Origin: a virus
Lineage: Duplodnaviria > Caudoviricetes
Virus record (IMG/VR): IMGVR_UViG_3300021255_005861
Span: 121,667-185,666 of that record
Strand: one strand, 5' to 3'
Length of the DNA stretch: 64,000 nucleotides
Part shown: positions 1 through 64,000 of the stretch, one piece after another
Position numbering within the stretch: the stretch's first letter is position 1
How the letters are laid out: each line of letters opens with the position of its first letter
Position numbers and translations under genes: made by a program
Notes under the pieces: generated by a model
What the model was told of the DNA's origin: nothing
Databases searched by the model: none
The model's input: the letters and a program-made list of their open reading frames with translations, nothing else

Positions 1-2
1 CG

Positions 3-848
3 CTCCCCGTAAAGGGTAGCGGCGGCTTCGACGTGTGCGTGGACTTCAAGGGGTTCTGCGACCTCGTGGCCGGATCCACATCGGACGAGGTGACCCTGGA
101 GTACTCGGACGGGGAACTGCGTATGACCGTGTTTGGCACCACGCAGGGCAGCATATCCACCATACCCGGCGAGGACTTCCCCCCGAACCTCTGCAGGAAG
201 GACTTGGGTAGCGGATATGCGATATCCAGGGAACTCGGGAGCACGCTCTCCCGCCTTACCTCGCTCTGCGTGGACGACGGGAGATTCCCGGCCCTTTCCC
301 ATATCCTCGTGACGGCCAAGGACTCCGTGGGGTTCCGTTGTGGCGGTGCCTTCCTGATGGGCACGGCGTGGGAGGTATCCCGCGAGGACAACTTCGTTCT
401 CCCGAACGTGGCGGCATCCATGCTCAAGGACGGGGGTACGCTCTATAGGAACGGGGGAGACTTCAGCATATCCGCCAACGGGATGACCATCGGCGGAAAG
501 ACGGTATCCTCCCCGTACCCGTTTCCGAACCTGCCGAACTACGTGAACGGCGTGGACGTGGACGTGCAGGGGCTGTCGTCTCTGCTCAAGGCGCTCCCCG
601 TGGACTGCGACCGGGCGCTCCTACACCTTTCCCCGATGACGCTGGACGCCGAGGGCGAGATTACTCCCGAGGAGGCGGTTATGGACAACGGACCCGTATG
701 GCTATCCCGCGACCTGCTCGGCAAGGTGCTGGAACTCGTATCCGCCTACCCCTCGGTCAACGTATGCACCGCGGGCGCGACCAGGGCTACGATGTGGACG
801 GCGGGGAACCTGTCGTTCGTCCTTATGCCAATGCACCCGAAGAAGTAA
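3..848 (+). CDS. DNA polymerase sliding clamp (beta/DnaN-like), 5'-partial
   Basis: Frame open from the window edge; clamp-like segments (F.DLV...DEVTLE, TIPGEDFP, C-terminal FVLMPM). Confidence 0.6.
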   Translation, partial: LPVKGSGGFDVCVDFKGFCDLVAGSTSDEVTLEYSDGELRMTVFGTTQGSISTIPGEDFPPNLCRKDLGSGYAISRELGSTLSRLTSLCVDDGRFPALSHILVTAKDSVGFRCGGAFLMGTAWEVSREDNFVLPNVAASMLKDGGTLYRNGGDFSISANGMTIGGKTVSSPYPFPNLPNYVNGVDVDVQGLSSLLKALPVDCDRALLHLSPMTLDAEGEITPEEAVMDNGPVWLSRDLLGKVLELVSAYPSVNVCTAGATRATMWTAGNLSFVLMPMHPKK

Positions 849-873
849 GCCCACGTGCTATAAGTTAAGATAG

Positions 874-905
874 GGCTACGGGAAATTCCTCCCGTAGCCA
901 TTTTT
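874..905 (+). terminator. Rho-independent terminator
   Basis: GGCTACGGGA/TCCCGTAGCC stem followed by a T-run. Confidence 0.6.
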
Positions 906-921
906 CCCGTAAGGAAACAAC

Positions 922-1191
922 ATGTTCAGTTACAAGTACAACGGGGATAGGGATCTCCTCAAGAACGCAAGGATAAACAAGAAGAGGGCGGTAGCGGTGC
1001 ATTCGTGCTGCGACTGCGGTTCTACCGAGGACACCCGCCCCATCGGGCCGAACACATACATGTGCAAGGCATGCCTGCTGAAGCCCGTGGACGGGATGGA
1101 CAAAAATTCCTCCCCGTACGGCTACACTTTCGTCAATAATAATGTATTTTTAGAGCATGGACAAGCTGAAGAACATAAGGGTGACGCATAG
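922..1191 (+). CDS. Small Zn-finger-like hypothetical protein
   Basis: CCDC...CKAC cysteine pairs; AAGGA RBS. Confidence 0.55.
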   Translation: MFSYKYNGDRDLLKNARINKKRAVAVHSCCDCGSTEDTRPIGPNTYMCKACLLKPVDGMDKNSSPYGYTFVNNNVFLEHGQAEEHKGDA

Positions 1192-1975
1192 GCTGTGGGC
1201 TAACATCTCGCGGTGGGGACGGCTGTCCCCGAAGTACCTCGTCATCCACTTCACGTCGGGTATAGGCGACAGCGCCGACCTGGCACCGGCAATGTTCAAA
1301 ATATACAAGACCTACGTGGATAGGGGAAGCAACGCCCACTACATGGTGGGCAGGTCCGAGATATGGGAGATGGTGGATCCCAAGACCTACTACACGAAGT
1401 ACTCATGCGGGTCGCCCGTAGGGAAGAAGAACGCCTGCAGGATACCCGACTGGGGCGTCACGGCATATCAAGGCCCGCTGTCCATGAGCCACGCTGGCCT
1501 GGCCGGGCACACGAACACGATAAACGTGGAGGTGTGCTCGCTAAAGCTGGGGCCGAAGCGTTGCTCCCCGATGGACGACGGGTGGTACTTCCACCCGGAC
1601 ACGTACGGCAACGCGGTGCGGCTGTCCGCGTGGATATGCGAGGAATTCGGCATCAAGGTGTCGAACATCATCATGCACAACCAGATCACGGGCAAGCTCT
1701 GCCCCGCGATGTGGTGCAACCGGGACGGGGCGGAGGCGCAGTTCGAGCAGTTCAAGATGGATGTGGGTGCACTCTTGAACGACGCCCCCGTACCCGAACC
1801 CCCGAAGGCGCCCGCGGGCGGCACGGTAAAGGTGTCCGCGGGCTCGCTGTTCTACGCCAAGCCCGATGCCGGCGGTATCGTGCTGGCGCAGGCCAAGGCC
1901 GACATGTCGCTGGAGTACACCATAAAGAACGGCCTGTTCGTATATACGGACATGGGATGGGTCATTTCCAACTAG
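1157..1975 (+). CDS. N-acetylmuramoyl-L-alanine amidase (Amidase_2 endolysin)
   Basis: LVIHFT, AHYMVG, TINVEVC, IIMH...GKLCP zinc-amidase motifs. Confidence 0.85.
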   Translation: MDKLKNIRVTHRLWANISRWGRLSPKYLVIHFTSGIGDSADLAPAMFKIYKTYVDRGSNAHYMVGRSEIWEMVDPKTYYTKYSCGSPVGKKNACRIPDWGVTAYQGPLSMSHAGLAGHTNTINVEVCSLKLGPKRCSPMDDGWYFHPDTYGNAVRLSAWICEEFGIKVSNIIMHNQITGKLCPAMWCNRDGAEAQFEQFKMDVGALLNDAPVPEPPKAPAGGTVKVSAGSLFYAKPDAGGIVLAQAKADMSLEYTIKNGLFVYTDMGWVISN

Positions 1976-1984
1976 GAGACTTTC

Positions 1985-2422
1985 ATGATTACGCTGAAGA
2001 AAATGGCAAGCCAGTTCTACGACCTCTTCAAGAACGTGAAGCCCACGCCGAAGGTGCGCCACCTGCGTATCCTTACGTGGGGCGACGACGTAGTGTTCCA
2101 AGGTTCGTGCATGGGCACGCAAGGGCTGTACACGATGGACATACGCCTGCGCAAGGACGAGGAGGGGAAGGTATCGTACCTCTCCCCCGTGTCCGACATC
2201 TTCTGCGGGTGTCCCGCCTTCAAGTACTACGTGCAGGACCCCTTGGCCAAGGCCGGGTCCGCCGAGCCCACGGGACACGTGAATATGCGTATCAACAACC
2301 CGAAGCAGATTCCCGCTCCCTGCAAGCATCTCTACGCATACATTCAGTACATAATGACGAGGGGACTCATTACGCAGGCCAACATGCGAAGCGCCAAGTC
2401 TGCCTTGAAGGACGTTAAGTAG
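1985..2422 (+). CDS. SWIM zinc-finger protein
   Basis: CGCPAF...CKH motif. Confidence 0.65.
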   Translation: MITLKKMASQFYDLFKNVKPTPKVRHLRILTWGDDVVFQGSCMGTQGLYTMDIRLRKDEEGKVSYLSPVSDIFCGCPAFKYYVQDPLAKAGSAEPTGHVNMRINNPKQIPAPCKHLYAYIQYIMTRGLITQANMRSAKSALKDVK

Positions 2423-2426
2423 CCCG

Positions 2427-5168
2427 ATGTCGTTCCTGTCCTCCATAGTATCCAAGTTCGGCAAGCCCGACGAGGGCGGTATCGGCGACGACAATTCGTC
2501 CCAGGCCGCCAAGGACAACAACCCGTACATCGCGGGCCCGGCGCTCGGCGCTCGCAACGCCTATGATGCGATATACTCGGCTGTCCGGTGGATGGCCGAG
2601 GGCAAGCGCAAGTCGCTGGAAACGATAGACGCGTGGCTGCGCGAGTGGGAGAAGGAGATAGACCGGATCGCGGCGCAGTACGAGGAACTGCTCAAGAAGA
2701 TAGGTGACGTCATGGGCAGCGCCGAGGCGACGTTCACGATGGACCTCGCCAAGGAGGCGTGGGAAATAATCCAGGGCTCGCCCGAGCTCCGCAGGTACAT
2801 GGGCGAAGCCAACTATTGGTACCTGCACGACACGTTGGGACTGCTGGCTACGCAGACCGGGTCGATGACCGCGGAACTTATGGAGGGCGTCAAGGCGGCG
2901 CTGAAGGCCACCATACTGGCTGTCCTGTCCGCTACCGACGGCCTGCTCCAGGTGGAGAGCTACTACGGGCGGATAGCGCAGTACTGGGGCGGCCTCTACC
3001 AGAAGATGCTCCCCCTCCCGCTTACGGACAGCATCTGCCCGCAGGTCACCTGCGCTTACTACTACAAGCCCACGCACGTTACCGATAGGGACGGGTACGT
3101 CCTCGAGAACCCCGTACCCGGAAACGGCTTCTCGCCCATACCGCTACCGCTACCCGACGTGGAAACGGCGGGCAGGTACGGTCTGCCCAGCGCCTTCCCC
3201 GATTACCAGGACCCGGCGTCGTGGTACGTGGACGGGGTCGGACGCACCCCGTGGTACATGCAGACCTCGATGGATATGTTCTGGCGCTCCCTTAACTACT
3301 GGGGCAGTTCCTACAGGGACTCCGTACCCCCGCTCGTAGGCATCGTATACGGGCAACGTGACTATACCGCCCGAGAGGATGGGGAGCACCCGTTGATAGT
3401 GGGGAAGACCTTCGCCCAGCTCGACACGTCCCTTACCGCCATATCCGGCGGGAACACCGCATCGTCCAAGATTTCCGATATCCTCGGAGCGGTATTCACC
3501 GAGGACGTGGTCCCGTACCTGAACGAGTGGCAGGAGGCCTACGAGGCCATGCGGGATATTGTATTTAACTGGGCGGCAACCAACGGAATTAACTCCGTTA
3601 CCGACCTGTACTACGCCACGGTTGGCAATACTCGTGCACTGTTCGCGCTCAAGGCGTACCTGGATTCAAGCGCCGACTACAAGACGGCACGTGAAAGACT
3701 TATAGGGGCATGGAACGGGATGGTTAATGCCTCGGGTACCGGATCCTATGCCGACTTCTACAGGGAGTGTCTGCGGGTGCTCCAGGAGGTGGCGCATGCT
3801 ACGGGAGACCTCAAGGGCGAGAACGTGTATGCCATGCCCGTTCCGATGGCGCTGTCCACGGACCCCGTCGTGAGTGTTGTAGATGGCGTTACCCTAGCAG
3901 CCCCGCAGTCCCCTGACATGTACGGGCTCCGCGGCATGGTAACAATTACGGGATGGGCGGCATCTCCTACAACTGACTATAGCGACGTGTTTGGCGTGGG
4001 TCGTTTTATCCTGCCGTCCGTGCAGGGTTTCGTCATGTTCCCCCAGGACTACACTCCCGCGATGTACTCGGACGCATTGTGGTACCCCGTGGCGTACATG
4101 AGGCAACTGTCCGTTCTTACCAACAATGTTGATATCGGGGTGGGAGAGGCTACCGTCAAGGGCGACTCCGAGATACTGCGCTACTCCTACGGGACGGCGT
4201 GGAACGCATCGGACACGGTGGGTACGCCCCCGTCGGCATTGTCTGACCCGGACGCCTGCGGGGTGGCGGATCCCGCCATTGTCGGCGACCGCTACATGTT
4301 CTGCAACCTGTTGTTCCCAGACGGCGTGATAGTTTCCGACGGGAGCATGTCCGACGCCCCGGACACCTTCGTTACCATATACCGGAAGTACGCCACTGCG
4401 TACATGGCATCCGAGGAACTAGCTGACGAGGTTGGGTACTCCATACGGGAGGGCCGCCAGGTCCTGTTCCCGTGCTTCGGCGTGTACGGCGAGTGGCTCG
4501 GAATGTACTCTTGGGAGTTCCGCGAGATGCCCTCGTCCACGTTCGGCGCCACCTATGCCCGCTGCAGAAGCGGGAGCGACCTCTACTACGAGAAGACGAG
4601 GCCATCTCACGTCGTGTTCCGCCACTCCCGCTATTACTCCGACACGCGGGCCATGTCCATGACCATATACCACGAGGCCATAGCTCACTCCGAGCGCTCC
4701 GCCGGTGAGGAGAGGTACGACTTCTACGTGTTCCCTATGGAGAGCGTGTCTATAGGTACGCACAGGGACGGGGACTACGACCTCGGCAGCCTGTGGCCCG
4801 TCAACGTGACCAAGGACGGGGTCGGATACCGCTACATAACTATGCGCAACGCCATTCCGAAGTGTCCCAAGTACGTGGACCCCGAGCTGTGGTCGTTCAT
4901 GGACCTCGTGCACGAACTCTACTTCCTCGCCGAGAGCCTGTCGGGGCTGTGCGCGGACAACGGGGAGCGGATGGACAATATCGAGAAGACGCTCTCGGAC
5001 TTCGGGCTCGAGCCCCCGCAGTTCCTCGGGCAGCTTCCCGCCGACAACGGGAAGCACATCGACTACAAGTTTACTATATTCCAACAGTACGCGGACAGGC
5101 TGAAGAAGGCGCTGGACAACGTCTACTCCCTGCGCGACAAGATTTTCAAGGCTACCGAGAACTGGTAG
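2427..5168 (+). CDS. Large hypothetical protein, probably virion structural
   Basis: 913 aa ORF with phage codon usage; no catalytic motif recognised. Confidence 0.55.
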   Translation: MSFLSSIVSKFGKPDEGGIGDDNSSQAAKDNNPYIAGPALGARNAYDAIYSAVRWMAEGKRKSLETIDAWLREWEKEIDRIAAQYEELLKKIGDVMGSAEATFTMDLAKEAWEIIQGSPELRRYMGEANYWYLHDTLGLLATQTGSMTAELMEGVKAALKATILAVLSATDGLLQVESYYGRIAQYWGGLYQKMLPLPLTDSICPQVTCAYYYKPTHVTDRDGYVLENPVPGNGFSPIPLPLPDVETAGRYGLPSAFPDYQDPASWYVDGVGRTPWYMQTSMDMFWRSLNYWGSSYRDSVPPLVGIVYGQRDYTAREDGEHPLIVGKTFAQLDTSLTAISGGNTASSKISDILGAVFTEDVVPYLNEWQEAYEAMRDIVFNWAATNGINSVTDLYYATVGNTRALFALKAYLDSSADYKTARERLIGAWNGMVNASGTGSYADFYRECLRVLQEVAHATGDLKGENVYAMPVPMALSTDPVVSVVDGVTLAAPQSPDMYGLRGMVTITGWAASPTTDYSDVFGVGRFILPSVQGFVMFPQDYTPAMYSDALWYPVAYMRQLSVLTNNVDIGVGEATVKGDSEILRYSYGTAWNASDTVGTPPSALSDPDACGVADPAIVGDRYMFCNLLFPDGVIVSDGSMSDAPDTFVTIYRKYATAYMASEELADEVGYSIREGRQVLFPCFGVYGEWLGMYSWEFREMPSSTFGATYARCRSGSDLYYEKTRPSHVVFRHSRYYSDTRAMSMTIYHEAIAHSERSAGEERYDFYVFPMESVSIGTHRDGDYDLGSLWPVNVTKDGVGYRYITMRNAIPKCPKYVDPELWSFMDLVHELYFLAESLSGLCADNGERMDNIEKTLSDFGLEPPQFLGQLPADNGKHIDYKFTIFQQYADRLKKALDNVYSLRDKIFKATENW

Positions 5169-5181
5169 CGACGGAGGATTC

Positions 5182-6330
5182 ATGCTTACCAATCCTAACT
5201 GGAACGTACATACGAACTATGCGGTAAACGACGTATTTAAGCCGGTCGCCGCGAACCAGCTCGTATCGACCATCCCTTACGACTACGTCATCACGCAGGC
5301 CATGCTGGACTGGGGTGTCGCCAATGCCAGCGACTCCAACGGAATCGACATCGCGAAGGTGCTCAAGAAGGGGGACACGGGCAGTACTGCCGGCATAACT
5401 TCCAAGAAGCGTATCTCCGTAATGCTGGACTGCGATACCGACTCGACTATGACGCTGAACTTCCGTAACCTTGTTGGATCCCCGTGGTTCGCTGAGGGGC
5501 AGGGCACCAACACCCTGGACATCTATCCGAAGGCACCGTTCATATTTACCGGGCGCTCGGGACCGACATATATCTATAACGGATACAAGAACTTTGTAAT
5601 CATCCTGGACACCGTCCAGCAGGCAACCCTGTATGTGGGTGTGTTCACGTGCACCTCGAATATCCCGTGGAGTACTGGTTCGTTTATCTACGAGGCCGTC
5701 CAGGGCAACAACGTACCTTCCGGCGCAAGTGTCGTCCATACCGCATGGATGACGAACAAGGTGCCCGTGAGCGTATCCGACATATCCGACTTGCCCTCGT
5801 TGACCGCGGACATGTTCATCCTGCACAGTGGGAATATGATACAGGACCAAGTGGATAATACTACGTTCACAGTCATCCAGGAGAAACTGGGTAGTAATAT
5901 TGTACCATACCTCGTTACGTCCTATTCGGAAGGCCTTAACAAATTCTGTCCCTTGATAAATATAGAGGCGGGCTGTATTCCAGTGTTCCGTGACGAGAGT
6001 GGTAAACGCAACCTTCGCTTGGAATACGATAGTACTCAACAGGTGTACAAGTGGAATATCGTGAACGACTTTAAATTCCCTGGCCTCATCCAGTTCCCCG
6101 GAGCGGGGGTAACGCAGCTTGACGTCTATAATATGCTTGTGGAAAATATTACGGCCAACGGACTGCCCAAGCTCGCATATACTCCGTCGGGGTCGCAGAC
6201 GTTCCTTGTCCCTGGTACGTCATATTTAAAACTAAGCAATACCTCGTATAATTTCTATTGGACGTATTCCTCCGGGAGCACTACCAATACCTTGTGGATG
6301 AACGGACAGGGTACATGGAATATTGATTGA
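5182..6330 (+). CDS. Hypothetical protein, possibly tail-associated
   Basis: 382 aa, T/N/S-rich; GGAGG RBS. Confidence 0.5.
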   Translation: MLTNPNWNVHTNYAVNDVFKPVAANQLVSTIPYDYVITQAMLDWGVANASDSNGIDIAKVLKKGDTGSTAGITSKKRISVMLDCDTDSTMTLNFRNLVGSPWFAEGQGTNTLDIYPKAPFIFTGRSGPTYIYNGYKNFVIILDTVQQATLYVGVFTCTSNIPWSTGSFIYEAVQGNNVPSGASVVHTAWMTNKVPVSVSDISDLPSLTADMFILHSGNMIQDQVDNTTFTVIQEKLGSNIVPYLVTSYSEGLNKFCPLINIEAGCIPVFRDESGKRNLRLEYDSTQQVYKWNIVNDFKFPGLIQFPGAGVTQLDVYNMLVENITANGLPKLAYTPSGSQTFLVPGTSYLKLSNTSYNFYWTYSSGSTTNTLWMNGQGTWNID

Positions 6331-6977
6331 TGAACTTCCTCCAGATATCGCTCACTACCAAGTGCAACCTGGCCTGCCCAACGTGCCCGATGGCGGCGTA
6401 CCGGAATACGGATAACGCCCCGTTCGTGCTTACTAATGGCAGGCTCCTCCCGTGGATCCGCAAGTACCTCTCCCCACACTCCTGGGTCATCGAACTCACG
6501 GGGGGAGAGCCTGCCCTTTATGACGGCATCTCCGACCTGCTATATGCACTGGACTCGGAAGGTTACAGGGGGCTCGTCAAGACCAACGGCCTGCTCCCCA
6601 TACCCAAGACCGACAACTTCATACGCGTTGCCGCCTTCCACAACCTTGACCGGTTCCCCGTCTACTACGACAAGATACTTATTGTGGACAAGCTGGAACG
6701 CGAGGCCAAGGAGGCGTACTGCAAGGAGCACGGCATAGACTACCGCGTCATCGGGTTCAACAAGGAGAACCCGGACGGAGCGACGCACGGCTTCGACAAG
6801 GTGGCCTACATCGACCCGCACGGACACCAGGTCCCCTGCCCGTCCTGCCCCATCCAGTACGAAAAACAACCCGACCGCTACACGATCGAGTATCAACGGT
6901 TGAAGCCGGGTATGTGCTGCGGGCACTGCAAGGCGGCGATAGACGCATGGCGCTTCCTGCCCGACTCGTGGAATTGA
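6327..6977 (+). CDS. Radical SAM protein
   Basis: CNLACPTC (CxxxCxxC), TGGEP, TNG motifs; extra C-terminal cysteines. Confidence 0.85.
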   Translation: MMNFLQISLTTKCNLACPTCPMAAYRNTDNAPFVLTNGRLLPWIRKYLSPHSWVIELTGGEPALYDGISDLLYALDSEGYRGLVKTNGLLPIPKTDNFIRVAAFHNLDRFPVYYDKILIVDKLEREAKEAYCKEHGIDYRVIGFNKENPDGATHGFDKVAYIDPHGHQVPCPSCPIQYEKQPDRYTIEYQRLKPGMCCGHCKAAIDAWRFLPDSWN

Positions 6978-8330
6978 ACTATCCCCCACGCTAAAGACAT
7001 GCGGGATTCCCTAACTTACACAGAAACATTTCCTGCGATGGTTTCGGGCATTCTCGGTGTAATCCGAGCATTTTTAAGGACTTCGGTAGGTTCCCTTCCT
7101 AATGTCCGTTTGACTCCTAGATACAGAATATTACGTGCAGCGTTCACATCCCTATCGTGCTGTACGTTGCATACGGGGCATACCCACTGATTCACACCTA
7201 ACACGACAGCCGTATTTATATTCCCGCACACGTTACAGGTCTTGCTTGTGTATTGTGCAGGCACCTTTACAAGGTTCGTCTTATAGGACAGGTATTGCCG
7301 AAGCAACCCAAATCCTTGGTCGCCAACAGTCTTACCGTGTTCTAGCTCCGAAGCCATCTTGGATAGATCGATGTCCTCCATGAACACGTATTGGTATTTG
7401 TTGGCTAACTCCCGGCTAACCTTGTGAAGCCAATCCTTACGTTGGTTGGCTACTTTTTCGTATAGCCTCGCCACTTTAAGTCTGGCTTTTTGATATCGGT
7501 GGGATTGTTCGTTCTTTCCATTGACGAACCGGTTGGACTGGATTTGCTGGTATTTCGCTAGCTGCTTTTCCTTACGCTTCAAGAAACGGGGGCACTTGAT
7601 TTTCGTGCCGTCGCTCAAAGTGAGGAAAGAATCGGAGTTGCAGTTCCAATCTATGCCTACGGCTTTTCCATTTTGTATTTTCTTAATATCTTTAGTTTCT
7701 ACACAAATCTTGACATACCATTTTCCACTTGCAGACCGCTTAAAGGTAATGTTCTTCCATCTACCCTTGCAGAACTGCGAAGACGCATGGAGGGGTATAT
7801 AGCCAAGCCTACGAGATATGAACAGCCCTTTTGAATTGATGTGGGCTACATTTCTTTGCAATGCATACCTAAACGATGCCTTGGAGTTCTTTTTGCTCTT
7901 GAAGGTTGGTGGTTGCATAGGCTTTCCCTTGCGGGTACCCTTGAGAGATGCAAAGAAATTCGTATATGCTCCACGGACATCGCTCCATGTTTGTCCAAGT
8001 GGCACGGAATCCACTTCCTTAATCCACTCCAATGCTTCGGGCTTGAACTTCATGAACGTAGGCTTGTAGCCCTCAATAGGCATACTGTGGTCTTTGTTCT
8101 TGTTCTCCACCACCAGGTTGTAATACAGACGACAAAGACCAAGTGTCTTGTTGAAGATAGACACTTGTTCCTTGGTTGGATAGATTCTGTATTCGTAAGC
8201 TTTGTTCATAAGTTTATGTAAACTTTGACTATACTTTAAATATGCATAAGGTTTTTAGAATTTGCAATAGGTTTATTCAAAAATCTGGGCGATTCATTTT
8301 ACAGGCACTAAAAATTTGTGAGTATTCTCG
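6974..8330 (-). mobile_element. IS200/IS605-family (IS1341-like, tnpB-only) element
   Basis: AT-richer segment; subterminal hairpins at ~6983-7010 and ~8290-8330; right end finishes TTCAA on the minus strand; ends approximate. Confidence 0.75.
7016..8209 (-). CDS. tnpB: RNA-guided endonuclease TnpB
   Basis: AYEYRIYPT HTH start, RuvC D/E/D (GIDWN, MEDID, DRDVNAA), CxxC...CxxC zinc ribbon. Confidence 0.95.
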   Translation of the reverse strand: MNKAYEYRIYPTKEQVSIFNKTLGLCRLYYNLVVENKNKDHSMPIEGYKPTFMKFKPEALEWIKEVDSVPLGQTWSDVRGAYTNFFASLKGTRKGKPMQPPTFKSKKNSKASFRYALQRNVAHINSKGLFISRRLGYIPLHASSQFCKGRWKNITFKRSASGKWYVKICVETKDIKKIQNGKAVGIDWNCNSDSFLTLSDGTKIKCPRFLKRKEKQLAKYQQIQSNRFVNGKNEQSHRYQKARLKVARLYEKVANQRKDWLHKVSRELANKYQYVFMEDIDLSKMASELEHGKTVGDQGFGLLRQYLSYKTNLVKVPAQYTSKTCNVCGNINTAVVLGVNQWVCPVCNVQHDRDVNAARNILYLGVKRTLGREPTEVLKNARITPRMPETIAGNVSV

Positions 8331-8513
8331 TTACATTTCTATAACTTCTTTATATTCAATAATAAAGTTCTGATGCCACCACGAGTTAATCGTGAGCGCG
8401 TTGTTGCACTTGCCGTTGAGCCACAGGAAGTACGGGCCCTTGTCGGCGTGTTCCAACCCGTGCGTTGCGGTGAAGCCTATTCTATGTACGTTGCTCAATC
8501 CTAGATTTTTCAT
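8331..8513 (-). CDS. Stand-alone methyltransferase TRD-like mini-protein (cassette Y, 60 aa)
   Basis: MKNLG...GKCNNALTI...NFIIEYKE; ATGA overlap with upstream mini-ORF; same pattern as cassettes at 16889-18170. Confidence 0.6.
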   Translation of the reverse strand: MKNLGLSNVHRIGFTATHGLEHADKGPYFLWLNGKCNNALTINSWWHQNFIIEYKEVIEM

Positions 8514-8671
8514 CGCAAGTCCTTGTACAAAATGACCTTGATCTTGTTTCCGCTGCCCTCGCTGGATTTCAGTGCGTAGCACTTGCCCGCCGGATCCACG
8601 ACGTTCTGCTCAAAGTGCCAACCGTAGGGCGTCATGTCCTTCAGCGGCGTAATGACGTTGCCGCCATTCAT
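8510..8671 (-). CDS. Stand-alone methyltransferase TRD-like mini-protein (cassette X, 53 aa)
   Basis: Manual translation MNGGNVITPLKDMTPYGWHFEQNVVDPAGKCYALKSSEGSGNKIKVILYKDLR; ATGA overlap with the helicase stop. Confidence 0.65.
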   Translation of the reverse strand: MNGGNVITPLKDMTPYGWHFEQNVVDPAGKCYALKSSEGSGNKIKVILYKDLR

Positions 8672-10128
8672 CGCCTCCTCCTCGGGCTGCCCCTACGCGG
8701 TGCCCTCTCATCAGATTCCTCGTCGTGGTATTCCTCTTCCTGACCCATGTCCACTCTCGACAGCAACTTGAAGTCGAGGTACGGCCTCCCGATGGCGAGG
8801 CACGACGTGCATACCACCTGGTCTATGCAGGGAGCGCCGTCACGCGAGGTTTCGCAGGCCACTCGGCATATCCCCCTGGCCTTCTCCTCCATGGAGTGGT
8901 TCAGCGTTATCAGCTTGGTCACGTGAGCCACCTTTCGGATATCTTCGGCCACGTCCGCCGCTCCGACGTCCTTGTTGCCGCCCACGGTCTGCCTGCCGGT
9001 TTGCGATGCGGTCACCAGTACGCCCTTGCGCTCCGACGCCAGACCTCTCAAACCCTTCCACGTGGTGTTGATGCGGTCGCGTTCCGAGTCTCCTCGCCCG
9101 AGGTCCATGATATCCGCGTAGTCCACGACTATCACCTCGGGTACGAAGTTCTCGTACACCTCCATGTCCTTGAGTTCCGCCTGCAACCCGCGCACCGTGA
9201 GCGAGTTCGTCGGGTAGTTCCTCAGTTCCAGCCTTCCCCCGCGGCTCATCTTCCGCAGGTCCCGCATGTCCTTCGCTATGCGCTCGTCGGACACGTCCAC
9301 GCGACGGGTCGTGGCCACCCCGTCCACGATACGGAACACGCCCTCGTCGCACTCCTGGAACTCCGGCCACGGGGCCTCCTCCCCGTACCTGCTCCTGCCC
9401 TGCAGCATCTGCCAGAACCTGCGCACCATCTGCTTCTTGGACATCTCCAGGGAAACGAACAGCACCGCCTTGCCCTGCAAGGCCGCCTGCATCGCGATGA
9501 CCATGAGCCACCACGTCTTGCTCGACTTGGGGGGACCGATGACCGCGACGAAGTCCTCGCGGATGAACGGGCCGATGACCCTGCCGAGTTCCCCCGGCAT
9601 CTCGAACACAACGTCCTCCTCGTCGTCGAAGGCGGAGGACACCGCCTCCACGTCGCCGAACATGTCCACGACCTCGGTCTTGCGGATCTCGGGCTTCACG
9701 AAGTCCGCTATAGCGTGGAAGCCCCCGCTCACGTCGTTGGCCTGCACCGCACGTGATAGCCGGTCGGAGAGAACGGCGAGCGACCGCCCCTGGAAGAACT
9801 TCAGCGCCATCTCCTCGGCCATGCCCTCGTTCGTGGGAAGCCACTCGTCGGAGCAGGACTGGAGGAAGGTGTAGACCATCTCCGCGTCCGCGTCCTTGAG
9901 CTCGGACGCCCGCTGGCGGTACAAGTCGCTTATCGCGCCCTTCGGGGCCTCTCCGCACTTGTCGTAGAAGTCCCATACCCACGTGGACACTATCTTTCCC
10001 AGCGTGGTCTCGAACAGGGTTGGGTCGCCCACCTTCCGGCACCTACCGAGGAGCGTGGTGGACATGATTAGGTTTGAAAGTACTCTGCGTTCAACGGATA
10101 TGTCTATCTTCTCGCGGCGTAGGGGCAT
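8668..10128 (-). CDS. DnaB-like replicative helicase
   Basis: Variant Walker A GPPKSSKT, FVSLEM, IVVDYAD, TASQ motifs; start taken at MPLRREK. Confidence 0.85.
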   Translation of the reverse strand: MPLRREKIDISVERRVLSNLIMSTTLLGRCRKVGDPTLFETTLGKIVSTWVWDFYDKCGEAPKGAISDLYRQRASELKDADAEMVYTFLQSCSDEWLPTNEGMAEEMALKFFQGRSLAVLSDRLSRAVQANDVSGGFHAIADFVKPEIRKTEVVDMFGDVEAVSSAFDDEEDVVFEMPGELGRVIGPFIREDFVAVIGPPKSSKTWWLMVIAMQAALQGKAVLFVSLEMSKKQMVRRFWQMLQGRSRYGEEAPWPEFQECDEGVFRIVDGVATTRRVDVSDERIAKDMRDLRKMSRGGRLELRNYPTNSLTVRGLQAELKDMEVYENFVPEVIVVDYADIMDLGRGDSERDRINTTWKGLRGLASERKGVLVTASQTGRQTVGGNKDVGAADVAEDIRKVAHVTKLITLNHSMEEKARGICRVACETSRDGAPCIDQVVCTSCLAIGRPYLDFKLLSRVDMGQEEEYHDEESDERAPRRGSPRRRR

Positions 10129-10190
10129 GCGTAAAAACTCTGGGGTGGCGATGTAAAACTTGAAATGGGCACGCCCGAGAGCGTGCCCTT

Positions 10191-10214
10191 CCAATATAGC
10201 AAGGCGGCAAAATC
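10191..10214 (-). promoter_or_regulatory. Promoter-like motif TTTTGCC-N5-GCTATA
   Basis: Minus strand GATTTTGCCGCCTTGCTATATTGG upstream of the helicase. Confidence 0.7.
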
Positions 10215-10216
10215 AG

Positions 10217-10369
10217 TTATTTCTTACTTGACGTAAGATTCTCTATTGGGGTAGTTTTCCCGAAGTGGTGCGTGTCGTAGTAGCGCAGTTCCTCCTTGGA
10301 CAGCGTGTTGGGGACGATTTTGTGTCCTGCCGCGAGCAGGCTCTTTTCTAGTTCTTTCGCATTCAGCAT
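10217..10369 (-). CDS. Small hypothetical protein (50 aa)
   Basis: MLNAKELEKS...; fills the gap between the two helicases. Confidence 0.45.
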   Translation of the reverse strand: MLNAKELEKSLLAAGHKIVPNTLSKEELRYYDTHHFGKTTPIENLTSSKK

Positions 10370-10372
10370 AGT

Positions 10373-12532
10373 CTATCCTTTAGGGACGCGGATTCCCTTC
10401 CTCTCCATTATCTCGGTCAATAGGTCTATATCCGCGGCTTCCTTGCCGTCCACGAGCCCGTCTAGCATCTTGGCACGGTTGTCCAGGATTTCCATAGCCT
10501 CCATGTCGATAGTCCCGTTGGCAACGAGATAGTATGCCGTTACGGGCTTCGTCTGCCCTGAACGAGATAGGCGATCCGTTGCCTGCCGGTGGAAGTTCGG
10601 CGTGTGGGCGAACTCGGCGAAGGCACAGTGGCTGCATACATGCTGAAGTCCGTCGATACCGACACCCCCGCTCTGGATGTTGGCCACGAGCAGGCGGCAG
10701 TCCTCGTCCTTGATGAACATGTCCTTGGCCGTCTCCCTCTCGCTGGCGGTCATTCCCCCGTATATCTTGGCGGGCTTCCACGGTTTCATCTGCGAGCAGA
10801 GCAGATCCACCACGTCACGATGCCACGCAAAGAGCAATAGCTTCTCCCCGGACTGGAGGAAGCAGTCCACCCAGTCCTCCAAAGCCTTCTCTTTGAGCGT
10901 GAAGGCGGTGTGCAGTAGCCCCGCGATGCGGTTCCTCATGCCCGAGAGTTCCGTGCCCCCGCCGAATACGGAGGCCTCCTCCTCGGCATACGCCTTCATG
11001 GCATCGGGATCGGTCTCTAGCGGCACCACCTCTATCGTCTTGGGGGGCAGATCCTTCATCACGTCCTGCTTCGTGCGCCTCAGCATGCAGTTCACGATGG
11101 CGCGGTGGAGCTGGTCGGCGTTGGTCACCCCGTTGAAGGTCATGCCGTACCCGTTGTTCTTCGGGTCGCAGTAGGTGTATAGATACTTGTAGTAGTCGGG
11201 GAATACGTCCGGCATCATTATGTTGAGGCACGGCCAGAACTGGGCGGGGCGGGACATCGCGGGGGTGCCGCTCATCGCTATCACCTCACGTGTAATCTTC
11301 GCCAGGGCCATGAACGCCATCGAGCGTATGGACTTGGGGTTGCCTATCGCCTGCACCTCGTCCCCTACCAGCAACATTAAATTTAGCCTAGTCAGCTGGC
11401 CGTCTGCAATAAATCTCAACTTGCCGTCCTTGGTCTTCTCGGTATGTCCTACCCAGTCGGCAAGGATGTCCCAGTTGATTATGTACGTCTTGTCCGGGGA
11501 CAGCTCGTGTGGGGTCTTGCCGTACAGCACCTCGGGCTTCGGGAACGTCCCCTCCACCTTCGAGAGCCACGCTTCGTATGCGTTCTTCCACTGCAGTTTC
11601 GTCGGGGCGTTGACCACGTAGAGGGCGGGGAAGGACTGGGCGTAGACCATCCACGCGAGCGCCTCCACGGTCTTGCCGCAGTTGTGCACCACGATCCGGT
11701 TCGCCACGAAGTTGGCGTGCTCCAGCACCTTCACGTCGTAGGTCATCCGCATCCCGCAGGGATACACGGAGTCAACCCTCGCGTAGTCCTCCTCCCCGTC
11801 TATGCGAACCCTGCACCCCAAGAGCTTCTCCGCCTCCACGTACCCGTAGTCAGTAAGAACTCGGTGGTCGTGCGTGGCTATCAGGAACTTGCCATTATCC
11901 AGGGTGACGTGTACGCACCCCTTGATGCCGCTCTCTATGACATCTACAATTTCTCCGTATCCGAGAGTGCCGTCGGCGAGGACGCACTTGATTTTCCACT
12001 GTTTGTCCTCGGTGTACTTGCGGTGCAGGGTTTCCAGGGACATCCCTACTACCTTCTCGCCCGTGTCGATATGCACGAGCATGTCGCCCGAGATGCATCC
12101 CATCTCGTCGCCGAGCAGCACCCTTCCGTGCCTTACCTGGCAGAACTTGAGGAAATCCACTTGATACGGGCGCAGGCCGGGGAGCAGCGTAGCCCCCGGT
12201 ATTAGCCCCATCCGGTCTATCTTCGCCCGTTGCTCTTCCAACGGGTCGGGAAGGTCGGCCTTCTCCACGGGGGGATCTGGCGCGGGCCATCCCGACATGA
12301 ACAGCCACTCCCGCGTCTTGTCGTCCCACGGGAGTTCCCACAGCTTGGTCAGCGTGTTGTAGTTGCGGACGGGCAATGCCTTTATGGCGGCGAGAATGAG
12401 TTTCCACGTGTCCCTGTCGGGGCAATTCCACCCTACCTCCACCTTCTCGTTTCCGGGGAGCATACGGGCGGTATACCTGCATCCGGGTACAGGCGATATC
12501 GGGGGCGGGAATCGGGTTTTCTTCGGGTACAT
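10373..12532 (-). CDS. SNF2-family helicase with mini-intein
   Basis: LRPYQ, GDEMG|CGKT Walker A, DEVQ, SGTP, LRRTK, QATDRLSRSGQ. Confidence 0.9.
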   Translation of the reverse strand: MYPKKTRFPPPISPVPGCRYTARMLPGNEKVEVGWNCPDRDTWKLILAAIKALPVRNYNTLTKLWELPWDDKTREWLFMSGWPAPDPPVEKADLPDPLEEQRAKIDRMGLIPGATLLPGLRPYQVDFLKFCQVRHGRVLLGDEMGCISGDMLVHIDTGEKVVGMSLETLHRKYTEDKQWKIKCVLADGTLGYGEIVDVIESGIKGCVHVTLDNGKFLIATHDHRVLTDYGYVEAEKLLGCRVRIDGEEDYARVDSVYPCGMRMTYDVKVLEHANFVANRIVVHNCGKTVEALAWMVYAQSFPALYVVNAPTKLQWKNAYEAWLSKVEGTFPKPEVLYGKTPHELSPDKTYIINWDILADWVGHTEKTKDGKLRFIADGQLTRLNLMLLVGDEVQAIGNPKSIRSMAFMALAKITREVIAMSGTPAMSRPAQFWPCLNIMMPDVFPDYYKYLYTYCDPKNNGYGMTFNGVTNADQLHRAIVNCMLRRTKQDVMKDLPPKTIEVVPLETDPDAMKAYAEEEASVFGGGTELSGMRNRIAGLLHTAFTLKEKALEDWVDCFLQSGEKLLLFAWHRDVVDLLCSQMKPWKPAKIYGGMTASERETAKDMFIKDEDCRLLVANIQSGGVGIDGLQHVCSHCAFAEFAHTPNFHRQATDRLSRSGQTKPVTAYYLVANGTIDMEAMEILDNRAKMLDGLVDGKEAADIDLLTEIMERKGIRVPKG
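11681..12097 (-). mobile_element. Mini-intein (139 aa) in the SNF2 Walker A motif
   Basis: Starts CISGD, block B THDH, ends VVHN followed by Cys; no endonuclease. Confidence 0.9.
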
Positions 12533-12534
12533 AA

Positions 12535-13392
12535 TTAGACTATAGCAGGTTCTAGCATCTTATGCGGTTCTACTACGGGAAGTTCTAATATTTCTTCGCC
12601 GATTTTAACATAATTCACGTCTAGTTTACGGGTTTTCAGTATTTCTACAGCCTTTTCCAAAGATTCCTTCCACGCAGGGAAAAGTTCTCCAAGTCCGAAT
12701 TCCATATAGAGTTCATCAAGGTCCATAACTACACCGATAGCCCAGTTTACATCTGCTTCCGTGAAATCTTCGTGTAGTGCCTTATCCCGGAATTTGTCAT
12801 ATCGGGGATTCATTGAAACAATACGGTCATATTCTTCTTTGGATTTAAACCCGAAGATGCATTTTTCCACGAGGTCCTTGTTTTCCCCTAGTTCTCGCAA
12901 GTAATGAAAACCATCATCATTCAATCCTATAATTTTTGTACCTAATAGTTCTTTTGCGATGATATTAGGTATAGGATAACCGCCATATTTCTTAAAGTAA
13001 TGCTCGATGATACCGCTAACTTCCGCCCAGTACCACTTGTCGAAATTGGCAATATCGTGTTTTACGATTTCAATAACGCCCTCACGATACTGCGGATTAC
13101 TACGGATTCCCGTAATACCGGTCATCTTCTTACCCGGCAACCGGCCTTCATAGATAGCAAGGGCCGCACGTTCTCCATCCGTCAAGGCGAACCTTACTTC
13201 GGATAAGTTCTTCAGAAGCGTAGAGTCTTTGGAGGGTCCTACCCAACCATCAAGACTAGATGCCTTGTATCCTTCATCTAAAGTCTTTCTAATATACCCG
13301 ATTAACGGAGCAATCTCATCCTTTTCTGTAATGAACTGCAACTGGATGTTATTCTCGTTAATATGCTCATTAACTTTTATTTTTAGCGACAT
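12535..13392 (-). CDS. Hypothetical protein (AT-rich)
   Basis: 285 aa ORF with lower GC than neighbours. Confidence 0.65.
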   Translation of the reverse strand: MSLKIKVNEHINENNIQLQFITEKDEIAPLIGYIRKTLDEGYKASSLDGWVGPSKDSTLLKNLSEVRFALTDGERAALAIYEGRLPGKKMTGITGIRSNPQYREGVIEIVKHDIANFDKWYWAEVSGIIEHYFKKYGGYPIPNIIAKELLGTKIIGLNDDGFHYLRELGENKDLVEKCIFGFKSKEEYDRIVSMNPRYDKFRDKALHEDFTEADVNWAIGVVMDLDELYMEFGLGELFPAWKESLEKAVEILKTRKLDVNYVKIGEEILELPVVEPHKMLEPAIV

Positions 13393-13558
13393 AGTTATGT
13401 TTCCTTTGAAAAATGCCCCAAAAACACGTTAAGTAGGAGATCGTATTTTCGGGGCATTTAAATTCTTTAGCCATCCAACTCCTACATAGGACAGCATATT
13501 TCCAAGTATAAATATAATATATATTCCGCAGAAAAACAACAATGTAAGAAGAAAATAA

Positions 13559-13580
13559 GATTTTGCCATCCTGCTATATC
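13559..13580 (+). promoter_or_regulatory. Promoter-like motif TTTTGCC-N5-GCTATA
   Basis: GATTTTGCCATCCTGCTATATC just before ATG 13589. Confidence 0.7.
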
Positions 13581-13588
13581 ATTTCCCG

Positions 13589-14629
13589 ATGCCCCACAAC
13601 CTAGAGAAATTGACATACGGCATATCCGAGCTGCTCGACACGCTCGGCCTCAAGGGCTCGGTAGTTACCGTGTCAAGGGACGTGCTCGAGGTGCGCCTGT
13701 CCAAGGACGACGCCTTCGGCAGCGCCTTCCCGCTCAAGGAGCGCCCGCAGGTGCGACTCCACGCCGAGCCCATACTGCCCGACCGCAAGCCGAAGAAGAA
13801 GGAAGAGAAGCCCCCCGAGCAGGGGTTCTTCAAGGTGGCCTCCACCGACCCGATGAACTCGTGCGGCCTCGACGAGGAACAGCGCGAGGCGCTCTACGCC
13901 CTAGTGAACGGCAAGTACCCGTTCCTCTCCAAGACCAAGACGGACTCCCGGACGTGGGAGTGCACGTGCAGGGAGATAGTGTGGATAGCCGAGGGGCTGT
14001 TCTGGAAGTCGCACCGCTGGGATCCGGCGTGGCTCGGGCGCATGACCAAGAAGGGTGTTGGCCCGCAACTCATGTCCGGGCTGGCCACGGGGGCGCACGC
14101 CGTCATCCGCGCCCTCGCCGACAGCCTCGACGCCGTGGTGGAGCGGAACAAGGAGGGCTTCTGGTGGCCGTCCGTCGAGAAGGGCAGGCAGAAGAGGGAG
14201 CCCCTGCTCAGCTTCCTCGTGTCCCGCACCCGCAAGGGTACGGAGTGGAGCCCCTTCTGCGAGATATTCTGGGAGCGGAACAAGGCCGAGTCCATATCGT
14301 CCGGCCTGCCCGAGCGTGTGGTGGCCGTGGCGCACCGCATCATGGACGAGTCCCCGTGGCTCTCCTCGCTCCCGAAGCACTCCCAGGATTCCTACTGGGA
14401 CGGGGTGCGCAAGTACTACGAGTGGTACATGGCTGAGCGGGATACGCTTATGCGGAACACGAGGAACAGGGCCAAGTTGTCCGACTCGGGATCGGCCATA
14501 GATCTCGTGTACCAGTGGGACTCCGAGAATGGCCACAGGAAGGTGTCGGCGCGGTTCGTTCACCCCGGAGTAGACCTATGGGGGCCGTTCAAGGCCTGGT
14601 GCAAGGACACGAGAGGCATAACTTTGTAA
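13589..14629 (+). CDS. Hypothetical protein
   Basis: 346 aa, phage codon usage, follows the promoter motif. Confidence 0.7.
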   Translation: MPHNLEKLTYGISELLDTLGLKGSVVTVSRDVLEVRLSKDDAFGSAFPLKERPQVRLHAEPILPDRKPKKKEEKPPEQGFFKVASTDPMNSCGLDEEQREALYALVNGKYPFLSKTKTDSRTWECTCREIVWIAEGLFWKSHRWDPAWLGRMTKKGVGPQLMSGLATGAHAVIRALADSLDAVVERNKEGFWWPSVEKGRQKREPLLSFLVSRTRKGTEWSPFCEIFWERNKAESISSGLPERVVAVAHRIMDESPWLSSLPKHSQDSYWDGVRKYYEWYMAERDTLMRNTRNRAKLSDSGSAIDLVYQWDSENGHRKVSARFVHPGVDLWGPFKAWCKDTRGITL

Positions 14630-14642
14630 ATTTGGTAGCCAC

Positions 14643-15017
14643 ATGGAAAAGAAAAGAAAGACTGCAGGCCCGAGGCATCCGGGCAAGGACAAGTACCCGG
14701 TGCATCACGAGGCCGAGACTATAACCATTCCACGCGCCGAATACGACGCGATGGTGGAGGAACTGCGGGACAGGCGCATGCGTGCCAACCGCAGGTGGAT
14801 ATCCACCGATACGAGGCTCCCGGATCCCGAGGAGTACGTAATCGTGTACGGGTCGGACTGGTGGAATGGTGGCAGTTACGCGATGCTGAAGGTAATGAAG
14901 GAACGTGGCCCGTTCGGTGAGATTCAGTGGTCGGACGGGAACGGTCCCGTGTCCGTTGAGGACATCTCGTACTGGACGCATTTTCCCGCAGCCCCGCGAG
15001 GTAGAGATGGAAATTAA
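14643..15017 (+). CDS. DUF551-like phage protein
   Basis: WISTDTRLP...YWTHFP pattern. Confidence 0.55.
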   Translation: MEKKRKTAGPRHPGKDKYPVHHEAETITIPRAEYDAMVEELRDRRMRANRRWISTDTRLPDPEEYVIVYGSDWWNGGSYAMLKVMKERGPFGEIQWSDGNGPVSVEDISYWTHFPAAPRGRDGN

Positions 15018-15732
15018 GGGAAAGGTACACTGCTTATTCGAACAATCTGGGGTATTCAAGAACCAGTTCAAGGAACTCGGGTACGAGGCTTTCGACTACG
15101 ACATCCAAAACCACTTCCACGAGACCGACCACGTGGTGGATCTGTTCAAGGCGATAGAGGACGCCTACGACGGGAAGCCGAGCCTCTTCGACGACATCAC
15201 GCCCGACGACCTCATCATGGCGTTCTTCCCTTGCATCTACTTCTCGTGCATGAGCCAGATGCTCATAAGTTACACGCACCGCAACTACACGAATTACTCG
15301 CCAAAGGAGCGCTTCGACGCCATCCTCCAGCGTTCGGCGAACCGCGAGCTGTTCTTCTCCCGCGCCGTTAAGATGCTGGCCGTGGCGAAGATCCGGGGCC
15401 TTAGGATAATCATGGAGAACCCGTGGAGCGAGCAGACGTTTCTCAAGCAGAACTTCCCGTTCAACCCCAGCGTCGTGGACATGAACCGGACGCTCCGCGG
15501 CGACTACTACGTGAAGCCTACCGCCTACTGGTTCATCAACTGCGAGCCAACGAACGGGCAGACGCTACAGCCACGGAAGCCGGGGAAGAATATCTGCCAG
15601 GTAGCCCCCAACGGGATGCCCGGAATCTGTAACGAGGAACGCAGCCTCATACACCCGGACTACGCCCGCAACTTCATCTGCGACTTCGTGCTCGGGAAAC
15701 GGCAGGAATTTGGGCAACTCTCGCTCTTCTAA
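15007..15732 (+). CDS. Compact C5-cytosine methyltransferase-like protein
   Basis: CLFEQSG (motif I-like), FFPC (IV), MENP (VI), KPT (VIII-like); ends QLSLF. Confidence 0.65.
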   Translation: MEIKGKVHCLFEQSGVFKNQFKELGYEAFDYDIQNHFHETDHVVDLFKAIEDAYDGKPSLFDDITPDDLIMAFFPCIYFSCMSQMLISYTHRNYTNYSPKERFDAILQRSANRELFFSRAVKMLAVAKIRGLRIIMENPWSEQTFLKQNFPFNPSVVDMNRTLRGDYYVKPTAYWFINCEPTNGQTLQPRKPGKNICQVAPNGMPGICNEERSLIHPDYARNFICDFVLGKRQEFGQLSLF

Positions 15733-15736
15733 CGGG

Positions 15737-15758
15737 TTTTGCCCCTACGCTATATTGG
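15737..15758 (+). promoter_or_regulatory. Promoter-like motif TTTTGCC-N5-GCTATA
   Basis: TTTTGCCCCTACGCTATATTGG upstream of the split methyltransferase. Confidence 0.7.
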
Positions 15759-15786
15759 TAAAAACTCTCGCTAAAAGGAATATTTT

Positions 15787-16896
15787 ATGGGAATACGAGT
15801 ATTGAGCCTTTTCGACGGCATGGGTTGCGGCAGGATAGCCCTGGAGGAACTCGGAGTCAAGGTGGACACGTACTACGCGTCGGAGGTAGACAAGAACGCC
15901 ATCGCAATGGAAACTCTAAACTTCCCGGACACGGTCTGCCTCGGCGACGTGACTAAGGTGGACGCCCGCAAGCTCGGGCACATCGACCTGCTTATCGGCG
16001 GGTCGCCGTGCTTCACTAAGGGACACAAGGTACTTACCGAGAACGGGGAGAAGAACATCGAGGACATCGTGCTCGGCGACAGGGTGTTGACACACACGGG
16101 TTCGTATATGCCCGTAATCGATGTAGGAAGCAAGTTCTCGGACGACCTTTACGAGATGGTTCTCGCTGACGGGACTACGTATCACGTGACAGGAAACCAT
16201 CCGTTCTATGCTACTACCGATGGGAAGGTTTTTTCCTGGGTGGCCTGTTCGGAACTTACCCCGGAACATGGGATACTGAAGGTAGACCGAGTCACGGTCA
16301 CGCAGTTCAAGGGCAGGGATAGGATACCGGGCGATACCGTGTACAACATGACTGTGGACGTGGACCACAGCTACTCGGTTAATAATTACTTTGTACATAA
16401 TTGCACGAACTTCAGTTTCGCCGGTCGCCGCAACGGCATGAATACTACCACGAACGAAGAAATATACTCGCTCGATCGCTATCTTGAACTCAAGCGCGAT
16501 GGCTTCCAGTTTGACGGCGAGTCCTACCTGTTCTGGGAGTACATGCGCATCCTCGGGGAACTCCGCGAGACTAACCCGGACGTGTTCTTCTTTTTGGAGA
16601 ACGTTGAGATGGGTGAGAAGTGGGAATCCGTGCTGACGAAGGCGATCGGTATTCCCGGCGTGCACGTCAATTCCGCCCTCGTGTCCGCGCAGAACCGCCG
16701 TCGCATCTATTGGACTAATATCCGTACGAAGAATGGGGGACTGCTCGGGTTCGGGTGGCAGGTACCCGACATCCCGCAGCCCGAGGACAAGGGCATCATG
16801 CTCTCGGACGTGCTCGACGACGTAGTGGACAGGAAGTACTATCTCAAGGACGAGGTGGTGGACAAGCTGCTCGCCAACGGGGTGAAGGGTGCGTAA
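15787..16896 (+). CDS. Split C5-cytosine methyltransferase, N-terminal catalytic part (motifs I-VIII), intein-containing
   Basis: LFDGMG (I), GGSP|C (IV), LENV (VI), QNRRRIYW (VIII); ends before TRD and motifs IX/X. Confidence 0.9.
   Translation: MGIRVLSLFDGMGCGRIALEELGVKVDTYYASEVDKNAIAMETLNFPDTVCLGDVTKVDARKLGHIDLLIGGSPCFTKGHKVLTENGEKNIEDIVLGDRVLTHTGSYMPVIDVGSKFSDDLYEMVLADGTTYHVTGNHPFYATTDGKVFSWVACSELTPEHGILKVDRVTVTQFKGRDRIPGDTVYNMTVDVDHSYSVNNYFVHNCTNFSFAGRRNGMNTTTNEEIYSLDRYLELKRDGFQFDGESYLFWEYMRILGELRETNPDVFFFLENVEMGEKWESVLTKAIGIPGVHVNSALVSAQNRRRIYWTNIRTKNGGLLGFGWQVPDIPQPEDKGIMLSDVLDDVVDRKYYLKDEVVDKLLANGVKGA
16009..16401 (+). mobile_element. Mini-intein (131 aa) in the catalytic PC motif
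   Basis: CFTKG...TGNHPF...VHN followed by the catalytic Cys. Confidence 0.9.
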
Positions 16897-17080
16897 CAAG
16901 GCCTTATGTATGCCCTGCCTGCGCTACGGTGTGGTGGTACCCGAGTCGCAGAAAGTTCCTTGTCTTATATCTACGTACCAGCAGGACAGGTTCTACGACC
17001 CCGCGGGCGGGTTGCTCCCTGCGCTGGCTAAAAACCTTGAAGGATTTTTGATTTTGGTCTATGAAGAAAGTGCTCGTTAA
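16889..17080 (+). CDS. TRD-like mini-protein, cassette A (63 aa)
   Basis: KVPCL...YQQDRFYDPAG...FLILVYEE; GTG start overlaps the catalytic gene end. Confidence 0.65.
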   Translation: MRNKALCMPCLRYGVVVPESQKVPCLISTYQQDRFYDPAGGLLPALAKNLEGFLILVYEESAR

Positions 17081-17222
17081 TCCGCTCTTCAACCACCCGG
17101 TACACGGATGGCTCACGCTGTTGCAGGCCGAGGATAAGTCGTTCTGCCTGTGCGCCAAGTACGCGCATCAGCCACGGTTCGACATCAAGACGTACATTAT
17201 GGATTATGAGGATGTGGCATGA
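17061..17222 (+). CDS. TRD-like mini-protein, cassette B (53 aa)
   Basis: Manual translation MKKVLVNPLF...DKSFCLCAKY...TYIMDYEDVA. Confidence 0.65.
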   Translation: MKKVLVNPLFNHPVHGWLTLLQAEDKSFCLCAKYAHQPRFDIKTYIMDYEDVA

Positions 17223-17410
17223 TTAGGTGCACGTGGAAACAGCAACGCAGCGAGTTCGGGAAGCTCCACCGGCACGAATACGAAAACCTGCACTCGCGGG
17301 AATACGGCGGTAGGCAGGCCATGAAGGAAAAGGCGCTCGTGTTCGACAAGTGCGGACCGCTTACGCTCGCCCTCGGCGACAACGTCATCTTGGAACTGGA
17401 CGAGGTGTAG
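17219..17410 (+). CDS. TRD-like mini-protein, cassette C (63 aa)
   Basis: RSEFGKLHRHEYE...KCGPLTL...DNVILE; ATGA overlap, GAGG RBS. Confidence 0.7.
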   Translation: MIRCTWKQQRSEFGKLHRHEYENLHSREYGGRQAMKEKALVFDKCGPLTLALGDNVILELDEV

Positions 17411-17412
17411 CC

Positions 17413-17601
17413 ATGTCCGTTAATGTTTTGCGCATCCGAAGAAGCGACTACGGGAAAGAGCACCGCAAGGCGTACGAGTACGGGCATTCCCGCGAATACG
17501 GCGGGATGCAGTCCATGGTGGAACGCTATCCTAGTACCGACGGCAAGAGCGGCCCGCTAACGACCGTGCTCAAGGACAACTTAGTGATCCATTATGAGTA
17601 G
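17413..17601 (+). CDS. TRD-like mini-protein, cassette D (62 aa)
   Basis: RSDYGKEHRKAYE...DGKSGPLTTVLKDNLVIHYE; paralog of cassette C; GAGG RBS. Confidence 0.7.
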   Translation: MSVNVLRIRRSDYGKEHRKAYEYGHSREYGGMQSMVERYPSTDGKSGPLTTVLKDNLVIHYE

Positions 17602-17614
17602 TGCTCGTATATGA

Positions 17615-17634
17615 TTTTGCCCACCCGCTATAAT
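17615..17634 (+). promoter_or_regulatory. Internal promoter-like motif within the cassette array
   Basis: TTTTGCCCACCCGCTATAAT. Confidence 0.65.
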
Positions 17635-17641
17635 GTACGAT

Positions 17642-17802
17642 ATGGATAAGATGCCGGTTCTAGTTGGATACAAGTGTGGAGTGACCCCCCCCCATGCAAC
17701 GGGAAGGCGCCTACACTCACGACGGAACTGGCGCACCGGACGAACTCGTACGGCCTGCCCCACGTTTTGATATTTGAGATATTTAATGGAAAAGAACCTT
17801 AG
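17642..17802 (+). pseudogene. TRD-like cassette E, frameshifted at a C9 tract (candidate phase-variable, OFF)
   Basis: MDKMPVLVGYKCGVT-[C9 17685-17693]; second frame PCNGKAPTLTTELAH...PHVLIFEI; C7 or C10 restores frame. Confidence 0.65.
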
Positions 17803-17834
17803 AAACCCCCCCCCTCCCCCGGAAAGGAAGGTAC

Positions 17835-18008
17835 ATGAAGACTAGCATGCATTTCAGCAAGAGTTACTTCGGCGTGGACACTTGCACGGATCCTGCGTCA
17901 TCAAAAAGTTGCTGTCTTACGAGCGGGGACTACCCTACGGTACATGCGGGTGGAGTTGAAGGGTTCTGCAAAAGGACATACTTGTTGGACATTGAGGTAC
18001 TTGAATGA
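17835..18008 (+). CDS. TRD-like mini-protein, cassette G (57 aa)
   Basis: Manual translation MKTSMHF...SKSCCLTSG...TYLLDIEVLE; preceded by C9-T-C5 tract and GGAAGG. Confidence 0.6.
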   Translation: MKTSMHFSKSYFGVDTCTDPASSKSCCLTSGDYPTVHAGGVEGFCKRTYLLDIEVLE

Positions 18009-18170
18009 GGGTCGCATGTAATCCTACATGGAAGAATGGAATACTCATACCCCCCCCAGAGGAGGAACAAGAGTACTTGCATACAGGCGTTCCTGTGCAA
18101 GTGGTTCGTGCCAAGTAAGACTCATGACCTGACGTTCGTGATGGACTATGAAATTTTAGAAAAGGAATAA
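18005..18170 (+). pseudogene. TRD-like cassette H, frameshifted at a C8 tract (candidate phase-variable, OFF)
   Basis: MRVACNPTWKNGILI-[C8 18050-18057]; second frame QRRNKSTCIQAFLCK...TFVMDYEILEKE; C7 or C10 restores frame. Confidence 0.65.
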
Positions 18171-18173
18171 CCG

Positions 18174-18983
18174 ATGGCATTTTTCGACATGGAAGAGATA
18201 AAGCCCAAGGAGGAACCGTCCTCCGACGGGAGAATTATAACTCTCAACGGCAAGAAGGTGCACGTCCTCGGTATCCGCAGGCTCACTCCCGCCGAGTGCG
18301 CCCGCCTGCAGACCATACCCACGTGGTACGCATGGTACGGCAACTACGCGGATGAACTCGTGGACGGGGTGTCCACGAAGGGGTATAACGTGGCCCTCGG
18401 GCTGCTCTCGTCGGACGTCGTCACCAAGAACGTGTCCGAGGTGCTCTCCGTCATCCCCGTGGTGGAATCCTCGTGCACGCAGGTCAAGGCGGAGAAGCTC
18501 TCCGTGTCCTTCGATACGGACATCCCGGATTCTAGCGCCCGCTCGGTGTTGTTCGTCAAGGGCAAGGACGAGACGTCGCTCCCCGCCGGGTTTACCCGTG
18601 AGGTGGACATGGGAGGGTATCAAGTGTCGGTTATGCCTTCCGGCGTGCTGTCGGGCAGGTTGCCGGAGTCTACCGACGAGGTGGGTTTCATCAAGGTGCT
18701 CAAGGGCTTGCACGACGAGAGCCCCGTTACGGCGGTGTCGTACTTGATAGCGTGGTCTCTGTGCCGCGGTATCCTCGCCACGATGCACGGGGTGTCCCTC
18801 CGCGTGGACGGGACATGCACGGTCGCGGCAGGCAGGCTGACGTGGGAACTAACGTCGCTCCGGATTGGGCAGGTCAAGCAGATAAGCGACTCCAGCATAT
18901 ACAAGGCTCTCGGCAACGGGTGGACGGTGGATGTCGTCAAGCACTTCTTCTCGTTCCTCCCGAAGGAATGGCGTGCGGCGTGA
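18174..18983 (+). CDS. Split C5-cytosine methyltransferase, C-terminal part (motifs IX-X) with ~180 aa insertion
   Basis: IRRLTPAECARLQTIP (IX) and YKALGNGWTVDVV (X); own RBS and ATG. Confidence 0.85.
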   Translation: MAFFDMEEIKPKEEPSSDGRIITLNGKKVHVLGIRRLTPAECARLQTIPTWYAWYGNYADELVDGVSTKGYNVALGLLSSDVVTKNVSEVLSVIPVVESSCTQVKAEKLSVSFDTDIPDSSARSVLFVKGKDETSLPAGFTREVDMGGYQVSVMPSGVLSGRLPESTDEVGFIKVLKGLHDESPVTAVSYLIAWSLCRGILATMHGVSLRVDGTCTVAAGRLTWELTSLRIGQVKQISDSSIYKALGNGWTVDVVKHFFSFLPKEWRAA

Positions 18984-19649
18984 AGGACTGGACGGGAAAT
19001 CGCAACAGCACGGTAGCGCTACTAGGTAGCACCCGCGACACGGAAAACGTGCGTGAGGACAACGACTTCTACGCCACGCACCCGCTTGCTACGGAACTGT
19101 TGCTTGAACTGGAGGAGCTCTCGCACGATGTGTGGGAACCCTGCTGCGGGCAGGGTCATATCGGGAAGGTACTCGCGGCACGGGGCTTCAACGTGAAGGC
19201 TACAGATCTTGTCTACCGCGGATATGGTAGGGGGGGGGGAGGACTTCCTGCAGTGCACTACCCCGTTCGACGGGGATATCGTCACGAACCCCCCGTACAT
19301 GTACGCCCCAGAGTGCGTCATCAAGGCATTGGAGCTCATCCCCGAAGGCCGCAAGGTCTGCATGTTCCTCAAGCTGCAGTTCCTGGAAGGACTTTCCCAC
19401 TATGAACTTTTCAAGGCATACCCGCCACGGACTATTTACGTGGCCGTACGCCGCATGCAGTGCAGCAAGGGCGGGAAGTTCCTCGACGCCTCCATGGTGT
19501 GCTATTGCTGGTTTGTATGGATTAAGGGGTTTAAAGGTACACCCGAATTGAAATGGTTCAACTACGAGGCCCGCGAGACCGCATATCCCGAACTGCTGCA
19601 CATCGCCAACCCCGAAGATACTCCAGGCACATACCCGAAGTTCTTCTAG
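18980..19649 (+). pseudogene. Adenine (amino) DNA methyltransferase, frameshifted at a G10 tract
   Basis: DFYATHP, WEPCCGQG in one frame, TNPPY in another; G10 at 19230-19239; G9 gives GYGRGGEDFL. Confidence 0.8.
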
Positions 19650-19696
19650 GGGGGTCTGCTATATTATATTCAACACCTGCATAAAGGAAAAAAACT

Positions 19697-20770
19697 ATGA
19701 TTACTATCGAACACGAAAAACTCCTCTCCGCCCTCAAGAAGGTGCTCCCCGGCGTTGATGCCGGCACTACCGTCGTTACGGGCGCAACCCAGGTACTCTT
19801 TACCGGCAAGGCCGTCTGCTCCTACAACGGCACGACCTCCGTCACTACCCCGCTGGATATGCAGGAACTCGCCTTCTCCGTCAAGGGGATGGACCTGTAC
19901 AACCTGCTCTCCAAGTTCAACGAGCAGTCCGTGGAACTGGATGTCGCGGGAAATAAGCTGAAACTCAAGTCAGGCCGCACCCGCGCCTCCCTCACTACGC
20001 TGGACGGGACTACCCTGCAGGCCAACGTGGACGCCCTTGCCCTGGGCGACGTGGAGTTCAAGCCGCTCCCGGACACCTTCATTACGGGTCTTGCCATGTG
20101 CAAGTTCAACAACCCGAAGAAGGAACTGGATGGCATGGCCGTGGGTCCGTACAAGGACGCCTCCGCCATCTTCGCCACCGACACGAACCGCATCTGCATC
20201 TACGAACTCCCGGAAAAGATGGACGACTTTTGGATCGGCAGTTCCGCTATCGGGACTATTACCAAGCTCGGCACGCCGAAGGAATACTGCGTATCCGGTG
20301 CATGGCTCCACGTCAAGTACGACGATGGCACGGTTCTCTCCGTTACCCGCGTCAGCGGCACCAAGTTCCCGTACCCCGTTCCGCAGTGCACCGCCAACAT
20401 GGACGCGGCGCTCAAGTCCGAGCCCATCCTCGAGGGCACGCTCCCCGAGAACATCAAGGACGTTGTCGCCCGCGTGTCCGTGCTCGCGTCCTGCGTGAAC
20501 AACACGTCCAACATCATCAAGATGTCGTTCAGCGCCGAGGGTATCGAACTATACGCCGAGAACAACGACGGCTCCGCCACGGAATCCGTGTCCTGGGGTA
20601 CCGCTCCCGAGGGAGAGTTCCAGCCGACGGACATCTGGGTGGACAAGGCCTTCCTCCTCGAGGCCACGAACACGCTCATCCGCTTCAGCCTGTCCCGCGT
20701 GGGCAACATGACGGTAATGCTGTTCCGTACCGAGGGCTACAGCCAGCTCGTTGCCACGATGCAACGCTAA
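19697..20770 (+). CDS. DNA polymerase sliding clamp (beta/DnaN-like)
   Basis: 357 aa, directly upstream of the polymerase; ATDTNRI (cf. ATDGHRL), KFPYP. Confidence 0.7.
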   Translation: MITIEHEKLLSALKKVLPGVDAGTTVVTGATQVLFTGKAVCSYNGTTSVTTPLDMQELAFSVKGMDLYNLLSKFNEQSVELDVAGNKLKLKSGRTRASLTTLDGTTLQANVDALALGDVEFKPLPDTFITGLAMCKFNNPKKELDGMAVGPYKDASAIFATDTNRICIYELPEKMDDFWIGSSAIGTITKLGTPKEYCVSGAWLHVKYDDGTVLSVTRVSGTKFPYPVPQCTANMDAALKSEPILEGTLPENIKDVVARVSVLASCVNNTSNIIKMSFSAEGIELYAENNDGSATESVSWGTAPEGEFQPTDIWVDKAFLLEATNTLIRFSLSRVGNMTVMLFRTEGYSQLVATMQR

Positions 20771-20794
20771 CTATTTGGTGCATAAAATACCTCA

Positions 20795-20825
20795 CACGGG
20801 CGGAGGATATCCGCCCGTGCTTTTT
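20795..20825 (+). terminator. Rho-independent terminator
   Basis: CACGGGCGGA/TCCGCCCGTG stem plus T-run. Confidence 0.65.
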
Positions 20826-20843
20826 CAACCTCACAGGATTTTC

Positions 20844-23516
20844 ATGGGTTTCTTCAATATTCAGCCGGAAATGGTAGCGCCCCCGAAGAAGGGTGGATGC
20901 GACGCGTGCAATATGGACAGGAGCGGGGTAGACGCCCCGTTCGTGGGCGACGGCAGGGACGGGGTGCTTATTCTCTCCGACCTTCCCGCCAAGTACGAGG
21001 AAAACGGCGAGGACAAGCTGTTCACGGCGAGGCACTACGACTACCTGTGGAAACTGCAGGGCAAGAGGGGGCTTCCCGAATATTTCCTTGAGAAGGCGTG
21101 GCTCGGGTACGTCATCCCGTGCCACAAGGGAAACAAGGAGCCGGTGTACTCGTGCTGTTCGGCCCGTCTTGAAAGGCTCATCAGCGAACTGAAGCCGAAG
21201 GTCATCATCCCGATGGGTCCGATAGCGGTACAGGCGCTCATTTGGAACAGGATGGCGGGGCGAATCACGAACACGCTCCCGTCGCACCTCTACGGCAAGC
21301 AGATCCCCGACCGCTACTACAACTGCTGGATATGCCCCACGTACGGGACGGAGTTCCTCTCGTGGCAGCGGGACGACCGGTGCCCCTACGACTACTTCGC
21401 CCAGCATATCCGCGCCGCGTGGAAACTTATCAACGTACCGCTTCCCAAAATTCCCACCGATATCCGAGTGACGGGCGATCCGAAGGAGGCCGCCAAGTGG
21501 ATAGACGAGATAGTCGAGTGGGGGGAGGCAGATATCCTGGACAAGTCCCCCGAGGGGTATCACGACGTGGCGATAGACTACGAGACCACGGGGCTCAAGC
21601 CCCACCGCGACGGGCACGCCATCAAGGCCGCCTCGGTCGGGTACCGCAAGGACGGGGAGTACCATGCGATAGGCTTCCGATGGTACGGCGACTGCAAGGA
21701 ACTCGTGGACGCTTGGTACAAACTGACGCACCACGACAAGATAGGCCTCGTGGCGCACAAGGCGGACTTCGAGGCGTGCTGGACCCGCTTCCGCGCCGGC
21801 CTTAACGACGGGCGCACGGACTGGCCCACGAACTGGTCATGGGACACCTGCCTCGGGGCGCACGTCATCGACAACAACCAAAAAACCGGGCTCAAGCTCC
21901 ACACGTACTGCGAACTCGGAGTGCTCGGGTACGATACCGAGGTGGACTCGTTCCTGTCCACGATGATGACGGGCGAGGACAAGTCAAGCTGCAACGCCTT
22001 CAACCTGCTCAAGGAGCCCGTTGGCGTCCCGTGGAACGAACTCGTCTACTACTGCGGGCAGGACTCGCTGTACACCATATTTATCCGCGACAGGCAGTCC
22101 GCCCAGATGGTCGGGCTCGAGAAGCCGTTCCGCTTCTTCATGGGCGGTATGGACGCCCTCGCGAAGGTGCAGTCCGAGGGGCTGCCGATAGACTTTACCA
22201 AGATAGGGGCGCTCCAGGCCGAACTCGACGAGAAGTTCAAGGAGGCCGAGAAGGAGGCGCTATGCACTGAGGAGGCGAAGAAGTGGATGGAGGCGCACCC
22301 CGGAGAACTCTTCAACCCGCTCTCCAACAAGCAGGTCGTGGAGGTTCTCTACGGGCTATGCAAGATGAAGCCCCCTTCCGGCAAGGAGGACGCCACGGGC
22401 GACACGCTGGAGAAACTCGGGACTCCTCTCTGCAAGGCCATTCTCGGCATGCGCAGGTGGTCCAAGATAAAGGACTTCCTCAAGGGATACGAGCGCGAGG
22501 CCGTGTACGACGAGGAGAAGAAGTCCTACCTCATCCGACCTTTCTTCAACCTGTCCACGGGCGCGGGAGGGGAGAACAACGCGGGACCGCGTACCTATCG
22601 TTCGTCCGCCGACAGCCCGAACTTCCAGAACATCCCGAAGCGCGACAAGGAGATGAAGAAACTGCTCCGTTCCCTATTCGTAGCCCCCAAGGGATACCGC
22701 TTCATGGAGATGGACTACAAGAGCCTCGAGGTCATGGTGTCCGCAAGTTACCACCACGACCCGCAGATGATTCACTACCTGCAGAACCCCGAGTCCGATA
22801 TGCACCGCGACACCGCCTGCGACATGTACATCCGCAAGCAGGACGAGCTGACGAAGGAGGAGCGCTCCTCAATCAAGTCCGGTTACGTGTTCAGTTCCTT
22901 CTACGGGGCATCCTACAAGTCCTGCGCCCTCAATATGTGGAACAACATGCCAAAGTACACGAAGGAGCATCTCGCCAACGACTGCGGCATCAAGACCTAC
23001 GACCAGTGGGAGGAGCACGTCAAGAAGGGCGACGACATCTTCTGGAACCAGCGCTTCAAGGTGTACAACGGTTGGCGCGAGAAGGAATGGGAGCGCTACC
23101 AAAAATATGGCTATGTGCAGTCCTATACGGGATTCCGCTGCTGGGGTCCGATGGGGTATACGGAAGCCACTAACCGGTGTATCCAGGGGAGTGCGTTCCA
23201 CATCCTGCTCAAGGCATTGCAATATGACCTACGGGACATCAAGGAGCAGGGGCTTCAGTCCGTCATTATAGGCCAGATCCACGACGCCATCATCGCTCTC
23301 GTCAAGGAGGGCGAGGAGGATGCGCTGGCCCGCATCGTCTACCGCAACGGCGTGGAGCGCGTGAGCAAGGAGTTCCCGTGGATATGCGTCCCGCTCGTAA
23401 TCGAGGCCGACGCCTCCGACGTGGACGGCTCGTGGGCGAAGATGACCGAGGTCGGGGCGCTGGGACCGGACGGCATCGCGGACCGGGACTGGATAAAGAG
23501 ATACGAGGCGCACTGA
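20844..23516 (+). CDS. Family A DNA polymerase with N-terminal UDG-like domain and 3'-5' exonuclease
   Basis: DYETTG exonuclease I, PNFQNIP, DYKSLE (motif A), R...K...FYG (B), IHD (C); N-terminal Cys-rich UDG4-like region. Confidence 0.9.
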   Translation: MGFFNIQPEMVAPPKKGGCDACNMDRSGVDAPFVGDGRDGVLILSDLPAKYEENGEDKLFTARHYDYLWKLQGKRGLPEYFLEKAWLGYVIPCHKGNKEPVYSCCSARLERLISELKPKVIIPMGPIAVQALIWNRMAGRITNTLPSHLYGKQIPDRYYNCWICPTYGTEFLSWQRDDRCPYDYFAQHIRAAWKLINVPLPKIPTDIRVTGDPKEAAKWIDEIVEWGEADILDKSPEGYHDVAIDYETTGLKPHRDGHAIKAASVGYRKDGEYHAIGFRWYGDCKELVDAWYKLTHHDKIGLVAHKADFEACWTRFRAGLNDGRTDWPTNWSWDTCLGAHVIDNNQKTGLKLHTYCELGVLGYDTEVDSFLSTMMTGEDKSSCNAFNLLKEPVGVPWNELVYYCGQDSLYTIFIRDRQSAQMVGLEKPFRFFMGGMDALAKVQSEGLPIDFTKIGALQAELDEKFKEAEKEALCTEEAKKWMEAHPGELFNPLSNKQVVEVLYGLCKMKPPSGKEDATGDTLEKLGTPLCKAILGMRRWSKIKDFLKGYEREAVYDEEKKSYLIRPFFNLSTGAGGENNAGPRTYRSSADSPNFQNIPKRDKEMKKLLRSLFVAPKGYRFMEMDYKSLEVMVSASYHHDPQMIHYLQNPESDMHRDTACDMYIRKQDELTKEERSSIKSGYVFSSFYGASYKSCALNMWNNMPKYTKEHLANDCGIKTYDQWEEHVKKGDDIFWNQRFKVYNGWREKEWERYQKYGYVQSYTGFRCWGPMGYTEATNRCIQGSAFHILLKALQYDLRDIKEQGLQSVIIGQIHDAIIALVKEGEEDALARIVYRNGVERVSKEFPWICVPLVIEADASDVDGSWAKMTEVGALGPDGIADRDWIKRYEAH

Positions 23517-24298
23517 TGGAACTGAACCGCATATACAATATTGACTGCCTTGAGGGGATGCGAGATATTCCTGATAAGAGCATAGATTGTGTTATCTGTG
23601 ATTTGCCGTACGAAGTCTTGAATAAGGGTAACAAGGATGCTCAGTGGGATCGAATGCTTCCGTTCAAGCCCCTATGGGAACAGTACCGCAGGATAACTAA
23701 GCCAAGTGCAGCTATCGTCTTGTTCGCCCAGGGGATGTTCACTGCGCAACTAATGATGAGCGAACCTGACATTTGGCGGTATAACCTCATATGGAACAAG
23801 GACCGTGTAACGGGATTCCTCAATGCCAGGAGGATGCCCTTGCGTAGCCATGAGGACATCTGCGTGTTCTATGACAAGCTTCCGACGTACAACCCGCAAA
23901 TGACGAAGTGCCTGCCGCACCAGCGCAATCATTCTCGCGGCAAGCAGGAAGGGAAACAGACTAATCGCTGCTATGGTGCTTTCGGTAAGGCTCAAGACAA
24001 TATCACCGACGAGAAGTACCCACGTTCCATTATTACGTTGCAAAACAAGGTGCAATGCAATATACATCCAACTCAAAAGCCCGTGGAGCTAATTTGTTAT
24101 TTGGTAAGGACATACACGAATCCCGGTGATATTATTCTTGATAATTGCATGGGCTCTGGAACTACCGCCGTGGCCGCTGCCCTAGAAGGGCGTAAGTTCA
24201 TTAGATTCGAGACGAATAAGGAATACTTTGATAAGGCTAATGCGAGACTTCGGGAACTCACGGGGCCGTTCAAGATATTCGGGGATATAGGCATTTAG
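23516..24298 (+). CDS. Beta-class N4/N6 DNA methyltransferase (paralog 1)
   Basis: DLPY, HPTQKP, LDNCMGSGTT. Confidence 0.9.
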   Translation: MELNRIYNIDCLEGMRDIPDKSIDCVICDLPYEVLNKGNKDAQWDRMLPFKPLWEQYRRITKPSAAIVLFAQGMFTAQLMMSEPDIWRYNLIWNKDRVTGFLNARRMPLRSHEDICVFYDKLPTYNPQMTKCLPHQRNHSRGKQEGKQTNRCYGAFGKAQDNITDEKYPRSIITLQNKVQCNIHPTQKPVELICYLVRTYTNPGDIILDNCMGSGTTAVAAALEGRKFIRFETNKEYFDKANARLRELTGPFKIFGDIGI

Positions 24299-24300
24299 CC

Positions 24301-24323
24301 GATTTTGCCCACCTGCTATATTG
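24301..24323 (+). promoter_or_regulatory. Promoter-like motif TTTTGCC-N5-GCTATA
   Basis: GATTTTGCCCACCTGCTATATTG. Confidence 0.7.
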
Positions 24324-24351
24324 AAAATCACCCTAACTAGAGGAAAACGCG

Positions 24352-24663
24352 ATGACTAAAGTAGCACTCAAGATTATCTCCGACGTCCAAGAGGTAGTGG
24401 AATCCACTATGGACAATATGGACACGATGGAAATGAAGCAGGAGGCGTCCGAACTCCTCGGCAACCTCCGAGGCGTACTGGAGGAGGCCACCGAGCAACT
24501 CGACGATATCGCGATGGACGGGGTCTCCCTCCGCGACTCCTGCCACCAGGTGCTCGTGAACGCTGAGATCGAGAACCCCTCCGTGGCAGACGTGGACCGC
24601 CTCTACGAGGCCGTTAAAACTATTCTCGTGAACGACTTCGGCGTGTCCGAGGCCAATGTCTAG
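24352..24663 (+). CDS. Acidic hypothetical protein
   Basis: 103 aa, GAGGA RBS, follows the promoter motif. Confidence 0.65.
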   Translation: MTKVALKIISDVQEVVESTMDNMDTMEMKQEASELLGNLRGVLEEATEQLDDIAMDGVSLRDSCHQVLVNAEIENPSVADVDRLYEAVKTILVNDFGVSEANV

Positions 24664-24763
24664 AATCTAGAGGGCGCCGGAGGCAAAGCCTAAATCCAAG
24701 GTTAAAAAATCTTTCTATTCAACCGCCGAAGGTGCCCTTTTTCTCTTTTGATGGAACTATCCC

Positions 24764-25030
24764 ATCAACTACCCACGGGCTAAAGACCCGTGAGTTTGGG
24801 GCGACTCAGGCTCATAGTTGATTAGGCTCAGTGATAGGAGGCAACTCTTTGAACTACGTTGGAAGAATCATGGCACCTCGGAATGTTTGTCCAAGTTCCC
24901 CGCTCTGCCGTATGTCATTAAAAGTCCTGATGGGTAGGGACGGTGTGGCATACCTAGTAAGTTCTTCCAACATTGCCGATGGACACCCACAGGGGAAACC
25001 CTGCATTACCTGTTAAATCAAGTTAAAAAG
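24764..25030 (+). ncRNA. IscB omega RNA scaffold
   Basis: ~270 nt non-coding region 5' of iscB with typical segments (CTACGTT, GGCACC..GGAATG..TCCAAGTTCC, ACATTGCCGATGG). Confidence 0.7.
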
Positions 25031-25039
25031 GAACCGAGA

Positions 25040-26308
25040 ATGGTCTATGTGCTGAACAAAGATGGCAAACCGTTGATGCCGACCAAGAGGCTGGGCAGGG
25101 TTCGTCGTCTTTTGAAGGAGCGTAAGGCCGTTATCGTAAATTACCACCCGTTCACAATCAAGCTGACCTACAAGTGCCCCGACCAGACGCAGGAGGTCAG
25201 ACTAGGCGTAGATGCAGGCAGTAAGCACGTAGGCCTGTCTGCTACCACAAAGAAGAAAGTATTGTTCGAGGCTCAACTGGAATTACGGGATGACATCGTA
25301 AAGAAGCTGGCTACCCGACGTGAATTCCGCAGGTCAAGACGAAATCGCAAGACGCGCTACCGCAAGTCCCGGTTTCTTAACCGTACCAAGACGGAAGGAT
25401 GGCTTGCACCATCCATTAAGCACAAGGTATGGACTCACCTATGGAACATCGGTAGAATCAAACGAATACTGCCTATAAGCAAGATAACCATAGAGGTGGC
25501 ACAGTTTGATACCCAGTTGTTGAAGGCGCAGGAACTTGGAACGTCAGCCCCGCAAGGTACTGATTACCAGAAGGGAGAACAGCTTGGTTTCCGGAATGTA
25601 AGGGAGTACGTTCTGTTCCGTGATGGGCATAAATGTCGCTGTTGCAAGGGAAAGTCGGGAGATTCCGTTCTCAACGTGCATCACATAGAGTCTCGGAAGA
25701 CCGGAGGTAATGCACCCAATAACCTTGTGACGCTTTGTGAAACTTGCCACAAGAAATATCATAAGGGTGAAATCAAGCTCCCAGCATCTATCAAGCGGGG
25801 CTCCAGCTATAAGGATGCTACATTTATGGGTATTATACGTAAGGAAGTATATAGAATGTCTAGGGTAGTGAACAACACGCTTACATGCCCGGTAGACATT
25901 ACCTATGGCTACATTACCAAGAACACCCGAATCCGGTATGGATTGCCTAAAGAGCATACTATTGATGCTAGATGCATCAGCGGAAACCCGATGGCTGCCT
26001 GCACCGAAGGCGCACTGATTATCAAGCCCTTGAGACACCATAACCGACAGCTACACAAGGCATCTATCTTGGCTGGAGGCATACGTAAGAACAACCAGGC
26101 TCCTAAAGAAGTGTTCGGATTCCGCCTTATGGATACCGTACTATATAATGGGCAAGTATGCTATGTCAATAGCCGTAGGACATCAGGCTATTTCTCCCTT
26201 GTAGATATCTACGGGAAAGTTTTAACCAACTCTGTCAGTTACAAGAAATTGACCAGAATCAATCACAATAACTACATCATAGGAGGCGCAATTCCTCTCA
26301 CCCACTAA
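25040..26308 (+). CDS. iscB: RNA-guided endonuclease IscB
   Basis: PLMP domain, RuvC GVDAG/IEVAQFD/HTIDA, Arg-rich bridge helix, HNH (VHHI...NLVTLCETCH). Confidence 0.95.
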   Translation: MVYVLNKDGKPLMPTKRLGRVRRLLKERKAVIVNYHPFTIKLTYKCPDQTQEVRLGVDAGSKHVGLSATTKKKVLFEAQLELRDDIVKKLATRREFRRSRRNRKTRYRKSRFLNRTKTEGWLAPSIKHKVWTHLWNIGRIKRILPISKITIEVAQFDTQLLKAQELGTSAPQGTDYQKGEQLGFRNVREYVLFRDGHKCRCCKGKSGDSVLNVHHIESRKTGGNAPNNLVTLCETCHKKYHKGEIKLPASIKRGSSYKDATFMGIIRKEVYRMSRVVNNTLTCPVDITYGYITKNTRIRYGLPKEHTIDARCISGNPMAACTEGALIIKPLRHHNRQLHKASILAGGIRKNNQAPKEVFGFRLMDTVLYNGQVCYVNSRRTSGYFSLVDIYGKVLTNSVSYKKLTRINHNNYIIGGAIPLTH

Positions 26309-26338
26309 AGATAGGTGAGTTTCCTTGCGTATTTTATT

Positions 26339-26506
26339 ATGAACTTTTATGAACTTAAAACTAGCCTTGGCCTTGAAGACCTCGTTGCCGCACTGCTCCG
26401 CAGTGTGGACTCGGACGAGCCCAGCCTGGGCTTGGTTCTCGCCGTCACGGACGACATCAAGAAACTACTCATAGAAAAGTACCACATTTCAGAGGTATCC
26501 CTATAA
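26339..26506 (+). CDS. Small hypothetical protein (55 aa)
   Basis: MNFYELK...; starts immediately after the IscB right end. Confidence 0.5.
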   Translation: MNFYELKTSLGLEDLVAALLRSVDSDEPSLGLVLAVTDDIKKLLIEKYHISEVSL

Positions 26507-26507
26507 T

Positions 26508-28589
26508 ATGTCACTCTATAACGAATATCGCCCCAAGACGCTCGACGAGATGGTCGGCAACGAGGCCACGATAAAGGCCATCCGCGAGCACTTTACCCAG
26601 TCCGACCCCAAGCGCATATCCCACTGCCACCTGCTCTCCGGCCCCGCCGGGTGCGGCAAGGCACAGCCCCTCTACTCGAAGGTTCTTACCCCGTCCGGGT
26701 GGAAAGCCATGGGCGACATCAAGGCTGGCGACACCGTGCTCTCCGGCGAGGGTACCCCTACCGAGGTTCTCTCCGTGTTCCCGCAAGGCAAGCGCCCCGT
26801 CTACGCCATCGGGCTGGACGACGGCACCGAGTTCGAGGTGGCGGACAACCACTTGAACGTGGTCAAGTACCGAGCCCGCGGCAAGTACCACGGAGAGGTG
26901 TGCTACGCCGACTGCACCGACGTCGTGACTACGCTAGACCTCATCGACATGGTAAATGCCGCCAACCGCTCCCGCAACAAGTACAGGAACGGAATACGCA
27001 TCCCGAACGTGTACGTGGAAGGCCCCGAGTCCTCGGACCTCCCGATAGACCCGTACCTTCTCGGCGTGCTCATCGGCGACGGCTGCCTCAATTCCGCCTT
27101 CAACGTGAGCCTCCCCGAGGCCGACGTACGTACCCGCGTGGAGTCCCTCCTCAAGGACGAGGGGTTCGTCTTGCACAAGAGCAACCCGAACGACCCCGAG
27201 GACTACGACTACCGCATCGTGCGCGACACGGAACGCTACGAGCGCGTGCAGGACTTGAAGGACGACCCCGACAGCCTGCGCAACCGCATCCGAGATTTGG
27301 AACTGGACGTCAAGTCCGTGGACAAGCACATCCCCGAGGAGTACTTGCTCGCCTCCTACAAGGACAGGCTGGAACTGCTCCGGGGGCTCTTCGACACCGA
27401 CGGCAGCGTAGCCGTGGGGATGTCCAAGGGCAGGTACGAAACTATATCCTACGAGTTCTCCACGAGCAGCAAGCGGCTCTCCCGCGACTTTGGCAGCCTC
27501 GTCCGCAGCCTCGGCATTACGGACACGGTCAAGTCCCGCGTCCCGTACTATAAGGACGCCACCGGCAACAGGGTGGAGTGCCACATCAACTACCGCCACC
27601 ACTTGAAGGTGCCCAACGGACTGCTCATCGCACACTCCGACAAGCACCTCGCCCGCATCAAGGACAGGGAGTGCGGGGAGAATCTCACCCGCCGTATCCG
27701 CTATGTCCGGTACGTGGGGGAGGTGGAGTGCCAGTGCATCTACGTGAAGGCGGAGTGCCACACGTACATCACGGACAACTACACGCTGACGCACAACACC
27801 ACGGTAGCAAGGGCGATCGCTACCGAACTGTTGGGTTGTGACCCCCAGTTCAACATTACAGAGATTAACACCGCCGACAACCGCGGTATCGACACCGTGC
27901 GTGAACTTATGGAGCAGATGCGCATGATGCCGCTTAACGGGAAGCCCTGGGCGATTGTCGCAGATGAGGCCCATGGGATGACTGCAGACGCAAAAAGAGC
28001 CTTCCTCAAGCCCGCCGAGGAGTGTCCCGACCACGTGTTCTTCTTCTTCTGCACCACGAACCTCCAGCAGTTCCTGAAGGGGGACGAGGGCAAGGCGCTC
28101 GGTACACGCTGTACCCAGTGGAAACTCGAACCGCTCGCCCCGAGACAGCTCGGCAGGCTCGTGGACGACGTGGCGGCCAAGGAGAAGTTCGACCTTGACG
28201 CGGACGTGCTCTCGGCCATCGTGGACGCAGCGGACGGATCGCCCCGTGCCGCACTCGTGGCACTCGAGAAGGTCATGTCCGCGGACGGCAAGGAGAAGCA
28301 GCTCAAGCTGCTCGAGGGGTTCACCAATGACGACCCCGACACGCTTGCGCTCTGCCGCGCCCTGTGCAACCTCCGCCCGTCGTGGGGGGAGGTGTCCAAG
28401 ATACTGAAGGGCATGAAGGGCAAGGTGGACTCGGAAACGGTTCGCAGGGCCGTCCTCGGGTACTGCACGAGCACCCTCCTCAATAAGGGAGACAAGGACG
28501 TAGCCCGCGTGCTTGAGGAGTTCAGCGTGGACACCTACGCCACCGGCTTCCCCGGCCTCGTGCTCGCCGCATACCGGGCACTGCAGTAG
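26508..28589 (+). CDS. Clamp loader (DnaX gamma/tau-like AAA+), intein-containing
   Basis: LYNEYRPKTLDEMVGN, GPAGCGK|TT, DEAH, TRC. Confidence 0.9.
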   Translation: MSLYNEYRPKTLDEMVGNEATIKAIREHFTQSDPKRISHCHLLSGPAGCGKAQPLYSKVLTPSGWKAMGDIKAGDTVLSGEGTPTEVLSVFPQGKRPVYAIGLDDGTEFEVADNHLNVVKYRARGKYHGEVCYADCTDVVTTLDLIDMVNAANRSRNKYRNGIRIPNVYVEGPESSDLPIDPYLLGVLIGDGCLNSAFNVSLPEADVRTRVESLLKDEGFVLHKSNPNDPEDYDYRIVRDTERYERVQDLKDDPDSLRNRIRDLELDVKSVDKHIPEEYLLASYKDRLELLRGLFDTDGSVAVGMSKGRYETISYEFSTSSKRLSRDFGSLVRSLGITDTVKSRVPYYKDATGNRVECHINYRHHLKVPNGLLIAHSDKHLARIKDRECGENLTRRIRYVRYVGEVECQCIYVKAECHTYITDNYTLTHNTTVARAIATELLGCDPQFNITEINTADNRGIDTVRELMEQMRMMPLNGKPWAIVADEAHGMTADAKRAFLKPAEECPDHVFFFFCTTNLQQFLKGDEGKALGTRCTQWKLEPLAPRQLGRLVDDVAAKEKFDLDADVLSAIVDAADGSPRAALVALEKVMSADGKEKQLKLLEGFTNDDPDTLALCRALCNLRPSWGEVSKILKGMKGKVDSETVRRAVLGYCTSTLLNKGDKDVARVLEEFSVDTYATGFPGLVLAAYRALQ
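26661..27797 (+). mobile_element. Intein (379 aa, Ala1) with LAGLIDADG homing endonuclease
   Basis: AQPL start, LLGVLIGDG and LRGLFDTDG, CQCIYV, THN followed by Thr. Confidence 0.9.
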
Positions 28590-28645
28590 CCCCCGTGCTA
28601 TATTGGTAGACGACAATGCCTACCTTTTTTCTAGGAGAATCTTTA

Positions 28646-29185
28646 ATGGTATTCACCGACAGCCCGCTCGTATCCATCAAGATAGAGAGCCCGAACAAGA
28701 CCGAGAGGCGAAACCACGCCATCGACACGATAACGATTCATTGCACCACGGGGCAGGTCACCGCCGAGGCGCTGGGCAACCTGTTCGCCAAGGCATCCAA
28801 GAAGGCCTCATCCAACTACGGTATCGGGAGCGACGGGAAGATAGGCCTGTACGTCCACGAGAAGGACAGGAGCTGGTGCAGTAGCAATGCCGCCAACGAC
28901 CACAGGGCCGTGACTATCGAGGTGTCCAGCGACGCCAAGTCCCCCTATGCGGTAAGCGACGCAGCCTACGCCTCACTCATCTACCTCGTGGCCGACATCT
29001 GCCGCAGGAACGGGATAGCGAGGCTTCGCTGGTTCCACGACAAGAGCCTTGTGGGCAAGACGAAGGACGGGGCGCTCGTCCAGAACATGACCCTGCACAA
29101 GTGGTTCGCCAACAAGGCCTGCCCCGGCACGTACCTGGAAGAGAGAATGTTCGACATTGCCGCCAAGGTCAACTCCCTTCTTTAG
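28646..29185 (+). CDS. N-acetylmuramoyl-L-alanine amidase (second)
   Basis: ITIHC, ASSNYGIG, TIEV, HKWFANKACPG. Confidence 0.85.
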   Translation: MVFTDSPLVSIKIESPNKTERRNHAIDTITIHCTTGQVTAEALGNLFAKASKKASSNYGIGSDGKIGLYVHEKDRSWCSSNAANDHRAVTIEVSSDAKSPYAVSDAAYASLIYLVADICRRNGIARLRWFHDKSLVGKTKDGALVQNMTLHKWFANKACPGTYLEERMFDIAAKVNSLL

Positions 29186-29188
29186 CCT

Positions 29189-29956
29189 ATGGAACTGAAC
29201 CGCATATACAATATGGATTGTTTAGAGGGGATGAAAGAACTCCCCGACAAGAGCGTGGATATGGTGTTGTGCGATTTGCCGTATGGCACCACGTCTAACA
29301 AGTGGGATGTGATTATTCCGTTTGAGGATTTGTGGTCTGCGTATGACCGGGTATGCAAAGATAACGCAGCGATTGTTATGACGGCGAGTCAACCCTTTAC
29401 GTCTATGCTCATTATGAGTAATCTCAAAATGTTCCGACACGAATGGATTTGGTTGAAAAATCAAGGTAGCAACTTTGCCAATACTATCCGGGAGCCGTTT
29501 AAGGAACACGAGGAAATTCTAGTTTTCAGTAAAGGCAAATGGACGTATAACCCGCAAATGCAGGAACGTGCTGAAAGTGGAAAAGGGCGTGTGCAGTATA
29601 ACGTGAAGTTCACTAGCAAGTCGTCCAATTACAGAGATTTTAAGGATAGGGATATAAACAAGAAATCGGATTTGCGGGTTCCCTCGTCGTGGCAACGATT
29701 TAACCGGGAAACGGGGCTGCACCCTACGCAAAAGCCTGTTGACCTATTCCGCTATCTTATTCGCACCTACTCTAATCCAGGTGATACCATCTTGGATAAT
29801 TGTATGGGATCCGGTACTACCGCTGTCGCAGCCGTTTTAGAGCAGCGGAAGTTTATTGGATTTGAAACAGATAAGACCTATTTTGATAAGGCTAATGCGA
29901 GACTTCGGGAACTCACGGGGCCGTTCAAGTTGTTCGGGGACATTGGAAATGCTTGA
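29189..29956 (+). CDS. Beta-class N4/N6 DNA methyltransferase (paralog 2)
   Basis: DLPY, HPTQKP, LDNCMGSGTT. Confidence 0.9.
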   Translation: MELNRIYNMDCLEGMKELPDKSVDMVLCDLPYGTTSNKWDVIIPFEDLWSAYDRVCKDNAAIVMTASQPFTSMLIMSNLKMFRHEWIWLKNQGSNFANTIREPFKEHEEILVFSKGKWTYNPQMQERAESGKGRVQYNVKFTSKSSNYRDFKDRDINKKSDLRVPSSWQRFNRETGLHPTQKPVDLFRYLIRTYSNPGDTILDNCMGSGTTAVAAVLEQRKFIGFETDKTYFDKANARLRELTGPFKLFGDIGNA

Positions 29957-30713
29957 TTTTAACGTAATTTACAACGAGGACGGGCTTGCCGGGATGGGGC
30001 GCATTCCCACCGGCAGTATCGACTGCGTCATCTGCAACCTGCCTTACGGCGGCATAAACTCGGGCAATGCCCTCTCCTTCTGGAACCGCCAAATCCCCCT
30101 AGCACCACTCTGGACGCACTACGAGCGCGTCGTAAAGCCCAACGGGGCCATCATCCTCTTCGGGAGTGGGATGTTCACGTCCGACCTCATGCAGAGCAAC
30201 CGCAAGATGTGGCGGTACAACCTCGTATGGAACAAGGGGCGCACCAGCGGCTTCCTCAACGCCAACCGTATGCCCCTCCGCCAGCACGAGGACATCTTGG
30301 TATTCTACAAGCACCTGCCGGTCTACCACCCGCAGTTCACGCAGGGGCAGCCCAACCACCCACAAGGGGACGGGCCGCACAAGGACACGAACCGCGTCTA
30401 CGGGAAGCTCAAGGCGAGGCCGAAGAGGGAAAAGACCTCCGACAAGTACCCGACATCCATCATATCCGTTCCTGCGGAGCGTGATTCCGACCTCTCAGCC
30501 ATGCAGAAGCCGGTAGACCTGATACGCTATCTCGTGCGGACGTACACGGACGAGGGCGACGTGGTGCTGGACAACTGCATCGGATGCGGGGCTACCGCCA
30601 TCGCGTGTCTGCTGGAGAACCGCAAGTTCATAGGCTTCGAGGCGAACCCGGAGAACTACAAAAAGGCGCAAAGGCGTGTGGACGAGTTCGTGGGGCCGTT
30701 CAGGATGTTCTAG
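29949..30713 (+). CDS. Beta-class DNA methyltransferase (paralog 3, divergent motifs)
   Basis: NLPY, AMQKP, LDNCIGCGAT. Confidence 0.8.
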   Translation: MLDFNVIYNEDGLAGMGRIPTGSIDCVICNLPYGGINSGNALSFWNRQIPLAPLWTHYERVVKPNGAIILFGSGMFTSDLMQSNRKMWRYNLVWNKGRTSGFLNANRMPLRQHEDILVFYKHLPVYHPQFTQGQPNHPQGDGPHKDTNRVYGKLKARPKREKTSDKYPTSIISVPAERDSDLSAMQKPVDLIRYLVRTYTDEGDVVLDNCIGCGATAIACLLENRKFIGFEANPENYKKAQRRVDEFVGPFRMF

Positions 30714-30716
30714 GCA

Positions 30717-30737
30717 TTTTGCCCCGTTGCTATATTG
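30717..30737 (+). promoter_or_regulatory. Promoter-like motif upstream of the tRNA
   Basis: TTTTGCCCCGTTGCTATATTG. Confidence 0.7.
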
Positions 30738-30744
30738 ACACAAC

Positions 30745-30817
30745 GGCCCCTTCGTATAGTTGGTCAGTACACCAGACCCTCAATTTGGAAAGAGCGGTTC
30801 AAGTCCGCTAGGGGCTA
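30745..30817 (+). tRNA. tRNA-Glu(CTC)
   Basis: Cloverleaf: GGCCCCT/AGGGGCT acceptor, CCAGA-CCCTCAA-TTTGG anticodon arm, GGTTCAAGTCC T-arm; no encoded CCA. Confidence 0.8.
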
Positions 30818-30822
30818 TTACT

Positions 30823-30913
30823 AATAGGAGCACTACCTTGGGCGTGACTCATAACCACGGCTGTAAATCCAGGGCGGTACAGAGAGGTTCGACTCCTCGT
30901 GCTCCTATTACCA
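30823..30913 (+). ncRNA. tRNA-like RNA lacking a canonical D-arm
   Basis: AATAGGAGCAC/GTGCTCCTATT stem, GAGG-TTCGACT-CCTC T-arm, terminal ACCA, internal CGTG-ACTCATAAC-CACG hairpin. Confidence 0.55.
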
Positions 30914-30935
30914 CTTTTTTTGAAGGACTCCTCCC

Positions 30936-31409
30936 ATGGAAAACAACTACCGCGATCCCGACCTCGAGATAGACTACCACGACCTGCAGACGGCGGTCGC
31001 CCGCCAGTCCTCCCTCTTCGGCTACTACAGCGAATTGGCAGTGGAGGCACGCGCCGCCCGCGACGAGGCCGTGAACAACCTGGATGCGGAAACGGCACGG
31101 ACGGAACTTGATATCCGCAGGAACGCCGCGGCCAACGGGGAGAAACTTACCGAGGCCAAGGTGTCCGCCCTCATCGACGCCGACCCGCACCTGGCCGAAC
31201 TGAAGGCCGAGGTCGTGGTCAAGAACAAGGAGATGATGCTCCGCGAGGGAAAGGTGCGTGCACTGGAGCACAAGCGGTGCATGATAGACAACGCCGTGAG
31301 GATGATGCTGTCCCGCTCTAACGGGATGAGCCTCGACGGGGTTACCGAGACCTGGTCGGAGGAGGAAGGGCGCAACGAGATCCGGCGCGGGCTGATGCAC
31401 CGGGGCTAG
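30936..31409 (+). CDS. Coiled-coil protein, possibly UvsY-like recombination mediator
   Basis: Helical 157 aa protein upstream of SSB and RecA. Confidence 0.45.
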   Translation: MENNYRDPDLEIDYHDLQTAVARQSSLFGYYSELAVEARAARDEAVNNLDAETARTELDIRRNAAANGEKLTEAKVSALIDADPHLAELKAEVVVKNKEMMLREGKVRALEHKRCMIDNAVRMMLSRSNGMSLDGVTETWSEEEGRNEIRRGLMHRG

Positions 31410-31500
31410 GGAAAGTTCTCTGTGGGGTGGGGTTCGGCGGATGGAGTGTTTTCGCCGAACCCCGTTTCCGTCTAAAGTGCCAAAATCTGTCATTTTCAGC

Positions 31501-31522
31501 ATTTTGCCCACTTGCTATATTG
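31501..31522 (+). promoter_or_regulatory. Promoter-like motif TTTTGCC-N5-GCTATA
   Basis: ATTTTGCCCACTTGCTATATTG. Confidence 0.7.
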
Positions 31523-31607
31523 TATTTGGCTTCGGGGGCGATACCATCCCCAAGCGACGTGATAAACCGAAAAACCGATAAAACGAATAAAACAAGGAAA
31601 GAACACT

Positions 31608-32735
31608 ATGGCAGGATTTGACCGCAGCAAGTTCAACCTGGGCAGGCGCACCCAGCAGCAGACCGACACTATGGACGAGAAGGGGGGAGGTGGTTCCAAC
31701 CGCCCGCGCTTCATGGACTACAGCACCACGAAGCTCAAGTTCTTCAAGCTGGGCAAGGTCGGCGACTACCACGACATCAACATTCTTCCGTGGACCATCG
31801 CCACGAAGAACCACCCGGACGTCATCCGCACTAAGGACCTCCCCGAGTTCCTCAAGGACGGCACGCGCAACCCGGACAAGGTGTGCGTGGGAGACCCGGA
31901 CTACGTGCTCGACGTGAAGGTGCATACCCGCATCGGACCCGACGAGGGCGACTACCTGTGCCTCAAGGAGAATTTCGGCAAGCCCTGCCCCATCTGCGAC
32001 CTCGTCAAGGAACTCTACGACAAGGGCGACAAGGATTCCAAGGCGCAGGCCGGCGCCCTCCGCGCCAAGCGCAAGTGCGTCTATCTCGTCCAGGAACTGG
32101 ACAGCAAGATGCGCCCCGTGAGCGAGGGGCCCGAGATCTTCGAGGTGTCGCACTTCAACTTCAGCAAGGAACTGCAGAGCCGTGCCACCACATGCATGCG
32201 TGGCGAGGGCGTGGTCAACTTCGCCAACCTCGACGACGAGGGACGTATCGTGTCCTTCGTGGTGGGCGAGGGTACGCTGGAGGGGGGCAAGACCTACAAG
32301 AAGGCCTCCGACCTCTCCTTCAACGTCCGCAAGGAGGAAATCTCGGACGAGATCCTCGAGAAGTGCCCGAGCCTGGATGCCCTTATGGTCATCCCGACCG
32401 CGGACAAGCTCCGCGCCGCCCTTAACGGCGACCCGGACGACGACGTCATCGAGCAAGGTGCGAACGTGGTCGACGAGACCCCGCGCCAGTCCCCGTCGCG
32501 CCGTAACCCGGAAGAGTCCCGCCGCAGGGAGGAACCCGAGGAAGAACCCGCCCAGCGCCGTGCCGAGCCCGAACCCGAGGCCGAAGCCCCGGTGACCCGC
32601 AGGCGTGCCCCCGAGCCCGAGTCCGAGGACCAGTGCCCGAACGGATACGTGTGGGGCGAGGACAACGACACGAAGCCCCTCTGCTTCCGCTGCCCCGACG
32701 CCATCTTCGGCAAGTGCCAGCGTGCCAAGCACTAG
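31608..32735 (+). CDS. Single-stranded DNA-binding protein (gp32-like)
   Basis: H...YLC...GKPCPIC zinc site, acidic linker, located before RecA. Confidence 0.7.
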   Translation: MAGFDRSKFNLGRRTQQQTDTMDEKGGGGSNRPRFMDYSTTKLKFFKLGKVGDYHDINILPWTIATKNHPDVIRTKDLPEFLKDGTRNPDKVCVGDPDYVLDVKVHTRIGPDEGDYLCLKENFGKPCPICDLVKELYDKGDKDSKAQAGALRAKRKCVYLVQELDSKMRPVSEGPEIFEVSHFNFSKELQSRATTCMRGEGVVNFANLDDEGRIVSFVVGEGTLEGGKTYKKASDLSFNVRKEEISDEILEKCPSLDALMVIPTADKLRAALNGDPDDDVIEQGANVVDETPRQSPSRRNPEESRRREEPEEEPAQRRAEPEPEAEAPVTRRRAPEPESEDQCPNGYVWGEDNDTKPLCFRCPDAIFGKCQRAKH

Positions 32736-32752
32736 ACGAACCTAACCCCGTG

Positions 32753-32781
32753 GGGGCGGGAAGTTCCCGTCCCCTTTTTTT
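32753..32781 (+). terminator. Rho-independent terminator
   Basis: GGGGCGGGAA/TTCCCGTCCC stem plus T-run. Confidence 0.65.
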
Positions 32782-32793
32782 GGAGATTTTATT

Positions 32794-34038
32794 ATGGCTA
32801 AGAAGATTGAAGAAACGCCCCGCATGAAGATGGGGTGCGACCTGCTTGATATCCTCGTAGGCGGCGACAAAGGAGTCTACGGCCTCCCGTTCGGCAGCAT
32901 CTTGAACCTATACGGAGACAGCGCTTCAGGGAAGAGCCTCCTAAAGAACGAGATAATCGCCGCTAACTACTGGGCGCTCGGCGGGGAGAAGGGCGATCTG
33001 GTTTGGGAGTCCGACGACTGCGAGTCCGGCGACACGTTCGACACCACCCGCCTCTACGGATTCGACATCCACCCGGCGGAGCGCCGGATCGGAACGAAGC
33101 GCGTGGAGGACTCGGGTACCGTGGAGGAACTGGACGCCAAGGTGTCCCTGATGATTGAGGCCATGCCCGAGGGGAAGTTCGGCATCTACGCCGTGGACTC
33201 TATCGACGGCCTCTCCGACGCCACCCGCGAGGCGATGGAGACCGGGCGCATGAACCAGCTCAAGGCGGGCAAGGACGTGCAGGATCCGGGGGATTACGGA
33301 GCGCAGATTGCCAAGTTCCTCTCCCAGCAGTTCTTCCGCACGAAGCACAAGAAGCTGGAGGACGCCCAGATATCCCTCATCATCGTGTCCCAGGTACGCG
33401 AGAACATGGGTGCGGGAATGTATGCTCCCAAGACCAAGACCGGCAACGGCAAGGCCCTGGAGTTCTACTGCCACACCCGCATCCAGCTCAAGACCGTGGC
33501 GAAGATAATGAAGAACGACCGCTGGGTGGGCTCGTACGTCAAGGCAACCACCATCAAGTCCAAGACCCCGAGGCCGTTCCGCGACGTGTTCTACACCGTC
33601 TACTTCGACTACGGCATCGACAACGTGGGCAGCAACCTGGACTATTTGTTCGACCTGCGCAACTCCAAGGGCGAGCTCATCAAGTCCTCCTGCGAGCACA
33701 TCGCGTGGAGCGCGGATGCCAAGTCCAAGGACCTGACCACGCTCAAGGAGTGGCTGGAGCAGAACGGGTGGACGGGCGACTGCAAGGCGGACAGGAAGGC
33801 CGAGGAGGGCTCCAACGCCCTCTCCGTGGACTGGATCCTCCGCTGGGCATCCTCCGACCCGGACCGCAAGTCCTCCTTCGAGGGCTACTTCGGGCAGGAG
33901 TACACCCGCGAGGAACTCGTCCGCATGTGCGACTCGGACAAGGAGATGGCCGCGGAGCTTACCCGTCGCGTCCGCCAGAAGTGGGAGGCGGCGGAAGACG
34001 CCGTGGCAACGGGCAGGCCTTCCAAGTACGGGAACTAG
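32794..34038 (+). CDS. RecA/UvsX-like recombinase
   Basis: YGDSASGKS Walker A, AVDS, SQVRE, GKALEFY. Confidence 0.85.
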   Translation: MAKKIEETPRMKMGCDLLDILVGGDKGVYGLPFGSILNLYGDSASGKSLLKNEIIAANYWALGGEKGDLVWESDDCESGDTFDTTRLYGFDIHPAERRIGTKRVEDSGTVEELDAKVSLMIEAMPEGKFGIYAVDSIDGLSDATREAMETGRMNQLKAGKDVQDPGDYGAQIAKFLSQQFFRTKHKKLEDAQISLIIVSQVRENMGAGMYAPKTKTGNGKALEFYCHTRIQLKTVAKIMKNDRWVGSYVKATTIKSKTPRPFRDVFYTVYFDYGIDNVGSNLDYLFDLRNSKGELIKSSCEHIAWSADAKSKDLTTLKEWLEQNGWTGDCKADRKAEEGSNALSVDWILRWASSDPDRKSSFEGYFGQEYTREELVRMCDSDKEMAAELTRRVRQKWEAAEDAVATGRPSKYGN

Positions 34039-34061
34039 GTACATCCGCTATAACGTAGAAC

Positions 34062-34241
34062 ATGGATATCCTGAATCTCTGGAAGAAACTCAACTACGTC
34101 GTCAAGTCGTCCGACCCGCAGGCAACCGCGTGCCGGATGCTGAACGACGGGAGGATAACGGACGAGGAGGCGGCGTGGTGTATATCCGCGCTCGCGTATC
34201 TCCCCGTTGCCATGTACGAGGTGCTGGAGAGGAATAAATAG
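34062..34241 (+). CDS. Small hypothetical protein (59 aa)
   Basis: Manual translation MDILNLWKK...; preceded by GCTATAA, followed by a hairpin. Confidence 0.45.
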   Translation: MDILNLWKKLNYVVKSSDPQATACRMLNDGRITDEEAAWCISALAYLPVAMYEVLERNK

Positions 34242-34410
34242 AATCCTAGAAACGTAACTCCGTGAGCCATAACGATTAACGGCCTTGTCCTCGTGACGGG
34301 GCCGTTTTTCTTACATGGGATAAACAAAAAATAACTTTGTATCCCGCATCCATCCCTCGGAAAATTTATTATATTATTCCTACTACAAGACACTCTAGAA
34401 ACGGATAACG

Positions 34411-35136
34411 ATGCAACCCACAGACGAACTCTACTACAAGTACTCCCGCGTAATTTCCTCGGTAGTCTACCACTACGCATTCAACTTTCCCAACCTCACG
34501 GACGAACTCTACCTCCAGGCCAACTACGTGTTCTGCAAGGCCTGCCTCTCGTACAACCCGGACAACCCCGAGGGGGCGTCCTTTGAGACGTGGCTGCGCA
34601 GGCAACTCCAGTCCATCGTGGGCGTCTGCCGCAAGGCGATGTCCGGGCCCACCACCGACAGGGTCGGTACGGCCCCCGCCCTCCCCGAATCCCAGTTCAT
34701 TCCCGACAAGGACGGGGACATCCCCGACATCTCCAGCGTGGCCACCCGCGACAGCGTGGCAGGGTACGGGGACAGCCTCGCGATGGATACCGAGATGGAC
34801 ACGGGCATGGACCCCTACATCTCCGCCCTCACCCCAGACGCCTACAGGGTGTTCGAGGATTTCCTGGACGGGACGCTCTCCCTCAAGGACACCGACTCAA
34901 AGGACGGGAAGGTCACGTATTCCCGCGCCATGCGCTTCAAGCGCGCCCTCCTCGACCCCAAGAAGATATACAAGCGCCACTACGAGGCGCAGGGATGGAG
35001 CCTCGACAGGGCCACCAGGGCGTTTAATGAACTCAAGGCGATGCTCCGTAACTACAGGAAGGGCAGGCTCCCGAACCGGGTCCTCCGCCCCACCCAGCAG
35101 AGCTTTTTCGAACTTTGTTCCGCCGAATCTACATAA
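34411..35136 (+). CDS. Sigma70-family sigma-factor-like protein
   Basis: Region 2-like DELYLQA...KACLSYNPDN..GASFETW. Confidence 0.65.
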   Translation: MQPTDELYYKYSRVISSVVYHYAFNFPNLTDELYLQANYVFCKACLSYNPDNPEGASFETWLRRQLQSIVGVCRKAMSGPTTDRVGTAPALPESQFIPDKDGDIPDISSVATRDSVAGYGDSLAMDTEMDTGMDPYISALTPDAYRVFEDFLDGTLSLKDTDSKDGKVTYSRAMRFKRALLDPKKIYKRHYEAQGWSLDRATRAFNELKAMLRNYRKGRLPNRVLRPTQQSFFELCSAEST

Positions 35137-35172
35137 TTTATGTATATTTATTGCTAGAGGAGACCCATCTTT

Positions 35173-35454
35173 ATGGAATCTTTTGTAGCAGTAATTACGA
35201 ATTTGTCTAGCGTCATCGGCGTCCCCGCGTCCCTATGCCTTGCGTGGGCGGCCTTCATTATACGTGACCAAGGAAAACGGTTAGCAACTTTGGAGGCAGA
35301 CATGAAGGGAATGGAAGATAAGTTTACCATCGCCTTGAAGGAAATGGATAGTCGCCGAAACGACGAATTATCGAAGTTGTACGACAAAATCAATGGCATC
35401 GCTCAAGACGTATCCTATATCAAGGGTAGGATAGACAAGGAAGACGCGAAGTGA
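35173..35454 (+). CDS. Putative holin / membrane protein
   Basis: N-terminal hydrophobic helix followed by coiled coil. Confidence 0.45.
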   Translation: MESFVAVITNLSSVIGVPASLCLAWAAFIIRDQGKRLATLEADMKGMEDKFTIALKEMDSRRNDELSKLYDKINGIAQDVSYIKGRIDKEDAK

Positions 35455-35461
35455 GAACGCC

Positions 35462-35923
35462 ATGATAGTCAAGAATATAACCATAAGTACCGACTGCCTG
35501 AAAGTGACCCCGATAGGGGACAGGCTGTACCGGCTGGCCGAGGACACTACCCTCTGCATATATACGGACGTCGGCCTGCTCCGCTTCGAGATGTTCAAGG
35601 GGCTCGTGTCCAACTTCCGTTCCGGTGGTGTCCTGGTGGACGGGTTCATCGACCAGGTCGGGGACGAGAAGAAGAGCCTCTGCTACCTTTTCCATGATCT
35701 CTGCTATACCCCTAGTGTCCAGTGCGGCCTGGAGCATCCCGTTACCCGCAAGTTCGCCGACCAGTTGCTCAGGGCTGGCCTCCTATGGGCTGGAATGGGT
35801 TCGTTCAAGGCGGCCCTGGTCTACAACTCTGTACGGTTGTTCGGGCAAAGCGCGTACGAGGAGGATGACGCCCTCACGAGCACCAATTCCAGGCTGTTCA
35901 CGTTCCACTGGCTCGTCGGATAG
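35462..35923 (+). CDS. DUF1353-like protein
   Basis: HDLCY...RKFAD...VRLFG pattern. Confidence 0.6.
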   Translation: MIVKNITISTDCLKVTPIGDRLYRLAEDTTLCIYTDVGLLRFEMFKGLVSNFRSGGVLVDGFIDQVGDEKKSLCYLFHDLCYTPSVQCGLEHPVTRKFADQLLRAGLLWAGMGSFKAALVYNSVRLFGQSAYEEDDALTSTNSRLFTFHWLVG

Positions 35924-35924
35924 A

Positions 35925-37865
35925 TTTAGACAGAATCATTATAGCACTACAACAATATAAAAATATCAAAAAATACTTGACTTTCAAATAGTTTTTGTAT
36001 ATATTTATCACTGTGAAAGCAAAAGAAGTATTAAAGATTTTACAAGTATCCCGTCAAACTTTAACGACTTATGTTAAAAACGGCTCTCTTATAGTCCAAA
36101 AGAAGTCTAACGGTTATTATGACTATGACGAGGACAGCGTACTAAAGAAGGCGGGTATCACCCCGGAACGAAAGGTTGTAGTCTATGCACGGGTATCAAC
36201 GCAAAAGCAGAAAGCGGATCTTCAAAACCAGATAGACACAATTACCAAGTATGCAAACAATAACGGGTATTCCGTTTCCAAGGTATATTCGGATATCGCT
36301 AGCGGCATTTCCTATGACCGCGGACAATTTATTGAATTACTGAATGATATAATTGCACGTAAGATAAAGACCGTATTCGTAGAGAACAAGGATAGGCTTA
36401 CCCGTGTATCGTTCAATATGTGGAAGGACTTGTTCAAGCAGTTCGGATGCGACCTTGTAGCGATAAACGATGTCGTGAACCCTAAGACGGAAGAAGCCGA
36501 GATATTTTCGGACATTATCTCCCTCTTGCATTGCTTTGCCATGAAGATGTATTCCCAGCGTAGAAAGAACAAGCTGCGCATAGTCAAGGAAGACCTAGAA
36601 AATGAGATTAGTCTATAGTTTCAACTGCTCCGAACACATGGAGGAACTGCTTAGGTTGTGCAGGGTGTCGAAAGACCTGTACAACCAGGCTCTCTATACG
36701 TGTATGCAGGCTATGAAACAGGACGAACCCCAGTTCCTTAACTACTATGACCTAAACAAGATCTTGCAGAACACGTATAATCTTGAAGGGGCTATCAACT
36801 ATCGCCTGTTAAAAGCGCAGGTATCGCAGCAGACGCTCAAGCTGGTAGCAAATGCTATGAAGTCCTATTTCAGGGCTATAATGGACTACAAGGAGCATCC
36901 GGACAAGTATACGGGGCAACCAAAGATGCCTAACTATCTTCCCCGTAATGGATACTTCCTGCTCACGTATCCCAACCAGAGCTGCTCCATACGGAACGGA
37001 TACATCGTGTTGTCCAAGAACCTTAAACTTCGTATCCCGCAATTCCATAAGTATGAGGGAGCATTATCTTTGTTCCAGCAGGTTCGCATTATCCCGAAGA
37101 AAACCCACATGAAGGTGGAGATAGTCTATGAGCGTGAGGAAAGGGTTTCAACGTTGGATGCAAACAGATATGCTAGCATCGACCTCGGGCTGAATAACCT
37201 GGTTACCATGGTAACGGATTTTTCCGAGCCAGTTATCTATAACGGAAAGCCTATAAAGGCACTAAACAGACAATTTAACAAGTCCTTGGCAAAATACAAG
37301 TCATTAGTGGAGAAGAACAATGGCAAGAAGAGTAGTAAGCGGATAGACCGCATCTATACTAAAAGAAATAACCATATGGACGACCTTATGCATAAGGTGT
37401 CGCGACATATCGTGGATACGCTAGAACGGAACAATGTAGGAACTCTTGTCTGTGGACGCAACAAGGGATGGAAAGACTCCATTGACTTGGGCAGGAGGAA
37501 CAACCAGCAGTTCGTTCAGATACCCCACGAGAGACTCATATCCATGCTGCGGTACAAGTGCGAGATGTCCGGAATACGGCTGATAGAGAACGAGGAATCC
37601 TACACGAGCAAGTGCGATGCCCTTGCCCTGGAGCCCGTCTGCAAGCACGAAACCTATATGGGCAAACGTGTCCGCAGGGGGATGTTCCAGAGCAGTACCG
37701 GTAGGATATTGAATGCGGATGTGAACGGGGCGTTGAACATCTTGAGAAAAGTAGTCGGCGATTCCTGCGTGAGCGGGATAGCCGATAGTGGCCGCTTGTT
37801 CCGGCCTAGGAAGTTGGACAATCCATATTGTTTGAGTTCCGGAATAGTTTTTAACAATTTTAATG
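35925..37865 (+). mobile_element. IS607-family element (tnpA + tnpB)
   Basis: AT-rich segment carrying a serine recombinase and TnpB; ends approximate. Confidence 0.85.
36013..36618 (+). CDS. tnpA: IS607 serine recombinase
   Basis: N-terminal HTH, YARVST, DIASG, KDRLTR. Confidence 0.9.
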   Translation: MKAKEVLKILQVSRQTLTTYVKNGSLIVQKKSNGYYDYDEDSVLKKAGITPERKVVVYARVSTQKQKADLQNQIDTITKYANNNGYSVSKVYSDIASGISYDRGQFIELLNDIIARKIKTVFVENKDRLTRVSFNMWKDLFKQFGCDLVAINDVVNPKTEEAEIFSDIISLLHCFAMKMYSQRRKNKLRIVKEDLENEISL

Positions 37866-37873
37866 GAAACTAG
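36602..37873 (+). CDS. tnpB: IS607 TnpB
   Basis: LYNQALY, SIDLGL, EESYTSKC, NADVNGA. Confidence 0.9.
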   Translation: MRLVYSFNCSEHMEELLRLCRVSKDLYNQALYTCMQAMKQDEPQFLNYYDLNKILQNTYNLEGAINYRLLKAQVSQQTLKLVANAMKSYFRAIMDYKEHPDKYTGQPKMPNYLPRNGYFLLTYPNQSCSIRNGYIVLSKNLKLRIPQFHKYEGALSLFQQVRIIPKKTHMKVEIVYEREERVSTLDANRYASIDLGLNNLVTMVTDFSEPVIYNGKPIKALNRQFNKSLAKYKSLVEKNNGKKSSKRIDRIYTKRNNHMDDLMHKVSRHIVDTLERNNVGTLVCGRNKGWKDSIDLGRRNNQQFVQIPHERLISMLRYKCEMSGIRLIENEESYTSKCDALALEPVCKHETYMGKRVRRGMFQSSTGRILNADVNGALNILRKVVGDSCVSGIADSGRLFRPRKLDNPYCLSSGIVFNNFNGN

Positions 37874-38114
37874 AACATTGATAATTCTGCTAGTTTTGTC
37901 TATATTGATAAATATATACCTCGCATTGCGGATAGCAGCACTGCGGGACATGTTGCACTTTATGGACGCAAAGATTCGAGAATTCGAACTGCGTCTCGCA
38001 CCGAAAGGAGTACCCAATGAACATTACAGAACTGCGCAACCTCGTAGCAGCCCGCAGGGCGGAACGCCTCGGCAAGCAGGCCCCGAAGGCCGAGCCGGTC
38101 AAGGAAGAGCCTAA
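37863..38114 (+). CDS. Small membrane protein
   Basis: N-terminal TM helix; 3' end overlaps the next ORF and is uncertain. Confidence 0.4.
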   Translation: METRTLIILLVLSILINIYLALRIAALRDMLHFMDAKIREFELRLAPKGVPNEHYRTAQPRSSPQGGTPRQAGPEGRAGQGRA

Positions 38115-38295
38115 GGCTGAAGTCCCCGTGGTGGAGGAAGCCCCGAAGGCGGAACCCGTGGCTGAAGAGCCCCGGGAAACCCCCACGGCGGAATCCGCTC
38201 CCGTAGAGGAGGTCCCGGCGGAAGAACCCGTCGCCGAGGAGAAGCTCTCCAAGAAGGCTTCCAAGAAGTCCGCCAAGAAGGGAAAGAAGGACTAG
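38017..38295 (+). CDS. Low-complexity Glu/Pro/Ala/Lys-rich protein
   Basis: PKAEPV.EE repeats, basic tail, AAGGAG RBS. Confidence 0.6.
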   Translation: MNITELRNLVAARRAERLGKQAPKAEPVKEEPKAEVPVVEEAPKAEPVAEEPRETPTAESAPVEEVPAEEPVAEEKLSKKASKKSAKKGKKD

Positions 38296-38427
38296 CCCGA
38301 TGGCCAAGAAGAATTCCGACGAAATCGTCATCCGCGTGCCCTTCGGCACCAAGTCCGTCAAGATAGAGATGGACGACGCCCCCGTCAAGGAGGGCAAGAA
38401 GAAGGGCACCCGCAAGATCTGCGACTA

Positions 38428-39333
38428 ATGGATATAGTCCTCCCGTACGTAGACTGTTCCGACCCCGAGTGGCAGGACACGTTCCTGTCCCAGCGGTGGA
38501 AGCGCCCCCTCTCTCCCCGCCTCAAGGAGGCGTTCCTGCGCCCTTACCGAAGCAGGTTCTCCGACCACGGCCTGTTCCGCTACTGGTGGAGGGCACTGGA
38601 GCACAACTACCGTGACGTGGGCAAGGTGCACTTACTCTTGATGTCCGAGTCCCAGTACCCGGACTTCCTGCGCAGGGACGACCCGCGGATAGTGCCGTAC
38701 TACCACCGAGACTTCATCCCGGAACACTTGCGACCGTGCTACAACAGTTCGGTAATCGAGTTGTGCGCCATAATGCGGCTGGACTTGCCCCCTACGTTCA
38801 TACTCGCCAACGACGACATGTACTTCAACGCCACCGTGGACGACACGCGGTTCGCGGACGACGGTAAGCCCATGACGAGGATATCCGTTGGCGGCAGGTA
38901 CGGCACGGGGAACAACTTCCAGTGTGCGCTGTCCAATGGGCGCGACTTGGTGTCCCGTCACTACGGGAAGCCTTGCCCCGATTACCGCTTTTATCACTTG
39001 TTCCAGGTCTACGATACGGCGTTCTGCAAGGCATTCCTTGCGTCCGAGTGGGAAACCGTGCTGGCGGGGATGACCCGCAAGAGGGACAGGCGGAACCACA
39101 ATCACATGATGCTGATGATGGCACAGAACCTGGCGGGGGTGTCCGTGGACTCGGACCTGTTCCCGAGTTCCGGGTATTACGAGATGCCGCGGATACGGGA
39201 GGAGGACTTCGATGGCATCAGTGAACATCCGTGCATTTGCCTCAATGACACCGACGGTATGCATGTGTCTATCGCCCGCAAGTACCTCTCGGAGCGCTAT
39301 CCCGAGCCGAGCAGCTTCGAGGTTCAACTATAA
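38428..39333 (+). CDS. Stealth-family hexose-1-phosphate transferase
   Basis: CR1 DIVLPYVD..DP.W; CR2 RF.D.G..RY..R, YNS..IE, NDDMY; CR4 CLND. Confidence 0.8.
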   Translation: MDIVLPYVDCSDPEWQDTFLSQRWKRPLSPRLKEAFLRPYRSRFSDHGLFRYWWRALEHNYRDVGKVHLLLMSESQYPDFLRRDDPRIVPYYHRDFIPEHLRPCYNSSVIELCAIMRLDLPPTFILANDDMYFNATVDDTRFADDGKPMTRISVGGRYGTGNNFQCALSNGRDLVSRHYGKPCPDYRFYHLFQVYDTAFCKAFLASEWETVLAGMTRKRDRRNHNHMMLMMAQNLAGVSVDSDLFPSSGYYEMPRIREEDFDGISEHPCICLNDTDGMHVSIARKYLSERYPEPSSFEVQL

Positions 39334-39375
39334 TTATTTTTCCGAATCCGCCCATAAATTATATATATTTATGGC

Positions 39376-39720
39376 ATGGATTTAAATCACGACTACAATG
39401 ACGGAGAGAACCCGTTCCTCGTCATAGGAGCGGCGGAGCGCCTTCAGGCGTGCAAGGCCGCCATCCTGGCGTACGGGGATCTCGGGTACACTGACCCGCC
39501 CCTGCCCGACATCCGCGACGCTATCGGCGACTACACGGACGTGGACGGCATGGACCGCGTCAAGCGCAAGGTTAGGGAGATCCTCACCGTGTCCCAGGTA
39601 GTGCGTGACTCCGAGCTGCTCTCGGTGGACGTGGTGTCCACCGTGGGCGACGACAGGTTCACTATAGACGTTCAGTTTACATTTGGAAGGATAGAGGTCG
39701 ATGCCACAGCCGTACTATGA
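39376..39720 (+). CDS. Putative baseplate wedge protein (gp25-like)
   Basis: Size and position at the head of the baseplate cluster. Confidence 0.4.
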   Translation: MDLNHDYNDGENPFLVIGAAERLQACKAAILAYGDLGYTDPPLPDIRDAIGDYTDVDGMDRVKRKVREILTVSQVVRDSELLSVDVVSTVGDDRFTIDVQFTFGRIEVDATAVL

Positions 39721-41656
39721 TAACTTTGCGCTAGCCAACATGTCCCTCCAGGAGCGCCTCGGGCGTTCCGGGTCTACTATCAACAGGGACTCCGCGATAC
39801 TCGGCTGGCAGACGCGCTCTCTCGTGCAGATGCTCAATTACGGCAGGGATGCCATCACGGTGGCAGCCGCGAGCCACCTGCTCAACATGGACATTCTCAA
39901 CTGCAACGACGCCTACCTCCTCAAGCTTGCCGAGGGGCTGCTCCTGAACTCCATCGAGAGCATCTCGCCCCCGATGATATTCCGTTCCAGGCCGTTCCGC
40001 TTCCGCAGCGACCGTTCCTACGCCCGATGGAGCACCGTGGGTAACATCGGGCTGAAGGACGGCAGCAAGGCGTCGCTCATCATATACGACCCCCATACGG
40101 AGAACGAGAGCCGCGAGGGCTACTACTCCGTTGTGTACTGCGCGGGCAACTACGTGCGCCAGGAGATAACCGAGGGGTTCGACGGGTACACGCTCGGAAC
40201 GTTCTCTCCAGTCACCATACCCGAGACCTACAAGTCCGTGTGGACGGACTCGGTCGAGGTCACCCTTACATTGGCGGGGGATGTCGAGAGCAGGGCGCTG
40301 ACCCCCGTGTGGTCCATGGACGAGCTCCTGGCCCTCCCGGACGCATCCGACGCCGTCCTGTGCTTCCATACCCCCCGCGGCATGACCATGGTCCTCGGCG
40401 ACGGGGAGGTGTACGGCGGCGGGTATAACGGCAAGGACCTTCCCGCGATAACGGGTATAGTGGTCACGTACGTCAAGTGCGACAGCCTCGCCCCTGTGGA
40501 CAACTCCACGATATCCTTCAACTCCGACATCGTTCCGACCGGGGAAGTCCCGGTCCTTACCCCGATAAACGTGGGCGACACCTCGGACACGCTCCGCTCC
40601 CGTGCCGTGGACGAGTTCTTTGCGGCGGGCAAGATAACGGACGCCCGCGACCTCGTGACCGAACTGAAGAAGATCCCGTGGATACGCTCCGTGTTCGCAC
40701 GCTCCGAGTACAACTGGCCCATAGGGGAGACCCTGAAGGCTATCATCGACGGGCTGTCCTCCGACGACGAGGACGAGAGAGCTACGTATCAGCGCCATGC
40801 CTACGTGCCGGGGAAGACGTACATGCCAGGAGCGCTTGTGGCGTACGGGGACGCATTCTACTACTGCGTGGGCGAAAGCCCCACGGGCACTCCCGACGAG
40901 CTGAACGGATGGATACGTTTCCTCAGTTTCGCGGACGCCCTCACGCTGTACCAGTCCGCTAGCCGGTTCTTCCCGAGCGCCAACGTGCTCGACAATGCCA
41001 CTATAGTTGTTTCCGGGCTGGTATACGCCTCTCGCAGCTACTGGGCGGAGAACGGTACGTACTCTATCGGCACCATCGTATACCACTCCGGCACGAACCG
41101 GTTATGGCTCGCTATCCGCGAGAATGGCGGCCAGGTGGAGCCGGGGAGCGAGACGAACATAGACTTGTACAGCGTTGGCGACACGGGCCGGTGCTGGGTG
41201 GACCAAGAGGAGGCGCAGCAGCTGGTGTCCGCCGGGATACTCTCTCCCGAGGTCATGGTGGGGTTCATGGACTACGTGCCGATGACGCAGGCGATGTTCG
41301 AGGCCGAGTTCAAGGGCTACTTCAACATCGCAGGCAAGCTCGGGTTCACGTCGGTGGTCGTGGAGCCGCTCCTCGAGTACGCGGTGGTCGTGGACGTGTC
41401 CTACACGACGGCGGCGCCGATATCGGACGAGGTCCAGCGGGTTATCCAGGAGTACGCCTGCTACGAGGTGGGCAAGGACTTGAGGGCGGACGCGCTCAAC
41501 TCCATACTTACCAAGAAGTTCAACCTGGGGTCGGTATATATTAGCATATACGGGCAGGAGAAGACTGCGTCCGACGACCTGTCGCACCTGCAGCTTCCCG
41601 CCGCGAGCTACGTGTCCACGGGCAAGCTTACACTGAATATCACGGAGAAGATTTAA
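39701..41656 (+). CDS. Putative baseplate protein (gp6/J-like)
   Basis: LGDG.VYG, GDTSDTLRSRA...ITDARD pattern. Confidence 0.55.
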   Translation: MPQPYYDNFALANMSLQERLGRSGSTINRDSAILGWQTRSLVQMLNYGRDAITVAAASHLLNMDILNCNDAYLLKLAEGLLLNSIESISPPMIFRSRPFRFRSDRSYARWSTVGNIGLKDGSKASLIIYDPHTENESREGYYSVVYCAGNYVRQEITEGFDGYTLGTFSPVTIPETYKSVWTDSVEVTLTLAGDVESRALTPVWSMDELLALPDASDAVLCFHTPRGMTMVLGDGEVYGGGYNGKDLPAITGIVVTYVKCDSLAPVDNSTISFNSDIVPTGEVPVLTPINVGDTSDTLRSRAVDEFFAAGKITDARDLVTELKKIPWIRSVFARSEYNWPIGETLKAIIDGLSSDDEDERATYQRHAYVPGKTYMPGALVAYGDAFYYCVGESPTGTPDELNGWIRFLSFADALTLYQSASRFFPSANVLDNATIVVSGLVYASRSYWAENGTYSIGTIVYHSGTNRLWLAIRENGGQVEPGSETNIDLYSVGDTGRCWVDQEEAQQLVSAGILSPEVMVGFMDYVPMTQAMFEAEFKGYFNIAGKLGFTSVVVEPLLEYAVVVDVSYTTAAPISDEVQRVIQEYACYEVGKDLRADALNSILTKKFNLGSVYISIYGQEKTASDDLSHLQLPAASYVSTGKLTLNITEKI

Positions 41657-41657
41657 C

Positions 41658-42461
41658 ATGACAACACCTACCGCTATAACGGACTTCGCCTCGGCCATAC
41701 AGGCCATATGCAACTCCCAGCTCGACGTGCAGGAACTGACTTCCAAGTGGGCGGATATTATCGACGACGTCACTCCGAAAACCGTGGAAATCCACTTGAC
41801 AAACGGGCAGACGCTGTCAATAAAGAACATGGCGATGGTGGAGGGGGAACTCCGCGAGGCCGTCCGCGAGACCTACCCGAACATCAACAAGTCCAGGGCT
41901 TCTTTCACATACGGCTCCCCTACAAGCAGTTTCAGCGCCATCTACGGAGCCACGGCGTCCCATGGGCAGGCCAAGTTGGACAAGTCGCTAACTACACTGT
42001 CGGGATGGACGCAGAGCCCCGTCAACGACTTCGTTACCTATCATCCCGTAGAAATCTCTACCGGGGCAACTTCCGCTACCATAAGGTTCTCGCAGCTCCC
42101 CCGTCTCGTCATGCTCGGTATTCCCGAGGAACGCACTACGACTAGTATCGTGGTCGAGCCCATTCCGTCTAATGCCAACGACTTCGACCTCATGTACAAT
42201 GTGGACGCCAACGGGGCTACCGAATTTGCCGTCTACTACTACTCCTGCGTGACCCGGTTCGTCAACCATAGCAGCGCTAACGACCAAGTGCTCAAGTTGA
42301 GCACTAGCACTACACCCGAGTCCGTAATCAGCATCAAGATCCCCAAGCGCGGGGCCAACGCCGGGTTCAACTACGCCGACGTGCTGTTCTTCGCGGGCAA
42401 GGGGCAGAATGCGGTCAACTTCCTTCTCTTGAACGGCGGAGGCGCAGAATATGTCGTCTAA
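41658..42461 (+). CDS. Virion structural protein (hypothetical)
   Basis: Translationally coupled within the baseplate/tail cluster. Confidence 0.5.
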   Translation: MTTPTAITDFASAIQAICNSQLDVQELTSKWADIIDDVTPKTVEIHLTNGQTLSIKNMAMVEGELREAVRETYPNINKSRASFTYGSPTSSFSAIYGATASHGQAKLDKSLTTLSGWTQSPVNDFVTYHPVEISTGATSATIRFSQLPRLVMLGIPEERTTTSIVVEPIPSNANDFDLMYNVDANGATEFAVYYYSCVTRFVNHSSANDQVLKLSTSTTPESVISIKIPKRGANAGFNYADVLFFAGKGQNAVNFLLLNGGGAEYVV

Positions 42462-43626
42462 TCTCGACTTCAATACCGCCATCAAGAAGATGCGGGAAGT
42501 GAACGCGGACATGCTCCAGCTCATCGCCCAGCTCCGTGACTTCCTCACTACCGACAAGGAACTCAAGTTCTCGCTCGGTGACGAGAGCATCTTTATCAAG
42601 GGCCTGCTCGCCCTCATGGACAACTACAGGAACGGGAAGTTCCAGGCCGTCACCATCGGAACGGCGCCCGACGCCGTGGTGTTGTCCATGGACGGGGAGG
42701 GTAACCTGAAGGTCACCGACACGGCGGGCAACCTCGTCGGCGTCATGTGCACCGGCATCAGCTTTTCGGACATAGCGGACACCGCTATAGACAAGGCTAC
42801 GCTTACCGACTGCACGGTGGACTCCCTCAAGGGCAGTGTCAAGGTGTCCGGCGGCAAGGTATCGCTGGAGACCCTGGACATCGGGGGGAACTTCGTGGCG
42901 CAGACCGCCGTGGTCAACTCCATCGACAGCAATAGCGCGGAGATAGACGACGCGTACGTTCGGCAGCTCTACATCCAGGGCGACCGCAGAATGGCGTTCA
43001 AGGACGCCCGCGACGTATTCGCCTACAACACGTCGCCCGGAGTTACGGATCCCGTGGACGACTTCGCTAGCAAGCTCTCCGGCGGGTACAGCCTGTCCGA
43101 CATGGTATGGGATTGGGACAGCTCCACCGCCAAGCCGTCCATGATCGGAATAGACCCGACTGACAATACGATACCGAGCCTTATTACTATCTGCGGCAAC
43201 AACAAGTACGCGGACTTCCGGTCCACGCTACCCCCGGTGCAATACGGGATCTCAAACGTCAAGGCGGACTTCGTAGACCCGTCAGTTCCCTCGGTAGTGC
43301 TAACCAACGAGTACGCCGACATGGCTTCCGTGTTCCTGTGGCCGTCCCTGCGATACGAGACAGTATCGTACGGCGGCGTATCAAAGAACATAGTGGTCCA
43401 TGAGTTCAGTAGCACGGACGTGGGCAAGGAGGTGTATTACAGGACCTCCGCCAGCCCGTGGGTCCTCTACCGCACGCTCACGGTACACTACAACAACATG
43501 GCGCCCATATCCGCCACGCTCGGTACCCCGTACACCATTCCCGCCTACTCGTGCGTCAAGTTCATCGTCGGCAGAACGGGTACCGCCTCCGACGGCTCCA
43601 CCATGTCAATCCTGGAGATAGGGTAG
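42451..43626 (+). CDS. Virion structural protein (hypothetical)
   Basis: Coupled ORF; C-terminal TIPAYS shared with the next gene. Confidence 0.5.
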   Translation: MSSNLDFNTAIKKMREVNADMLQLIAQLRDFLTTDKELKFSLGDESIFIKGLLALMDNYRNGKFQAVTIGTAPDAVVLSMDGEGNLKVTDTAGNLVGVMCTGISFSDIADTAIDKATLTDCTVDSLKGSVKVSGGKVSLETLDIGGNFVAQTAVVNSIDSNSAEIDDAYVRQLYIQGDRRMAFKDARDVFAYNTSPGVTDPVDDFASKLSGGYSLSDMVWDWDSSTAKPSMIGIDPTDNTIPSLITICGNNKYADFRSTLPPVQYGISNVKADFVDPSVPSVVLTNEYADMASVFLWPSLRYETVSYGGVSKNIVVHEFSSTDVGKEVYYRTSASPWVLYRTLTVHYNNMAPISATLGTPYTIPAYSCVKFIVGRTGTASDGSTMSILEIG

Positions 43627-43627
43627 C

Positions 43628-44680
43628 ATGCTGGACACGAGGACGACCATACGCAACTTTCTAGACCTCCAGTTCGACCTGGAGGCCCTGATACGCGGTG
43701 TCCACGACTTGGAGGACGACGGCACCATCGTCACGATACGGTGGTCGGACGGGTCGCTCGACAAGGTTCCGACCTACAAGTTCTACAAGGCGTTCGTCGG
43801 CAGCATGTACGGGCTGCTCACTATAGGGAACGTTCCACTGTCCTATGCCTACTCGGGACTGAACATCGACGGCAAGCTGTCCTCGAAGATAGTATCCGCC
43901 GTTACCAGCGAGATAAACTTCCGCAACTGCAATATCAAGGAAGTGGTTGCCCAGTACGTCATCCTGAACAAGGACGTGCAGGTGACATCGCTGGACGAGA
44001 TAGCGGAACTCGACACTAAGGTGCTGAACGTTCAAAAGGATGCGCGAATAGGGAAGATATACCCCGACGTGCTGTCCGCGAGGACGATGGACACGACCGG
44101 GGGCGTCTGCACGGTGGAGACCGTAAAGGCCAACAACACGTCCCGCGCCCCGATGGATTCCTACCTGTACTGGCCCCGCATGGCGGCCTTTCGGTCCCTG
44201 CTCGTCATAGACGGCCCGATGAAGACCTACGACGCCAGCATCTCCGACCGCTCGATGGAGTCCATATACGTCTACGCCCCGTACGTGTCCAGCGGAACCG
44301 CCACCATGCAGGTCGCCGGTAGTAACGAAGTGCCGGAAGGCGAGTATCCGCGATATAGCGTTACAAACCTCTCCCTCCTCTACCCCTACAAGAGTTTTGG
44401 CAGGGTGTCGAGTACGGAACTGAAACTGGAGATGCTCGCACCGAGGGACGAGGACCAGCACAAGGTTGTGACCGTCCGCAATGTTTCCGACAACGAAGTT
44501 ACGGCGTGCAACGTGTGGACGTTCAGCCAGGATTCCTACGAGGGCCAGACCCGCACCCGCGTCACGTCCATAAGCACCGTGACCATACCCGCATATTCCG
44601 CTATCGACTTCATATTCTTCTTTACGTATTCCAACGATGTCCTCTACGCGTACATGCTACCAACAAAGGCGCTCACATGA
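43628..44680 (+). CDS. Virion structural protein (hypothetical)
   Basis: Coupled ORF; apparent paralog of the preceding gene. Confidence 0.5.
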   Translation: MLDTRTTIRNFLDLQFDLEALIRGVHDLEDDGTIVTIRWSDGSLDKVPTYKFYKAFVGSMYGLLTIGNVPLSYAYSGLNIDGKLSSKIVSAVTSEINFRNCNIKEVVAQYVILNKDVQVTSLDEIAELDTKVLNVQKDARIGKIYPDVLSARTMDTTGGVCTVETVKANNTSRAPMDSYLYWPRMAAFRSLLVIDGPMKTYDASISDRSMESIYVYAPYVSSGTATMQVAGSNEVPEGEYPRYSVTNLSLLYPYKSFGRVSSTELKLEMLAPRDEDQHKVVTVRNVSDNEVTACNVWTFSQDSYEGQTRTRVTSISTVTIPAYSAIDFIFFFTYSNDVLYAYMLPTKALT

Positions 44681-47358
44681 GTAACAACACTGCACAACTT
44701 GTACTTGTCTCGATCCGCGGGAACTCGGCGGTGCTCCGCTCCGATGCCGGTATCCGGTACCACGTGGTGAACACCCCCGTGTCCGTGTTGACGGTGCCCG
44801 CATACGTGGACTACACGGTGGAGTTCCCGTCCGTGGAAATGACCGATACGGACGGGACGACCCGCGACGTGTCGGAGTACCTGTCGTGCAACCACCCGAA
44901 CCCGGAACTTCCGGGCCTCTACCGCCTGTCGTTCATGCTGTCGCTCCCGGGGGATGCCCCAGTGGAGATATGGGCCTCGTACGTGTCTATCGAGGAGCCG
45001 CCCCTTCTGAGGGGCGCCGTGTCCCCGTGGATGCGCGAGAACCGCACCGTTTCCGACCTATCCCGCATCGTGATGGAGCCGCAGTTCCAGGAGGCACTGT
45101 ACGCGGTGCGCTCGCCCATGTACAACTTCATGGTGTCCAACACGCCGAAGTGCGTCAGCGCTGCGTCGCTCCCCAGGTTCAAGGGGATACAAGGATATGC
45201 CCTCACGAAGGCCATATTCCTCTCCACACAGCAGCTGCCCGCGGGCACCGAGATACGCTCCGGGGACTACACGTTTACGCTGAAGACGCCCAAGCTGGCG
45301 CCAGACTACGTCCCCGGCGTGCACTATGGAAAATACGACGTGGTCCGCTACACGGGCACGTACTGGCTCGCGCTGGACGATACCGACACTATTCCCTCCG
45401 AGGACGGATGGCTCCAGGGGTACCCGTACGAGGTGTCCGAGGAGAGCATCCCGGAAGCCGGGAACATCCCCGTGGATTCCGTACTCGTTACGGCGGACGC
45501 AGGTGGCTACCTGTTCCGAGTTGATGCGCTGTCCGGGATTACCATAGGCCACTACTGGGGCATGTACGACCCGAACAGCTTCTACGACTACCAGGTGGGC
45601 GATCTCGTCTCCGTGGTGTCCGAGAACGTCTACTACCTGTACCGCAGGAACGACACGGACACGTCGCAGAAGGAGATAGAGCTGTCCTACATGCCGGGTA
45701 ACTACAGGAACCCGCACTGGGACGAGGTGTACTGCGCCAGCCCGCAGGGCATGCTCCGCGACCCCGTTATAACGCCCGTGACGAACGCCTCCAATAGCAT
45801 CGTGTCTAAGACGGGATCCGTCATGGACGGCGTGTTCCGCATCTACTCCCGCCTTGCCGGAATCCCCATGGAACTGGTGGACGCACTCGGACTGAAGAAG
45901 GGAGTGCTTATATGGGCGCTCCTCTACAGGACAAGGAACACGTACTACGGCCTCAAGACGGCGCTGCAGGCGCTGGGCATGAGCATCACGAGCCTAGAGA
46001 GGGTGCACCCCTCCATCAAGTATACCTCCGGTGGCACCGAGATAACGGACGTGTACGACGAGATAGGCAAGTGCAAGGACATGGCGAAGTCTATCAAGGC
46101 GGGAAGGCTGCTCATGAGCAGGCCCGACCTGCCGACGCCGCTCCCGGCTGACGCTGCCGCCATTCCGTACATCCACTACAAGGACGGCGGGACGGTAGAG
46201 AGGTACGTACCCGGCACGGGATGGACCGACTACTACGAGTTCGAGAAGCTCTCGGGCGACTTTGACCCCTCCGAGTGGGACTTCAGCAAGAACAACCGAT
46301 ACTACGAGGCGACCGTTGCCTTCCTGGACAGGATAGCGGGCGACAACCTCATAGACATGGGCGACGGCGAGGAGTGGCTCTCCGACGAGGCGTTCGCCCC
46401 GATATCGTCCCAGCTGGACACGCTTTTCGCGTACGAGATACCCATATACATCTACCTCCGCATGAAGGTGCGCCTCGCCTCCGTGGGCACCATGGCCCAT
46501 GTCGGCACCATGGGCGGTGTCGTATATCATGGCGCATACGGCGGCGACGTAGAGATGCGCGTGTACCCAAGCAAGATGTTCGACGTGGTGTCGTTGGCCA
46601 CCAAGGAGTATTGGCCGGTAGTGTCCGTCAGCGACACCGAGAACGGCACATATGCGGTAGCGGACTACGATATGTCCTCGCTGCTTGACTTCCGCAGGTA
46701 CAGGTTCGACCACAACGTATACGTCAAGTTCGCCCTCCCGGATGGCCCAATGGCTACCGGGTACTGGGTCTCCCCGTACGCCATCGGGCGCCTTGTTGGC
46801 ATGTCCGAGCCACTGTTCCTCTGCAACGGGGAGGTGGGCGTGACCGTGGAGGTGTCCGACACCTCGAGCCTGACCGTCACCGTCTCGGCGTACATATGGA
46901 ACTACATCTTCGGCAACGACGGCAGCCCGTGGGAGACTGACGAGGAAGAGTATGAAATTCCGTTCGCGGGATACCGCGAGATACCGAGCACGTTCATATC
47001 GGAGTGGCACGGCACGGCGCTGGCGTTTACGAACTACATCGACAAGGTCACGTCTCCGCAGGGTAACATCACCCCGTCGGAACCGCCGGACCTTGTGCCC
47101 GTGACAAGCAACCTTATATCACAGGAGACTATCGACGACAGCATCGTGATATCGGACCTCGTGACATCCGACGGCGACACGCTGTACGCCTTCGAGGGCA
47201 ACGACCTGTACCTGTCCGGCACCATCCCCGAGGTCATATACTTCTGGCACGGGGAGGTCATCATAGGTACGCTATATCTAGGAGAGATACCCTATATGAC
47301 GGAAGCACCCGAGGGCGAGCCGAACATAAAGATATCGTTCACGGGGGTATTTGCATGA
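44677..47358 (+). CDS. Large baseplate/tail protein
   Basis: 893 aa from ATG 44677; Y..GD.V repeats. Confidence 0.5.
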   Translation: MSNNTAQLVLVSIRGNSAVLRSDAGIRYHVVNTPVSVLTVPAYVDYTVEFPSVEMTDTDGTTRDVSEYLSCNHPNPELPGLYRLSFMLSLPGDAPVEIWASYVSIEEPPLLRGAVSPWMRENRTVSDLSRIVMEPQFQEALYAVRSPMYNFMVSNTPKCVSAASLPRFKGIQGYALTKAIFLSTQQLPAGTEIRSGDYTFTLKTPKLAPDYVPGVHYGKYDVVRYTGTYWLALDDTDTIPSEDGWLQGYPYEVSEESIPEAGNIPVDSVLVTADAGGYLFRVDALSGITIGHYWGMYDPNSFYDYQVGDLVSVVSENVYYLYRRNDTDTSQKEIELSYMPGNYRNPHWDEVYCASPQGMLRDPVITPVTNASNSIVSKTGSVMDGVFRIYSRLAGIPMELVDALGLKKGVLIWALLYRTRNTYYGLKTALQALGMSITSLERVHPSIKYTSGGTEITDVYDEIGKCKDMAKSIKAGRLLMSRPDLPTPLPADAAAIPYIHYKDGGTVERYVPGTGWTDYYEFEKLSGDFDPSEWDFSKNNRYYEATVAFLDRIAGDNLIDMGDGEEWLSDEAFAPISSQLDTLFAYEIPIYIYLRMKVRLASVGTMAHVGTMGGVVYHGAYGGDVEMRVYPSKMFDVVSLATKEYWPVVSVSDTENGTYAVADYDMSSLLDFRRYRFDHNVYVKFALPDGPMATGYWVSPYAIGRLVGMSEPLFLCNGEVGVTVEVSDTSSLTVTVSAYIWNYIFGNDGSPWETDEEEYEIPFAGYREIPSTFISEWHGTALAFTNYIDKVTSPQGNITPSEPPDLVPVTSNLISQETIDDSIVISDLVTSDGDTLYAFEGNDLYLSGTIPEVIYFWHGEVIIGTLYLGEIPYMTEAPEGEPNIKISFTGVFA

Positions 47359-47389
47359 CGACTTTATTTAAAGATTTGGAGAGACGCAC

Positions 47390-48805
47390 ATGAGCGTAGA
47401 CATTATTACCAATGAGGGCGTACGCGCCATCAACCACACGATAACGACCGCGGTCAAGTTGAAGATCAAGGAGGCCGTCCTCGTCATGTACGCGGATACG
47501 CTTACCCCGCAGACCGCTGCGGTACTGACGTACACGGACTTGCCCAGCAGTACTAGCAGGATGATTCCCACGAGCTGCCTGCCGTGTGCGGTGTCGCAGC
47601 CATCGGCGGAGGACCCCTCCGTCATGGAGGACGTGTCCGCCCTGGACATCGAGTTCACCTACCTGCCGAACTCGTCCGTGACCTACAACCTAATCGGCGT
47701 ATGCGCCCGATACTACTACGAGATATCCGATTATGGCATAAGGACGTATTCCGTCGGAGACGTGGTATCCTACGGCAACGGGTACTACAAGTGTATTCAG
47801 GGATATACCGCAGTTGCGAATGGTAGCACCCCGCTGACGGGGCTCGGTACGTACTGGGAGAGTGTTACCGTGGATACGGAGTCGCTGTATCCGACCAACG
47901 TGCCGAACAAGGAATATAAGGCGCTGTCGTCGGAGCCGCCCATCCTGCTCTACGTGTCGCAACTGGGCAACCCCGTGACGCTGTCCGCGTCGCTCGAGGT
48001 GGACTACAAGCTGCGCATATACCTTACCAACGTGGCTACCGCCGCGGAGATGCAGGAGCGCATCTACTTCGACACGCTCGGGCCGGAGTTCAGCGCATCC
48101 GCCCAGCTCGACACGCTTGCCACTATCGCAAGTATCTTCTCTAATACTCGAGCCCTCGTGTCCGGCATGGTCGCAAGCGGCGCAACCTTTAATCTAGTTA
48201 CTCCGGGGGTTGCGACCTCCGAGGAGGAAGAAATGAGAATAGCATATTTCAAGACGCAGGCCATCACGGATCACGAGTTTACCGGCGATGCCGCCGACAG
48301 CGAGGTGTCCCCGACCGACCCGCTGTTGCTCAACCTCAACCGCATGGACTCCGGCATCGACGGGGTGAACTACCTCTCCGTATTCTCCTCGACCGGGAAG
48401 ACCAACCGCATCAAGAAGGCCCGAGTGTCCCTGGGCGGTAGTGGTGTGCTCGAGTCCCGCGCCGTCAAGGCGGCAGTTATCTACATGCAGGCTGTTATCC
48501 CAGCGTCCGCTTCCACACGTGGCGAGGACTACGTCATCGGAACGTTCACGGTTACCTTGAGTCGCTGGGGCGAGTGGGAGGACAAGGACATCGAGCTGTT
48601 CGTTCTCGACAACGTGTCCGAATGGAAGCCCCAGTACCGCAACACCAAGCCAATGGCGCTGAAGGCCCTGAATACGTCCGTGTTCTACGTCCAGGACTTC
48701 AATATCCAGGACACCTTCGTCGGGCAGACCCTCCCGATATACCTCGAACTCGGTATATCCGCCGACATCGTCCTCGGCAGCGACATGACCACCATTCTCG
48801 ACTAG
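47390..48805 (+). CDS. Tail-fibre-associated protein
   Basis: IITNEG N-terminus typical of fibre anchors; YSVGDVVSY..YYKC module. Confidence 0.5.
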   Translation: MSVDIITNEGVRAINHTITTAVKLKIKEAVLVMYADTLTPQTAAVLTYTDLPSSTSRMIPTSCLPCAVSQPSAEDPSVMEDVSALDIEFTYLPNSSVTYNLIGVCARYYYEISDYGIRTYSVGDVVSYGNGYYKCIQGYTAVANGSTPLTGLGTYWESVTVDTESLYPTNVPNKEYKALSSEPPILLYVSQLGNPVTLSASLEVDYKLRIYLTNVATAAEMQERIYFDTLGPEFSASAQLDTLATIASIFSNTRALVSGMVASGATFNLVTPGVATSEEEEMRIAYFKTQAITDHEFTGDAADSEVSPTDPLLLNLNRMDSGIDGVNYLSVFSSTGKTNRIKKARVSLGGSGVLESRAVKAAVIYMQAVIPASASTRGEDYVIGTFTVTLSRWGEWEDKDIELFVLDNVSEWKPQYRNTKPMALKALNTSVFYVQDFNIQDTFVGQTLPIYLELGISADIVLGSDMTTILD

Positions 48806-48813
48806 GGGGATTT

Positions 48814-49407
48814 ATGGCCGTAACACTACGTGAAGTCCTCGACGAGGAACTGAACATCGAGACGGAGGAACTCATATCGGATTCCGCCGTCGTGCGCATG
48901 TACAACAAGGCGGTGCACTGGTACCGCAAGTACAGGCTGTTCCCGCGCACGAATACCTTCAACTACTCCATAGAGAGCGGCGACTACGTCCCCGACATCC
49001 TCATGGACCAGGAGGTGACGATAGATGGTAAGACGGGCCCGCTCTCCGAGTTCGTGGATACGCGGACCCGCTACTTCAACGGCACCAAGACCATCCAGGT
49101 CACTATAGCGCTTACGGCCAACAACGCCTATTTGGCGGGACTCCCCCGCGAATTGGAGGGGCTGTTCGTCGCCTATTGCAAGAAGGCCATAGGGCGGCGC
49201 CTCAAATTCTCCAAGTACCCGAGCCAGCCGTTCGACCTCGACGGGGAGGGGCTCTTCTCCGAGGGCGAGGCGGGTATAAAGGAATGGGAGGAGTTCATCA
49301 TGACGAACCGCGACGAGGACCCCGAAAACATAACCGACCTCCGCAAGGAGGCGTACACCGGCGTACCGCCTACCTACTATATGCAAGGACACGTACTCTG
49401 GCGCTAA
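48814..49407 (+). CDS. Putative neck/head-completion protein
   Basis: 197 aa before the portal; LDGEGLFSEG pattern. Confidence 0.45.
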   Translation: MAVTLREVLDEELNIETEELISDSAVVRMYNKAVHWYRKYRLFPRTNTFNYSIESGDYVPDILMDQEVTIDGKTGPLSEFVDTRTRYFNGTKTIQVTIALTANNAYLAGLPRELEGLFVAYCKKAIGRRLKFSKYPSQPFDLDGEGLFSEGEAGIKEWEEFIMTNRDEDPENITDLRKEAYTGVPPTYYMQGHVLWR

Positions 49408-49419
49408 GGACTTTGAACC

Positions 49420-50970
49420 ATGAACGTATTTTCGAGACTAACACAGACCTTCCTCAACGCCTTCGCCGACTACACGATGCTGAAGGACGTCGGCAAGCGT
49501 ATTACCGATGTCGAGGAACTCATCGCGTCCTCCGAGAAGGACAGGGCGGTAATGCAGGACATCGCCAACCAGCCGACGGCGCAGATGTCCCTGCTCACGC
49601 AACTGTACGAGAACTTCGTCCAGTACCGCTACGACGTCAACAAGTACGAGCCGCTCAAGACCAACTACTTCGTCATGGCGATGATAGACACGCTGTCCTA
49701 CGACATCCTCGCTATAGACCCGAGAACGAACCTCACGTTCGACATAACCGTGGACAAGCGCTACGCAAAGGCCAACAAAGCCAACAAGCTCGTCAACGAC
49801 TTCCGCATCATGACGCAACTCGATACCTACGTGTCCAAGTTGCTGTTCGACGCCATATTCTACGGCCAGTACTTTGTCGAGTACATCCGCGACAAGGAGG
49901 GCCACATCATCGGGCTGAAGGACAGCTACCAGCCCGGTTCCATCTTCACGGTCAGCCTCGAGGGGCTGAACACGAACCCGATGTACTACAAGCTCTCCGT
50001 GGACAAGGTCAACAACATCGAGTTGCTGGACAACCGCAATATCGCCTGCCTGGAGATGCAGAGCGACCGCTACAGGCTCTCTCTCGCCTCCATGACGGTC
50101 ACGATGCAGTCCAGGGACGCGACGATAGCCCAGACGGGACGTATGGGTCGCCCGTTCTGCTTCGACATATACGACAAGCTGACAGCCCTCGAGATGCTGG
50201 AACAGCTCGACCTCGCCTCCATCAACGCTTCCCTGCAAAGGAACTCCCTCGTGTCCGTGACCGCCCCCGACGGCCTTGATTTGGAACAACTCAAGGAGTT
50301 CACGGCCTGGTACGAGAAGGCGATAAACAACAACGGCGAAGACAAGCTCGGGGCATACAACCCCGAGATGATACGTATGTACGCGGCGGAAGCCACGAAA
50401 CTGCGCGTCATCCCGCAGCAAAGCCAGAGGGGCAGCATCGCCGCCTCGCTAGGCGCCTCCGAGAACGCCTCCGTGGAAGGCCTTCCCGACAGGATAGCGA
50501 ACCTCCGCAATCTCATTCTCGACATCAAGGCCATCCCGGCAGAGTTTATTTTCACCGGCAGGGACGAGCAGAAGGTCGGAGGTGCACTTAGACGCTATGC
50601 ACGCTACGCCCGAGTCGTGAAGGCGGGGCAGGCGGCACTGCAGCGCTTCCTCACGCAGATAATCACCGACATGCTCGAGTCCTACGGCTACACCGACCTA
50701 GATGACATGATCCTCGTGTCCCAGTACTGCGCCATCAACACGAGCGAACTCGACCGCCTCGAGTATGCGGATGCGGCGGCCACCGTTATCGGCAACGTGT
50801 TCAATACGATACAGACGATTACGACTGACGAGGCCGTCTCCGAGTACGTGGACAAGAAGGCTCGTGCCGCATACTACGAGTCCCTGCTCGACGGTATCGC
50901 TGGGGCCACCCAAATCATCAACGTCGAGGACAATGATCCCGACACGAAGGGCAACAAGGTTACCGGGTAA
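49420..50970 (+). CDS. Portal protein (distant T4 gp20-like)
   Basis: 516 aa helical; FYGQYF, IPAEF, RYARVVK..Q pattern. Confidence 0.6.
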   Translation: MNVFSRLTQTFLNAFADYTMLKDVGKRITDVEELIASSEKDRAVMQDIANQPTAQMSLLTQLYENFVQYRYDVNKYEPLKTNYFVMAMIDTLSYDILAIDPRTNLTFDITVDKRYAKANKANKLVNDFRIMTQLDTYVSKLLFDAIFYGQYFVEYIRDKEGHIIGLKDSYQPGSIFTVSLEGLNTNPMYYKLSVDKVNNIELLDNRNIACLEMQSDRYRLSLASMTVTMQSRDATIAQTGRMGRPFCFDIYDKLTALEMLEQLDLASINASLQRNSLVSVTAPDGLDLEQLKEFTAWYEKAINNNGEDKLGAYNPEMIRMYAAEATKLRVIPQQSQRGSIAASLGASENASVEGLPDRIANLRNLILDIKAIPAEFIFTGRDEQKVGGALRRYARYARVVKAGQAALQRFLTQIITDMLESYGYTDLDDMILVSQYCAINTSELDRLEYADAAATVIGNVFNTIQTITTDEAVSEYVDKKARAAYYESLLDGIAGATQIINVEDNDPDTKGNKVTG

Positions 50971-51560
50971 TGGGTACGCGGAGCCACCACAAGAGCCACC
51001 GCTGGTTCGATAAGAGCGCCACGCTCCGCAAGGCCGCCAAGTACATACACGAGCGCAAAATAGCGGCAGTGAAAGCCGAGCAGATACGGGAGAGGAGCGG
51101 ACCCGCCTCCATGGAGTGGATGCAGTCCGCCCTGTTCCTATACGCCGCCCGCAAGGAAGGAATGCAGGACGACCTCAAGAAGGCGCTATGGGCGTACACC
51201 TCCGCCATGATACACAAGCTGGAACTTATACTCACCGACGCCGAGCACATCGCCAAGAGCAAGGACATCGAGGACACGTACCGCTGGTGCGCCACCCAGT
51301 TGCGTGTGGCCATTACTAGGCACTTGAAACTCCTGGAGTGGGCTGAGGGCGACATACTCGTGCCACGTGCGGACAATATCTCGCACCATATACAGGGCAC
51401 GGTGCACAAGCCGACCGTCACGCAGGCCAACGATGCCATCACTTACATGGTGGGCGAGTACAAGATGGCAAACCCGGATGCCAAGGACATACTCCCGAAG
51501 AAGGACTCCGAGATAGACGCGGTTACTCCTCGACACTATACTGAGAAGGAAGGCTTGTAG
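50970..51560 (+). CDS. Hypothetical protein
   Basis: 196 aa coupled ORF. Confidence 0.6.
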   Translation: MGTRSHHKSHRWFDKSATLRKAAKYIHERKIAAVKAEQIRERSGPASMEWMQSALFLYAARKEGMQDDLKKALWAYTSAMIHKLELILTDAEHIAKSKDIEDTYRWCATQLRVAITRHLKLLEWAEGDILVPRADNISHHIQGTVHKPTVTQANDAITYMVGEYKMANPDAKDILPKKDSEIDAVTPRHYTEKEGL

Positions 51561-51599
51561 CCTATATTGTTTTTGTAGAATTAACTTAGAGGTGCTGCA

Positions 51600-51908
51600 A
51601 TGCAGACTTACCAGAAGTGGACAAGGAAGGAACTGAACCTGATAGCGAAGGGCAAGGTGCCGCCGGGACGCACGTACCACCAGGCGGCCACGCGGGCGCA
51701 CAAGCTGGGTATCCCGTGGGGAGAACTACGCAAGGACGTGTCCGGGCGGTGGGACTCCGACGACAAGGTGCTGCTCGCGGGCGACATCCCGAAAGGGCGT
51801 ACTTGGGAGGCCATACGCCACCGCAAGAACAAGCTCGGGCTGGGGAAGGAAGACCACCCGACATACGAGGAATTTCAACAACTGCCGAAGAGGAAGAAAC
51901 ATGCCTAG
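51600..51908 (+). CDS. Tandem Myb/SANT-like DNA-binding protein
   Basis: Two W....L...GRT..A....KLG repeats. Confidence 0.55.
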   Translation: MQTYQKWTRKELNLIAKGKVPPGRTYHQAATRAHKLGIPWGELRKDVSGRWDSDDKVLLAGDIPKGRTWEAIRHRKNKLGLGKEDHPTYEEFQQLPKRKKHA

Positions 51909-52197
51909 AACAAAGAAGAAAACCGAACCGACCAACTCGTTCGACCTGCTGTGCGAAATCCTGCCCGCTAGCGAGGAACTGAAGCCCGAGGAGGCGTACA
52001 AGAGAGTGCGCGAGGCTATAGAGAGCGGGAAACTTTCGCAGGACGCCATCGTGGAACTGCTGGTGTGTGCGAGCGCCATGCCGAACATCGTGGCCGAGAA
52101 CATGCAACTCACGAGCGAGAACAAGAAGCTGTTCCGGCAGGTGCTGGCGGTGTCCAACGTGCCTGCCAACCTCCCGCTGAACCTGAAGGCGAACTAG
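51901..52197 (+). CDS. Hypothetical protein
   Basis: 98 aa coupled ORF. Confidence 0.55.
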   Translation: MPRTKKKTEPTNSFDLLCEILPASEELKPEEAYKRVREAIESGKLSQDAIVELLVCASAMPNIVAENMQLTSENKKLFRQVLAVSNVPANLPLNLKAN

Positions 52198-52270
52198 CCC
52201 GTAAGCAAAAAATAATATCGCCCTCCGTGAGAAATAAGTTATATTTATACGCGGAGGTTTTTTTTTGTAT

Positions 52271-52903
52271 ATGCAACTCAAATTTTCTACAAAAAATATC
52301 GCCATAGCAATCGAGACCGCCCCGAGGAAGGGCATCATGGACACGTGGTTCCCCGCGTGGGCTTCCCGCAGGAACCCCGGAAAGGAAGGGGACGACCTGG
52401 AGGACACCGCTGCGCTCTATCCCGAGTTCGGCCAGCTCTGCGCCGTGTCCCTTATCGACGTGGACTCCAGGGAGACGGCTAACTACGTTGCGAAGGATGT
52501 CGAGGAGGAAAGGCAGATGCTGGAGGGTCTATTGGATTATTTGGACCAGCCCGGAATCACGCTCATCGGGCACGCCCTCAAGTCGTTCATCCTGCCGTGG
52601 ATGGCCAAGCGCTACCTAGCGGTACTCTCCTACATTCCCCCTGCGCTGGACGTGGCGAGGATGAAGCCGTGGGAAGTCCCGCACAAGGACACGATGGAAC
52701 TGATGAAGTTCGGGGGTAACAGCATGTCGCTCCGCGCCTCGTGCCTGATGCTCGGCCTCGACGACCCGAACGAGTCCGTAGACGGGACGCTCATCAGCGG
52801 TCTGTTCCGGATCGGGGCGACCGACCGCATCGGGGAATACTGCCTGAAGCGGGCGATAGCCACGGCGCAGGTATACAAGAGGATAGATAGGGCGCTGTCG
52901 TGA
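52271..52903 (+). CDS. PolB-related 3'-5' exonuclease-fold protein, probably inactive
   Basis: AALYPEFGQ, KPWE..HKDTM signatures; catalytic Asp positions replaced. Confidence 0.65.
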   Translation: MQLKFSTKNIAIAIETAPRKGIMDTWFPAWASRRNPGKEGDDLEDTAALYPEFGQLCAVSLIDVDSRETANYVAKDVEEERQMLEGLLDYLDQPGITLIGHALKSFILPWMAKRYLAVLSYIPPALDVARMKPWEVPHKDTMELMKFGGNSMSLRASCLMLGLDDPNESVDGTLISGLFRIGATDRIGEYCLKRAIATAQVYKRIDRALS

Positions 52904-52934
52904 CGTTGCTATATTGTTGATTAGGAGTTTATAG

Positions 52935-53444
52935 ATGGCACATCGTGGTTATATAGGCATCGATAATGGTAACACGGGCTCGATAGGGTGGATAAAGGAT
53001 GGCGTCCACGGAATGATTGAGACCCCCGTCAAGGTGGAGCAGTCCTACACCAAGAAGGCGCAGAAGATGACCCGCATCGACCACGTACGCCTTGCGGAGC
53101 TGTTCCGCGAGGTGCAAGGGGACTGCGACCCGTCCGAGGTGTTCGTCATCCTGGAGCGCCCCTTGACGAATAACAAGTTCGGTAGCGCCGTAGTGTCCGC
53201 CGCACGCGCCTTCGAGGTGACTAGGTGCCTCGTAGAGCAGGCACACTTCGCCTACGAGATAGTAGACAGCAAGCAGTGGCAGAAGAAGCTGCTCCCGTAC
53301 GGCATCAAGGGCTCGGACAACTTGAAGTCCGCATCCAAGGATATCGGGCTACGGCTCTTCCCCGACCTGGAGGGAGTTATCAAGAAGCACAAGGATAGCG
53401 ATGGCCTGCTCATTGCCGAATGGGCACGAAGAGAACAACTATAA
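52935..53444 (+). CDS. RuvC-like Holliday junction resolvase
   Basis: YIGIDNG, ILERP, QWQK, DGLLIA. Confidence 0.75.
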   Translation: MAHRGYIGIDNGNTGSIGWIKDGVHGMIETPVKVEQSYTKKAQKMTRIDHVRLAELFREVQGDCDPSEVFVILERPLTNNKFGSAVVSAARAFEVTRCLVEQAHFAYEIVDSKQWQKKLLPYGIKGSDNLKSASKDIGLRLFPDLEGVIKKHKDSDGLLIAEWARREQL

Positions 53445-53455
53445 GGAGATATACT

Positions 53456-53920
53456 ATGCAAGACTCTACACCGGATACACTCGCCCACCGCCAGATGGTA
53501 GTCGATTTCGCCACGGACTTCTGCACGGACATCATGGACAGGGCGGAGAGGCACGACGAGTCCAAGTTGCACGAACCTGAGAAGGAGCGCTTCGACTACG
53601 TCGGTACGCACCAGCACCTGTCCAAGCATCAGTATGGCTCGGACGAGTACAAGAAATCTCTTGAATACTTGGGTCCAGCGCTACAGCACCACTATGAGGT
53701 CAACGACCACCACCCGCAGCACTTCGAGAACGGCGTGGACGGGATGAACCTCATGCAACTGGTAGAGATGTGGTGCGACTGGTGCGCCGCCTGCAAGCGC
53801 AACAAGGGCGGGAACATCCGCCAGTCCCTCGAGGTGAACAAGGATAGGTTCGGGCTCTCCGACCAGCTCTACAATATTTTGCTGAACACCGCGGAGGCCA
53901 TGGACAATGGCGTGGCCTAG
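53456..53920 (+). CDS. DUF5662-like HD-fold protein
   Basis: HDESK, HHY..NDHHPQH, EMWCDW. Confidence 0.7.
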   Translation: MQDSTPDTLAHRQMVVDFATDFCTDIMDRAERHDESKLHEPEKERFDYVGTHQHLSKHQYGSDEYKKSLEYLGPALQHHYEVNDHHPQHFENGVDGMNLMQLVEMWCDWCAACKRNKGGNIRQSLEVNKDRFGLSDQLYNILLNTAEAMDNGVA

Positions 53921-54713
53921 ACGGTTCAAGCGGGTAGTGTACAAGGCGATGTCCACGGAACGGGGCGCCGAGATGCTCTACGTCCCCCAATGGTGGCTGG
54001 GCTGGTGGCACTGCTATTGGACGAACTTCGGGACGGGATTCGAGCCCGTGGCCTACGACAACAAATACGACGCATTCGATTACATTCGGGGACATAGATG
54101 ATAACATTGAGTCATAGGCGGATCTGCGTGATGTTGGACGGGGGCTCGTTCCTGGTGCGTTCCACCGAGCACACGCTACTGCAGCAAGTGCTCGCCTGCA
54201 TCGAGACGTACGCTATGGACGACTACAAGACAATAGAGGTCGGCGACTGGGTAGCGGTTGGGCTGGGCGACCCTGCGCATGCCGAGTGGCTCGCCAAAGA
54301 AATTTTGAAATTGGAGAAATAAACCATGAAGAACAAGATTGGCGGGATCTGCCCGCAGTGCAATTCCTTCAAGTACTGCCGAAACGCATGCAACGGCGTC
54401 AAGCAGTGCCTGAACTTCAACAAGTTCCCCAAGGAGGGGAAAGATGAGCGTCCCCGCAACGGATAGGTACGGGCGCAAGCTGCTCTACCGCCTCGAGGGC
54501 ATCCTCGCCAACTACGTTACGGGGGACATGCCTCCCGTGACATACGAGATAGCGAATGGGGTGGTGACGATGAAGATGTGGCTGCCGGGGCTGACCCAGA
54601 TGCAGGCCGACCTGCTCGTGCAGCAGATGTCCTTCGCCTTCCGTAGGGCAAATATCTTCTGGAAGCAGGAGGAGTCCGTGGCGTTGTACATCTCGTACAA
54701 GGAGGTGGCATGA
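53907..54713 (+). other. Cluster of small hypothetical genes
   Basis: Coupled ORFs 53907-54101, 54098-54322 and 54444-54713. Confidence 0.45.
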
Positions 54714-54997
54714 CGGAGTTATTGATATTCTGCGCCTCGGTGGTGCTCGTTATAGTGGGGACGGCGGTCCTGGTGACACTCACGGAGGATAAAAAATAGT
54801 TTTTCCGTAAGTTTTCCGTAAAATATATGTATATTTAGGTACATGAGAAACTACGGGAAAGCATATACGGAACATTGCGGCTCTAGCGGGCTACTTTCTC
54901 CGTGCCCCCCCCCTACGTTAAATTTTATTTACATTTCAGTATGCTCGCCCGAGCGGATTGATGTCCGTCCGGGTATTTCTGCATATACGGAGGATCT

Positions 54998-57622
54998 ATG
55001 GGAACCAAGCGCATCATCAACATGAACGCCACTACCGATTTTGAATCGGACGACAACATCGTGGTAGACAGCGAAACCGCGGGCACGCGCAAGATGGCGC
55101 AGAGCGTCCTGAAGGAGAAGCTCCGCGAGGACTGCCTCGCCGGCATCCACAACCTCACGCCGGCGACGGATTTCGCCACCGGAGATACAATCGTGGTGGA
55201 CAACGCCACTGACGGGCCTAGGGGTATGAACAAGGACGTACTTCTGGCCAAGACTGCACAAAATGCACTAGGTAGCATCAAGAACCTCTCGACAAGCATC
55301 ACCGCCTTCCGCAGCGGCGACGTGATACCCGTGGACGGACCGGGTGGCACCGCGAAGATGAGCAAGGACTCGCTACTCCAAAAAACTGCTGATGCTTCGG
55401 TAACATTGCCAAAGCCATTCGGTTCTGCGGTCGACATTGTTGATAGCGATATAGTCCAGTTCAAAAATGGATTTTACAGCAACATCGGGTACAACTCATC
55501 ATATACGCATAAGTATTGCGAGATTGATCCCGCCTTTGTAAAGTCAATCAAGATTACTAAAAATGAAGTTGCTGTCGTTACGTTATATGCCGCAGTAGTT
55601 GAACATGCTAATGGGACATATAGTGTATTCCAACCACTCAATGTTGCATCAACTGAACTTACAATTAACATTGAGAATAAACTGAATGATGGCGACAAGT
55701 TGTACCTCAACAAGTTCTCCTTTGTAACTAAGATTGAAGTGACTCCGAAGCAGAGCCTTGAGGCAATGCAAGACTCTTGTAACTTTATTCGTATAACTAG
55801 AAATAAACTCGTCAATGGCTTCCTCCGTGAGTTATACATCAAGGGAACGGATACTCCGGCATTTATCAAAATGGAACTTGAGTCTTCGAAGGTATGGGTC
55901 AATGTACTAGATGCTGGGAATAATGTCATTGCGAAGTTTGACACAACGAATATGGGAATCGTTGACGCAAGCGCTAAATCGGCTAACACCGAAATTGCAA
56001 AGGCTGTGATTGCCAATGGCGCGACTACTAACATAGGTATTGGGTATACGGATATTGTTACCGATTGCTCCCTTGAGCATTGTCCTATCATCAAGGCTTC
56101 GCTGATGGATGATGCTGTTGACGCCAAACTTGAAAGCATCTTTACTACGTTATTCGTCAACTTGAGTCCTACTATCGTGCCGGCATTGTCAATGATTAAG
56201 TTCTACCCGCACTTCGTCACTGACCATTACAACTACAAGACATCGGATTTACCTGCAGAAGGCACTTGGGTTTACGCGGGCTTCAAAATGAGTGAGGCTT
56301 GGAAGAAAGACCACGACTACTTCATCGCTATAGACCTTGAGGTAGTGACCGACACAAAGACTACTGGTGGGAATTTCTACGGACAACTTATTGCAAAGGG
56401 TGCAACCAACCAAACTGTATCCAACCAAGCAACTCCGGTTGCTGGCGTGGTCACGGGTACAAGGGGAACTCTTAAAGGTAAGTTTACCATCAATGCTAGT
56501 ATTGATACTTGGCCTACTGCAAACAATTTCATCCTGCAAGCGGGTAACTACACATCAAGCGAAAGCCTCGAAATCAATGTGTACAACGTATTTGTGATTG
56601 ATATGGGCGTGAGCGGGACTGACGGATACATTGACTATGCGACAGCAGATGCTTGGCTTACTGAATACGGATTTGTTGACACAAAGAAGGTAATCGCTGA
56701 ATGTCAAAAGGCCGATGTTGCCCGAGTCGCAGAAAGTATAGAGTCGCTCAATGTTGGTGGAGATATTGACCTCTGGGGAGACTCTTTGGTCGCACAGAAT
56801 TATGGTAGCATCATCGCATCCAAACTTGGAAGGAACGTGTACTCGCACGGCTTTGGCGGTAAGAATAGCGGATATATTCGTGACCAGTTCCTCGCGTATG
56901 CCGACAAGTCGAACACCATCATCATCAATGTCGGCCGTAACGATGCAGCGACTGGCAATGCGGACAAAGTGTTCCAAAACATTGCGGCTATGGTAGATGC
57001 AATACCTCACGAGAATTTCATTATATGTTGTCCACCAAACGGCAACTACGCAGGTGAAAGCGAAGGAGGTGCCATATATTCCACTTTCTTCGAAACTCTT
57101 GAGGAACGATTGAGCAAGGCTTATCCGGCCAATTTCCTCAATACACGTGAGGGTACGATTTATTCCTACGATATGGGAGAAGTGAGGCTTGCCGAAGGTT
57201 TCACGAAACCAAACTTGAACGCAAGTGTAACAATCAAGGTAACTGACAGCGAATTCCTCACAACGTATAATGCCGCAGATGTTACTCGTTACGGGTCAAG
57301 CGAAATGGAAAAAATCGCCATTGGTAAAACCATTGATGCCTGCGATGTGTATGCGGTAACGGCTCACGATGACGATGCCAACACCATCACGGCAACACTA
57401 ATAGTAGATGGCAGCAGTGTGTCAAGTGGAAATACTTTCGACAACACAACAAGTGGCGGTGCTGTGTACTATGCACGGGTAATGCAGTATATGGACTGGA
57501 AAAATTGGAAGGAAGATACAACTCAGTCTACATTTCGTGCGGATGGCATCCATATGAGTGATCGAGGGAAAAATTGCCTTGCAAATTTACTTTGCAAGAA
57601 AATTGTGGCAATGAAGATATAA
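54998..57622 (+). CDS. Tail fibre/spike-like protein with C-terminal SGNH (GDSL) hydrolase domain
   Basis: Three N-terminal ~42 aa repeats; WGDSL, GRND, DGIH blocks. Confidence 0.65.
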   Translation: MGTKRIINMNATTDFESDDNIVVDSETAGTRKMAQSVLKEKLREDCLAGIHNLTPATDFATGDTIVVDNATDGPRGMNKDVLLAKTAQNALGSIKNLSTSITAFRSGDVIPVDGPGGTAKMSKDSLLQKTADASVTLPKPFGSAVDIVDSDIVQFKNGFYSNIGYNSSYTHKYCEIDPAFVKSIKITKNEVAVVTLYAAVVEHANGTYSVFQPLNVASTELTINIENKLNDGDKLYLNKFSFVTKIEVTPKQSLEAMQDSCNFIRITRNKLVNGFLRELYIKGTDTPAFIKMELESSKVWVNVLDAGNNVIAKFDTTNMGIVDASAKSANTEIAKAVIANGATTNIGIGYTDIVTDCSLEHCPIIKASLMDDAVDAKLESIFTTLFVNLSPTIVPALSMIKFYPHFVTDHYNYKTSDLPAEGTWVYAGFKMSEAWKKDHDYFIAIDLEVVTDTKTTGGNFYGQLIAKGATNQTVSNQATPVAGVVTGTRGTLKGKFTINASIDTWPTANNFILQAGNYTSSESLEINVYNVFVIDMGVSGTDGYIDYATADAWLTEYGFVDTKKVIAECQKADVARVAESIESLNVGGDIDLWGDSLVAQNYGSIIASKLGRNVYSHGFGGKNSGYIRDQFLAYADKSNTIIINVGRNDAATGNADKVFQNIAAMVDAIPHENFIICCPPNGNYAGESEGGAIYSTFFETLEERLSKAYPANFLNTREGTIYSYDMGEVRLAEGFTKPNLNASVTIKVTDSEFLTTYNAADVTRYGSSEMEKIAIGKTIDACDVYAVTAHDDDANTITATLIVDGSSVSSGNTFDNTTSGGAVYYARVMQYMDWKNWKEDTTQSTFRADGIHMSDRGKNCLANLLCKKIVAMKI

Positions 57623-57741
57623 TGGCCAACCTAGACTTCACATCTATCTACACTACCATCGGCGAGGTGCTCGGCACTCCTGCCACAATCGTTTCGTATA
57701 TATTAAACTTTTATGGATAACTTAAAACGGAGGACTCCCCT

Positions 57742-57876
57742 ATGCCTTACGATAGACAAATACCCGATGCACCCATGCCGCTCTCTATGATGCCCAGGCT
57801 CACGGACTTGCAGGACACCGACCTCATCTACGTGGTGCGACCGACCAACCCCCTCGGGCAGCGCTGCAGTGCGTAG
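57742..57876 (+). pseudogene. Short ORF, possibly a truncated tail-protein N-terminus
   Basis: GGAGG RBS; LTDLQDTDLIYVV resembles the fibre N-terminal repeats; stops after 44 aa. Confidence 0.3.
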
Positions 57877-57906
57877 TGGTAAAGGTATTTCGGGATGTTC
57901 ATTTTC

Positions 57907-60900
57907 CTATCCCCACTTAGCAAGGATTTCTAACTGATGGCTACGCATCTTGTCGAGCGTTTTCCCGTTGTACTTGCAACCGATTTCGCCACTCCGGTTC
58001 TCCGAGATCTCCTCGTCGCCATACCCGAAGATAGCGCAGAGTTCGTGGTTCTCTGAATAGTCGTATGTCGTGTGGGTGCAATTCTTGCAGCGCATACTAC
58101 TTACCGCCCCTCTTTAGATATTCCTCGTATTTCATATACAGCAGATCGCCGAAGCGAAACACGTCCTCGTGCGAGAAGAACTCGTACGTAAGGCCCATAC
58201 GCGACGGCACGCTCGTCTTGTAGTATTCAAAAGCAGACTCCCAGAACCTGCCACGCTTGTTAAACGCCTTCTCCTCCTCGGGCGAATCCCACTCGCAGTC
58301 CGCCGAGTCCATCCACCAGTAGTCGTTCTTGCGGATGCGCTGGAAGATTTCATTCTTTTTAGCAAAGTGGCTGAAGTTGAATCCAGGAAAGAACCACAGG
58401 ACTATCTTGCCCCAGTGCTTGACGACGACGCAGCTCCCTGCGACATCAAGCGGGTTCCCGCACTCCATTATGTATAGCCCCTTCTCGATATACCGGCACG
58501 CACGGCGGAGCCCGTGCTCGTCGGGGACGTCCTTGTCATTGTCTGCGAAGTACCTGCCCCAGCACATCCACTTGTTCGGGTCCTTCTTAATGTCCGCCTT
58601 CAAGTATTCGTGAAAGGCATCACGGATAGAGTTAAGCTCCAGGAGCAAGTCGTCTTCCGACTTGTCATACAAGTAGGCATCCAGTATTCTTGTGCTCATA
58701 GTCTTATACCTCCCTCAAACCGTACATTCTCAATCTTCCTCCGCTCCATCACCTTACTCTGCGCCTGCTCCTTGAACCCGATACCTATCCACACCCTTCG
58801 AATACGCAGGAACGGCCACATGGTAGAGCAGCTTCGCACGAACCGCGCCCGCTCCCACGTGGCGAACTCGCTCTCGCCGAATACGCTCACGTGGATACGC
58901 TTGCGGAGCTCGTCATACAGGTAGTAGTGCCCGAGAGATGGATCTATCGGGTCGTAGTTGCATGCATCTGCACCATATTCAGCAGGTTCGTCCATAAACT
59001 AATTCTCCCTCTTTAGCGGGCAATCGCCGTTGATCTGGTGTATGCATTCGAAGGCGTAGCAGTTATCCGTGTACTGCTTCCCCGGCCTCTCGCCATACGG
59101 GCACTTGAACTTCTTTTCCCTAGTTTCCATTTTCATTACCACTCTCCTTGAAGAGCGAATCCGCAAACTCCGACACTATCCTGCGCACGAAATACTGGAA
59201 CCCGACCTCTTCGCGAGCAATGTACTCCACGGGAATCCGGATTTCCGACTGCTTCCCCATATCTCTATTTATGTACATCAAGCGGCACATGGTGCAATTC
59301 CTATATATGTCCGGCTCCCGATATACGTACAGCACGCCGCCCATGAAGCCGTGGTACTCGTAGTGAACATAGGGCTGTTCAACACGCTGGCACGTGCACC
59401 CGCCTATCTCGGTAGGAAGCCCTATGTCGGCTATGTATCCACCTGCCTTCTTCTCCTGGGCGCACCATATCGCCTTCAACCCTGCGTCCTTCCCGTTGTC
59501 CCGGTCGTAGAGCGTAGTGTCGATGGCATCGGAGTACTTGCCGAAGTCGGTCTTGATGACACGTCCCTCTAGGTAGTCCACGTAGTCGCCCTGCGTAAGG
59601 ACGATGCCCGCCTCGAGGCTGTCCATGCGATGGCTCGGGTCGTACTGGAGTTTACCGAGCCCCTGGGGCTTGGCTGCGTTGAAGAGGGCGGCTAGCGCCT
59701 CCGGTTTTGTCAGCCCTTGAAGTTCAATCTTACTCATGCTAGCTTCCTCTCTATTAAGTCGATACAGTCCTTGATAGTCTTTAGTTCGTCCTTCTCCATA
59801 TCGGATATATCTATAGGGTATTCGTCATAGCCTGTATGTTCCAGGAGGAGCATTAATTCCTTTAGTTGGGCAAATATCAATTTTCGCATAGTTTCTCCTT
59901 GTTCTTCCAAGCTGCGTACTCGTAGAACACCTGCCGGTATAAATCTAGGTATTCCTTCACCTCCTTCCTGTCCTTGAACTCGAACCCCGAGGGACCCGGA
60001 CGGACGAAGATGTCCCGCTCGTACAGGCGGTTGCATGCGAAGGCGACTGCGATGTACTCGTCGGGCAGGTCCCGGAATCCGTACACCTTGCGCCACATCT
60101 TCTTCACGAAGTACTCCTCGCGGTAGAGGGCCACGAGCAGATCGAGCAATGTCCGCAGGGAATCATTCATAATGCCATGTACCATTGGAGAGCCTCTGCA
60201 GGCGTCCGCCCGCCCATACCTCGAGCACGCCCGTCTTCTTGTCCTCGTTCAGCACTTTCCAATCCGTGTAGGTCGTGCAGCTTCCGCCCGAGCACACCAC
60301 GAGGGAATTGTGCCACAGGCTAGGCCCGCACACGGTGATGAATATGGTGAGTACAATGAGCAGGATAAGGCCGCCTATCTTGAGGACTGTCAAGAACCCC
60401 GTGTCCTCGCGGGCAAACCTGCCGGCGTTAATCATTGATTGCACGGCCCACTCGTCGTACTGCTTTCCGTCGGTGGACTTGCGGATGGAGCCGCCCGCCC
60501 AGATGTCGTCGTTATCCATGTTATTCCTCTCTTGTTGTACTGGACTGGTCCGTGTCATTCATAAGCATTTCATATTTACGCCGCCATTTATCTGCGCGAG
60601 CACGTGTCCTGGCAAGTTCGTCCTGACACTGACGCAACCTCGGGCGGTAGTCCACGATGTATGCATAGAACATACCGCCCCAAAACAGCAGCAGGTTCAT
60701 CAAAATTTGCACCCAATTTTCCTTCAAGAAATCTATGAAAATTTGCATAGCGATATTCCCTATGAGTTTAATCCAACTGTTTAATCATCCTTTCCTGTGT
60801 TTTCACGATGTCCATGGCGACACACCGCATCGTATTTACGTTCACTGGCATGCCGTAGTATTCCACGGGAATCGTGTAGACAGCCCCGTTCCATTCGAAC

Positions 60901-62495
60901 GCAGTGAAATCGCTATTGAACTTCGGGATGTCCGGGACGACGGGCTGTTCCTCGAGTAGGCGCAGTTCCCGCTCAAGGTGCACCTCCATACGATGCTGTT
61001 CCCGCTTATCCAGGAACCTCCGCATGAACTTGATAGAACGCAGTTTATCCAAAATCATCGTTTATCCTATAGTGAACCCGACAACGCCGTTATACCGCTC
61101 GGGGCGCTCGCACGGCACATATTTTCCTTCCTCCCACCTGTAGAACCATACACGTCCCTCGGAGCAATCCGGGTATATGCCGAAAGGCACCTCCTCGACG
61201 AGCGCGTAGGGATAGTATGGCACGCCGTGAACCTCCTCGGAAATAACGCGGGCGTTGTTGAGCAACGCACGCTTCGCCCCGTCCTCGGTATAGTACCACC
61301 CGATGTTGCGGGTGGCGTACGGTTGCAGGCCGAACGCCTGGATAACGTATATAGGGCTCACTTGGCCTCCTTGAACGGCGGTTTCTTGTAGTCCATGAAC
61401 TGGTCGTAGAGGAAGTGACCGATGGCCACTATCTTGCCGTCCTTGAGCACGGCGCGGAGGGGCTTGCCCACCAGGTCGCCCCAGTGCTTGACCTCGGCGA
61501 GCTGCATAATGCGGAGGATGGCCGTCATGCCCTTGTCCCAACCTTCTATGTACGAATCTCTCCCGTCATTCGTAAGTATTTCCGTACCGAAGCAGATGCC
61601 TCCGAACACTACTCCACCGACGGGCAGCTTGAGCGTGACGTTCACGGTTGGTCCGTCCGCGGTAGAAATGTCTGCGCTCTCGATAATAGCGTTGACGATA
61701 TCGCACCCATCCTTGAGGTACATTTCTTCGTTAGGTCTAAATCCTGTCATACTTGAATCTCCTTAATATATTCCATAACTGCCGCAAGCCCTTCCTCGGG
61801 CGTATCAAACGTCTTCTTGAAGTTTCCAATAAATACGTATTCGCCAATATTCCCAATGTACGCATAGACAGTACCCTCGTACATAATGCGCAGACCATTT
61901 ATCTTGATGTTGTCGCCGTCCGCAGTACGTATAGCCGTAGACGGGATGCTAACATTGATTACATCGTAAGGGCAGTGTAGGCCCCCGTATCGGATTTGCA
62001 CGATAGCAGAGCGTGATTTCTCCATCTGCTCGCCCTCATACAAGACGATGTCAAAGGTTGTTGAGTATTGTTCTACTTGGTACATATATACCAATCCTTA
62101 GAGAATGCTCCCACAAGAAATTCCCTGGCAGGCGAAGGTTTCTCGAAAATAGGATTGACGTTGAAATCCATTGCCGCATAAGTATCGTTGTCATACCCCT
62201 TATACCTAAAATGGCAAGCCCCCACGTCATGAGCAGTAAGATATTCCGTAACATACTTACAGGCATCTTCGGCAGTTACGGGTATGTACTGCTCACTCCC
62301 ATCCTCTCGTTTTTCCCAGCGGTTCTCGCCAAAGAACTCTGCCACTTCCTGCATATAGCCCCGCAGCCAGTTCATAGAACGGGTCAACGATTCACCTACG
62401 AGACTCATCCCGCCGTACCAAATATATTCTTTGGATTCCAGCGTAGGGGTTACAAAGTCAAACGTCATTATATAAACGCCTTGCTTAGTTTTCAT
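57907..62495 (-). other. Run of ~14 small, coupled hypothetical genes (accessory/early region)
   Basis: Abutting minus-strand ORFs, e.g. 58097-58699, 59120-59737, 61358-61750, 62073-62495. Confidence 0.6.
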
Positions 62496-62577
62496 TGTGC
62501 TATCCTCTTGTTTATTGTGTACCCTAAATATAACCAATATTCCACGGGAAAACATGGACGTAAGAAATAAGTAAGAA

Positions 62578-63012
62578 TTATTTTTCTATTAGAACGGCGG
62601 GCGAACCCCAGGGCGATTCCCCCACCTGCCGGATAGATAGACCATGAGTCTCTGCCATGTGTGTCCAGAACCGCATGGCTACATCATCCCAGCACCACAG
62701 ATAGAACCGCGTGCCGTGCCGCAGGATGAACTCCTCCACGAGCATACGCCCGTATCCCCTCGTCCGCGCCGCCGTGTCCATGTCGCCTATTTCCCATACG
62801 TGGTGCACGCCTGGGGCGACCGTGTTGCGGATGTATCTGCACGTGAGTACGCCGTAGAAGCGCCTGCCGTCGTGGATAACAAGCGTCTCGAACGGGTAGC
62901 GCTTGCTGCCTTTCTGGAAGGACTTGCGGAAGAGGTCGGACTTGAATGTCCCGCGCAGGGAACGCACGAGGCGCTTGGCCTCGCCCCAGTCCTGGATCCA
63001 TGTATACTGCAT
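62578..63012 (-). CDS. GNAT-family acetyltransferase
   Basis: RTRGYGRMLV acetyl-CoA motif; A..FW. Confidence 0.6.
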   Translation of the reverse strand: MQYTWIQDWGEAKRLVRSLRGTFKSDLFRKSFQKGSKRYPFETLVIHDGRRFYGVLTCRYIRNTVAPGVHHVWEIGDMDTAARTRGYGRMLVEEFILRHGTRFYLWCWDDVAMRFWTHMAETHGLSIRQVGESPWGSPAVLIEK

Positions 63013-63548
63013 CAGCGCTTCCTCCGCCTACGCTTCTGGGGAAGCACGGTGCTCGGGAAGGTATTGTCCATGTACTTGTCTATAGCGGCGACGCCCCCGT
63101 CCGCGATGAGGTCTATGAGGGTAGAGGCATCCGCCATGAATGCCCTAGCAACGTCCTTCAGTACCTCGTCCGGCACGTCCACGTTCTCGGCGTAGAAGCG
63201 GTCGTTGATGAAGCTGGCAACCCTGTCCACGTCCGTAAGCAGTTCAAGCCCTGGAATAGACCTATTCCCTTCTCCCCAGTGCAGTTGCAGCGTGGTGCGC
63301 TTGATTTTCGGGGCGTTTCCGCTAAGAACCTTGTCCTCGTGCAGTTCCTTGAGAAGGGAACGCAGTTTCCCCTTCTCATGGTTCGTGAGGTTGTTCACGT
63401 CGGCGTAGTTCGCCATGTAGTAGAGGAAGCCCCACCACTCGACGATGTTGCGGGTCTGCTGGACGAGCTTTGCCTCCATCTGGGGCTTATGGAACGCCAT
63501 CTCGTTCACGGGCTCGTATAGTTGCATATCGTGTACGGTTATTCTCAT
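63012..63548 (-). CDS. Hypothetical protein
   Basis: Coupled ORF from MRITVH. Confidence 0.55.
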   Translation of the reverse strand: MRITVHDMQLYEPVNEMAFHKPQMEAKLVQQTRNIVEWWGFLYYMANYADVNNLTNHEKGKLRSLLKELHEDKVLSGNAPKIKRTTLQLHWGEGNRSIPGLELLTDVDRVASFINDRFYAENVDVPDEVLKDVARAFMADASTLIDLIADGGVAAIDKYMDNTFPSTVLPQKRRRRKR

Positions 63549-64000
63549 CCTCGCTTCAGTCCTTTGCGGGCGTAGAACCGATGTACGCATTCCGCTATTT
63601 CATCGTCGGGCATCAAGCAGAGGGCCTCGTACCGGTTTCCCTTGAAGCCTCTATGTTTCTGCTTTACCCGGCTCAGTATATCCTTGTGGAACGAGTTATT
63701 TGCAAATAGGCTGGAAAATCCGGGGATGCCACCGTTCAGTACGGCCTGCTTGTCGGACAACACCTCGCGCAAATATGCTTTCTCGCTAGTGGCAGGGTTT
63801 AGATAGGTCACGCCCCAGGAGCTCCCGTAGTTCATATATGGCTTGGCCGCGCTCTCGGGATCGAAGGATTCCGCATCCTGCACGTCCTTGAGCTGGCTAC
63901 GGATAGAGGCCTTCACGCCATGCGAGCGTGCCCGCAGGGACGACTTGATGTGCATGGCGCAGGGGTTCACGTGGGAATGTACTCTCTCTGTCTTGCTCAT
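63545..64000 (-). CDS. Hypothetical protein (start at window edge)
   Basis: 151 aa ORF; ATG at the last three bases. Confidence 0.5.
   Translation of the reverse strand: MSKTERVHSHVNPCAMHIKSSLRARSHGVKASIRSQLKDVQDAESFDPESAAKPYMNYGSSWGVTYLNPATSEKAYLREVLSDKQAVLNGGIPGFSSLFANNSFHKDILSRVKQKHRGFKGNRYEALCLMPDDEIAECVHRFYARKGLKRG

Follow-up and report, generated by a model that had tools for sequence, protein, structure and literature searches.

Free-standing TRD modules behind a phage replicative helicase suggest a C5 methyltransferase that draws its specificity from separate mini-proteins

Two mini-genes that follow the replicative helicase gene of a large phage, ORF1 (8510-8671, minus strand, 53 aa) and ORF2 (8331-8513, minus strand, 60 aa from its ATG), were recognised as free-standing target-recognition-domain (TRD) modules of C5 cytosine methyltransferases, ORF2 being of a second and rarer type. 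From their homology to modules within complete enzymes, this identity is close to certain. The sequence analysed, here called the window, is the final 64 kb of a 185,666-bp virus record, and it also encodes a C5 methyltransferase that is split into an N half and a C half, both lacking a TRD. Taken together, these features suggest that the methylase draws its sequence specificity from separate plug-in mini-proteins, and the products of ORF1 and ORF2 are probably specificity subunits of this kind, acting in trans.

Gene neighbourhood

The original prediction described two ATGA-coupled mini-ORFs of 53 and 60 aa after a DnaB-like gene, and the coordinates and both overlaps were verified, as were the peptide strings quoted for them. 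The minus-strand operon begins with a SNF2 helicase gene that carries a mini-intein (10373-12532), followed by a 50-aa ORF, the gene for the DnaB-like replicative helicase (8668-10194; Pfam DnaB_C, 1e-11, and AAA_25, 1.4e-6), ORF1, and ORF2. One ATGA, at 8668-8671, is common to the helicase stop and the ORF1 start, and a second, at 8510-8513, to the ORF1 stop and the ORF2 start, with GGAGG and AAGGA at Shine-Dalgarno distance 5' of the ORF1 and ORF2 starts, respectively. A scan for promoters and terminators gave no excess over the shuffled expectation and none between the helicase gene and the two mini-genes, and an Rfam search over 6500-10400 returned no meaningful match. Among cultured phages, no match to the locus was found by blastn, and the helicase protein shares no more than 28% identity with theirs; a 99% identical protein is present in a related phage, L002. 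At the head of the same operon stands an AT-rich ORF (12535-13392, minus strand; GC 0.38-0.43) of 285 aa, with an N-terminus of the type M-x-x-K-I-K-V-N-E.

Identity of ORF1 and ORF2

The description of the mini-ORFs as TRD-like cassettes is supported, as each is homologous to modules from the variable region of C5 methyltransferases, that is, to the segment between motifs VIII and IX, and in fused homologues the module stands immediately N-terminal of motif IX (RRLTP.EC..LQG/T). Neither ORF1 nor ORF2 has a match in Pfam or PHROGs at E up to 1; these libraries do not model single TRDs.

Free-standing homologues of ORF1 fall into nine clusters (51-90 aa, 66-96% identical, E 1e-28 to 4e-16), among which the core TPLK..YGWHFEQNV..G..YALKSSEGSGN.IKV is almost invariant. 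A profile built from ORF1 and its free-standing orthologues found matches in 312 longer proteins, the best 120 of which are nearly all C5 methyltransferases of family PF00145, and it aligned with more than 100 fused PF00145 proteins at E 6e-17 to 1e-11 and 58-71% identity. In the metagenomic protein P0022, the match to ORF1 covers residues 366-418 (BLASTP, 3e-19) and is the last of several tandem modules, with motif IX directly after it, and a second metagenomic enzyme, P0035, carries five or six modules as well as an intein. The AlphaFold2 model of P0022 resembles M.HhaI (Foldseek E 4e-25, TM 0.76 on the target), and within its variable region only the last, ORF1-like module is modelled at moderate confidence (block means 60-81). 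In cultured phages, the ORF1 module was seen only within annotated cytosine methyltransferases of Staphylococcus and Lactococcus phages, while a search of the ORF1 profile against PDB sequences gave chance-level matches only (E at least 0.37). Among the enzymes that contain modules of these types, no characterised one was identified.

The ORF2 type, with the core IGFTATHGLE..GP.F.W.NGKCNNALTINSWWHQNFI, is rare, with eight representatives at E < 1e-10 among 1.84 billion proteins. Its own profile retrieved eight proteins at E 5e-27 to 2e-20, six of which contain the PF00145 motifs IX-X. In P0134-P0140 (E 1e-23 to 2e-20), an ORF2-type module is fused to a half carrying motifs IX-X, with motif IX within about 25 residues after the module in P0135 and P0139, and the profile also matched P0133, a fusion of two cassettes of two types. 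The ORF2 type occurs, too, inside TRD mini-gene arrays of other phages. A local search with ORF2 among the 120 fused methyltransferases that ORF1 had retrieved gave no match; ORF2 is a different and rarer type, retrieved only by its own profile search.

The window holds seven further TRD mini-ORFs, A-G, in an array on the plus strand (16889-18170), and these are of types other than ORF1 and ORF2. The original prediction had seen the same signature in the two mini-ORFs as in the array, but this has no statistical support: when all cassettes were compared by BLASTP with the six-frame ORFs of the entire record, neither ORF1 nor ORF2 matched any of A-G, and a hidden Markov model of the seven array cassettes, a check that had been proposed with all nine, retrieved the array itself and neither ORF1 nor ORF2 (best match outside the array, E 1.1). 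The link runs instead through homologues elsewhere. The DPAG shared with cassette A consists of four residues that fall within the generic TRD motif. What all cassettes have in common is the general TRD frame together with a C-terminal tail, a hydrophobic strand and then acidic residues, which was found in 21 of 31 cassettes and in 9 of 417 background small ORFs. By these comparisons, ORF1 and ORF2 are TRD types different from A-G. Each is present as a single copy in the record, and a six-frame scan of all 186 kb found no cassette beyond the array and this pair.

Hybrid origin of ORF2 and the adjoining IS element

Comparison with L002 revealed that ORF2 is a hybrid, formed by an in-frame deletion, of the cassettes that stand second and third in that phage. 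Its first nine codons (8487-8513) come from a third cassette type, which is whole in L002 (7681-7860) and in another relative, L005, and a deletion of about 148 bp fuses them, in frame, to the body of the cassette that follows. A similar deletion, independent-looking, is seen in the relative L006.

An element of the IS200/IS605 type (6978-8330, minus strand) adjoins the ORF2 stop, lying between ORF2 and a convergent radical-SAM gene; its boundaries are approximate because no second copy exists in the genome. Its tnpB gene (7016-8209) has the helix-turn-helix, OrfB_IS605 and zinc-ribbon TNB domains of such elements (Pfam OrfB_IS605, 1e-21; Cas12f1-like_TNB, 1e-17; HTH_OrfB_IS605, 6e-12). The element is a neighbour and not a part of the methylase, and its GC content of 0.34-0.47 departs from the value of about 0.6 in the flanks. 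Three more tnpB-like genes occur in the same phage record, numbered there (G000) as 111479-112600, 117950-119071 and 36660-37562, and are 23-27% identical to the tnpB beside ORF2. In a variant of the L003 type of phage, a tnpB lies inside the TRD array.

The IS element occupies the same ORF2 junction in L005, a distant relative (window 6978-8352 and L005 11080-12189 are 81% identical over 1214 nt), and is missing from L006 and from L002, the latter a close relative. The body of ORF2 is nearer to L002 and L006 (66/73 and 67/73 nt), whereas its last 22 nt match L005 (20/22) and not L002 (6/19), and therefore the cassette tail travelled with the IS element. As far as the alignments indicate, this tail would derive either from co-conversion during a homing-like spread of the element or from the IS end itself. 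With a deletion hybrid for a body and a last 22 nt that came with or beside an IS element, the locus is evidently in flux.

Such rearrangements raise the question of whether the mini-ORFs are a recombination reservoir, keeping TRD DNA for shuffling, fusing or swapping into methyltransferase genes instead of encoding working proteins. Hybrids and fusions do exist, including ORF2 itself, a hybrid cassette in the relative L011 (7774-7899), P0133, and the fusions of cassette and C half in P0134-P0140. Silent cassettes, however, need no start codon, ribosome-binding site, stop overlap or selection at the protein level, all of which are conserved here, and this genome has no fused recipient gene with a TRD. 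Storage as the sole purpose is therefore highly unlikely, although exchange of cassette DNA can coexist with action in trans.

Arrangement and conservation in relatives

Free-standing orthologues of ORF1 and ORF2 were found in related phages of 180-215 kb. L006, L007 and L008 (a 182-kb contig and shorter ones) have the layout of the window, with a divergent methylase locus, the helicase gene, ORF1 and ORF2, while L002, with about 95% nucleotide identity in the helicase gene, lacks the IS element and has three cassettes after the helicase. In L011, at least seven cassettes follow the helicase directly, the ORF1 type first, so that the ORF1 type occupies the position after the helicase in the window, L002, L006-L008 and L011. 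L003 (208 kb) and L009 (40 kb) carry it inside a long array that extends from the N half to the C half, downstream of the helicase and on the same strand, and L005 (215 kb) has it between the SNF2 and helicase genes, with another cassette after the helicase; the ORF2 type and a partner are the last members of the L005 array, before the same tnpB element. From these placements, it follows that the same TRD types occur once per genome, in differing places. The suggestion that cassettes can disperse around the genome holds in the narrow sense that the spots vary between relatives, but the 186-kb record has only two such places, and in all relatives the cassettes stay within the replication module of SNF2, helicase and methylase genes. 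A six-frame reading of L003 (4060-6000) showed roughly 17 TRD-like cassettes, many of them uncalled by the gene caller, crowded into all three frames of the stretch from the N half to the C half, one overlapping the end of the N half. In L011, a gene of the N6_N4_Mtase family lies between the SNF2 and helicase genes.

Pairwise dN/dS was 0.065-0.12 among the free-standing ORF1 orthologues and 0.075-0.26 among those of ORF2, synonymous sites being saturated in the distant pairs of both. Judged by these ratios (0.07-0.26 overall), mini-genes of the two types are under purifying selection, and on sequence grounds their status as coding sequences is far beyond chance.

The layouts of L011, L003 and L005, in which the same types are array members or follow the helicase in number, make the pair in the window look like the stump of a longer array. 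ORF1 and ORF2 might then be stranded leftovers of a rearranged TRD array, once part of a fused or contiguous methyltransferase locus and no longer used, an origin with which the hybrid nature of ORF2 and the IS element adjoining it would agree. The low dN/dS values, obtained with saturated synonymous sites, speak against disuse, and so does the fact that the window, L002 and L006-L008 have all kept the start codons, the complete reading frames and the coupling by ATGA or TAATG. Moreover, each type is single-copy in the genome and so is not redundant with the array. We regard it as unlikely that the pair are relics, and prefer to see them as genes in use.

The split methyltransferase and its array

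The methyltransferase genes lie on the plus strand. The N half (15787-16896; Pfam DNA_methylase, 2.4e-22, and Hint_2, 1.4e-7) covers motifs I-VIII, with motifs I, VI and VIII present and motif IV (PC) split by a mini-intein, the +1 Cys of which serves as the catalytic Cys; the intein occupies the same site in P0035 and in L005, while L003 and L009 carry an intein-free allele (the L003 N half is 78% identical to that of the window). The C half (18174-18983) holds motifs IX and X, and its residues 27-57 align to positions 268-298 of the DNA_methylase profile at 21.0 bits, just below the cut-off of 22 bits; it could also be aligned with the L003 C half and with P0134-P0140. The N half stops at ..KYYLKDE..LLANG.., the segment that precedes the variable region in fused relatives, and the C half begins about 30 residues before motif IX. 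The catalytic motifs are intact, and the variable region is absent from both halves. Between its motifs IX and X, the C half has about 170 extra residues without a Pfam match, an insertion found at the same place in P0138 and not in L003, L009 or P0135.

Each TRD, like the N half and the C half, is an ORF in its own right with a separate start. Within the array, a match at E 3e-11 links cassette D to the KDN-type TRDs of fused enzymes, and cassettes A-D and F gave no match in PHROGs at E up to 1. Cassette E is frame-split at a run of nine C (17685-17693) and cassette G at a run of eight (18050-18057), and the G-type orthologue of L005 (7751-7915) is intact. These splits could represent a switch, decay, or a homopolymer sequencing error, and some decay or switching may therefore occur in the array.

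Just 5' of the N half lies a gene for a 241-aa protein (15007-15732, plus strand) that is conserved in L003, L006 and L009. It shows the C5-core-like motifs FEQSG, FFPCIYFS and ENP and has no Pfam match; its AlphaFold2 model has a pLDDT of 43.6, too low for use, and an atlas comparison gave unnamed viral clusters and a weak lead to PF00145. It could be a second core using the same TRD mini-proteins. A short ORF 3' of the C half (19209-19649, plus strand) contains the NPPY motif typical of amino (N6/N4) DNA methyltransferases.

Proposed assembly in trans

ORF1 and ORF2 are on the opposite strand to the methylase, 7.1 kb from the N half and with the catalytic genes 7-10 kb away, which bears out the earlier statement that they cannot be joined to the methyltransferase by frameshifting. 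As they also belong to another operon and vary in position between relatives, read-through and bypassing are excluded likewise, and splicing was rejected on strand and distance. Trans-splicing of the intein type was also considered and rejected, as the cassettes have no intein halves.

In the arrangement that we propose, the N and C halves would assemble as they do in two-subunit C5 methyltransferases, and one TRD mini-protein of about 55 residues at a time would dock beside motif IX, completing the small DNA-reading domain. Docking would probably be via the conserved C-terminal hydrophobic strand of the mini-protein and the acidic residues after it. Each mini-protein would give the core one target sequence, and the nine mini-genes, two here and seven in the array, would thereby provide multispecific self-methylation against host restriction enzymes. 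By their translational coupling to the replicative helicase, ORF1 and ORF2 would be made together with the replication proteins.

Several lines of evidence are consistent with this. In other genomes, the module is fused into full-length enzymes with several TRDs and into proteins of module plus C half, and such fusions connect the module and both halves with a single enzyme (Rosetta-stone evidence). A complex prediction was made from the intein-free N half, the C half and the ORF1-type cassette of L003. The cassette scored 0.53 against the two halves (runs of 0.63, 0.35 and 0.53; best control 0.01), a result rated weak: 58 of 80 solved complexes attain the pass mark, as do 2 of 110 mismatched pairs, and the passes at a score of 0.60 or under include only 7 of the 80 solved complexes and both of those mismatched pairs. 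At least 18% of contacts are common to the runs, and the cassette has a pLDDT of 41-46, leaving its own fold uncertain. Resemblance to solved single-chain C5 methyltransferases may account for the pass, and a TRD of 53 residues may be unable to fold alone.

The mini-proteins might alternatively be made and serve some other role, as competitive regulators of the methylase or as decoys for host methyltransferase or restriction components or for specific DNA sites. A role of this kind during replication would explain why the coupling, which is conserved in at least four phage genomes, is to the helicase and not to the methylase halves, and the complex prediction, being weak, leaves room for it. 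Yet the same types are found inside the N-to-C arrays of L003 and L009 and fused into active-looking enzymes elsewhere, and the halves without mini-proteins would have no recognition domain at all. A purely regulatory or decoy function is accordingly quite unlikely in our estimate. Action in trans, which the original prediction had put forward, remains the best explanation for halves that lack a TRD, for purifying selection on the mini-genes, for the fusions elsewhere and for the weak complex prediction; the translation of ORF1 and ORF2, their assembly in trans with the halves and their effect on specificity are what we infer from this combination. The broader proposal of a three-piece C5 methyltransferase, in which the halves are joined by any one mini-subunit of about 55 residues encoded anywhere in the genome, seems to us a little better than evenly balanced. 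If it is true, C5 specificity becomes a freely exchangeable part no larger than one TRD, with its own expression and its own evolution, and ORF1 and ORF2 would be the first examples beyond any explanation by joining in cis.

Comparison with known systems

Enzymes of the SPR type combine one catalytic core with several short, modular and independently acting TRDs, all arranged one after another between motifs VIII and IX of a single chain. The fused metagenomic proteins P0022 and P0035 have exactly that layout and include an ORF1-type module. In the system described here, by contrast, every TRD has a gene to itself, two further genes encode the core, and two of the TRD genes belong to a different operon on the opposite strand; a single polypeptide with tandem TRDs and motifs I-X is not present. 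The multispecific C5 methyltransferases of the Bacillus phages SPR, phi3T, rho11s and H2 (Trautner and co-workers) are cited in PMC2790894 and PMC12707154.

Two-subunit C5 methyltransferases such as M.AquI and M.EcoHK31I, as well as fragment complementation of M.SssI, M.BspRI and others, are established, with non-covalent assembly and a break in or near the variable region (PMC3404938). As in M.AquI, motifs I-VIII and IX-X are here on two polypeptides. In those enzymes, however, the variable region is attached to one or both subunits, while here neither half has it, and a third, small subunit would thus be needed.

The working logic is that of HsdS, in that specificity could be changed without touching the catalytic genes. 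In Type I systems (HsdS), and in some of Type IIB/IIG, a separate protein supplies the TRDs to a methylase core; HsdS carries two TRDs in a protein of roughly 400 residues and serves adenine methylases. There is no relation in sequence or fold, and here a C5 enzyme would be served by single modules, each of about 55 residues.

A literature search found multispecific and split C5 methyltransferases and no free-standing C5 TRD genes, and to our knowledge no three-piece C5 methyltransferase with a TRD-only subunit has been described. What is added here, by homology and conservation, is that two cassettes lying apart from the array are genuine TRDs, that they are conserved and under selection, and that their position is free, which excludes any joining in cis. 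Should they act in trans, they would represent a new way of building C5 specificity, with a minimal module of about 55 residues plugged into a shared core, and would explain how large phages achieve a broad and quickly changeable anti-restriction methylation at very low coding cost. They would also mark the natural boundaries of a self-sufficient TRD and, for engineering, offer a modular scaffold for targeted cytosine methylation.

Follow-up and report, generated by a model that had tools for sequence, protein, structure and literature searches.

The 64 kb stretch of DNA from a large gut phage analysed here (the window, from a 185.7 kb genome) probably encodes a multispecific C5 DNA methyltransferase whose TRDs have been detached into separate micro-genes; translation of the micro-genes, their assembly in trans and the methylation itself are inferred. 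What could be observed directly were the architecture of the locus and its conservation, purifying selection, the homology between cassettes and in-frame TRDs, the turnover of cassettes and the polymorphism of tracts. A gene for the catalytic part (N gene) is separated from a gene for the C-terminal motifs (C gene) by an array of small cassettes (Table 1), and the same N / array / C split is common to five related phage contigs (L001, L002, L004, L005 and L028).

Table 1 Features of the methyltransferase locus, its neighbours and the remote cassettes (positions in the window)
Feature	Position	Strand	Evidence or remark
IS605-family TnpB adjoining remote cassettes	7016..8209	-	Pfam OrfB_IS605, Cas12f1-like_TNB
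Remote cassette, 60 aa, GFTATHG...ALTINSWWHQNF type	8331..8513	-	directly upstream of TnpB
Remote cassette, 53 aa, PYGWHF type	8510..8671	-	ATGA-coupled to stop of DnaB-like helicase gene
Third DNA methyltransferase of the island	15007..15732	+	phrog_757
N gene, C5 DNA methyltransferase, motifs I, IV, VI, VIII	15787..16896	+	Pfam PF00145, E 2e-22
Mini-intein, 131 aa, in N gene	16009..16401	+	Pfam Hint_2, Hom_end_hint, PT-HINT
Cassette A, YQQDR...PAL type TRD, chimeric N-terminal half	16889 (GTG) or 16910 (ATG)..17080	+	homologues in L001, L002, L005
Cassette B, 53 aa, ATG within YEE codons of A	17061..17222	+	ORF
Cassette C, 63 aa, paralogue of D-type TRD, ATGA overlap with B	17219..17410	+	L005 cassette
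Cassette D, 62 aa, D-type TRD (RSEYGK...DGKSGPLTTVLKDN)	17413..17601	+	free-standing database homologues
Cassette E, NKAPTLTTE type, two frames, broken at C9 (17685-17693)	17633/17642..17802	+	homology
C9-T-C5 tract between E stop and G start	17806..17820	+	sequence
Cassette G, 57 aa, KSCCLTSGDYP type	17835..18008	+	homologues in L001, L002
Cassette H, two frames, broken at C8 (18050-18057), ATGA overlap with G	18005..18170	+	homologue in L005
C gene: basic hairpin (RIITLNGKKVHVLG), motif IX, ~180 aa insertion, motif X	18174..18983	+	motifs IX, X
Amino-methyltransferase (NPPY), frameshifted at G10 (19230-19239)	18980..19649	+	phrog_799

The original prediction that motifs I-VIII and motifs IX-X belong to separate genes was confirmed by the PF00145 match, by the motifs and by the different frames of the two genes, which lie 1277 nt apart. 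Motif I, the FxGxG AdoMet loop, was found as LFDGMGCG at N-gene residues 8-15, with Pfam profile positions 1-71 matched, and motifs VI (ENV) and VIII (QxRxR) as LENVEM and AQNRRR, both of which are invariant across 35 relatives. Motif IV is interrupted, GGSP being followed by the mini-intein and then by CTNFSFAG, so placed that the catalytic Cys of the motif is the +1 residue of the intein. All class 1 intein features are present: Cys1 (CFTKGH...), block B TGNH and the terminal HN (...FVHN), followed by the +1 Cys. If splicing occurs as inferred, motif IV would read GGSPCTNFSFAG, compared with GGSPCQSFSFAG in intein-free relatives. The intein is absent from L002, L004 and L028, and a homologous intein of 335-348 aa occupies the same site in L001, L005 and L030. 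The N gene is 78-85% identical to those of L001, L002, L004 and L028, has a pN/pS of 0.05-0.26, and stops 12 aa past the conserved YYLKDE helix without a TRD. In the C gene, motif IX (RRLTPAECARLQ) and motif X (ALGNGWTV) are preceded by a hairpin, RII.LNGKKV.VLG, which is conserved only in the split clade. The C-gene insertion spans about 18336-18884; no Pfam or PHROG match was found for it, its structure-atlas leads were all below threshold (<0.9; TM <0.5), and its AlphaFold2 model had a pLDDT of 37. Because of this unexplained insertion and the need for intein splicing, the activity of the copy in the window is not assured. In the window, L001, L002 and L004 neither N nor C carries a TRD in cis, yet both genes are conserved.

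Seven ORFs of 53-63 aa had been predicted between the two genes. The gap does hold seven TRD-like mini-ORFs, five of which are intact as sequenced (A, B, C, D and G; 53-63 aa), but E and H are frameshifted as sequenced, and would be in frame only with C10 or C7 (E) and with C7 or C10 (H) at their tracts. The overlapping starts were borne out, since starts overlap or abut the preceding stop (B at -19 nt, C and H by ATGA, D at +3), and the C gene follows in the same manner at +4. The predicted shared core K-x-x-x-L, which is the TL element, is likewise real, as is the hydrophobic strand with an acid at the end, and about 60 cassettes in related contigs show both; however, both are also intrinsic to the in-frame TRDs of the superfamily, and the strand with its Glu is a general way for TRDs to end and not peculiar to free cassettes. 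The assignment of KVPCL as the core of A was revised, the TL-equivalent of this cassette probably being the PAL element that follows YQQDR.

Pfam and PHROG searches with single cassettes gave no matches; these families do not model isolated TRDs. Homology was found by comparison with the related contigs and the protein database. Six of the seven cassettes have homologues (none was found for B at E<1e-4 among six related contigs) with pN well below pS, so the pattern is far beyond chance. Cassette A has a dN/dS of 0.06 and a pN/pS of 0.22, cassette C is 77% identical to its L005 counterpart (pN/pS 0.14), and cassette G has a pN/pS of 0.24-0.34 against L001 and L002. In L028, too, cassette E is out of frame at C9, whereas the L001 and L002 copies lack the tract and are in frame. 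Cassette D has eight free-standing homologues of 57-69 aa in the protein database; the D-type TRD occurs in 442 cluster representatives, about 25 of the best 150 being free-standing, and public data contain a diverse set of such free-standing minis. Across 26 pairs of orthologous cassettes, pS was 0.6-1.0 (saturated) and pN 0.08-0.4, giving pN/pS values of 0.05-0.5, similar to the catalytic domain of N. Neutral dN/dS, which would have spoken against the original prediction, is thus replaced by purifying selection, part of which could reflect time that the cassettes spent in frame in donor genes before transfer.

In the split relatives the N part is 70-85% identical and the gaps are 741-4250 nt long, holding about 5 to 17 cassettes, with L002 reaching ~17. 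ATG-initiated ORFs of 52-72 aa tile nearly the entire gap in L001, L002 and L004, except that TTG seems to be the start of a single L002 cassette and the L001 array is interrupted by a TnpB gene; successive ORFs usually overlap, each starting 13-35 nt ahead of the stop of the one before it, within GAATATGAAGAA. The greedy ORF-tiling script mis-assigned frames in the GC-rich loci of the window, L005 and L028, which contain long out-of-frame ORFs, and these three were therefore read by homology. Each junction is marked by stops and frame changes, a pattern that all six contigs conserve. A single continuous ORF with randomly placed stops, the other observation that would have counted against the original prediction, was not what the close relatives showed; they keep the split with ordered junctions. 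More distant relatives have single ORFs with one to six of the same TRD types in frame, so the cassettes are bona fide TRDs, homologous to those of intact multispecific enzymes as had been anticipated. Some TRDs are still fused to N or C in L028, L047 and L055, and some TRD types may need such fusion. Outside this clade, L082 represents another C5 subfamily with independent cassette arrays, and L084 has a lone mini after an intact methyltransferase. One match of the library search, the repeat protein P0017 (1235 aa, matched over 11 stretches), was rejected as a false positive.

Two intact remote cassettes, 8 kb from the array, are the sole homologues of the module outside it in the whole genome. 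The PYGWHF-type cassette is 76% identical to an L002 cassette (pN/pS 0.15), and the GFTATHG-type cassette has homologues in L001, L002 and L028 (pN/pS 0.13-0.18). In the L001 array, a TnpB 82% identical to that of the window comes after the same cassette type as stands beside TnpB here. A further C5-like gene lies outside the window (genome 12236-13555).

Of the five C/G runs of at least 8 nt in the window, four fall within the methylation island. The runs at 17685, 18050 and 19230 are each the site of a frame break and so have the placement inside a reading frame expected of a phase-variable tract. The last belongs to the amino-methyltransferase, whose frame G9 would restore: its tract is G10 in the window, whereas the contigs from runs X2 and X4 have G9, as does one contig from run X3, where both forms occur. 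The tract of cassette E is C8 in a related strain and C9 in the window. Cassettes G and H are both missing in the strains of runs X2 and X4. Cassette number and order, proposed for comparison, indeed vary from one related phage to another and even among co-occurring strains, where entire cassettes differ, with the change falling at the cassette borders. These differences were seen in assembled strain contigs, not in reads; the contig of the source run (depth 131) is identical to the window.

The original prediction of a three-part enzyme in which TRD peptides dock in trans is supported, and all the refuting conditions named with it that computation could address came out in its favour; trans action is inferred in the absence of biochemical or expression data, no RNA data set being listed among the public runs. 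When the L004 N and C proteins were modelled with a D-type cassette, the cassette took up the place between N and C that a TRD has in an intact enzyme, with a score of 0.89 against 0.08 for the best control; the benchmark mark for this score was attained by 58 of 80 solved complexes and by 2 of 110 mismatched pairs. Runs agreed in at least 82% of contacts, with partner pLDDT of at least 73, and the modelled contacts join TRD residues 55-63 to C 26-36, TRD 43-47 to motif VIII and TRD 1-6 to N 228-234. However, the alignments supplied were unlike the calibration set of the tool, and the model may owe its score to resemblance to single-chain C5 methyltransferases of solved structure. It demonstrates that the parts are compatible with the C5 methyltransferase fold, not that they bind.

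The mechanism proposed is as follows. After the mini-intein has spliced out, the N gene would supply the AdoMet and catalytic domain (motifs I-VIII) and the C gene motifs IX-X with a short basic hairpin. Every cassette would be translated separately into a TRD protein of 52-72 aa, mostly by initiation coupled to termination of the ORF before; coupling is proposed from the position of the ATG, which precedes the stop of that ORF by a few to ~30 nt or comes immediately after it. TRDs would then dock singly between N and C, rebuilding the small domain and setting the methylated sequence: the N-terminal strand is predicted to pack against the C-terminal segment of N, the TL loop to adjoin motif VIII, and the terminal hydrophobic strand and acidic tail to lie against the hairpin preceding motif IX. 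As one docked TRD would set the methylated sequence, the cassettes together would specify a broad anti-restriction methylome. Being a cistron in its own right, a cassette could be acquired, dropped or relocated (also along with an IS), or switched at a poly-C tract, without breaking motifs IX-X. Without expression or methylome data, cassette translation, assembly in trans, methylation (including transfer to cytosine C5) and regulated switching remain inferences. In its fullest form, the proposal is that a TRD-less two-piece core accepts any of at least a dozen TRD micro-proteins of 55-70 aa via two conserved docking strands, that poly-C slippage toggles cassettes and that phages trade them, partly by IS elements, which would amount to a programmable, heritable yet variable anti-restriction methylome; the case for and against this wider reading is evenly balanced.

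Other roles for translated cassettes are conceivable. They might act on host enzymes, as competitive inhibitors or decoys of methyltransferases or restriction enzymes, or might provide specificities for a different, intact methyltransferase, as the lone mini beside the intact enzyme of L084 and the further C5-like gene of the genome would allow. However, the TRD-less N and C would be useless on their own, the array occupies exactly the TRD site, and the docking model fits N and C of the same phage, so we regard such roles as unlikely. The mini-ORFs might also be untranslated, a DNA reservoir copied by recombination into an expressed in-frame site; pilin and hsdS shuffling systems are precedents for such a cassette archive. 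The uniform junction sequence could act as recombination microhomology, strains do differ in cassette content, and the TRDs fused to N or C in L028, L047 and L055 would suit it. We nevertheless think a silent archive quite unlikely: the window, L001, L002 and L004 lack an expression site in cis, each cassette has retained a start and a stop of its own, with overlaps that couple it to its neighbour, although an archive alone needs no start codons, the remote cassettes are coupled to a helicase gene, and neither a recombinase nor any inverted repeat was noted at this locus.

Fusion of cassettes, N and C into one multispecific polypeptide by frameshifting, bypassing or read-through is very unlikely. 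G, H and the C gene share one frame with single stops between them, and slippage is possible at homopolymers, but the frame shifts in both directions between successive cassettes, a stop 2-4 codons ahead of each ATG closes the incoming frame, and up to 17 events in succession would be required; an Rfam scan of 13000-21000 on both strands (E up to 0.1) found no intron, frameshift element or other RNA family. That the locus is a decaying multispecific pseudogene, or owes its frameshifts to assembly errors, is scarcely credible. E, H and the neighbouring amino-methyltransferase do have frameshifts at homopolymers, where sequencing errors classically arise. However, most junctions have no homopolymer, six independent assemblies keep ordered start-stop junctions, and the source-run contig is identical to the window. 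Decay can be set aside because the split recurs in five relatives, pN/pS is far under 1 and the same TRD types occur in frame in distant relatives.

If the reading as detached TRD micro-genes is correct, it would show how a multispecific enzyme offers alternative TRDs to one active site, and would present a natural enzyme whose DNA-reading domain is a separate 60 aa subunit. A class of unannotated phage micro-ORFs would be accounted for, phage methylomes and host-range barriers would become predictable from cassette inventories, contingency-locus logic would reach phages at the level of single specificities, and a plug-in scaffold would be ready for the design of methyltransferases with chosen specificity. 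Detached TRD micro-genes in other C5 subfamilies (L082, L084) would make the design general and overlooked.

C5 methyltransferases are textbook single-chain enzymes, and to our knowledge multispecificity occurs only as TRDs within one polypeptide. Free-standing C5 TRD genes were not described in the full-text literature searched, a result confined to that collection, in keeping with the original statement that no such system was known. Only two natural exceptions with two subunits are cited (PMC3404938). M.AquI is split in the variable region, and its motifs I-VIII subunit and motifs IX-X subunit reassemble (PMC3404938). The break inside the variable region is shared with the present locus; however, each M.AquI subunit carries half of that region, and the enzyme has a single specificity and lacks an exchangeable TRD subunit as a third component. 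The locus is not heteromeric in the M.AquI manner, since N ends before and C starts after any TRD, and the TRDs are third polypeptides. M.EcoHK31I needs an alpha and a small beta polypeptide for C5 methylation (PMC3404938). It resembles the present system in having a small separate polypeptide, but that subunit contains motif IX and not a TRD, with a single specificity and no array. Fragment complementation of M.BspRI, M.HhaI and M.SssI in the laboratory showed that these enzymes tolerate breaks in the variable region, their fragments assembling in vivo (PMC3404938), but these are artificial two-fragment systems with the TRD always on one fragment. In Type I restriction-modification HsdS systems and phasevarions, specificity lies on a separate exchangeable subunit and is switched by repeat tracts or shuffling (PMC12707154, PMC7672463). 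The logic of exchangeable specificity and switching is the same, but the class is unrelated (amino-methyltransferases with HsdS), and whole mod or hsdS genes switch there instead of C5 micro-cassettes. According to PMC12707154 (citing Trautner et al. 1996), the Bacillus temperate-phage enzymes M.SPRI, M.phi3TI, M.rho11sI and M.H2I have one core with several short, contiguous, independent TRDs between motifs VIII and IX, and an anti-restriction role. Several TRDs between these motifs are likewise found here, and in-frame gut-phage relatives have two to six; unlike the single polypeptides of the Bacillus phages, however, the TRDs of the present system are separate cistrons, N and C are separate, and the arrays extend to ~17 cassettes.

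The 185.7 kb IMG/VR record, which is classed as a provirus and of which the window forms the final 64 kb, has phage contigs of 215 kb as its closest relatives. The public runs containing the window sequence are gut metagenomes, bovine wherever a host was recorded. The split C5 methyltransferase lies between a phrog_757 methyltransferase and a phrog_799 amino-methyltransferase, and these three make up the methylation island (15007-19649). The original prediction that motifs I-VIII and IX-X lie on separate genes (N and C) with TRD-like ORFs between them was confirmed, and the same split was found in five related viral contigs (L001, L002, L004, L005 and L028). It had also described seven free-standing mini-ORFs, a count that held only in part: cassettes A, B, C, D and G are intact ORFs of 53-63 aa, and the other two are frame-broken, E being split over two frames exactly at a C9 tract (17685) and H exactly at a C8 tract (18050). 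Four of the five C/G runs of at least 8 in the window lie inside the island, the G10 of the amino-methyltransferase among them. Elsewhere, a C9 tract (54905-54913) precedes an 874 aa gene (54998-57622) by about 85 nt. The C-terminal region of this gene was judged, by eye only, as possibly tail-fibre or GDSL-like, and the C9 could be a further contingency tract. At 52258 there is a T9 run.

The feature coordinates were collected in the table. Because the mini-intein of the N gene sits directly before the motif IV Cys, the catalytic Cys is the +1 splice nucleophile; the other intein features are Cys1, TGNH and a terminal HN. The intein is not present in L002, L004 and L028, and a version of 335-348 aa occupies the same site in L001, L005 and the further contig L030, a size sufficient for a homing endonuclease (judged from length alone). 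In the window, L001, L002 and L004, N ends about 12 residues past the YYLKDE helix, C opens with a hairpin (RII.LNGKKV.VLG) ahead of motif IX that is conserved only in the split clade (the window and its closest relatives with separate N and C), and neither piece retains a TRD. The insertion in the C gene is missing from the readable split-clade loci (L001, L002, L004 and L028) and was found at 66-93% identity in 11 database proteins of the same length; it gave no family match in Pfam or PHROGs and no confident fold. Outside the window, the full genome holds a second match to the L001 N ORF, intein included (12236-13555 of the genome; 27% identity over 465 aa).

Coordinates of the methyltransferase genes and of the remote cassettes in the window
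Feature	Position	Strand	Remarks
Remote cassette 1	8671-8510	-	ATGA overlap with the stop of a DnaB-like helicase gene
Remote cassette 2, GFTATHG type	8513-8331	-	TnpB directly downstream
IS605-family TnpB	7016-8209	-	directly downstream of the GFTATHG-type remote cassette
N gene	15787-16896		PF00145 match over motifs I-IV, then ENV and QNRRR
Mini-intein, 131 aa	16009-16401		inside the N gene, directly before the motif IV catalytic Cys
C gene	18174-18983		carries motifs IX and X
C-gene insertion, ~180 aa	about 18336-18884		between motifs IX and X
phrog_799 amino-methyltransferase	18980-19649		frameshifted at G10 (19230-19239); adjoins the C gene

Viral contigs were scanned with the post-intein part of N, which yielded 538 relatives. 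When the N, intein and C pieces were placed on the best 80 of these, two classes emerged. The majority class among the 80 consists of single ORFs (59-73% identical) with a variable region of 150-950 nt, and its members are multispecific enzymes of the classical in-frame kind, in which 1-6 TRDs stand in tandem. The mini-ORFs are homologous to TRDs of intact phage C5 methyltransferases, as had been proposed, and the same sequence types stand in frame in the single-ORF relatives. In the closest relatives (L001, L002, L004, L005 and L028; 70-85%), N and C lie in different frames, 741-4250 nt apart. The gaps of L002 and L004 are tiled almost without remainder by ATG-started ORFs of 55-72 aa, 16 and 5 in number, and L002 has one further cassette that starts at TTG. 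In L001 the array comprises about 16 cassettes and is interrupted by an IS605-type TnpB. An all-against-all comparison gave about a dozen cassette types, which are common to several phages; as the suggested comparison of related phages brought out, the number of cassettes differs (e.g. L002 versus L004) and the order of the types is shuffled.

Such an array might be a single ORF decaying through stops at random positions, an outcome that would have refuted the original prediction, as would neutral dN/dS. Decay of this kind was not seen in the closest relatives, where the ORFs are ATG-started. In 26 orthologous cassette pairs, pS was 0.6-1.0, with synonymous sites at or near saturation, and pN was 0.08-0.41; pN/pS or dN/dS was 0.05-0.54, compared with 0.05-0.26 for four N-domain control pairs. 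Since pN is far below a nearly saturated pS, neutral decay since the divergence of the split clade is ruled out. Serial frameshifting across the cassettes was also considered. In split-clade arrays the next ATG is typically located 13-35 nt upstream of the preceding stop, inside GAATATGAAGAA, which encodes ...EYEE when read in the outgoing frame and MKK when read in the incoming one. Frame shifts occur either way between successive cassettes, and shortly before each ATG a stop closes the incoming frame, so that serial frameshifting is not credible.

Loci that look like intermediates were found in L028 and the group of contigs L047/L055, where 1-3 TRDs remain fused to N or C. In the near-identical contigs L050 and L055, a one-G difference in a short G run (about 6530-6550) was observed, and in L050 this change relocates the stop of the N gene and detaches the fused TRD.

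A profile of the D-type cassette (the TRD type of cassette D), run against 1.84 billion proteins, gave 442 cluster representatives, the majority being long methyltransferases with an embedded TRD. About 25 of the best 150 of these matches are complete proteins of 63-96 aa, in which the TRD extends over the whole length and is followed by a short acidic end. Contig L082 carries an independent array of overlapping mini-ORFs, then the C part of a different C5 subfamily. In L084 (3-752), an apparently complete C5 methyltransferase from another subfamily is followed, after 150 nt, by a lone D-type mini-gene of 68 aa, an arrangement which hints that detached TRDs may also supply specificities to intact enzymes. 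Only two module homologues, both intact and on the minus strand, were found outside the array in the 185.7 kb genome; intact cassettes far from the enzyme genes are as expected for trans-acting factors, a function that is inferred. The GFTATHG type is also followed inside the L001 array by a TnpB (8042-9280 of L001) 82% identical to that of the window, and the same cassette type beside such similar TnpB genes at two sites suggests that cassettes moved in association with the insertion sequence or share an insertion target with it.

A source-run contig (depth 131) equals the window exactly. The related-strain contigs of the same study vary: in some, neither G nor H is present and the end of E directly adjoins the C-gene start; one has a 258 nt deletion spanning G and H, one has 369 other letters in place of cassette C, and one differs in the tract at 17685 (C8 versus C9). 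Contigs of other runs have G9 in place of G10 at 19230, which brings the amino-methyltransferase in frame, and both forms were read from assembled contigs of a single run (X3). From these between-strain differences, cassette turnover and tract polymorphism are real at the strain level; the differences do not show switching within a clone. Three cassettes of L028 carry poly-C tracts, and the frame is kept in one of them and broken in two.

The proposed docking was modelled with three chains, namely N, C and a D-type cassette of L004, which lacks the intein and the insertion, a separate alignment being used for each chain. The complex scored 0.89, and the highest-scoring of three controls 0.08; the score mark was attained by 58 of 80 solved complexes and by 2 of 110 mismatched pairs. 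Contact agreement between runs was at least 82% and partner pLDDT at least 73. In the predicted complex, the terminal strand of the cassette (55-63) pairs with C residues 26-36, its TL loop (43-47) lies against motif VIII and its first residues against the C-terminal segment of N, so that the modelled topology is that of an intact C5 methyltransferase. The cassette thus fits between N and C as predicted. What the model shows is compatibility of the pieces with this fold; it does not demonstrate binding, and its pass may derive from resemblance to solved single-chain enzymes.

The split locus is real, conserved and under selection. Its best reading, which we consider probable though well short of settled, is a multispecific C5 methyltransferase built of three components, in which TRD micro-proteins plug in; its architecture is observed and its trans function is inferred. 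Even in in-frame multispecific enzymes, other TRDs intervene between each TRD except the last and motif IX, so each of these would have to dock non-covalently, and detachment would be only a small step. The reading frame would then no longer constrain the insertion, deletion or movement of the now autonomous cassettes, motifs IX-X would survive a frameshift in a single cassette, and poly-C tracts, as at E, H and the L028 cassettes, may gate single specificities.

No description of free-standing C5 TRD genes was found in the full-text literature searched. Artificial fragment complementation of C5 methyltransferases has been described (PMC3404938), and the same source gives M.AquI and M.EcoHK31I as two natural two-subunit C5 enzymes. 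Bacillus phages, according to PMC12707154, carry their TRD arrays within one polypeptide, whereas in the window the TRDs are separate mini-ORFs between N and C.

Follow-up and report, generated by a model that had tools for sequence, protein, structure and literature searches.

The locus described here raises the question of whether long C and G tracts, which break the reading frames of small genes within a phage DNA methylation locus, switch these genes on and off, or whether the broken frames are the product of sequencing error, gene decay or recoding. The window analyzed is a stretch of 64,000 nucleotides from a large uncultured phage, comprising bases 121667-185666 of a 185.7-kb IMG/VR virus record, and all features of the locus given below lie on its + strand. 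A sequence-only reading of the window had proposed slipped-strand phase variation of individual methylation specificities, resulting in a phage population with mixed methylomes, and had named homopolymer error as the main alternative.

A split C5 methyltransferase and the mini-genes between its halves

The locus encodes a C5-cytosine DNA methyltransferase that is divided over two genes. The N-half (15787..16896; Pfam PF00145, 2.4e-22) contains motifs I-VIII, with the catalytic PC motif interrupted by a mini-intein (Hint domains at residues 74-199; GGSP/C...VHN/CTNFSFAG), and the C-half (18174..18983; Pfam PF00145 positions 268-298, and PHROG methyltransferase families) contains motifs IX and X, which are separated by a long insert. 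The ORFs located between the two halves are short (53-63 codons) and coupled, and each displays a K-x-x-T/C-L-like core followed by a hydrophobic tail with a Glu at its end. Motifs I-VIII, each of the modules, and motifs IX-X are encoded by distinct ORFs with their own stop and start codons, and this layout of two halves with separate modules is also found in the relatives L019, L022, L101 and L114. According to the ORF list, four of the mini-genes (16889-17080, 17061-17222, 17219-17410 and 17413-17601, together 16889..17601) are free of tracts; they are translationally coupled, and equivalent arrays are present in relatives. Inspection of the ORFs within 14000-22000 revealed no res or hsdR gene or other restriction partner, and a scan for consensus promoters and terminators gave nothing useful.

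The intein of the N-half differs in size among genomes: it is a mini-intein in the window, is larger in L019 (3816-5552) and L101 (1-930), with faint matches to LAGLIDADG homing endonucleases in the L101 form, and is missing from the N-halves of L022 (4995-5711) and L114.

The mini-proteins have no Pfam or PHROG family match. Their identity is inferred from a related phage (L026), which encodes a single-chain 508-aa enzyme having the same N-half and several core-plus-tail modules placed before motif IX. The first cassette of the window (A, 16889-17080) aligns to the last target-recognition domain (TRD) module of this enzyme (E 6e-5), and the in-frame form of the cassette E protein discussed below aligns to the same module (E 0.01). 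These alignments support the view that the mini-genes encode target-recognition modules; the assignment is based on homology, their role in specificity and their effect on methylation are inferred, and the mode by which they would join the two halves has not been shown.

The closest relatives in IMG/VR (L019-L022, with 78-83% identity over the N-half) retain the split enzyme and possess arrays in which the number of intact mini-genes ranges from five to over ten. These arrays lack C and G runs of 7 or longer, which indicates that the system can function without tracts. The array of L019 is interrupted by a 412-aa ORF (7105-8343), which we take by its appearance, and without a family search, to be a TnpB of the IS200/IS605 type; further cassettes follow it.

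Homopolymer tracts and the frames of the genes that carry them

Four tracts are found at the locus: C9 at 17685-17693, C9-T-C5 at 17806-17820, C8 at 18050-18057 and G10 at 19230-19239, all with exact positions and lengths. The C9, C8 and G10 tracts are located inside ORFs, and C9-T-C5 lies between ORFs. The tract coordinates and lengths given by the sequence-only reading held, as did its observation that four of the window's five C/G runs with at least 8 bases fall together; they lie within 1.56 kb. The whole 185.7-kb record contains only six such runs, four of them at the methylase locus, and a rough scan-statistic estimate, made by hand and not computed, places the probability of this clustering below 1e-3. 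The spectrum of run lengths in the window also shows a gap: for C, runs of 6 occur four times and runs of 9 three times, with a single run of 8 and no run of 7; for G, runs of 6 occur ten times, lengths 7-9 are unoccupied, and there is a single run of 10. The raw number of C8 words is not beyond chance (10 versus 4.5 expected, with 9 of 100 dinucleotide shuffles reaching 10) and was dropped as an argument for special tracts; what sets the tracts apart is instead their clustering, the gap in run lengths and the variation among relatives described below.

The two remaining runs are located elsewhere. The fifth run of the window, a C9 at 54905-54913, is intergenic and located approximately 85 nt upstream of an 874-aa ORF (54998-57622); it is possibly another length-variable control tract. 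The sixth run of the record is a G8 outside the window (G000:C1:88150-88157; L001:1501-1508), which lies in the ribosome-binding region of a 311-aa ORF, its end being 4 nt short of the ATG. The longest A/T homopolymer of the window is a T9 (52258-52266).

Three genes are out of frame at their tracts. Cassette E (17633..17802) is OFF in the window, with its leader in frame 2 (from 17633) and its core and tail in frame 1 (to 17802) on either side of the C9 tract at 17685..17693. Cassette H (18005..18170) is OFF as a full-length gene, with its leader in frame 2 and its core and tail in frame 0 on either side of the C8 tract at 18050..18057, and its halves align to the intact paralogue at 17061-17222. 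Both cassettes had been described as out of frame exactly at the tract, with C7 or C10 restoring the frame. The frames of both cassettes were verified and this held for each; for H, C13 would also do so. Cassette H retains a further ATG at 18036, from which the frame runs through the tract without interruption; the resulting 44-aa ORF, truncated at its N-terminus, was called by a gene caller in L018. The third gene encodes a small NPPY-type DNA methyltransferase of the adenine type (18968..19649), is located directly downstream of the C-half and overlaps the stop codon of the latter. It is OFF in the window, being frameshifted at the G10 tract (19230..19239): the 5' part, from 18968, is in frame 2, whereas the 3' part, which ends at 19649, is in frame 0; G9 or G12 joins the two parts. 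The intact 226-aa form (P0128, identical to the window allele with G9) matches phrog_799, 'DNA methyltransferase' (9.6e-61).

The C9-T-C5 tract (17806..17820) had been read as part of a 19-codon leader ORF that would fuse to cassette G upon loss of one C. This ORF exists in the window, but its reading as a coding leader failed. The tract starts 3 nt past the stop codon of cassette E and ends 14 nt before the start of cassette G (17835..18008), which the ORF list gives as intact, with its own start codon and no coding tract, and which is kept in L101, L105, L113, L114 and L119. In every copy read, the tract is found just past the E stop and ends approximately 14 nt before the ATG of G, and the stretch containing the leader ATG of the window is diverged in L105 and L114. 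Because it follows the stop codon of E, the third tract cannot shift a coding frame, and gating of G via the leader ORF was rejected. It is nonetheless hypervariable: C8 in L119, C9 in L113, C11 in L101 and L114, C12 in L108 and L110, C13 in L107, C14 in L105 and L109, and C12-T-C5 in L118 and L120. Five runs with identical flanks vary solely in this tract (C12 to C14), with the caveat that lengths of C12-C14 derived from short-read assemblies may be off by one. The tract could be a hypermutable spacer that tunes the expression of G, or it could be a neutral by-product.

A conserved element, TGATTTTGCCCAC..GCTATAATGTA (17611-17638), is located upstream of cassette E and precedes it in every relative (L099, L101, L105, L113, L114, L118 and L119). 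Within this element, a TATAAT box overlaps the first ATG of cassette E, and E may therefore start its own transcript, although this is no more than a possibility.

Tract lengths among relatives and the rival explanations

Not all routes to relatives were informative for tract variation. Exact-flank scans with a variable gap gave zero matches in IMG/VR and in JGI metagenome contigs (the record's own kin being excluded there), the relatives reached via the C-half were too distant to be useful, and L019-L022 could not test it. The informative route was the 90%-identity cluster of the adenine-type methylase. This cluster (at least 90% identity) comprises 23 proteins, including full-length forms of 226 aa, a form of 227 aa with an additional Gly, and gene calls cut short to 116, 141 and 146 aa; exact look-ups of its members gave 25 further contigs originating from many sequencing runs. 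In addition, two more assemblies, namely a 190,986-bp contig in ENA and a Logan contig of SRR873598, match the window with 100% identity along 2851 bp, all four tract lengths included.

The G tract, delimited by the flanks GGATATGGTA and AGGACTT, is G10 in the window group versus G9 in L099 and L100, whose sequences otherwise agree with it throughout 310 nt, and a second allele of the methylase occurs with G8 (L101), G9 (L103) and G12 (L102). In L123 the tract is interrupted (AGTGGTGGGG) and encodes GSGGE, the same region of the peptide, with interrupted codons, so the G run is a matter of codon choice and not a requirement of the protein. The tract of cassette E is found in lengths of 7, 8, 9 and 10 between conserved flanks. 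It is C9 in the window group, L099, L100, L101 and L119 (nine assemblies in all), C10, with a called gene of 58 aa, in L103, L105, L107, L108 and L110 (five runs), C7, with a called gene of 52 aa, in L113, and C8 in L114 and L118. Both halves of the E cassette of the window match the intact 58-aa (L105, C10) and 52-aa (L113, C7) proteins; the two in-frame lengths that had been predicted, C7 and C10, occur naturally with intact mini-genes. The tract of cassette H is C8 in the window group versus C12, with identical flanks, in L114, L115 and L116. Both lengths are out of frame, and no in-frame H allele was found among the relatives examined.

Further tracts are present in the arrays of these relatives, and the design is general among this group of phages. 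L114 contains eight tracts of C8-C12 in an array of 1.5 kb, most of them located approximately 15-20 codons into a mini-gene, and five of them lie in a 740-bp stretch without a called gene. One other cassette carries G13 (out of frame) in L113 versus G9 (in frame) in L117, and another carries G10, out of frame, in both.

These comparisons show that tract length is the sole difference between otherwise identical copies, that all frame states occur, and that the in-frame copies are intact. A change in length of one or two units is sufficient to move a gene in or out of frame, and natural in-frame alleles exist for E (C7 and C10) and for the methylase (G9 and G12).

A first objection is that the tract lengths are homopolymer errors of sequencing or assembly, and that the true genome is in frame. 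In its favor, all data are short-read metagenome assemblies, in which the calls of C12-C14 are the least secure, and three contigs (L103:1-21, L109:1-30 and L120:1-22) have their starts only 10-16 nt ahead of a tract, suggesting that assembly graphs are unstable there. Against it, the out-of-frame lengths were obtained repeatedly, in independent runs and with different assemblers (nine times for C9 and three times for G10, and likewise five times for C10), and the differences exceed plus or minus one (C7 versus C10, G8 versus G12, C8 versus C12). Because the lengths recur in independent runs, error, the main alternative of the sequence-only reading, is excluded as the main cause, and we regard it as all but ruled out altogether. 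Contig starts beside tracts are also what a branch in a de Bruijn graph is expected to produce, and they are possibly a hint of mixed lengths within samples.

A second objection is decay, according to which the tract-bearing cassettes and the adenine-type methylase are dispensable and are being lost, the frameshifts merely gathering at homopolymers without any adaptive switching. Consistent with this, most tract-bearing cassettes are out of frame in the consensus assemblies, the five-tract stretch of L114 has no called gene, relatives do without tracts, and deletion forms exist. One of the latter, found in L118 (1875-1951) and L120 (43-120), is a 42-aa hybrid mini-gene in which the first nine codons of G are fused to the tail of H, and is attributed to a deletion between neighboring cassettes. 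In the other, found in two runs (L121:1560-1640 and L122:20-110), a recognition cassette (...FRPFRNR-G8) runs from its G tract straight into the post-tract half of the methylase, and the remaining array, the C-half and the 5' half of the methylase are all absent; this tract-to-tract junction may have arisen by recombination between two tracts with similar flanks (TA-Gn-AGG), or may be a shared misassembly.

Decay is contradicted by the pattern of substitution in the broken genes. According to hand counts, the core of H differs between the window and L114 by 11 synonymous and 3 replacement changes, the core of E differs between the window and L099 by 5 synonymous and 2 conservative changes, and the leader of E, over three backgrounds, shows 3 synonymous and 2 conservative changes in the leader frame. 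The excess of synonymous changes in the broken H and E cores points to purifying selection. Stop codons and indels away from the tracts, which decay would be expected to leave, were not seen in the broken genes, and this absence, together with the substitution pattern, argues against simple decay. Moreover, in-frame and out-of-frame alleles occur on the same background, and tracts of 8-14 are almost absent elsewhere in the genome, yet are found at the same relative place in many cassettes. We therefore consider decay unlikely.

A third explanation is recoding at a fixed tract, in which the out-of-frame length is functional via ribosomal frameshifting on the Pro or Gly codons or via slippage of RNA polymerase, and differences in DNA length are incidental. 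Cassette E is C9 in nine assemblies representing at least four backgrounds, with both halves looking selected, and the sequence C CCC CCC allows tRNA-Pro to re-pair perfectly after a -1 slip. Against recoding, the lengths of E span all three frames (C7-C10) and the methylase occurs with G8, G9, G10 and G12; in-frame alleles need no recoding; the shifts required differ, as E would need a -1 shift, whereas H and the G tract would need +1; and RNA polymerase slippage is best documented on A/T runs. Since in-frame alleles exist and all frames occur, recoding cannot be the main story, and as such it is very improbable. It might still make out-of-frame alleles leaky, which would be one conceivable reason for the frequency of C9 in E.

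The reading that best accommodates these observations, and which we consider likely, is that the tracts are hypermutable homopolymer tracts (contingency loci) that switch the cassettes and the adenine-type methylase. The proposal of phase variation, as tested by tract lengths across relatives, is supported, with the tracts of E and H, the G tract and the third tract all varying. Switching within a population and mixed methylomes, which had also been proposed, remain inference, as only differences between consensus assemblies have been shown.

A proposed switch of phage DNA methylation and its counterparts

Under phase variation, slippage during replication of the phage DNA would add or remove tract bases at a high rate, and the change in length would move E, H or the neighboring adenine-type methylase in or out of frame. 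Each mini-protein that is ON is predicted to supply one recognition module to the split C5 methyltransferase, and each tract would thereby switch one methylation specificity. The phage population would then be a mix of methylation genotypes, and this mixture may act as a hedge between hosts whose restriction targets unmethylated DNA and hosts whose restriction targets methylated DNA. A genome that had just switched would still be packaged carrying the methylation of its parent, and its own pattern would appear only in the next infection. Out-of-frame lengths make up approximately two thirds of those observed, so that the states look nearly free-running; the occurrence of the OFF length C9 of E in nine assemblies and several backgrounds, together with the absence of any in-frame H, suggests that the default is OFF. 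A bolder reading, towards which the present evidence inclines us neither for nor against, is that of a combinatorial methylome switch, in which one split core is served by many free-standing mini-proteins, each independently gated by a tract, with up to eight tracts in one array of a relative and the adenine-type methylase gated likewise. If so, the progeny of one lineage would display up to 2^n methylation patterns, the phage would gain protection from classical restriction at the price of exposure to methylation-dependent systems, and competition among expressed modules for the one core is also possible.

Contingency loci are known from other phages. Campylobacter phages of the genus Fletchervirus possess hypermutable poly-G tracts in receptor-binding genes (Sorensen et al. 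2021, Cell Rep 35:109214), and contingency loci have been described in T2/T4 in a 2025 preprint (bioRxiv 10.1101/2025.10.21.683753), which also mentions in passing a poly-G tract in a Bordetella phage methylase gene that was not studied (bioRxiv 10.1101/2025.10.21.683753). The locus described here resembles those of Fletchervirus and T2/T4 in that slippage of homopolymers inside genes would generate mixed phage populations as a bet-hedge. It differs in that their tracts are found in receptor-binding or other single genes, whereas those described here belong to a methylation locus, with one tract per recognition mini-gene; given this location, the varying trait would be the phage's own DNA methylation pattern.

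Phase-variable methyltransferases of bacteria (the Type III mod genes of phasevarions, repeats in Type I hsdM/hsdS, and the R-M genes of Helicobacter that are gated by homopolymers) are likewise switched ON and OFF by repeats inside genes. These are cellular Type I/III adenine systems that usually affect host gene regulation, in contrast to the phage-borne orphan split C5 enzyme with its recognition mini-genes and small NPPY methylase. A phasevarion is recognized by a switched mod, hsdM or hsdS gene, and this criterion is not met, the switched genes being TRD-like mini-genes and the NPPY methylase.

The multispecific C5 enzymes of Bacillus phages (M.SPRI, M.Phi3TI, M.Rho11sI and M.H2I; Trautner laboratory) combine one core with several short target-recognizing domains. 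The locus shares this principle of one core with several recognition domains, and the L026 enzyme is a single-chain, multi-TRD relative. In the Bacillus phage enzymes the domains are fused in tandem and always present, whereas here each is encoded by its own gene and some are gated by tracts; the hallmark of the SPR and phi3T enzymes, a single polypeptide with several tandem TRDs placed between motifs VIII and IX, is absent. No phage methyltransferase with recognition modules encoded as separate, individually gated genes was found in the literature searched. Phage contingency loci and phase-variable bacterial methylases are already known, and what is new is the separate gating of individual recognition mini-genes.

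Phages evade restriction by carrying methyltransferases, and bacteria randomize methylation via repeat tracts. If the proposed switch is true, this phage turns the bacterial repeat-tract trick on its own anti-restriction equipment, one specificity at a time, which would explain how one lineage persists among hosts with conflicting restriction systems. The 'broken' methylase genes encountered in phage metagenomes should then not be annotated as pseudogenes, and the arrays would constitute a naturally occurring repertoire of small, interchangeable recognition modules for a C5 methyltransferase.
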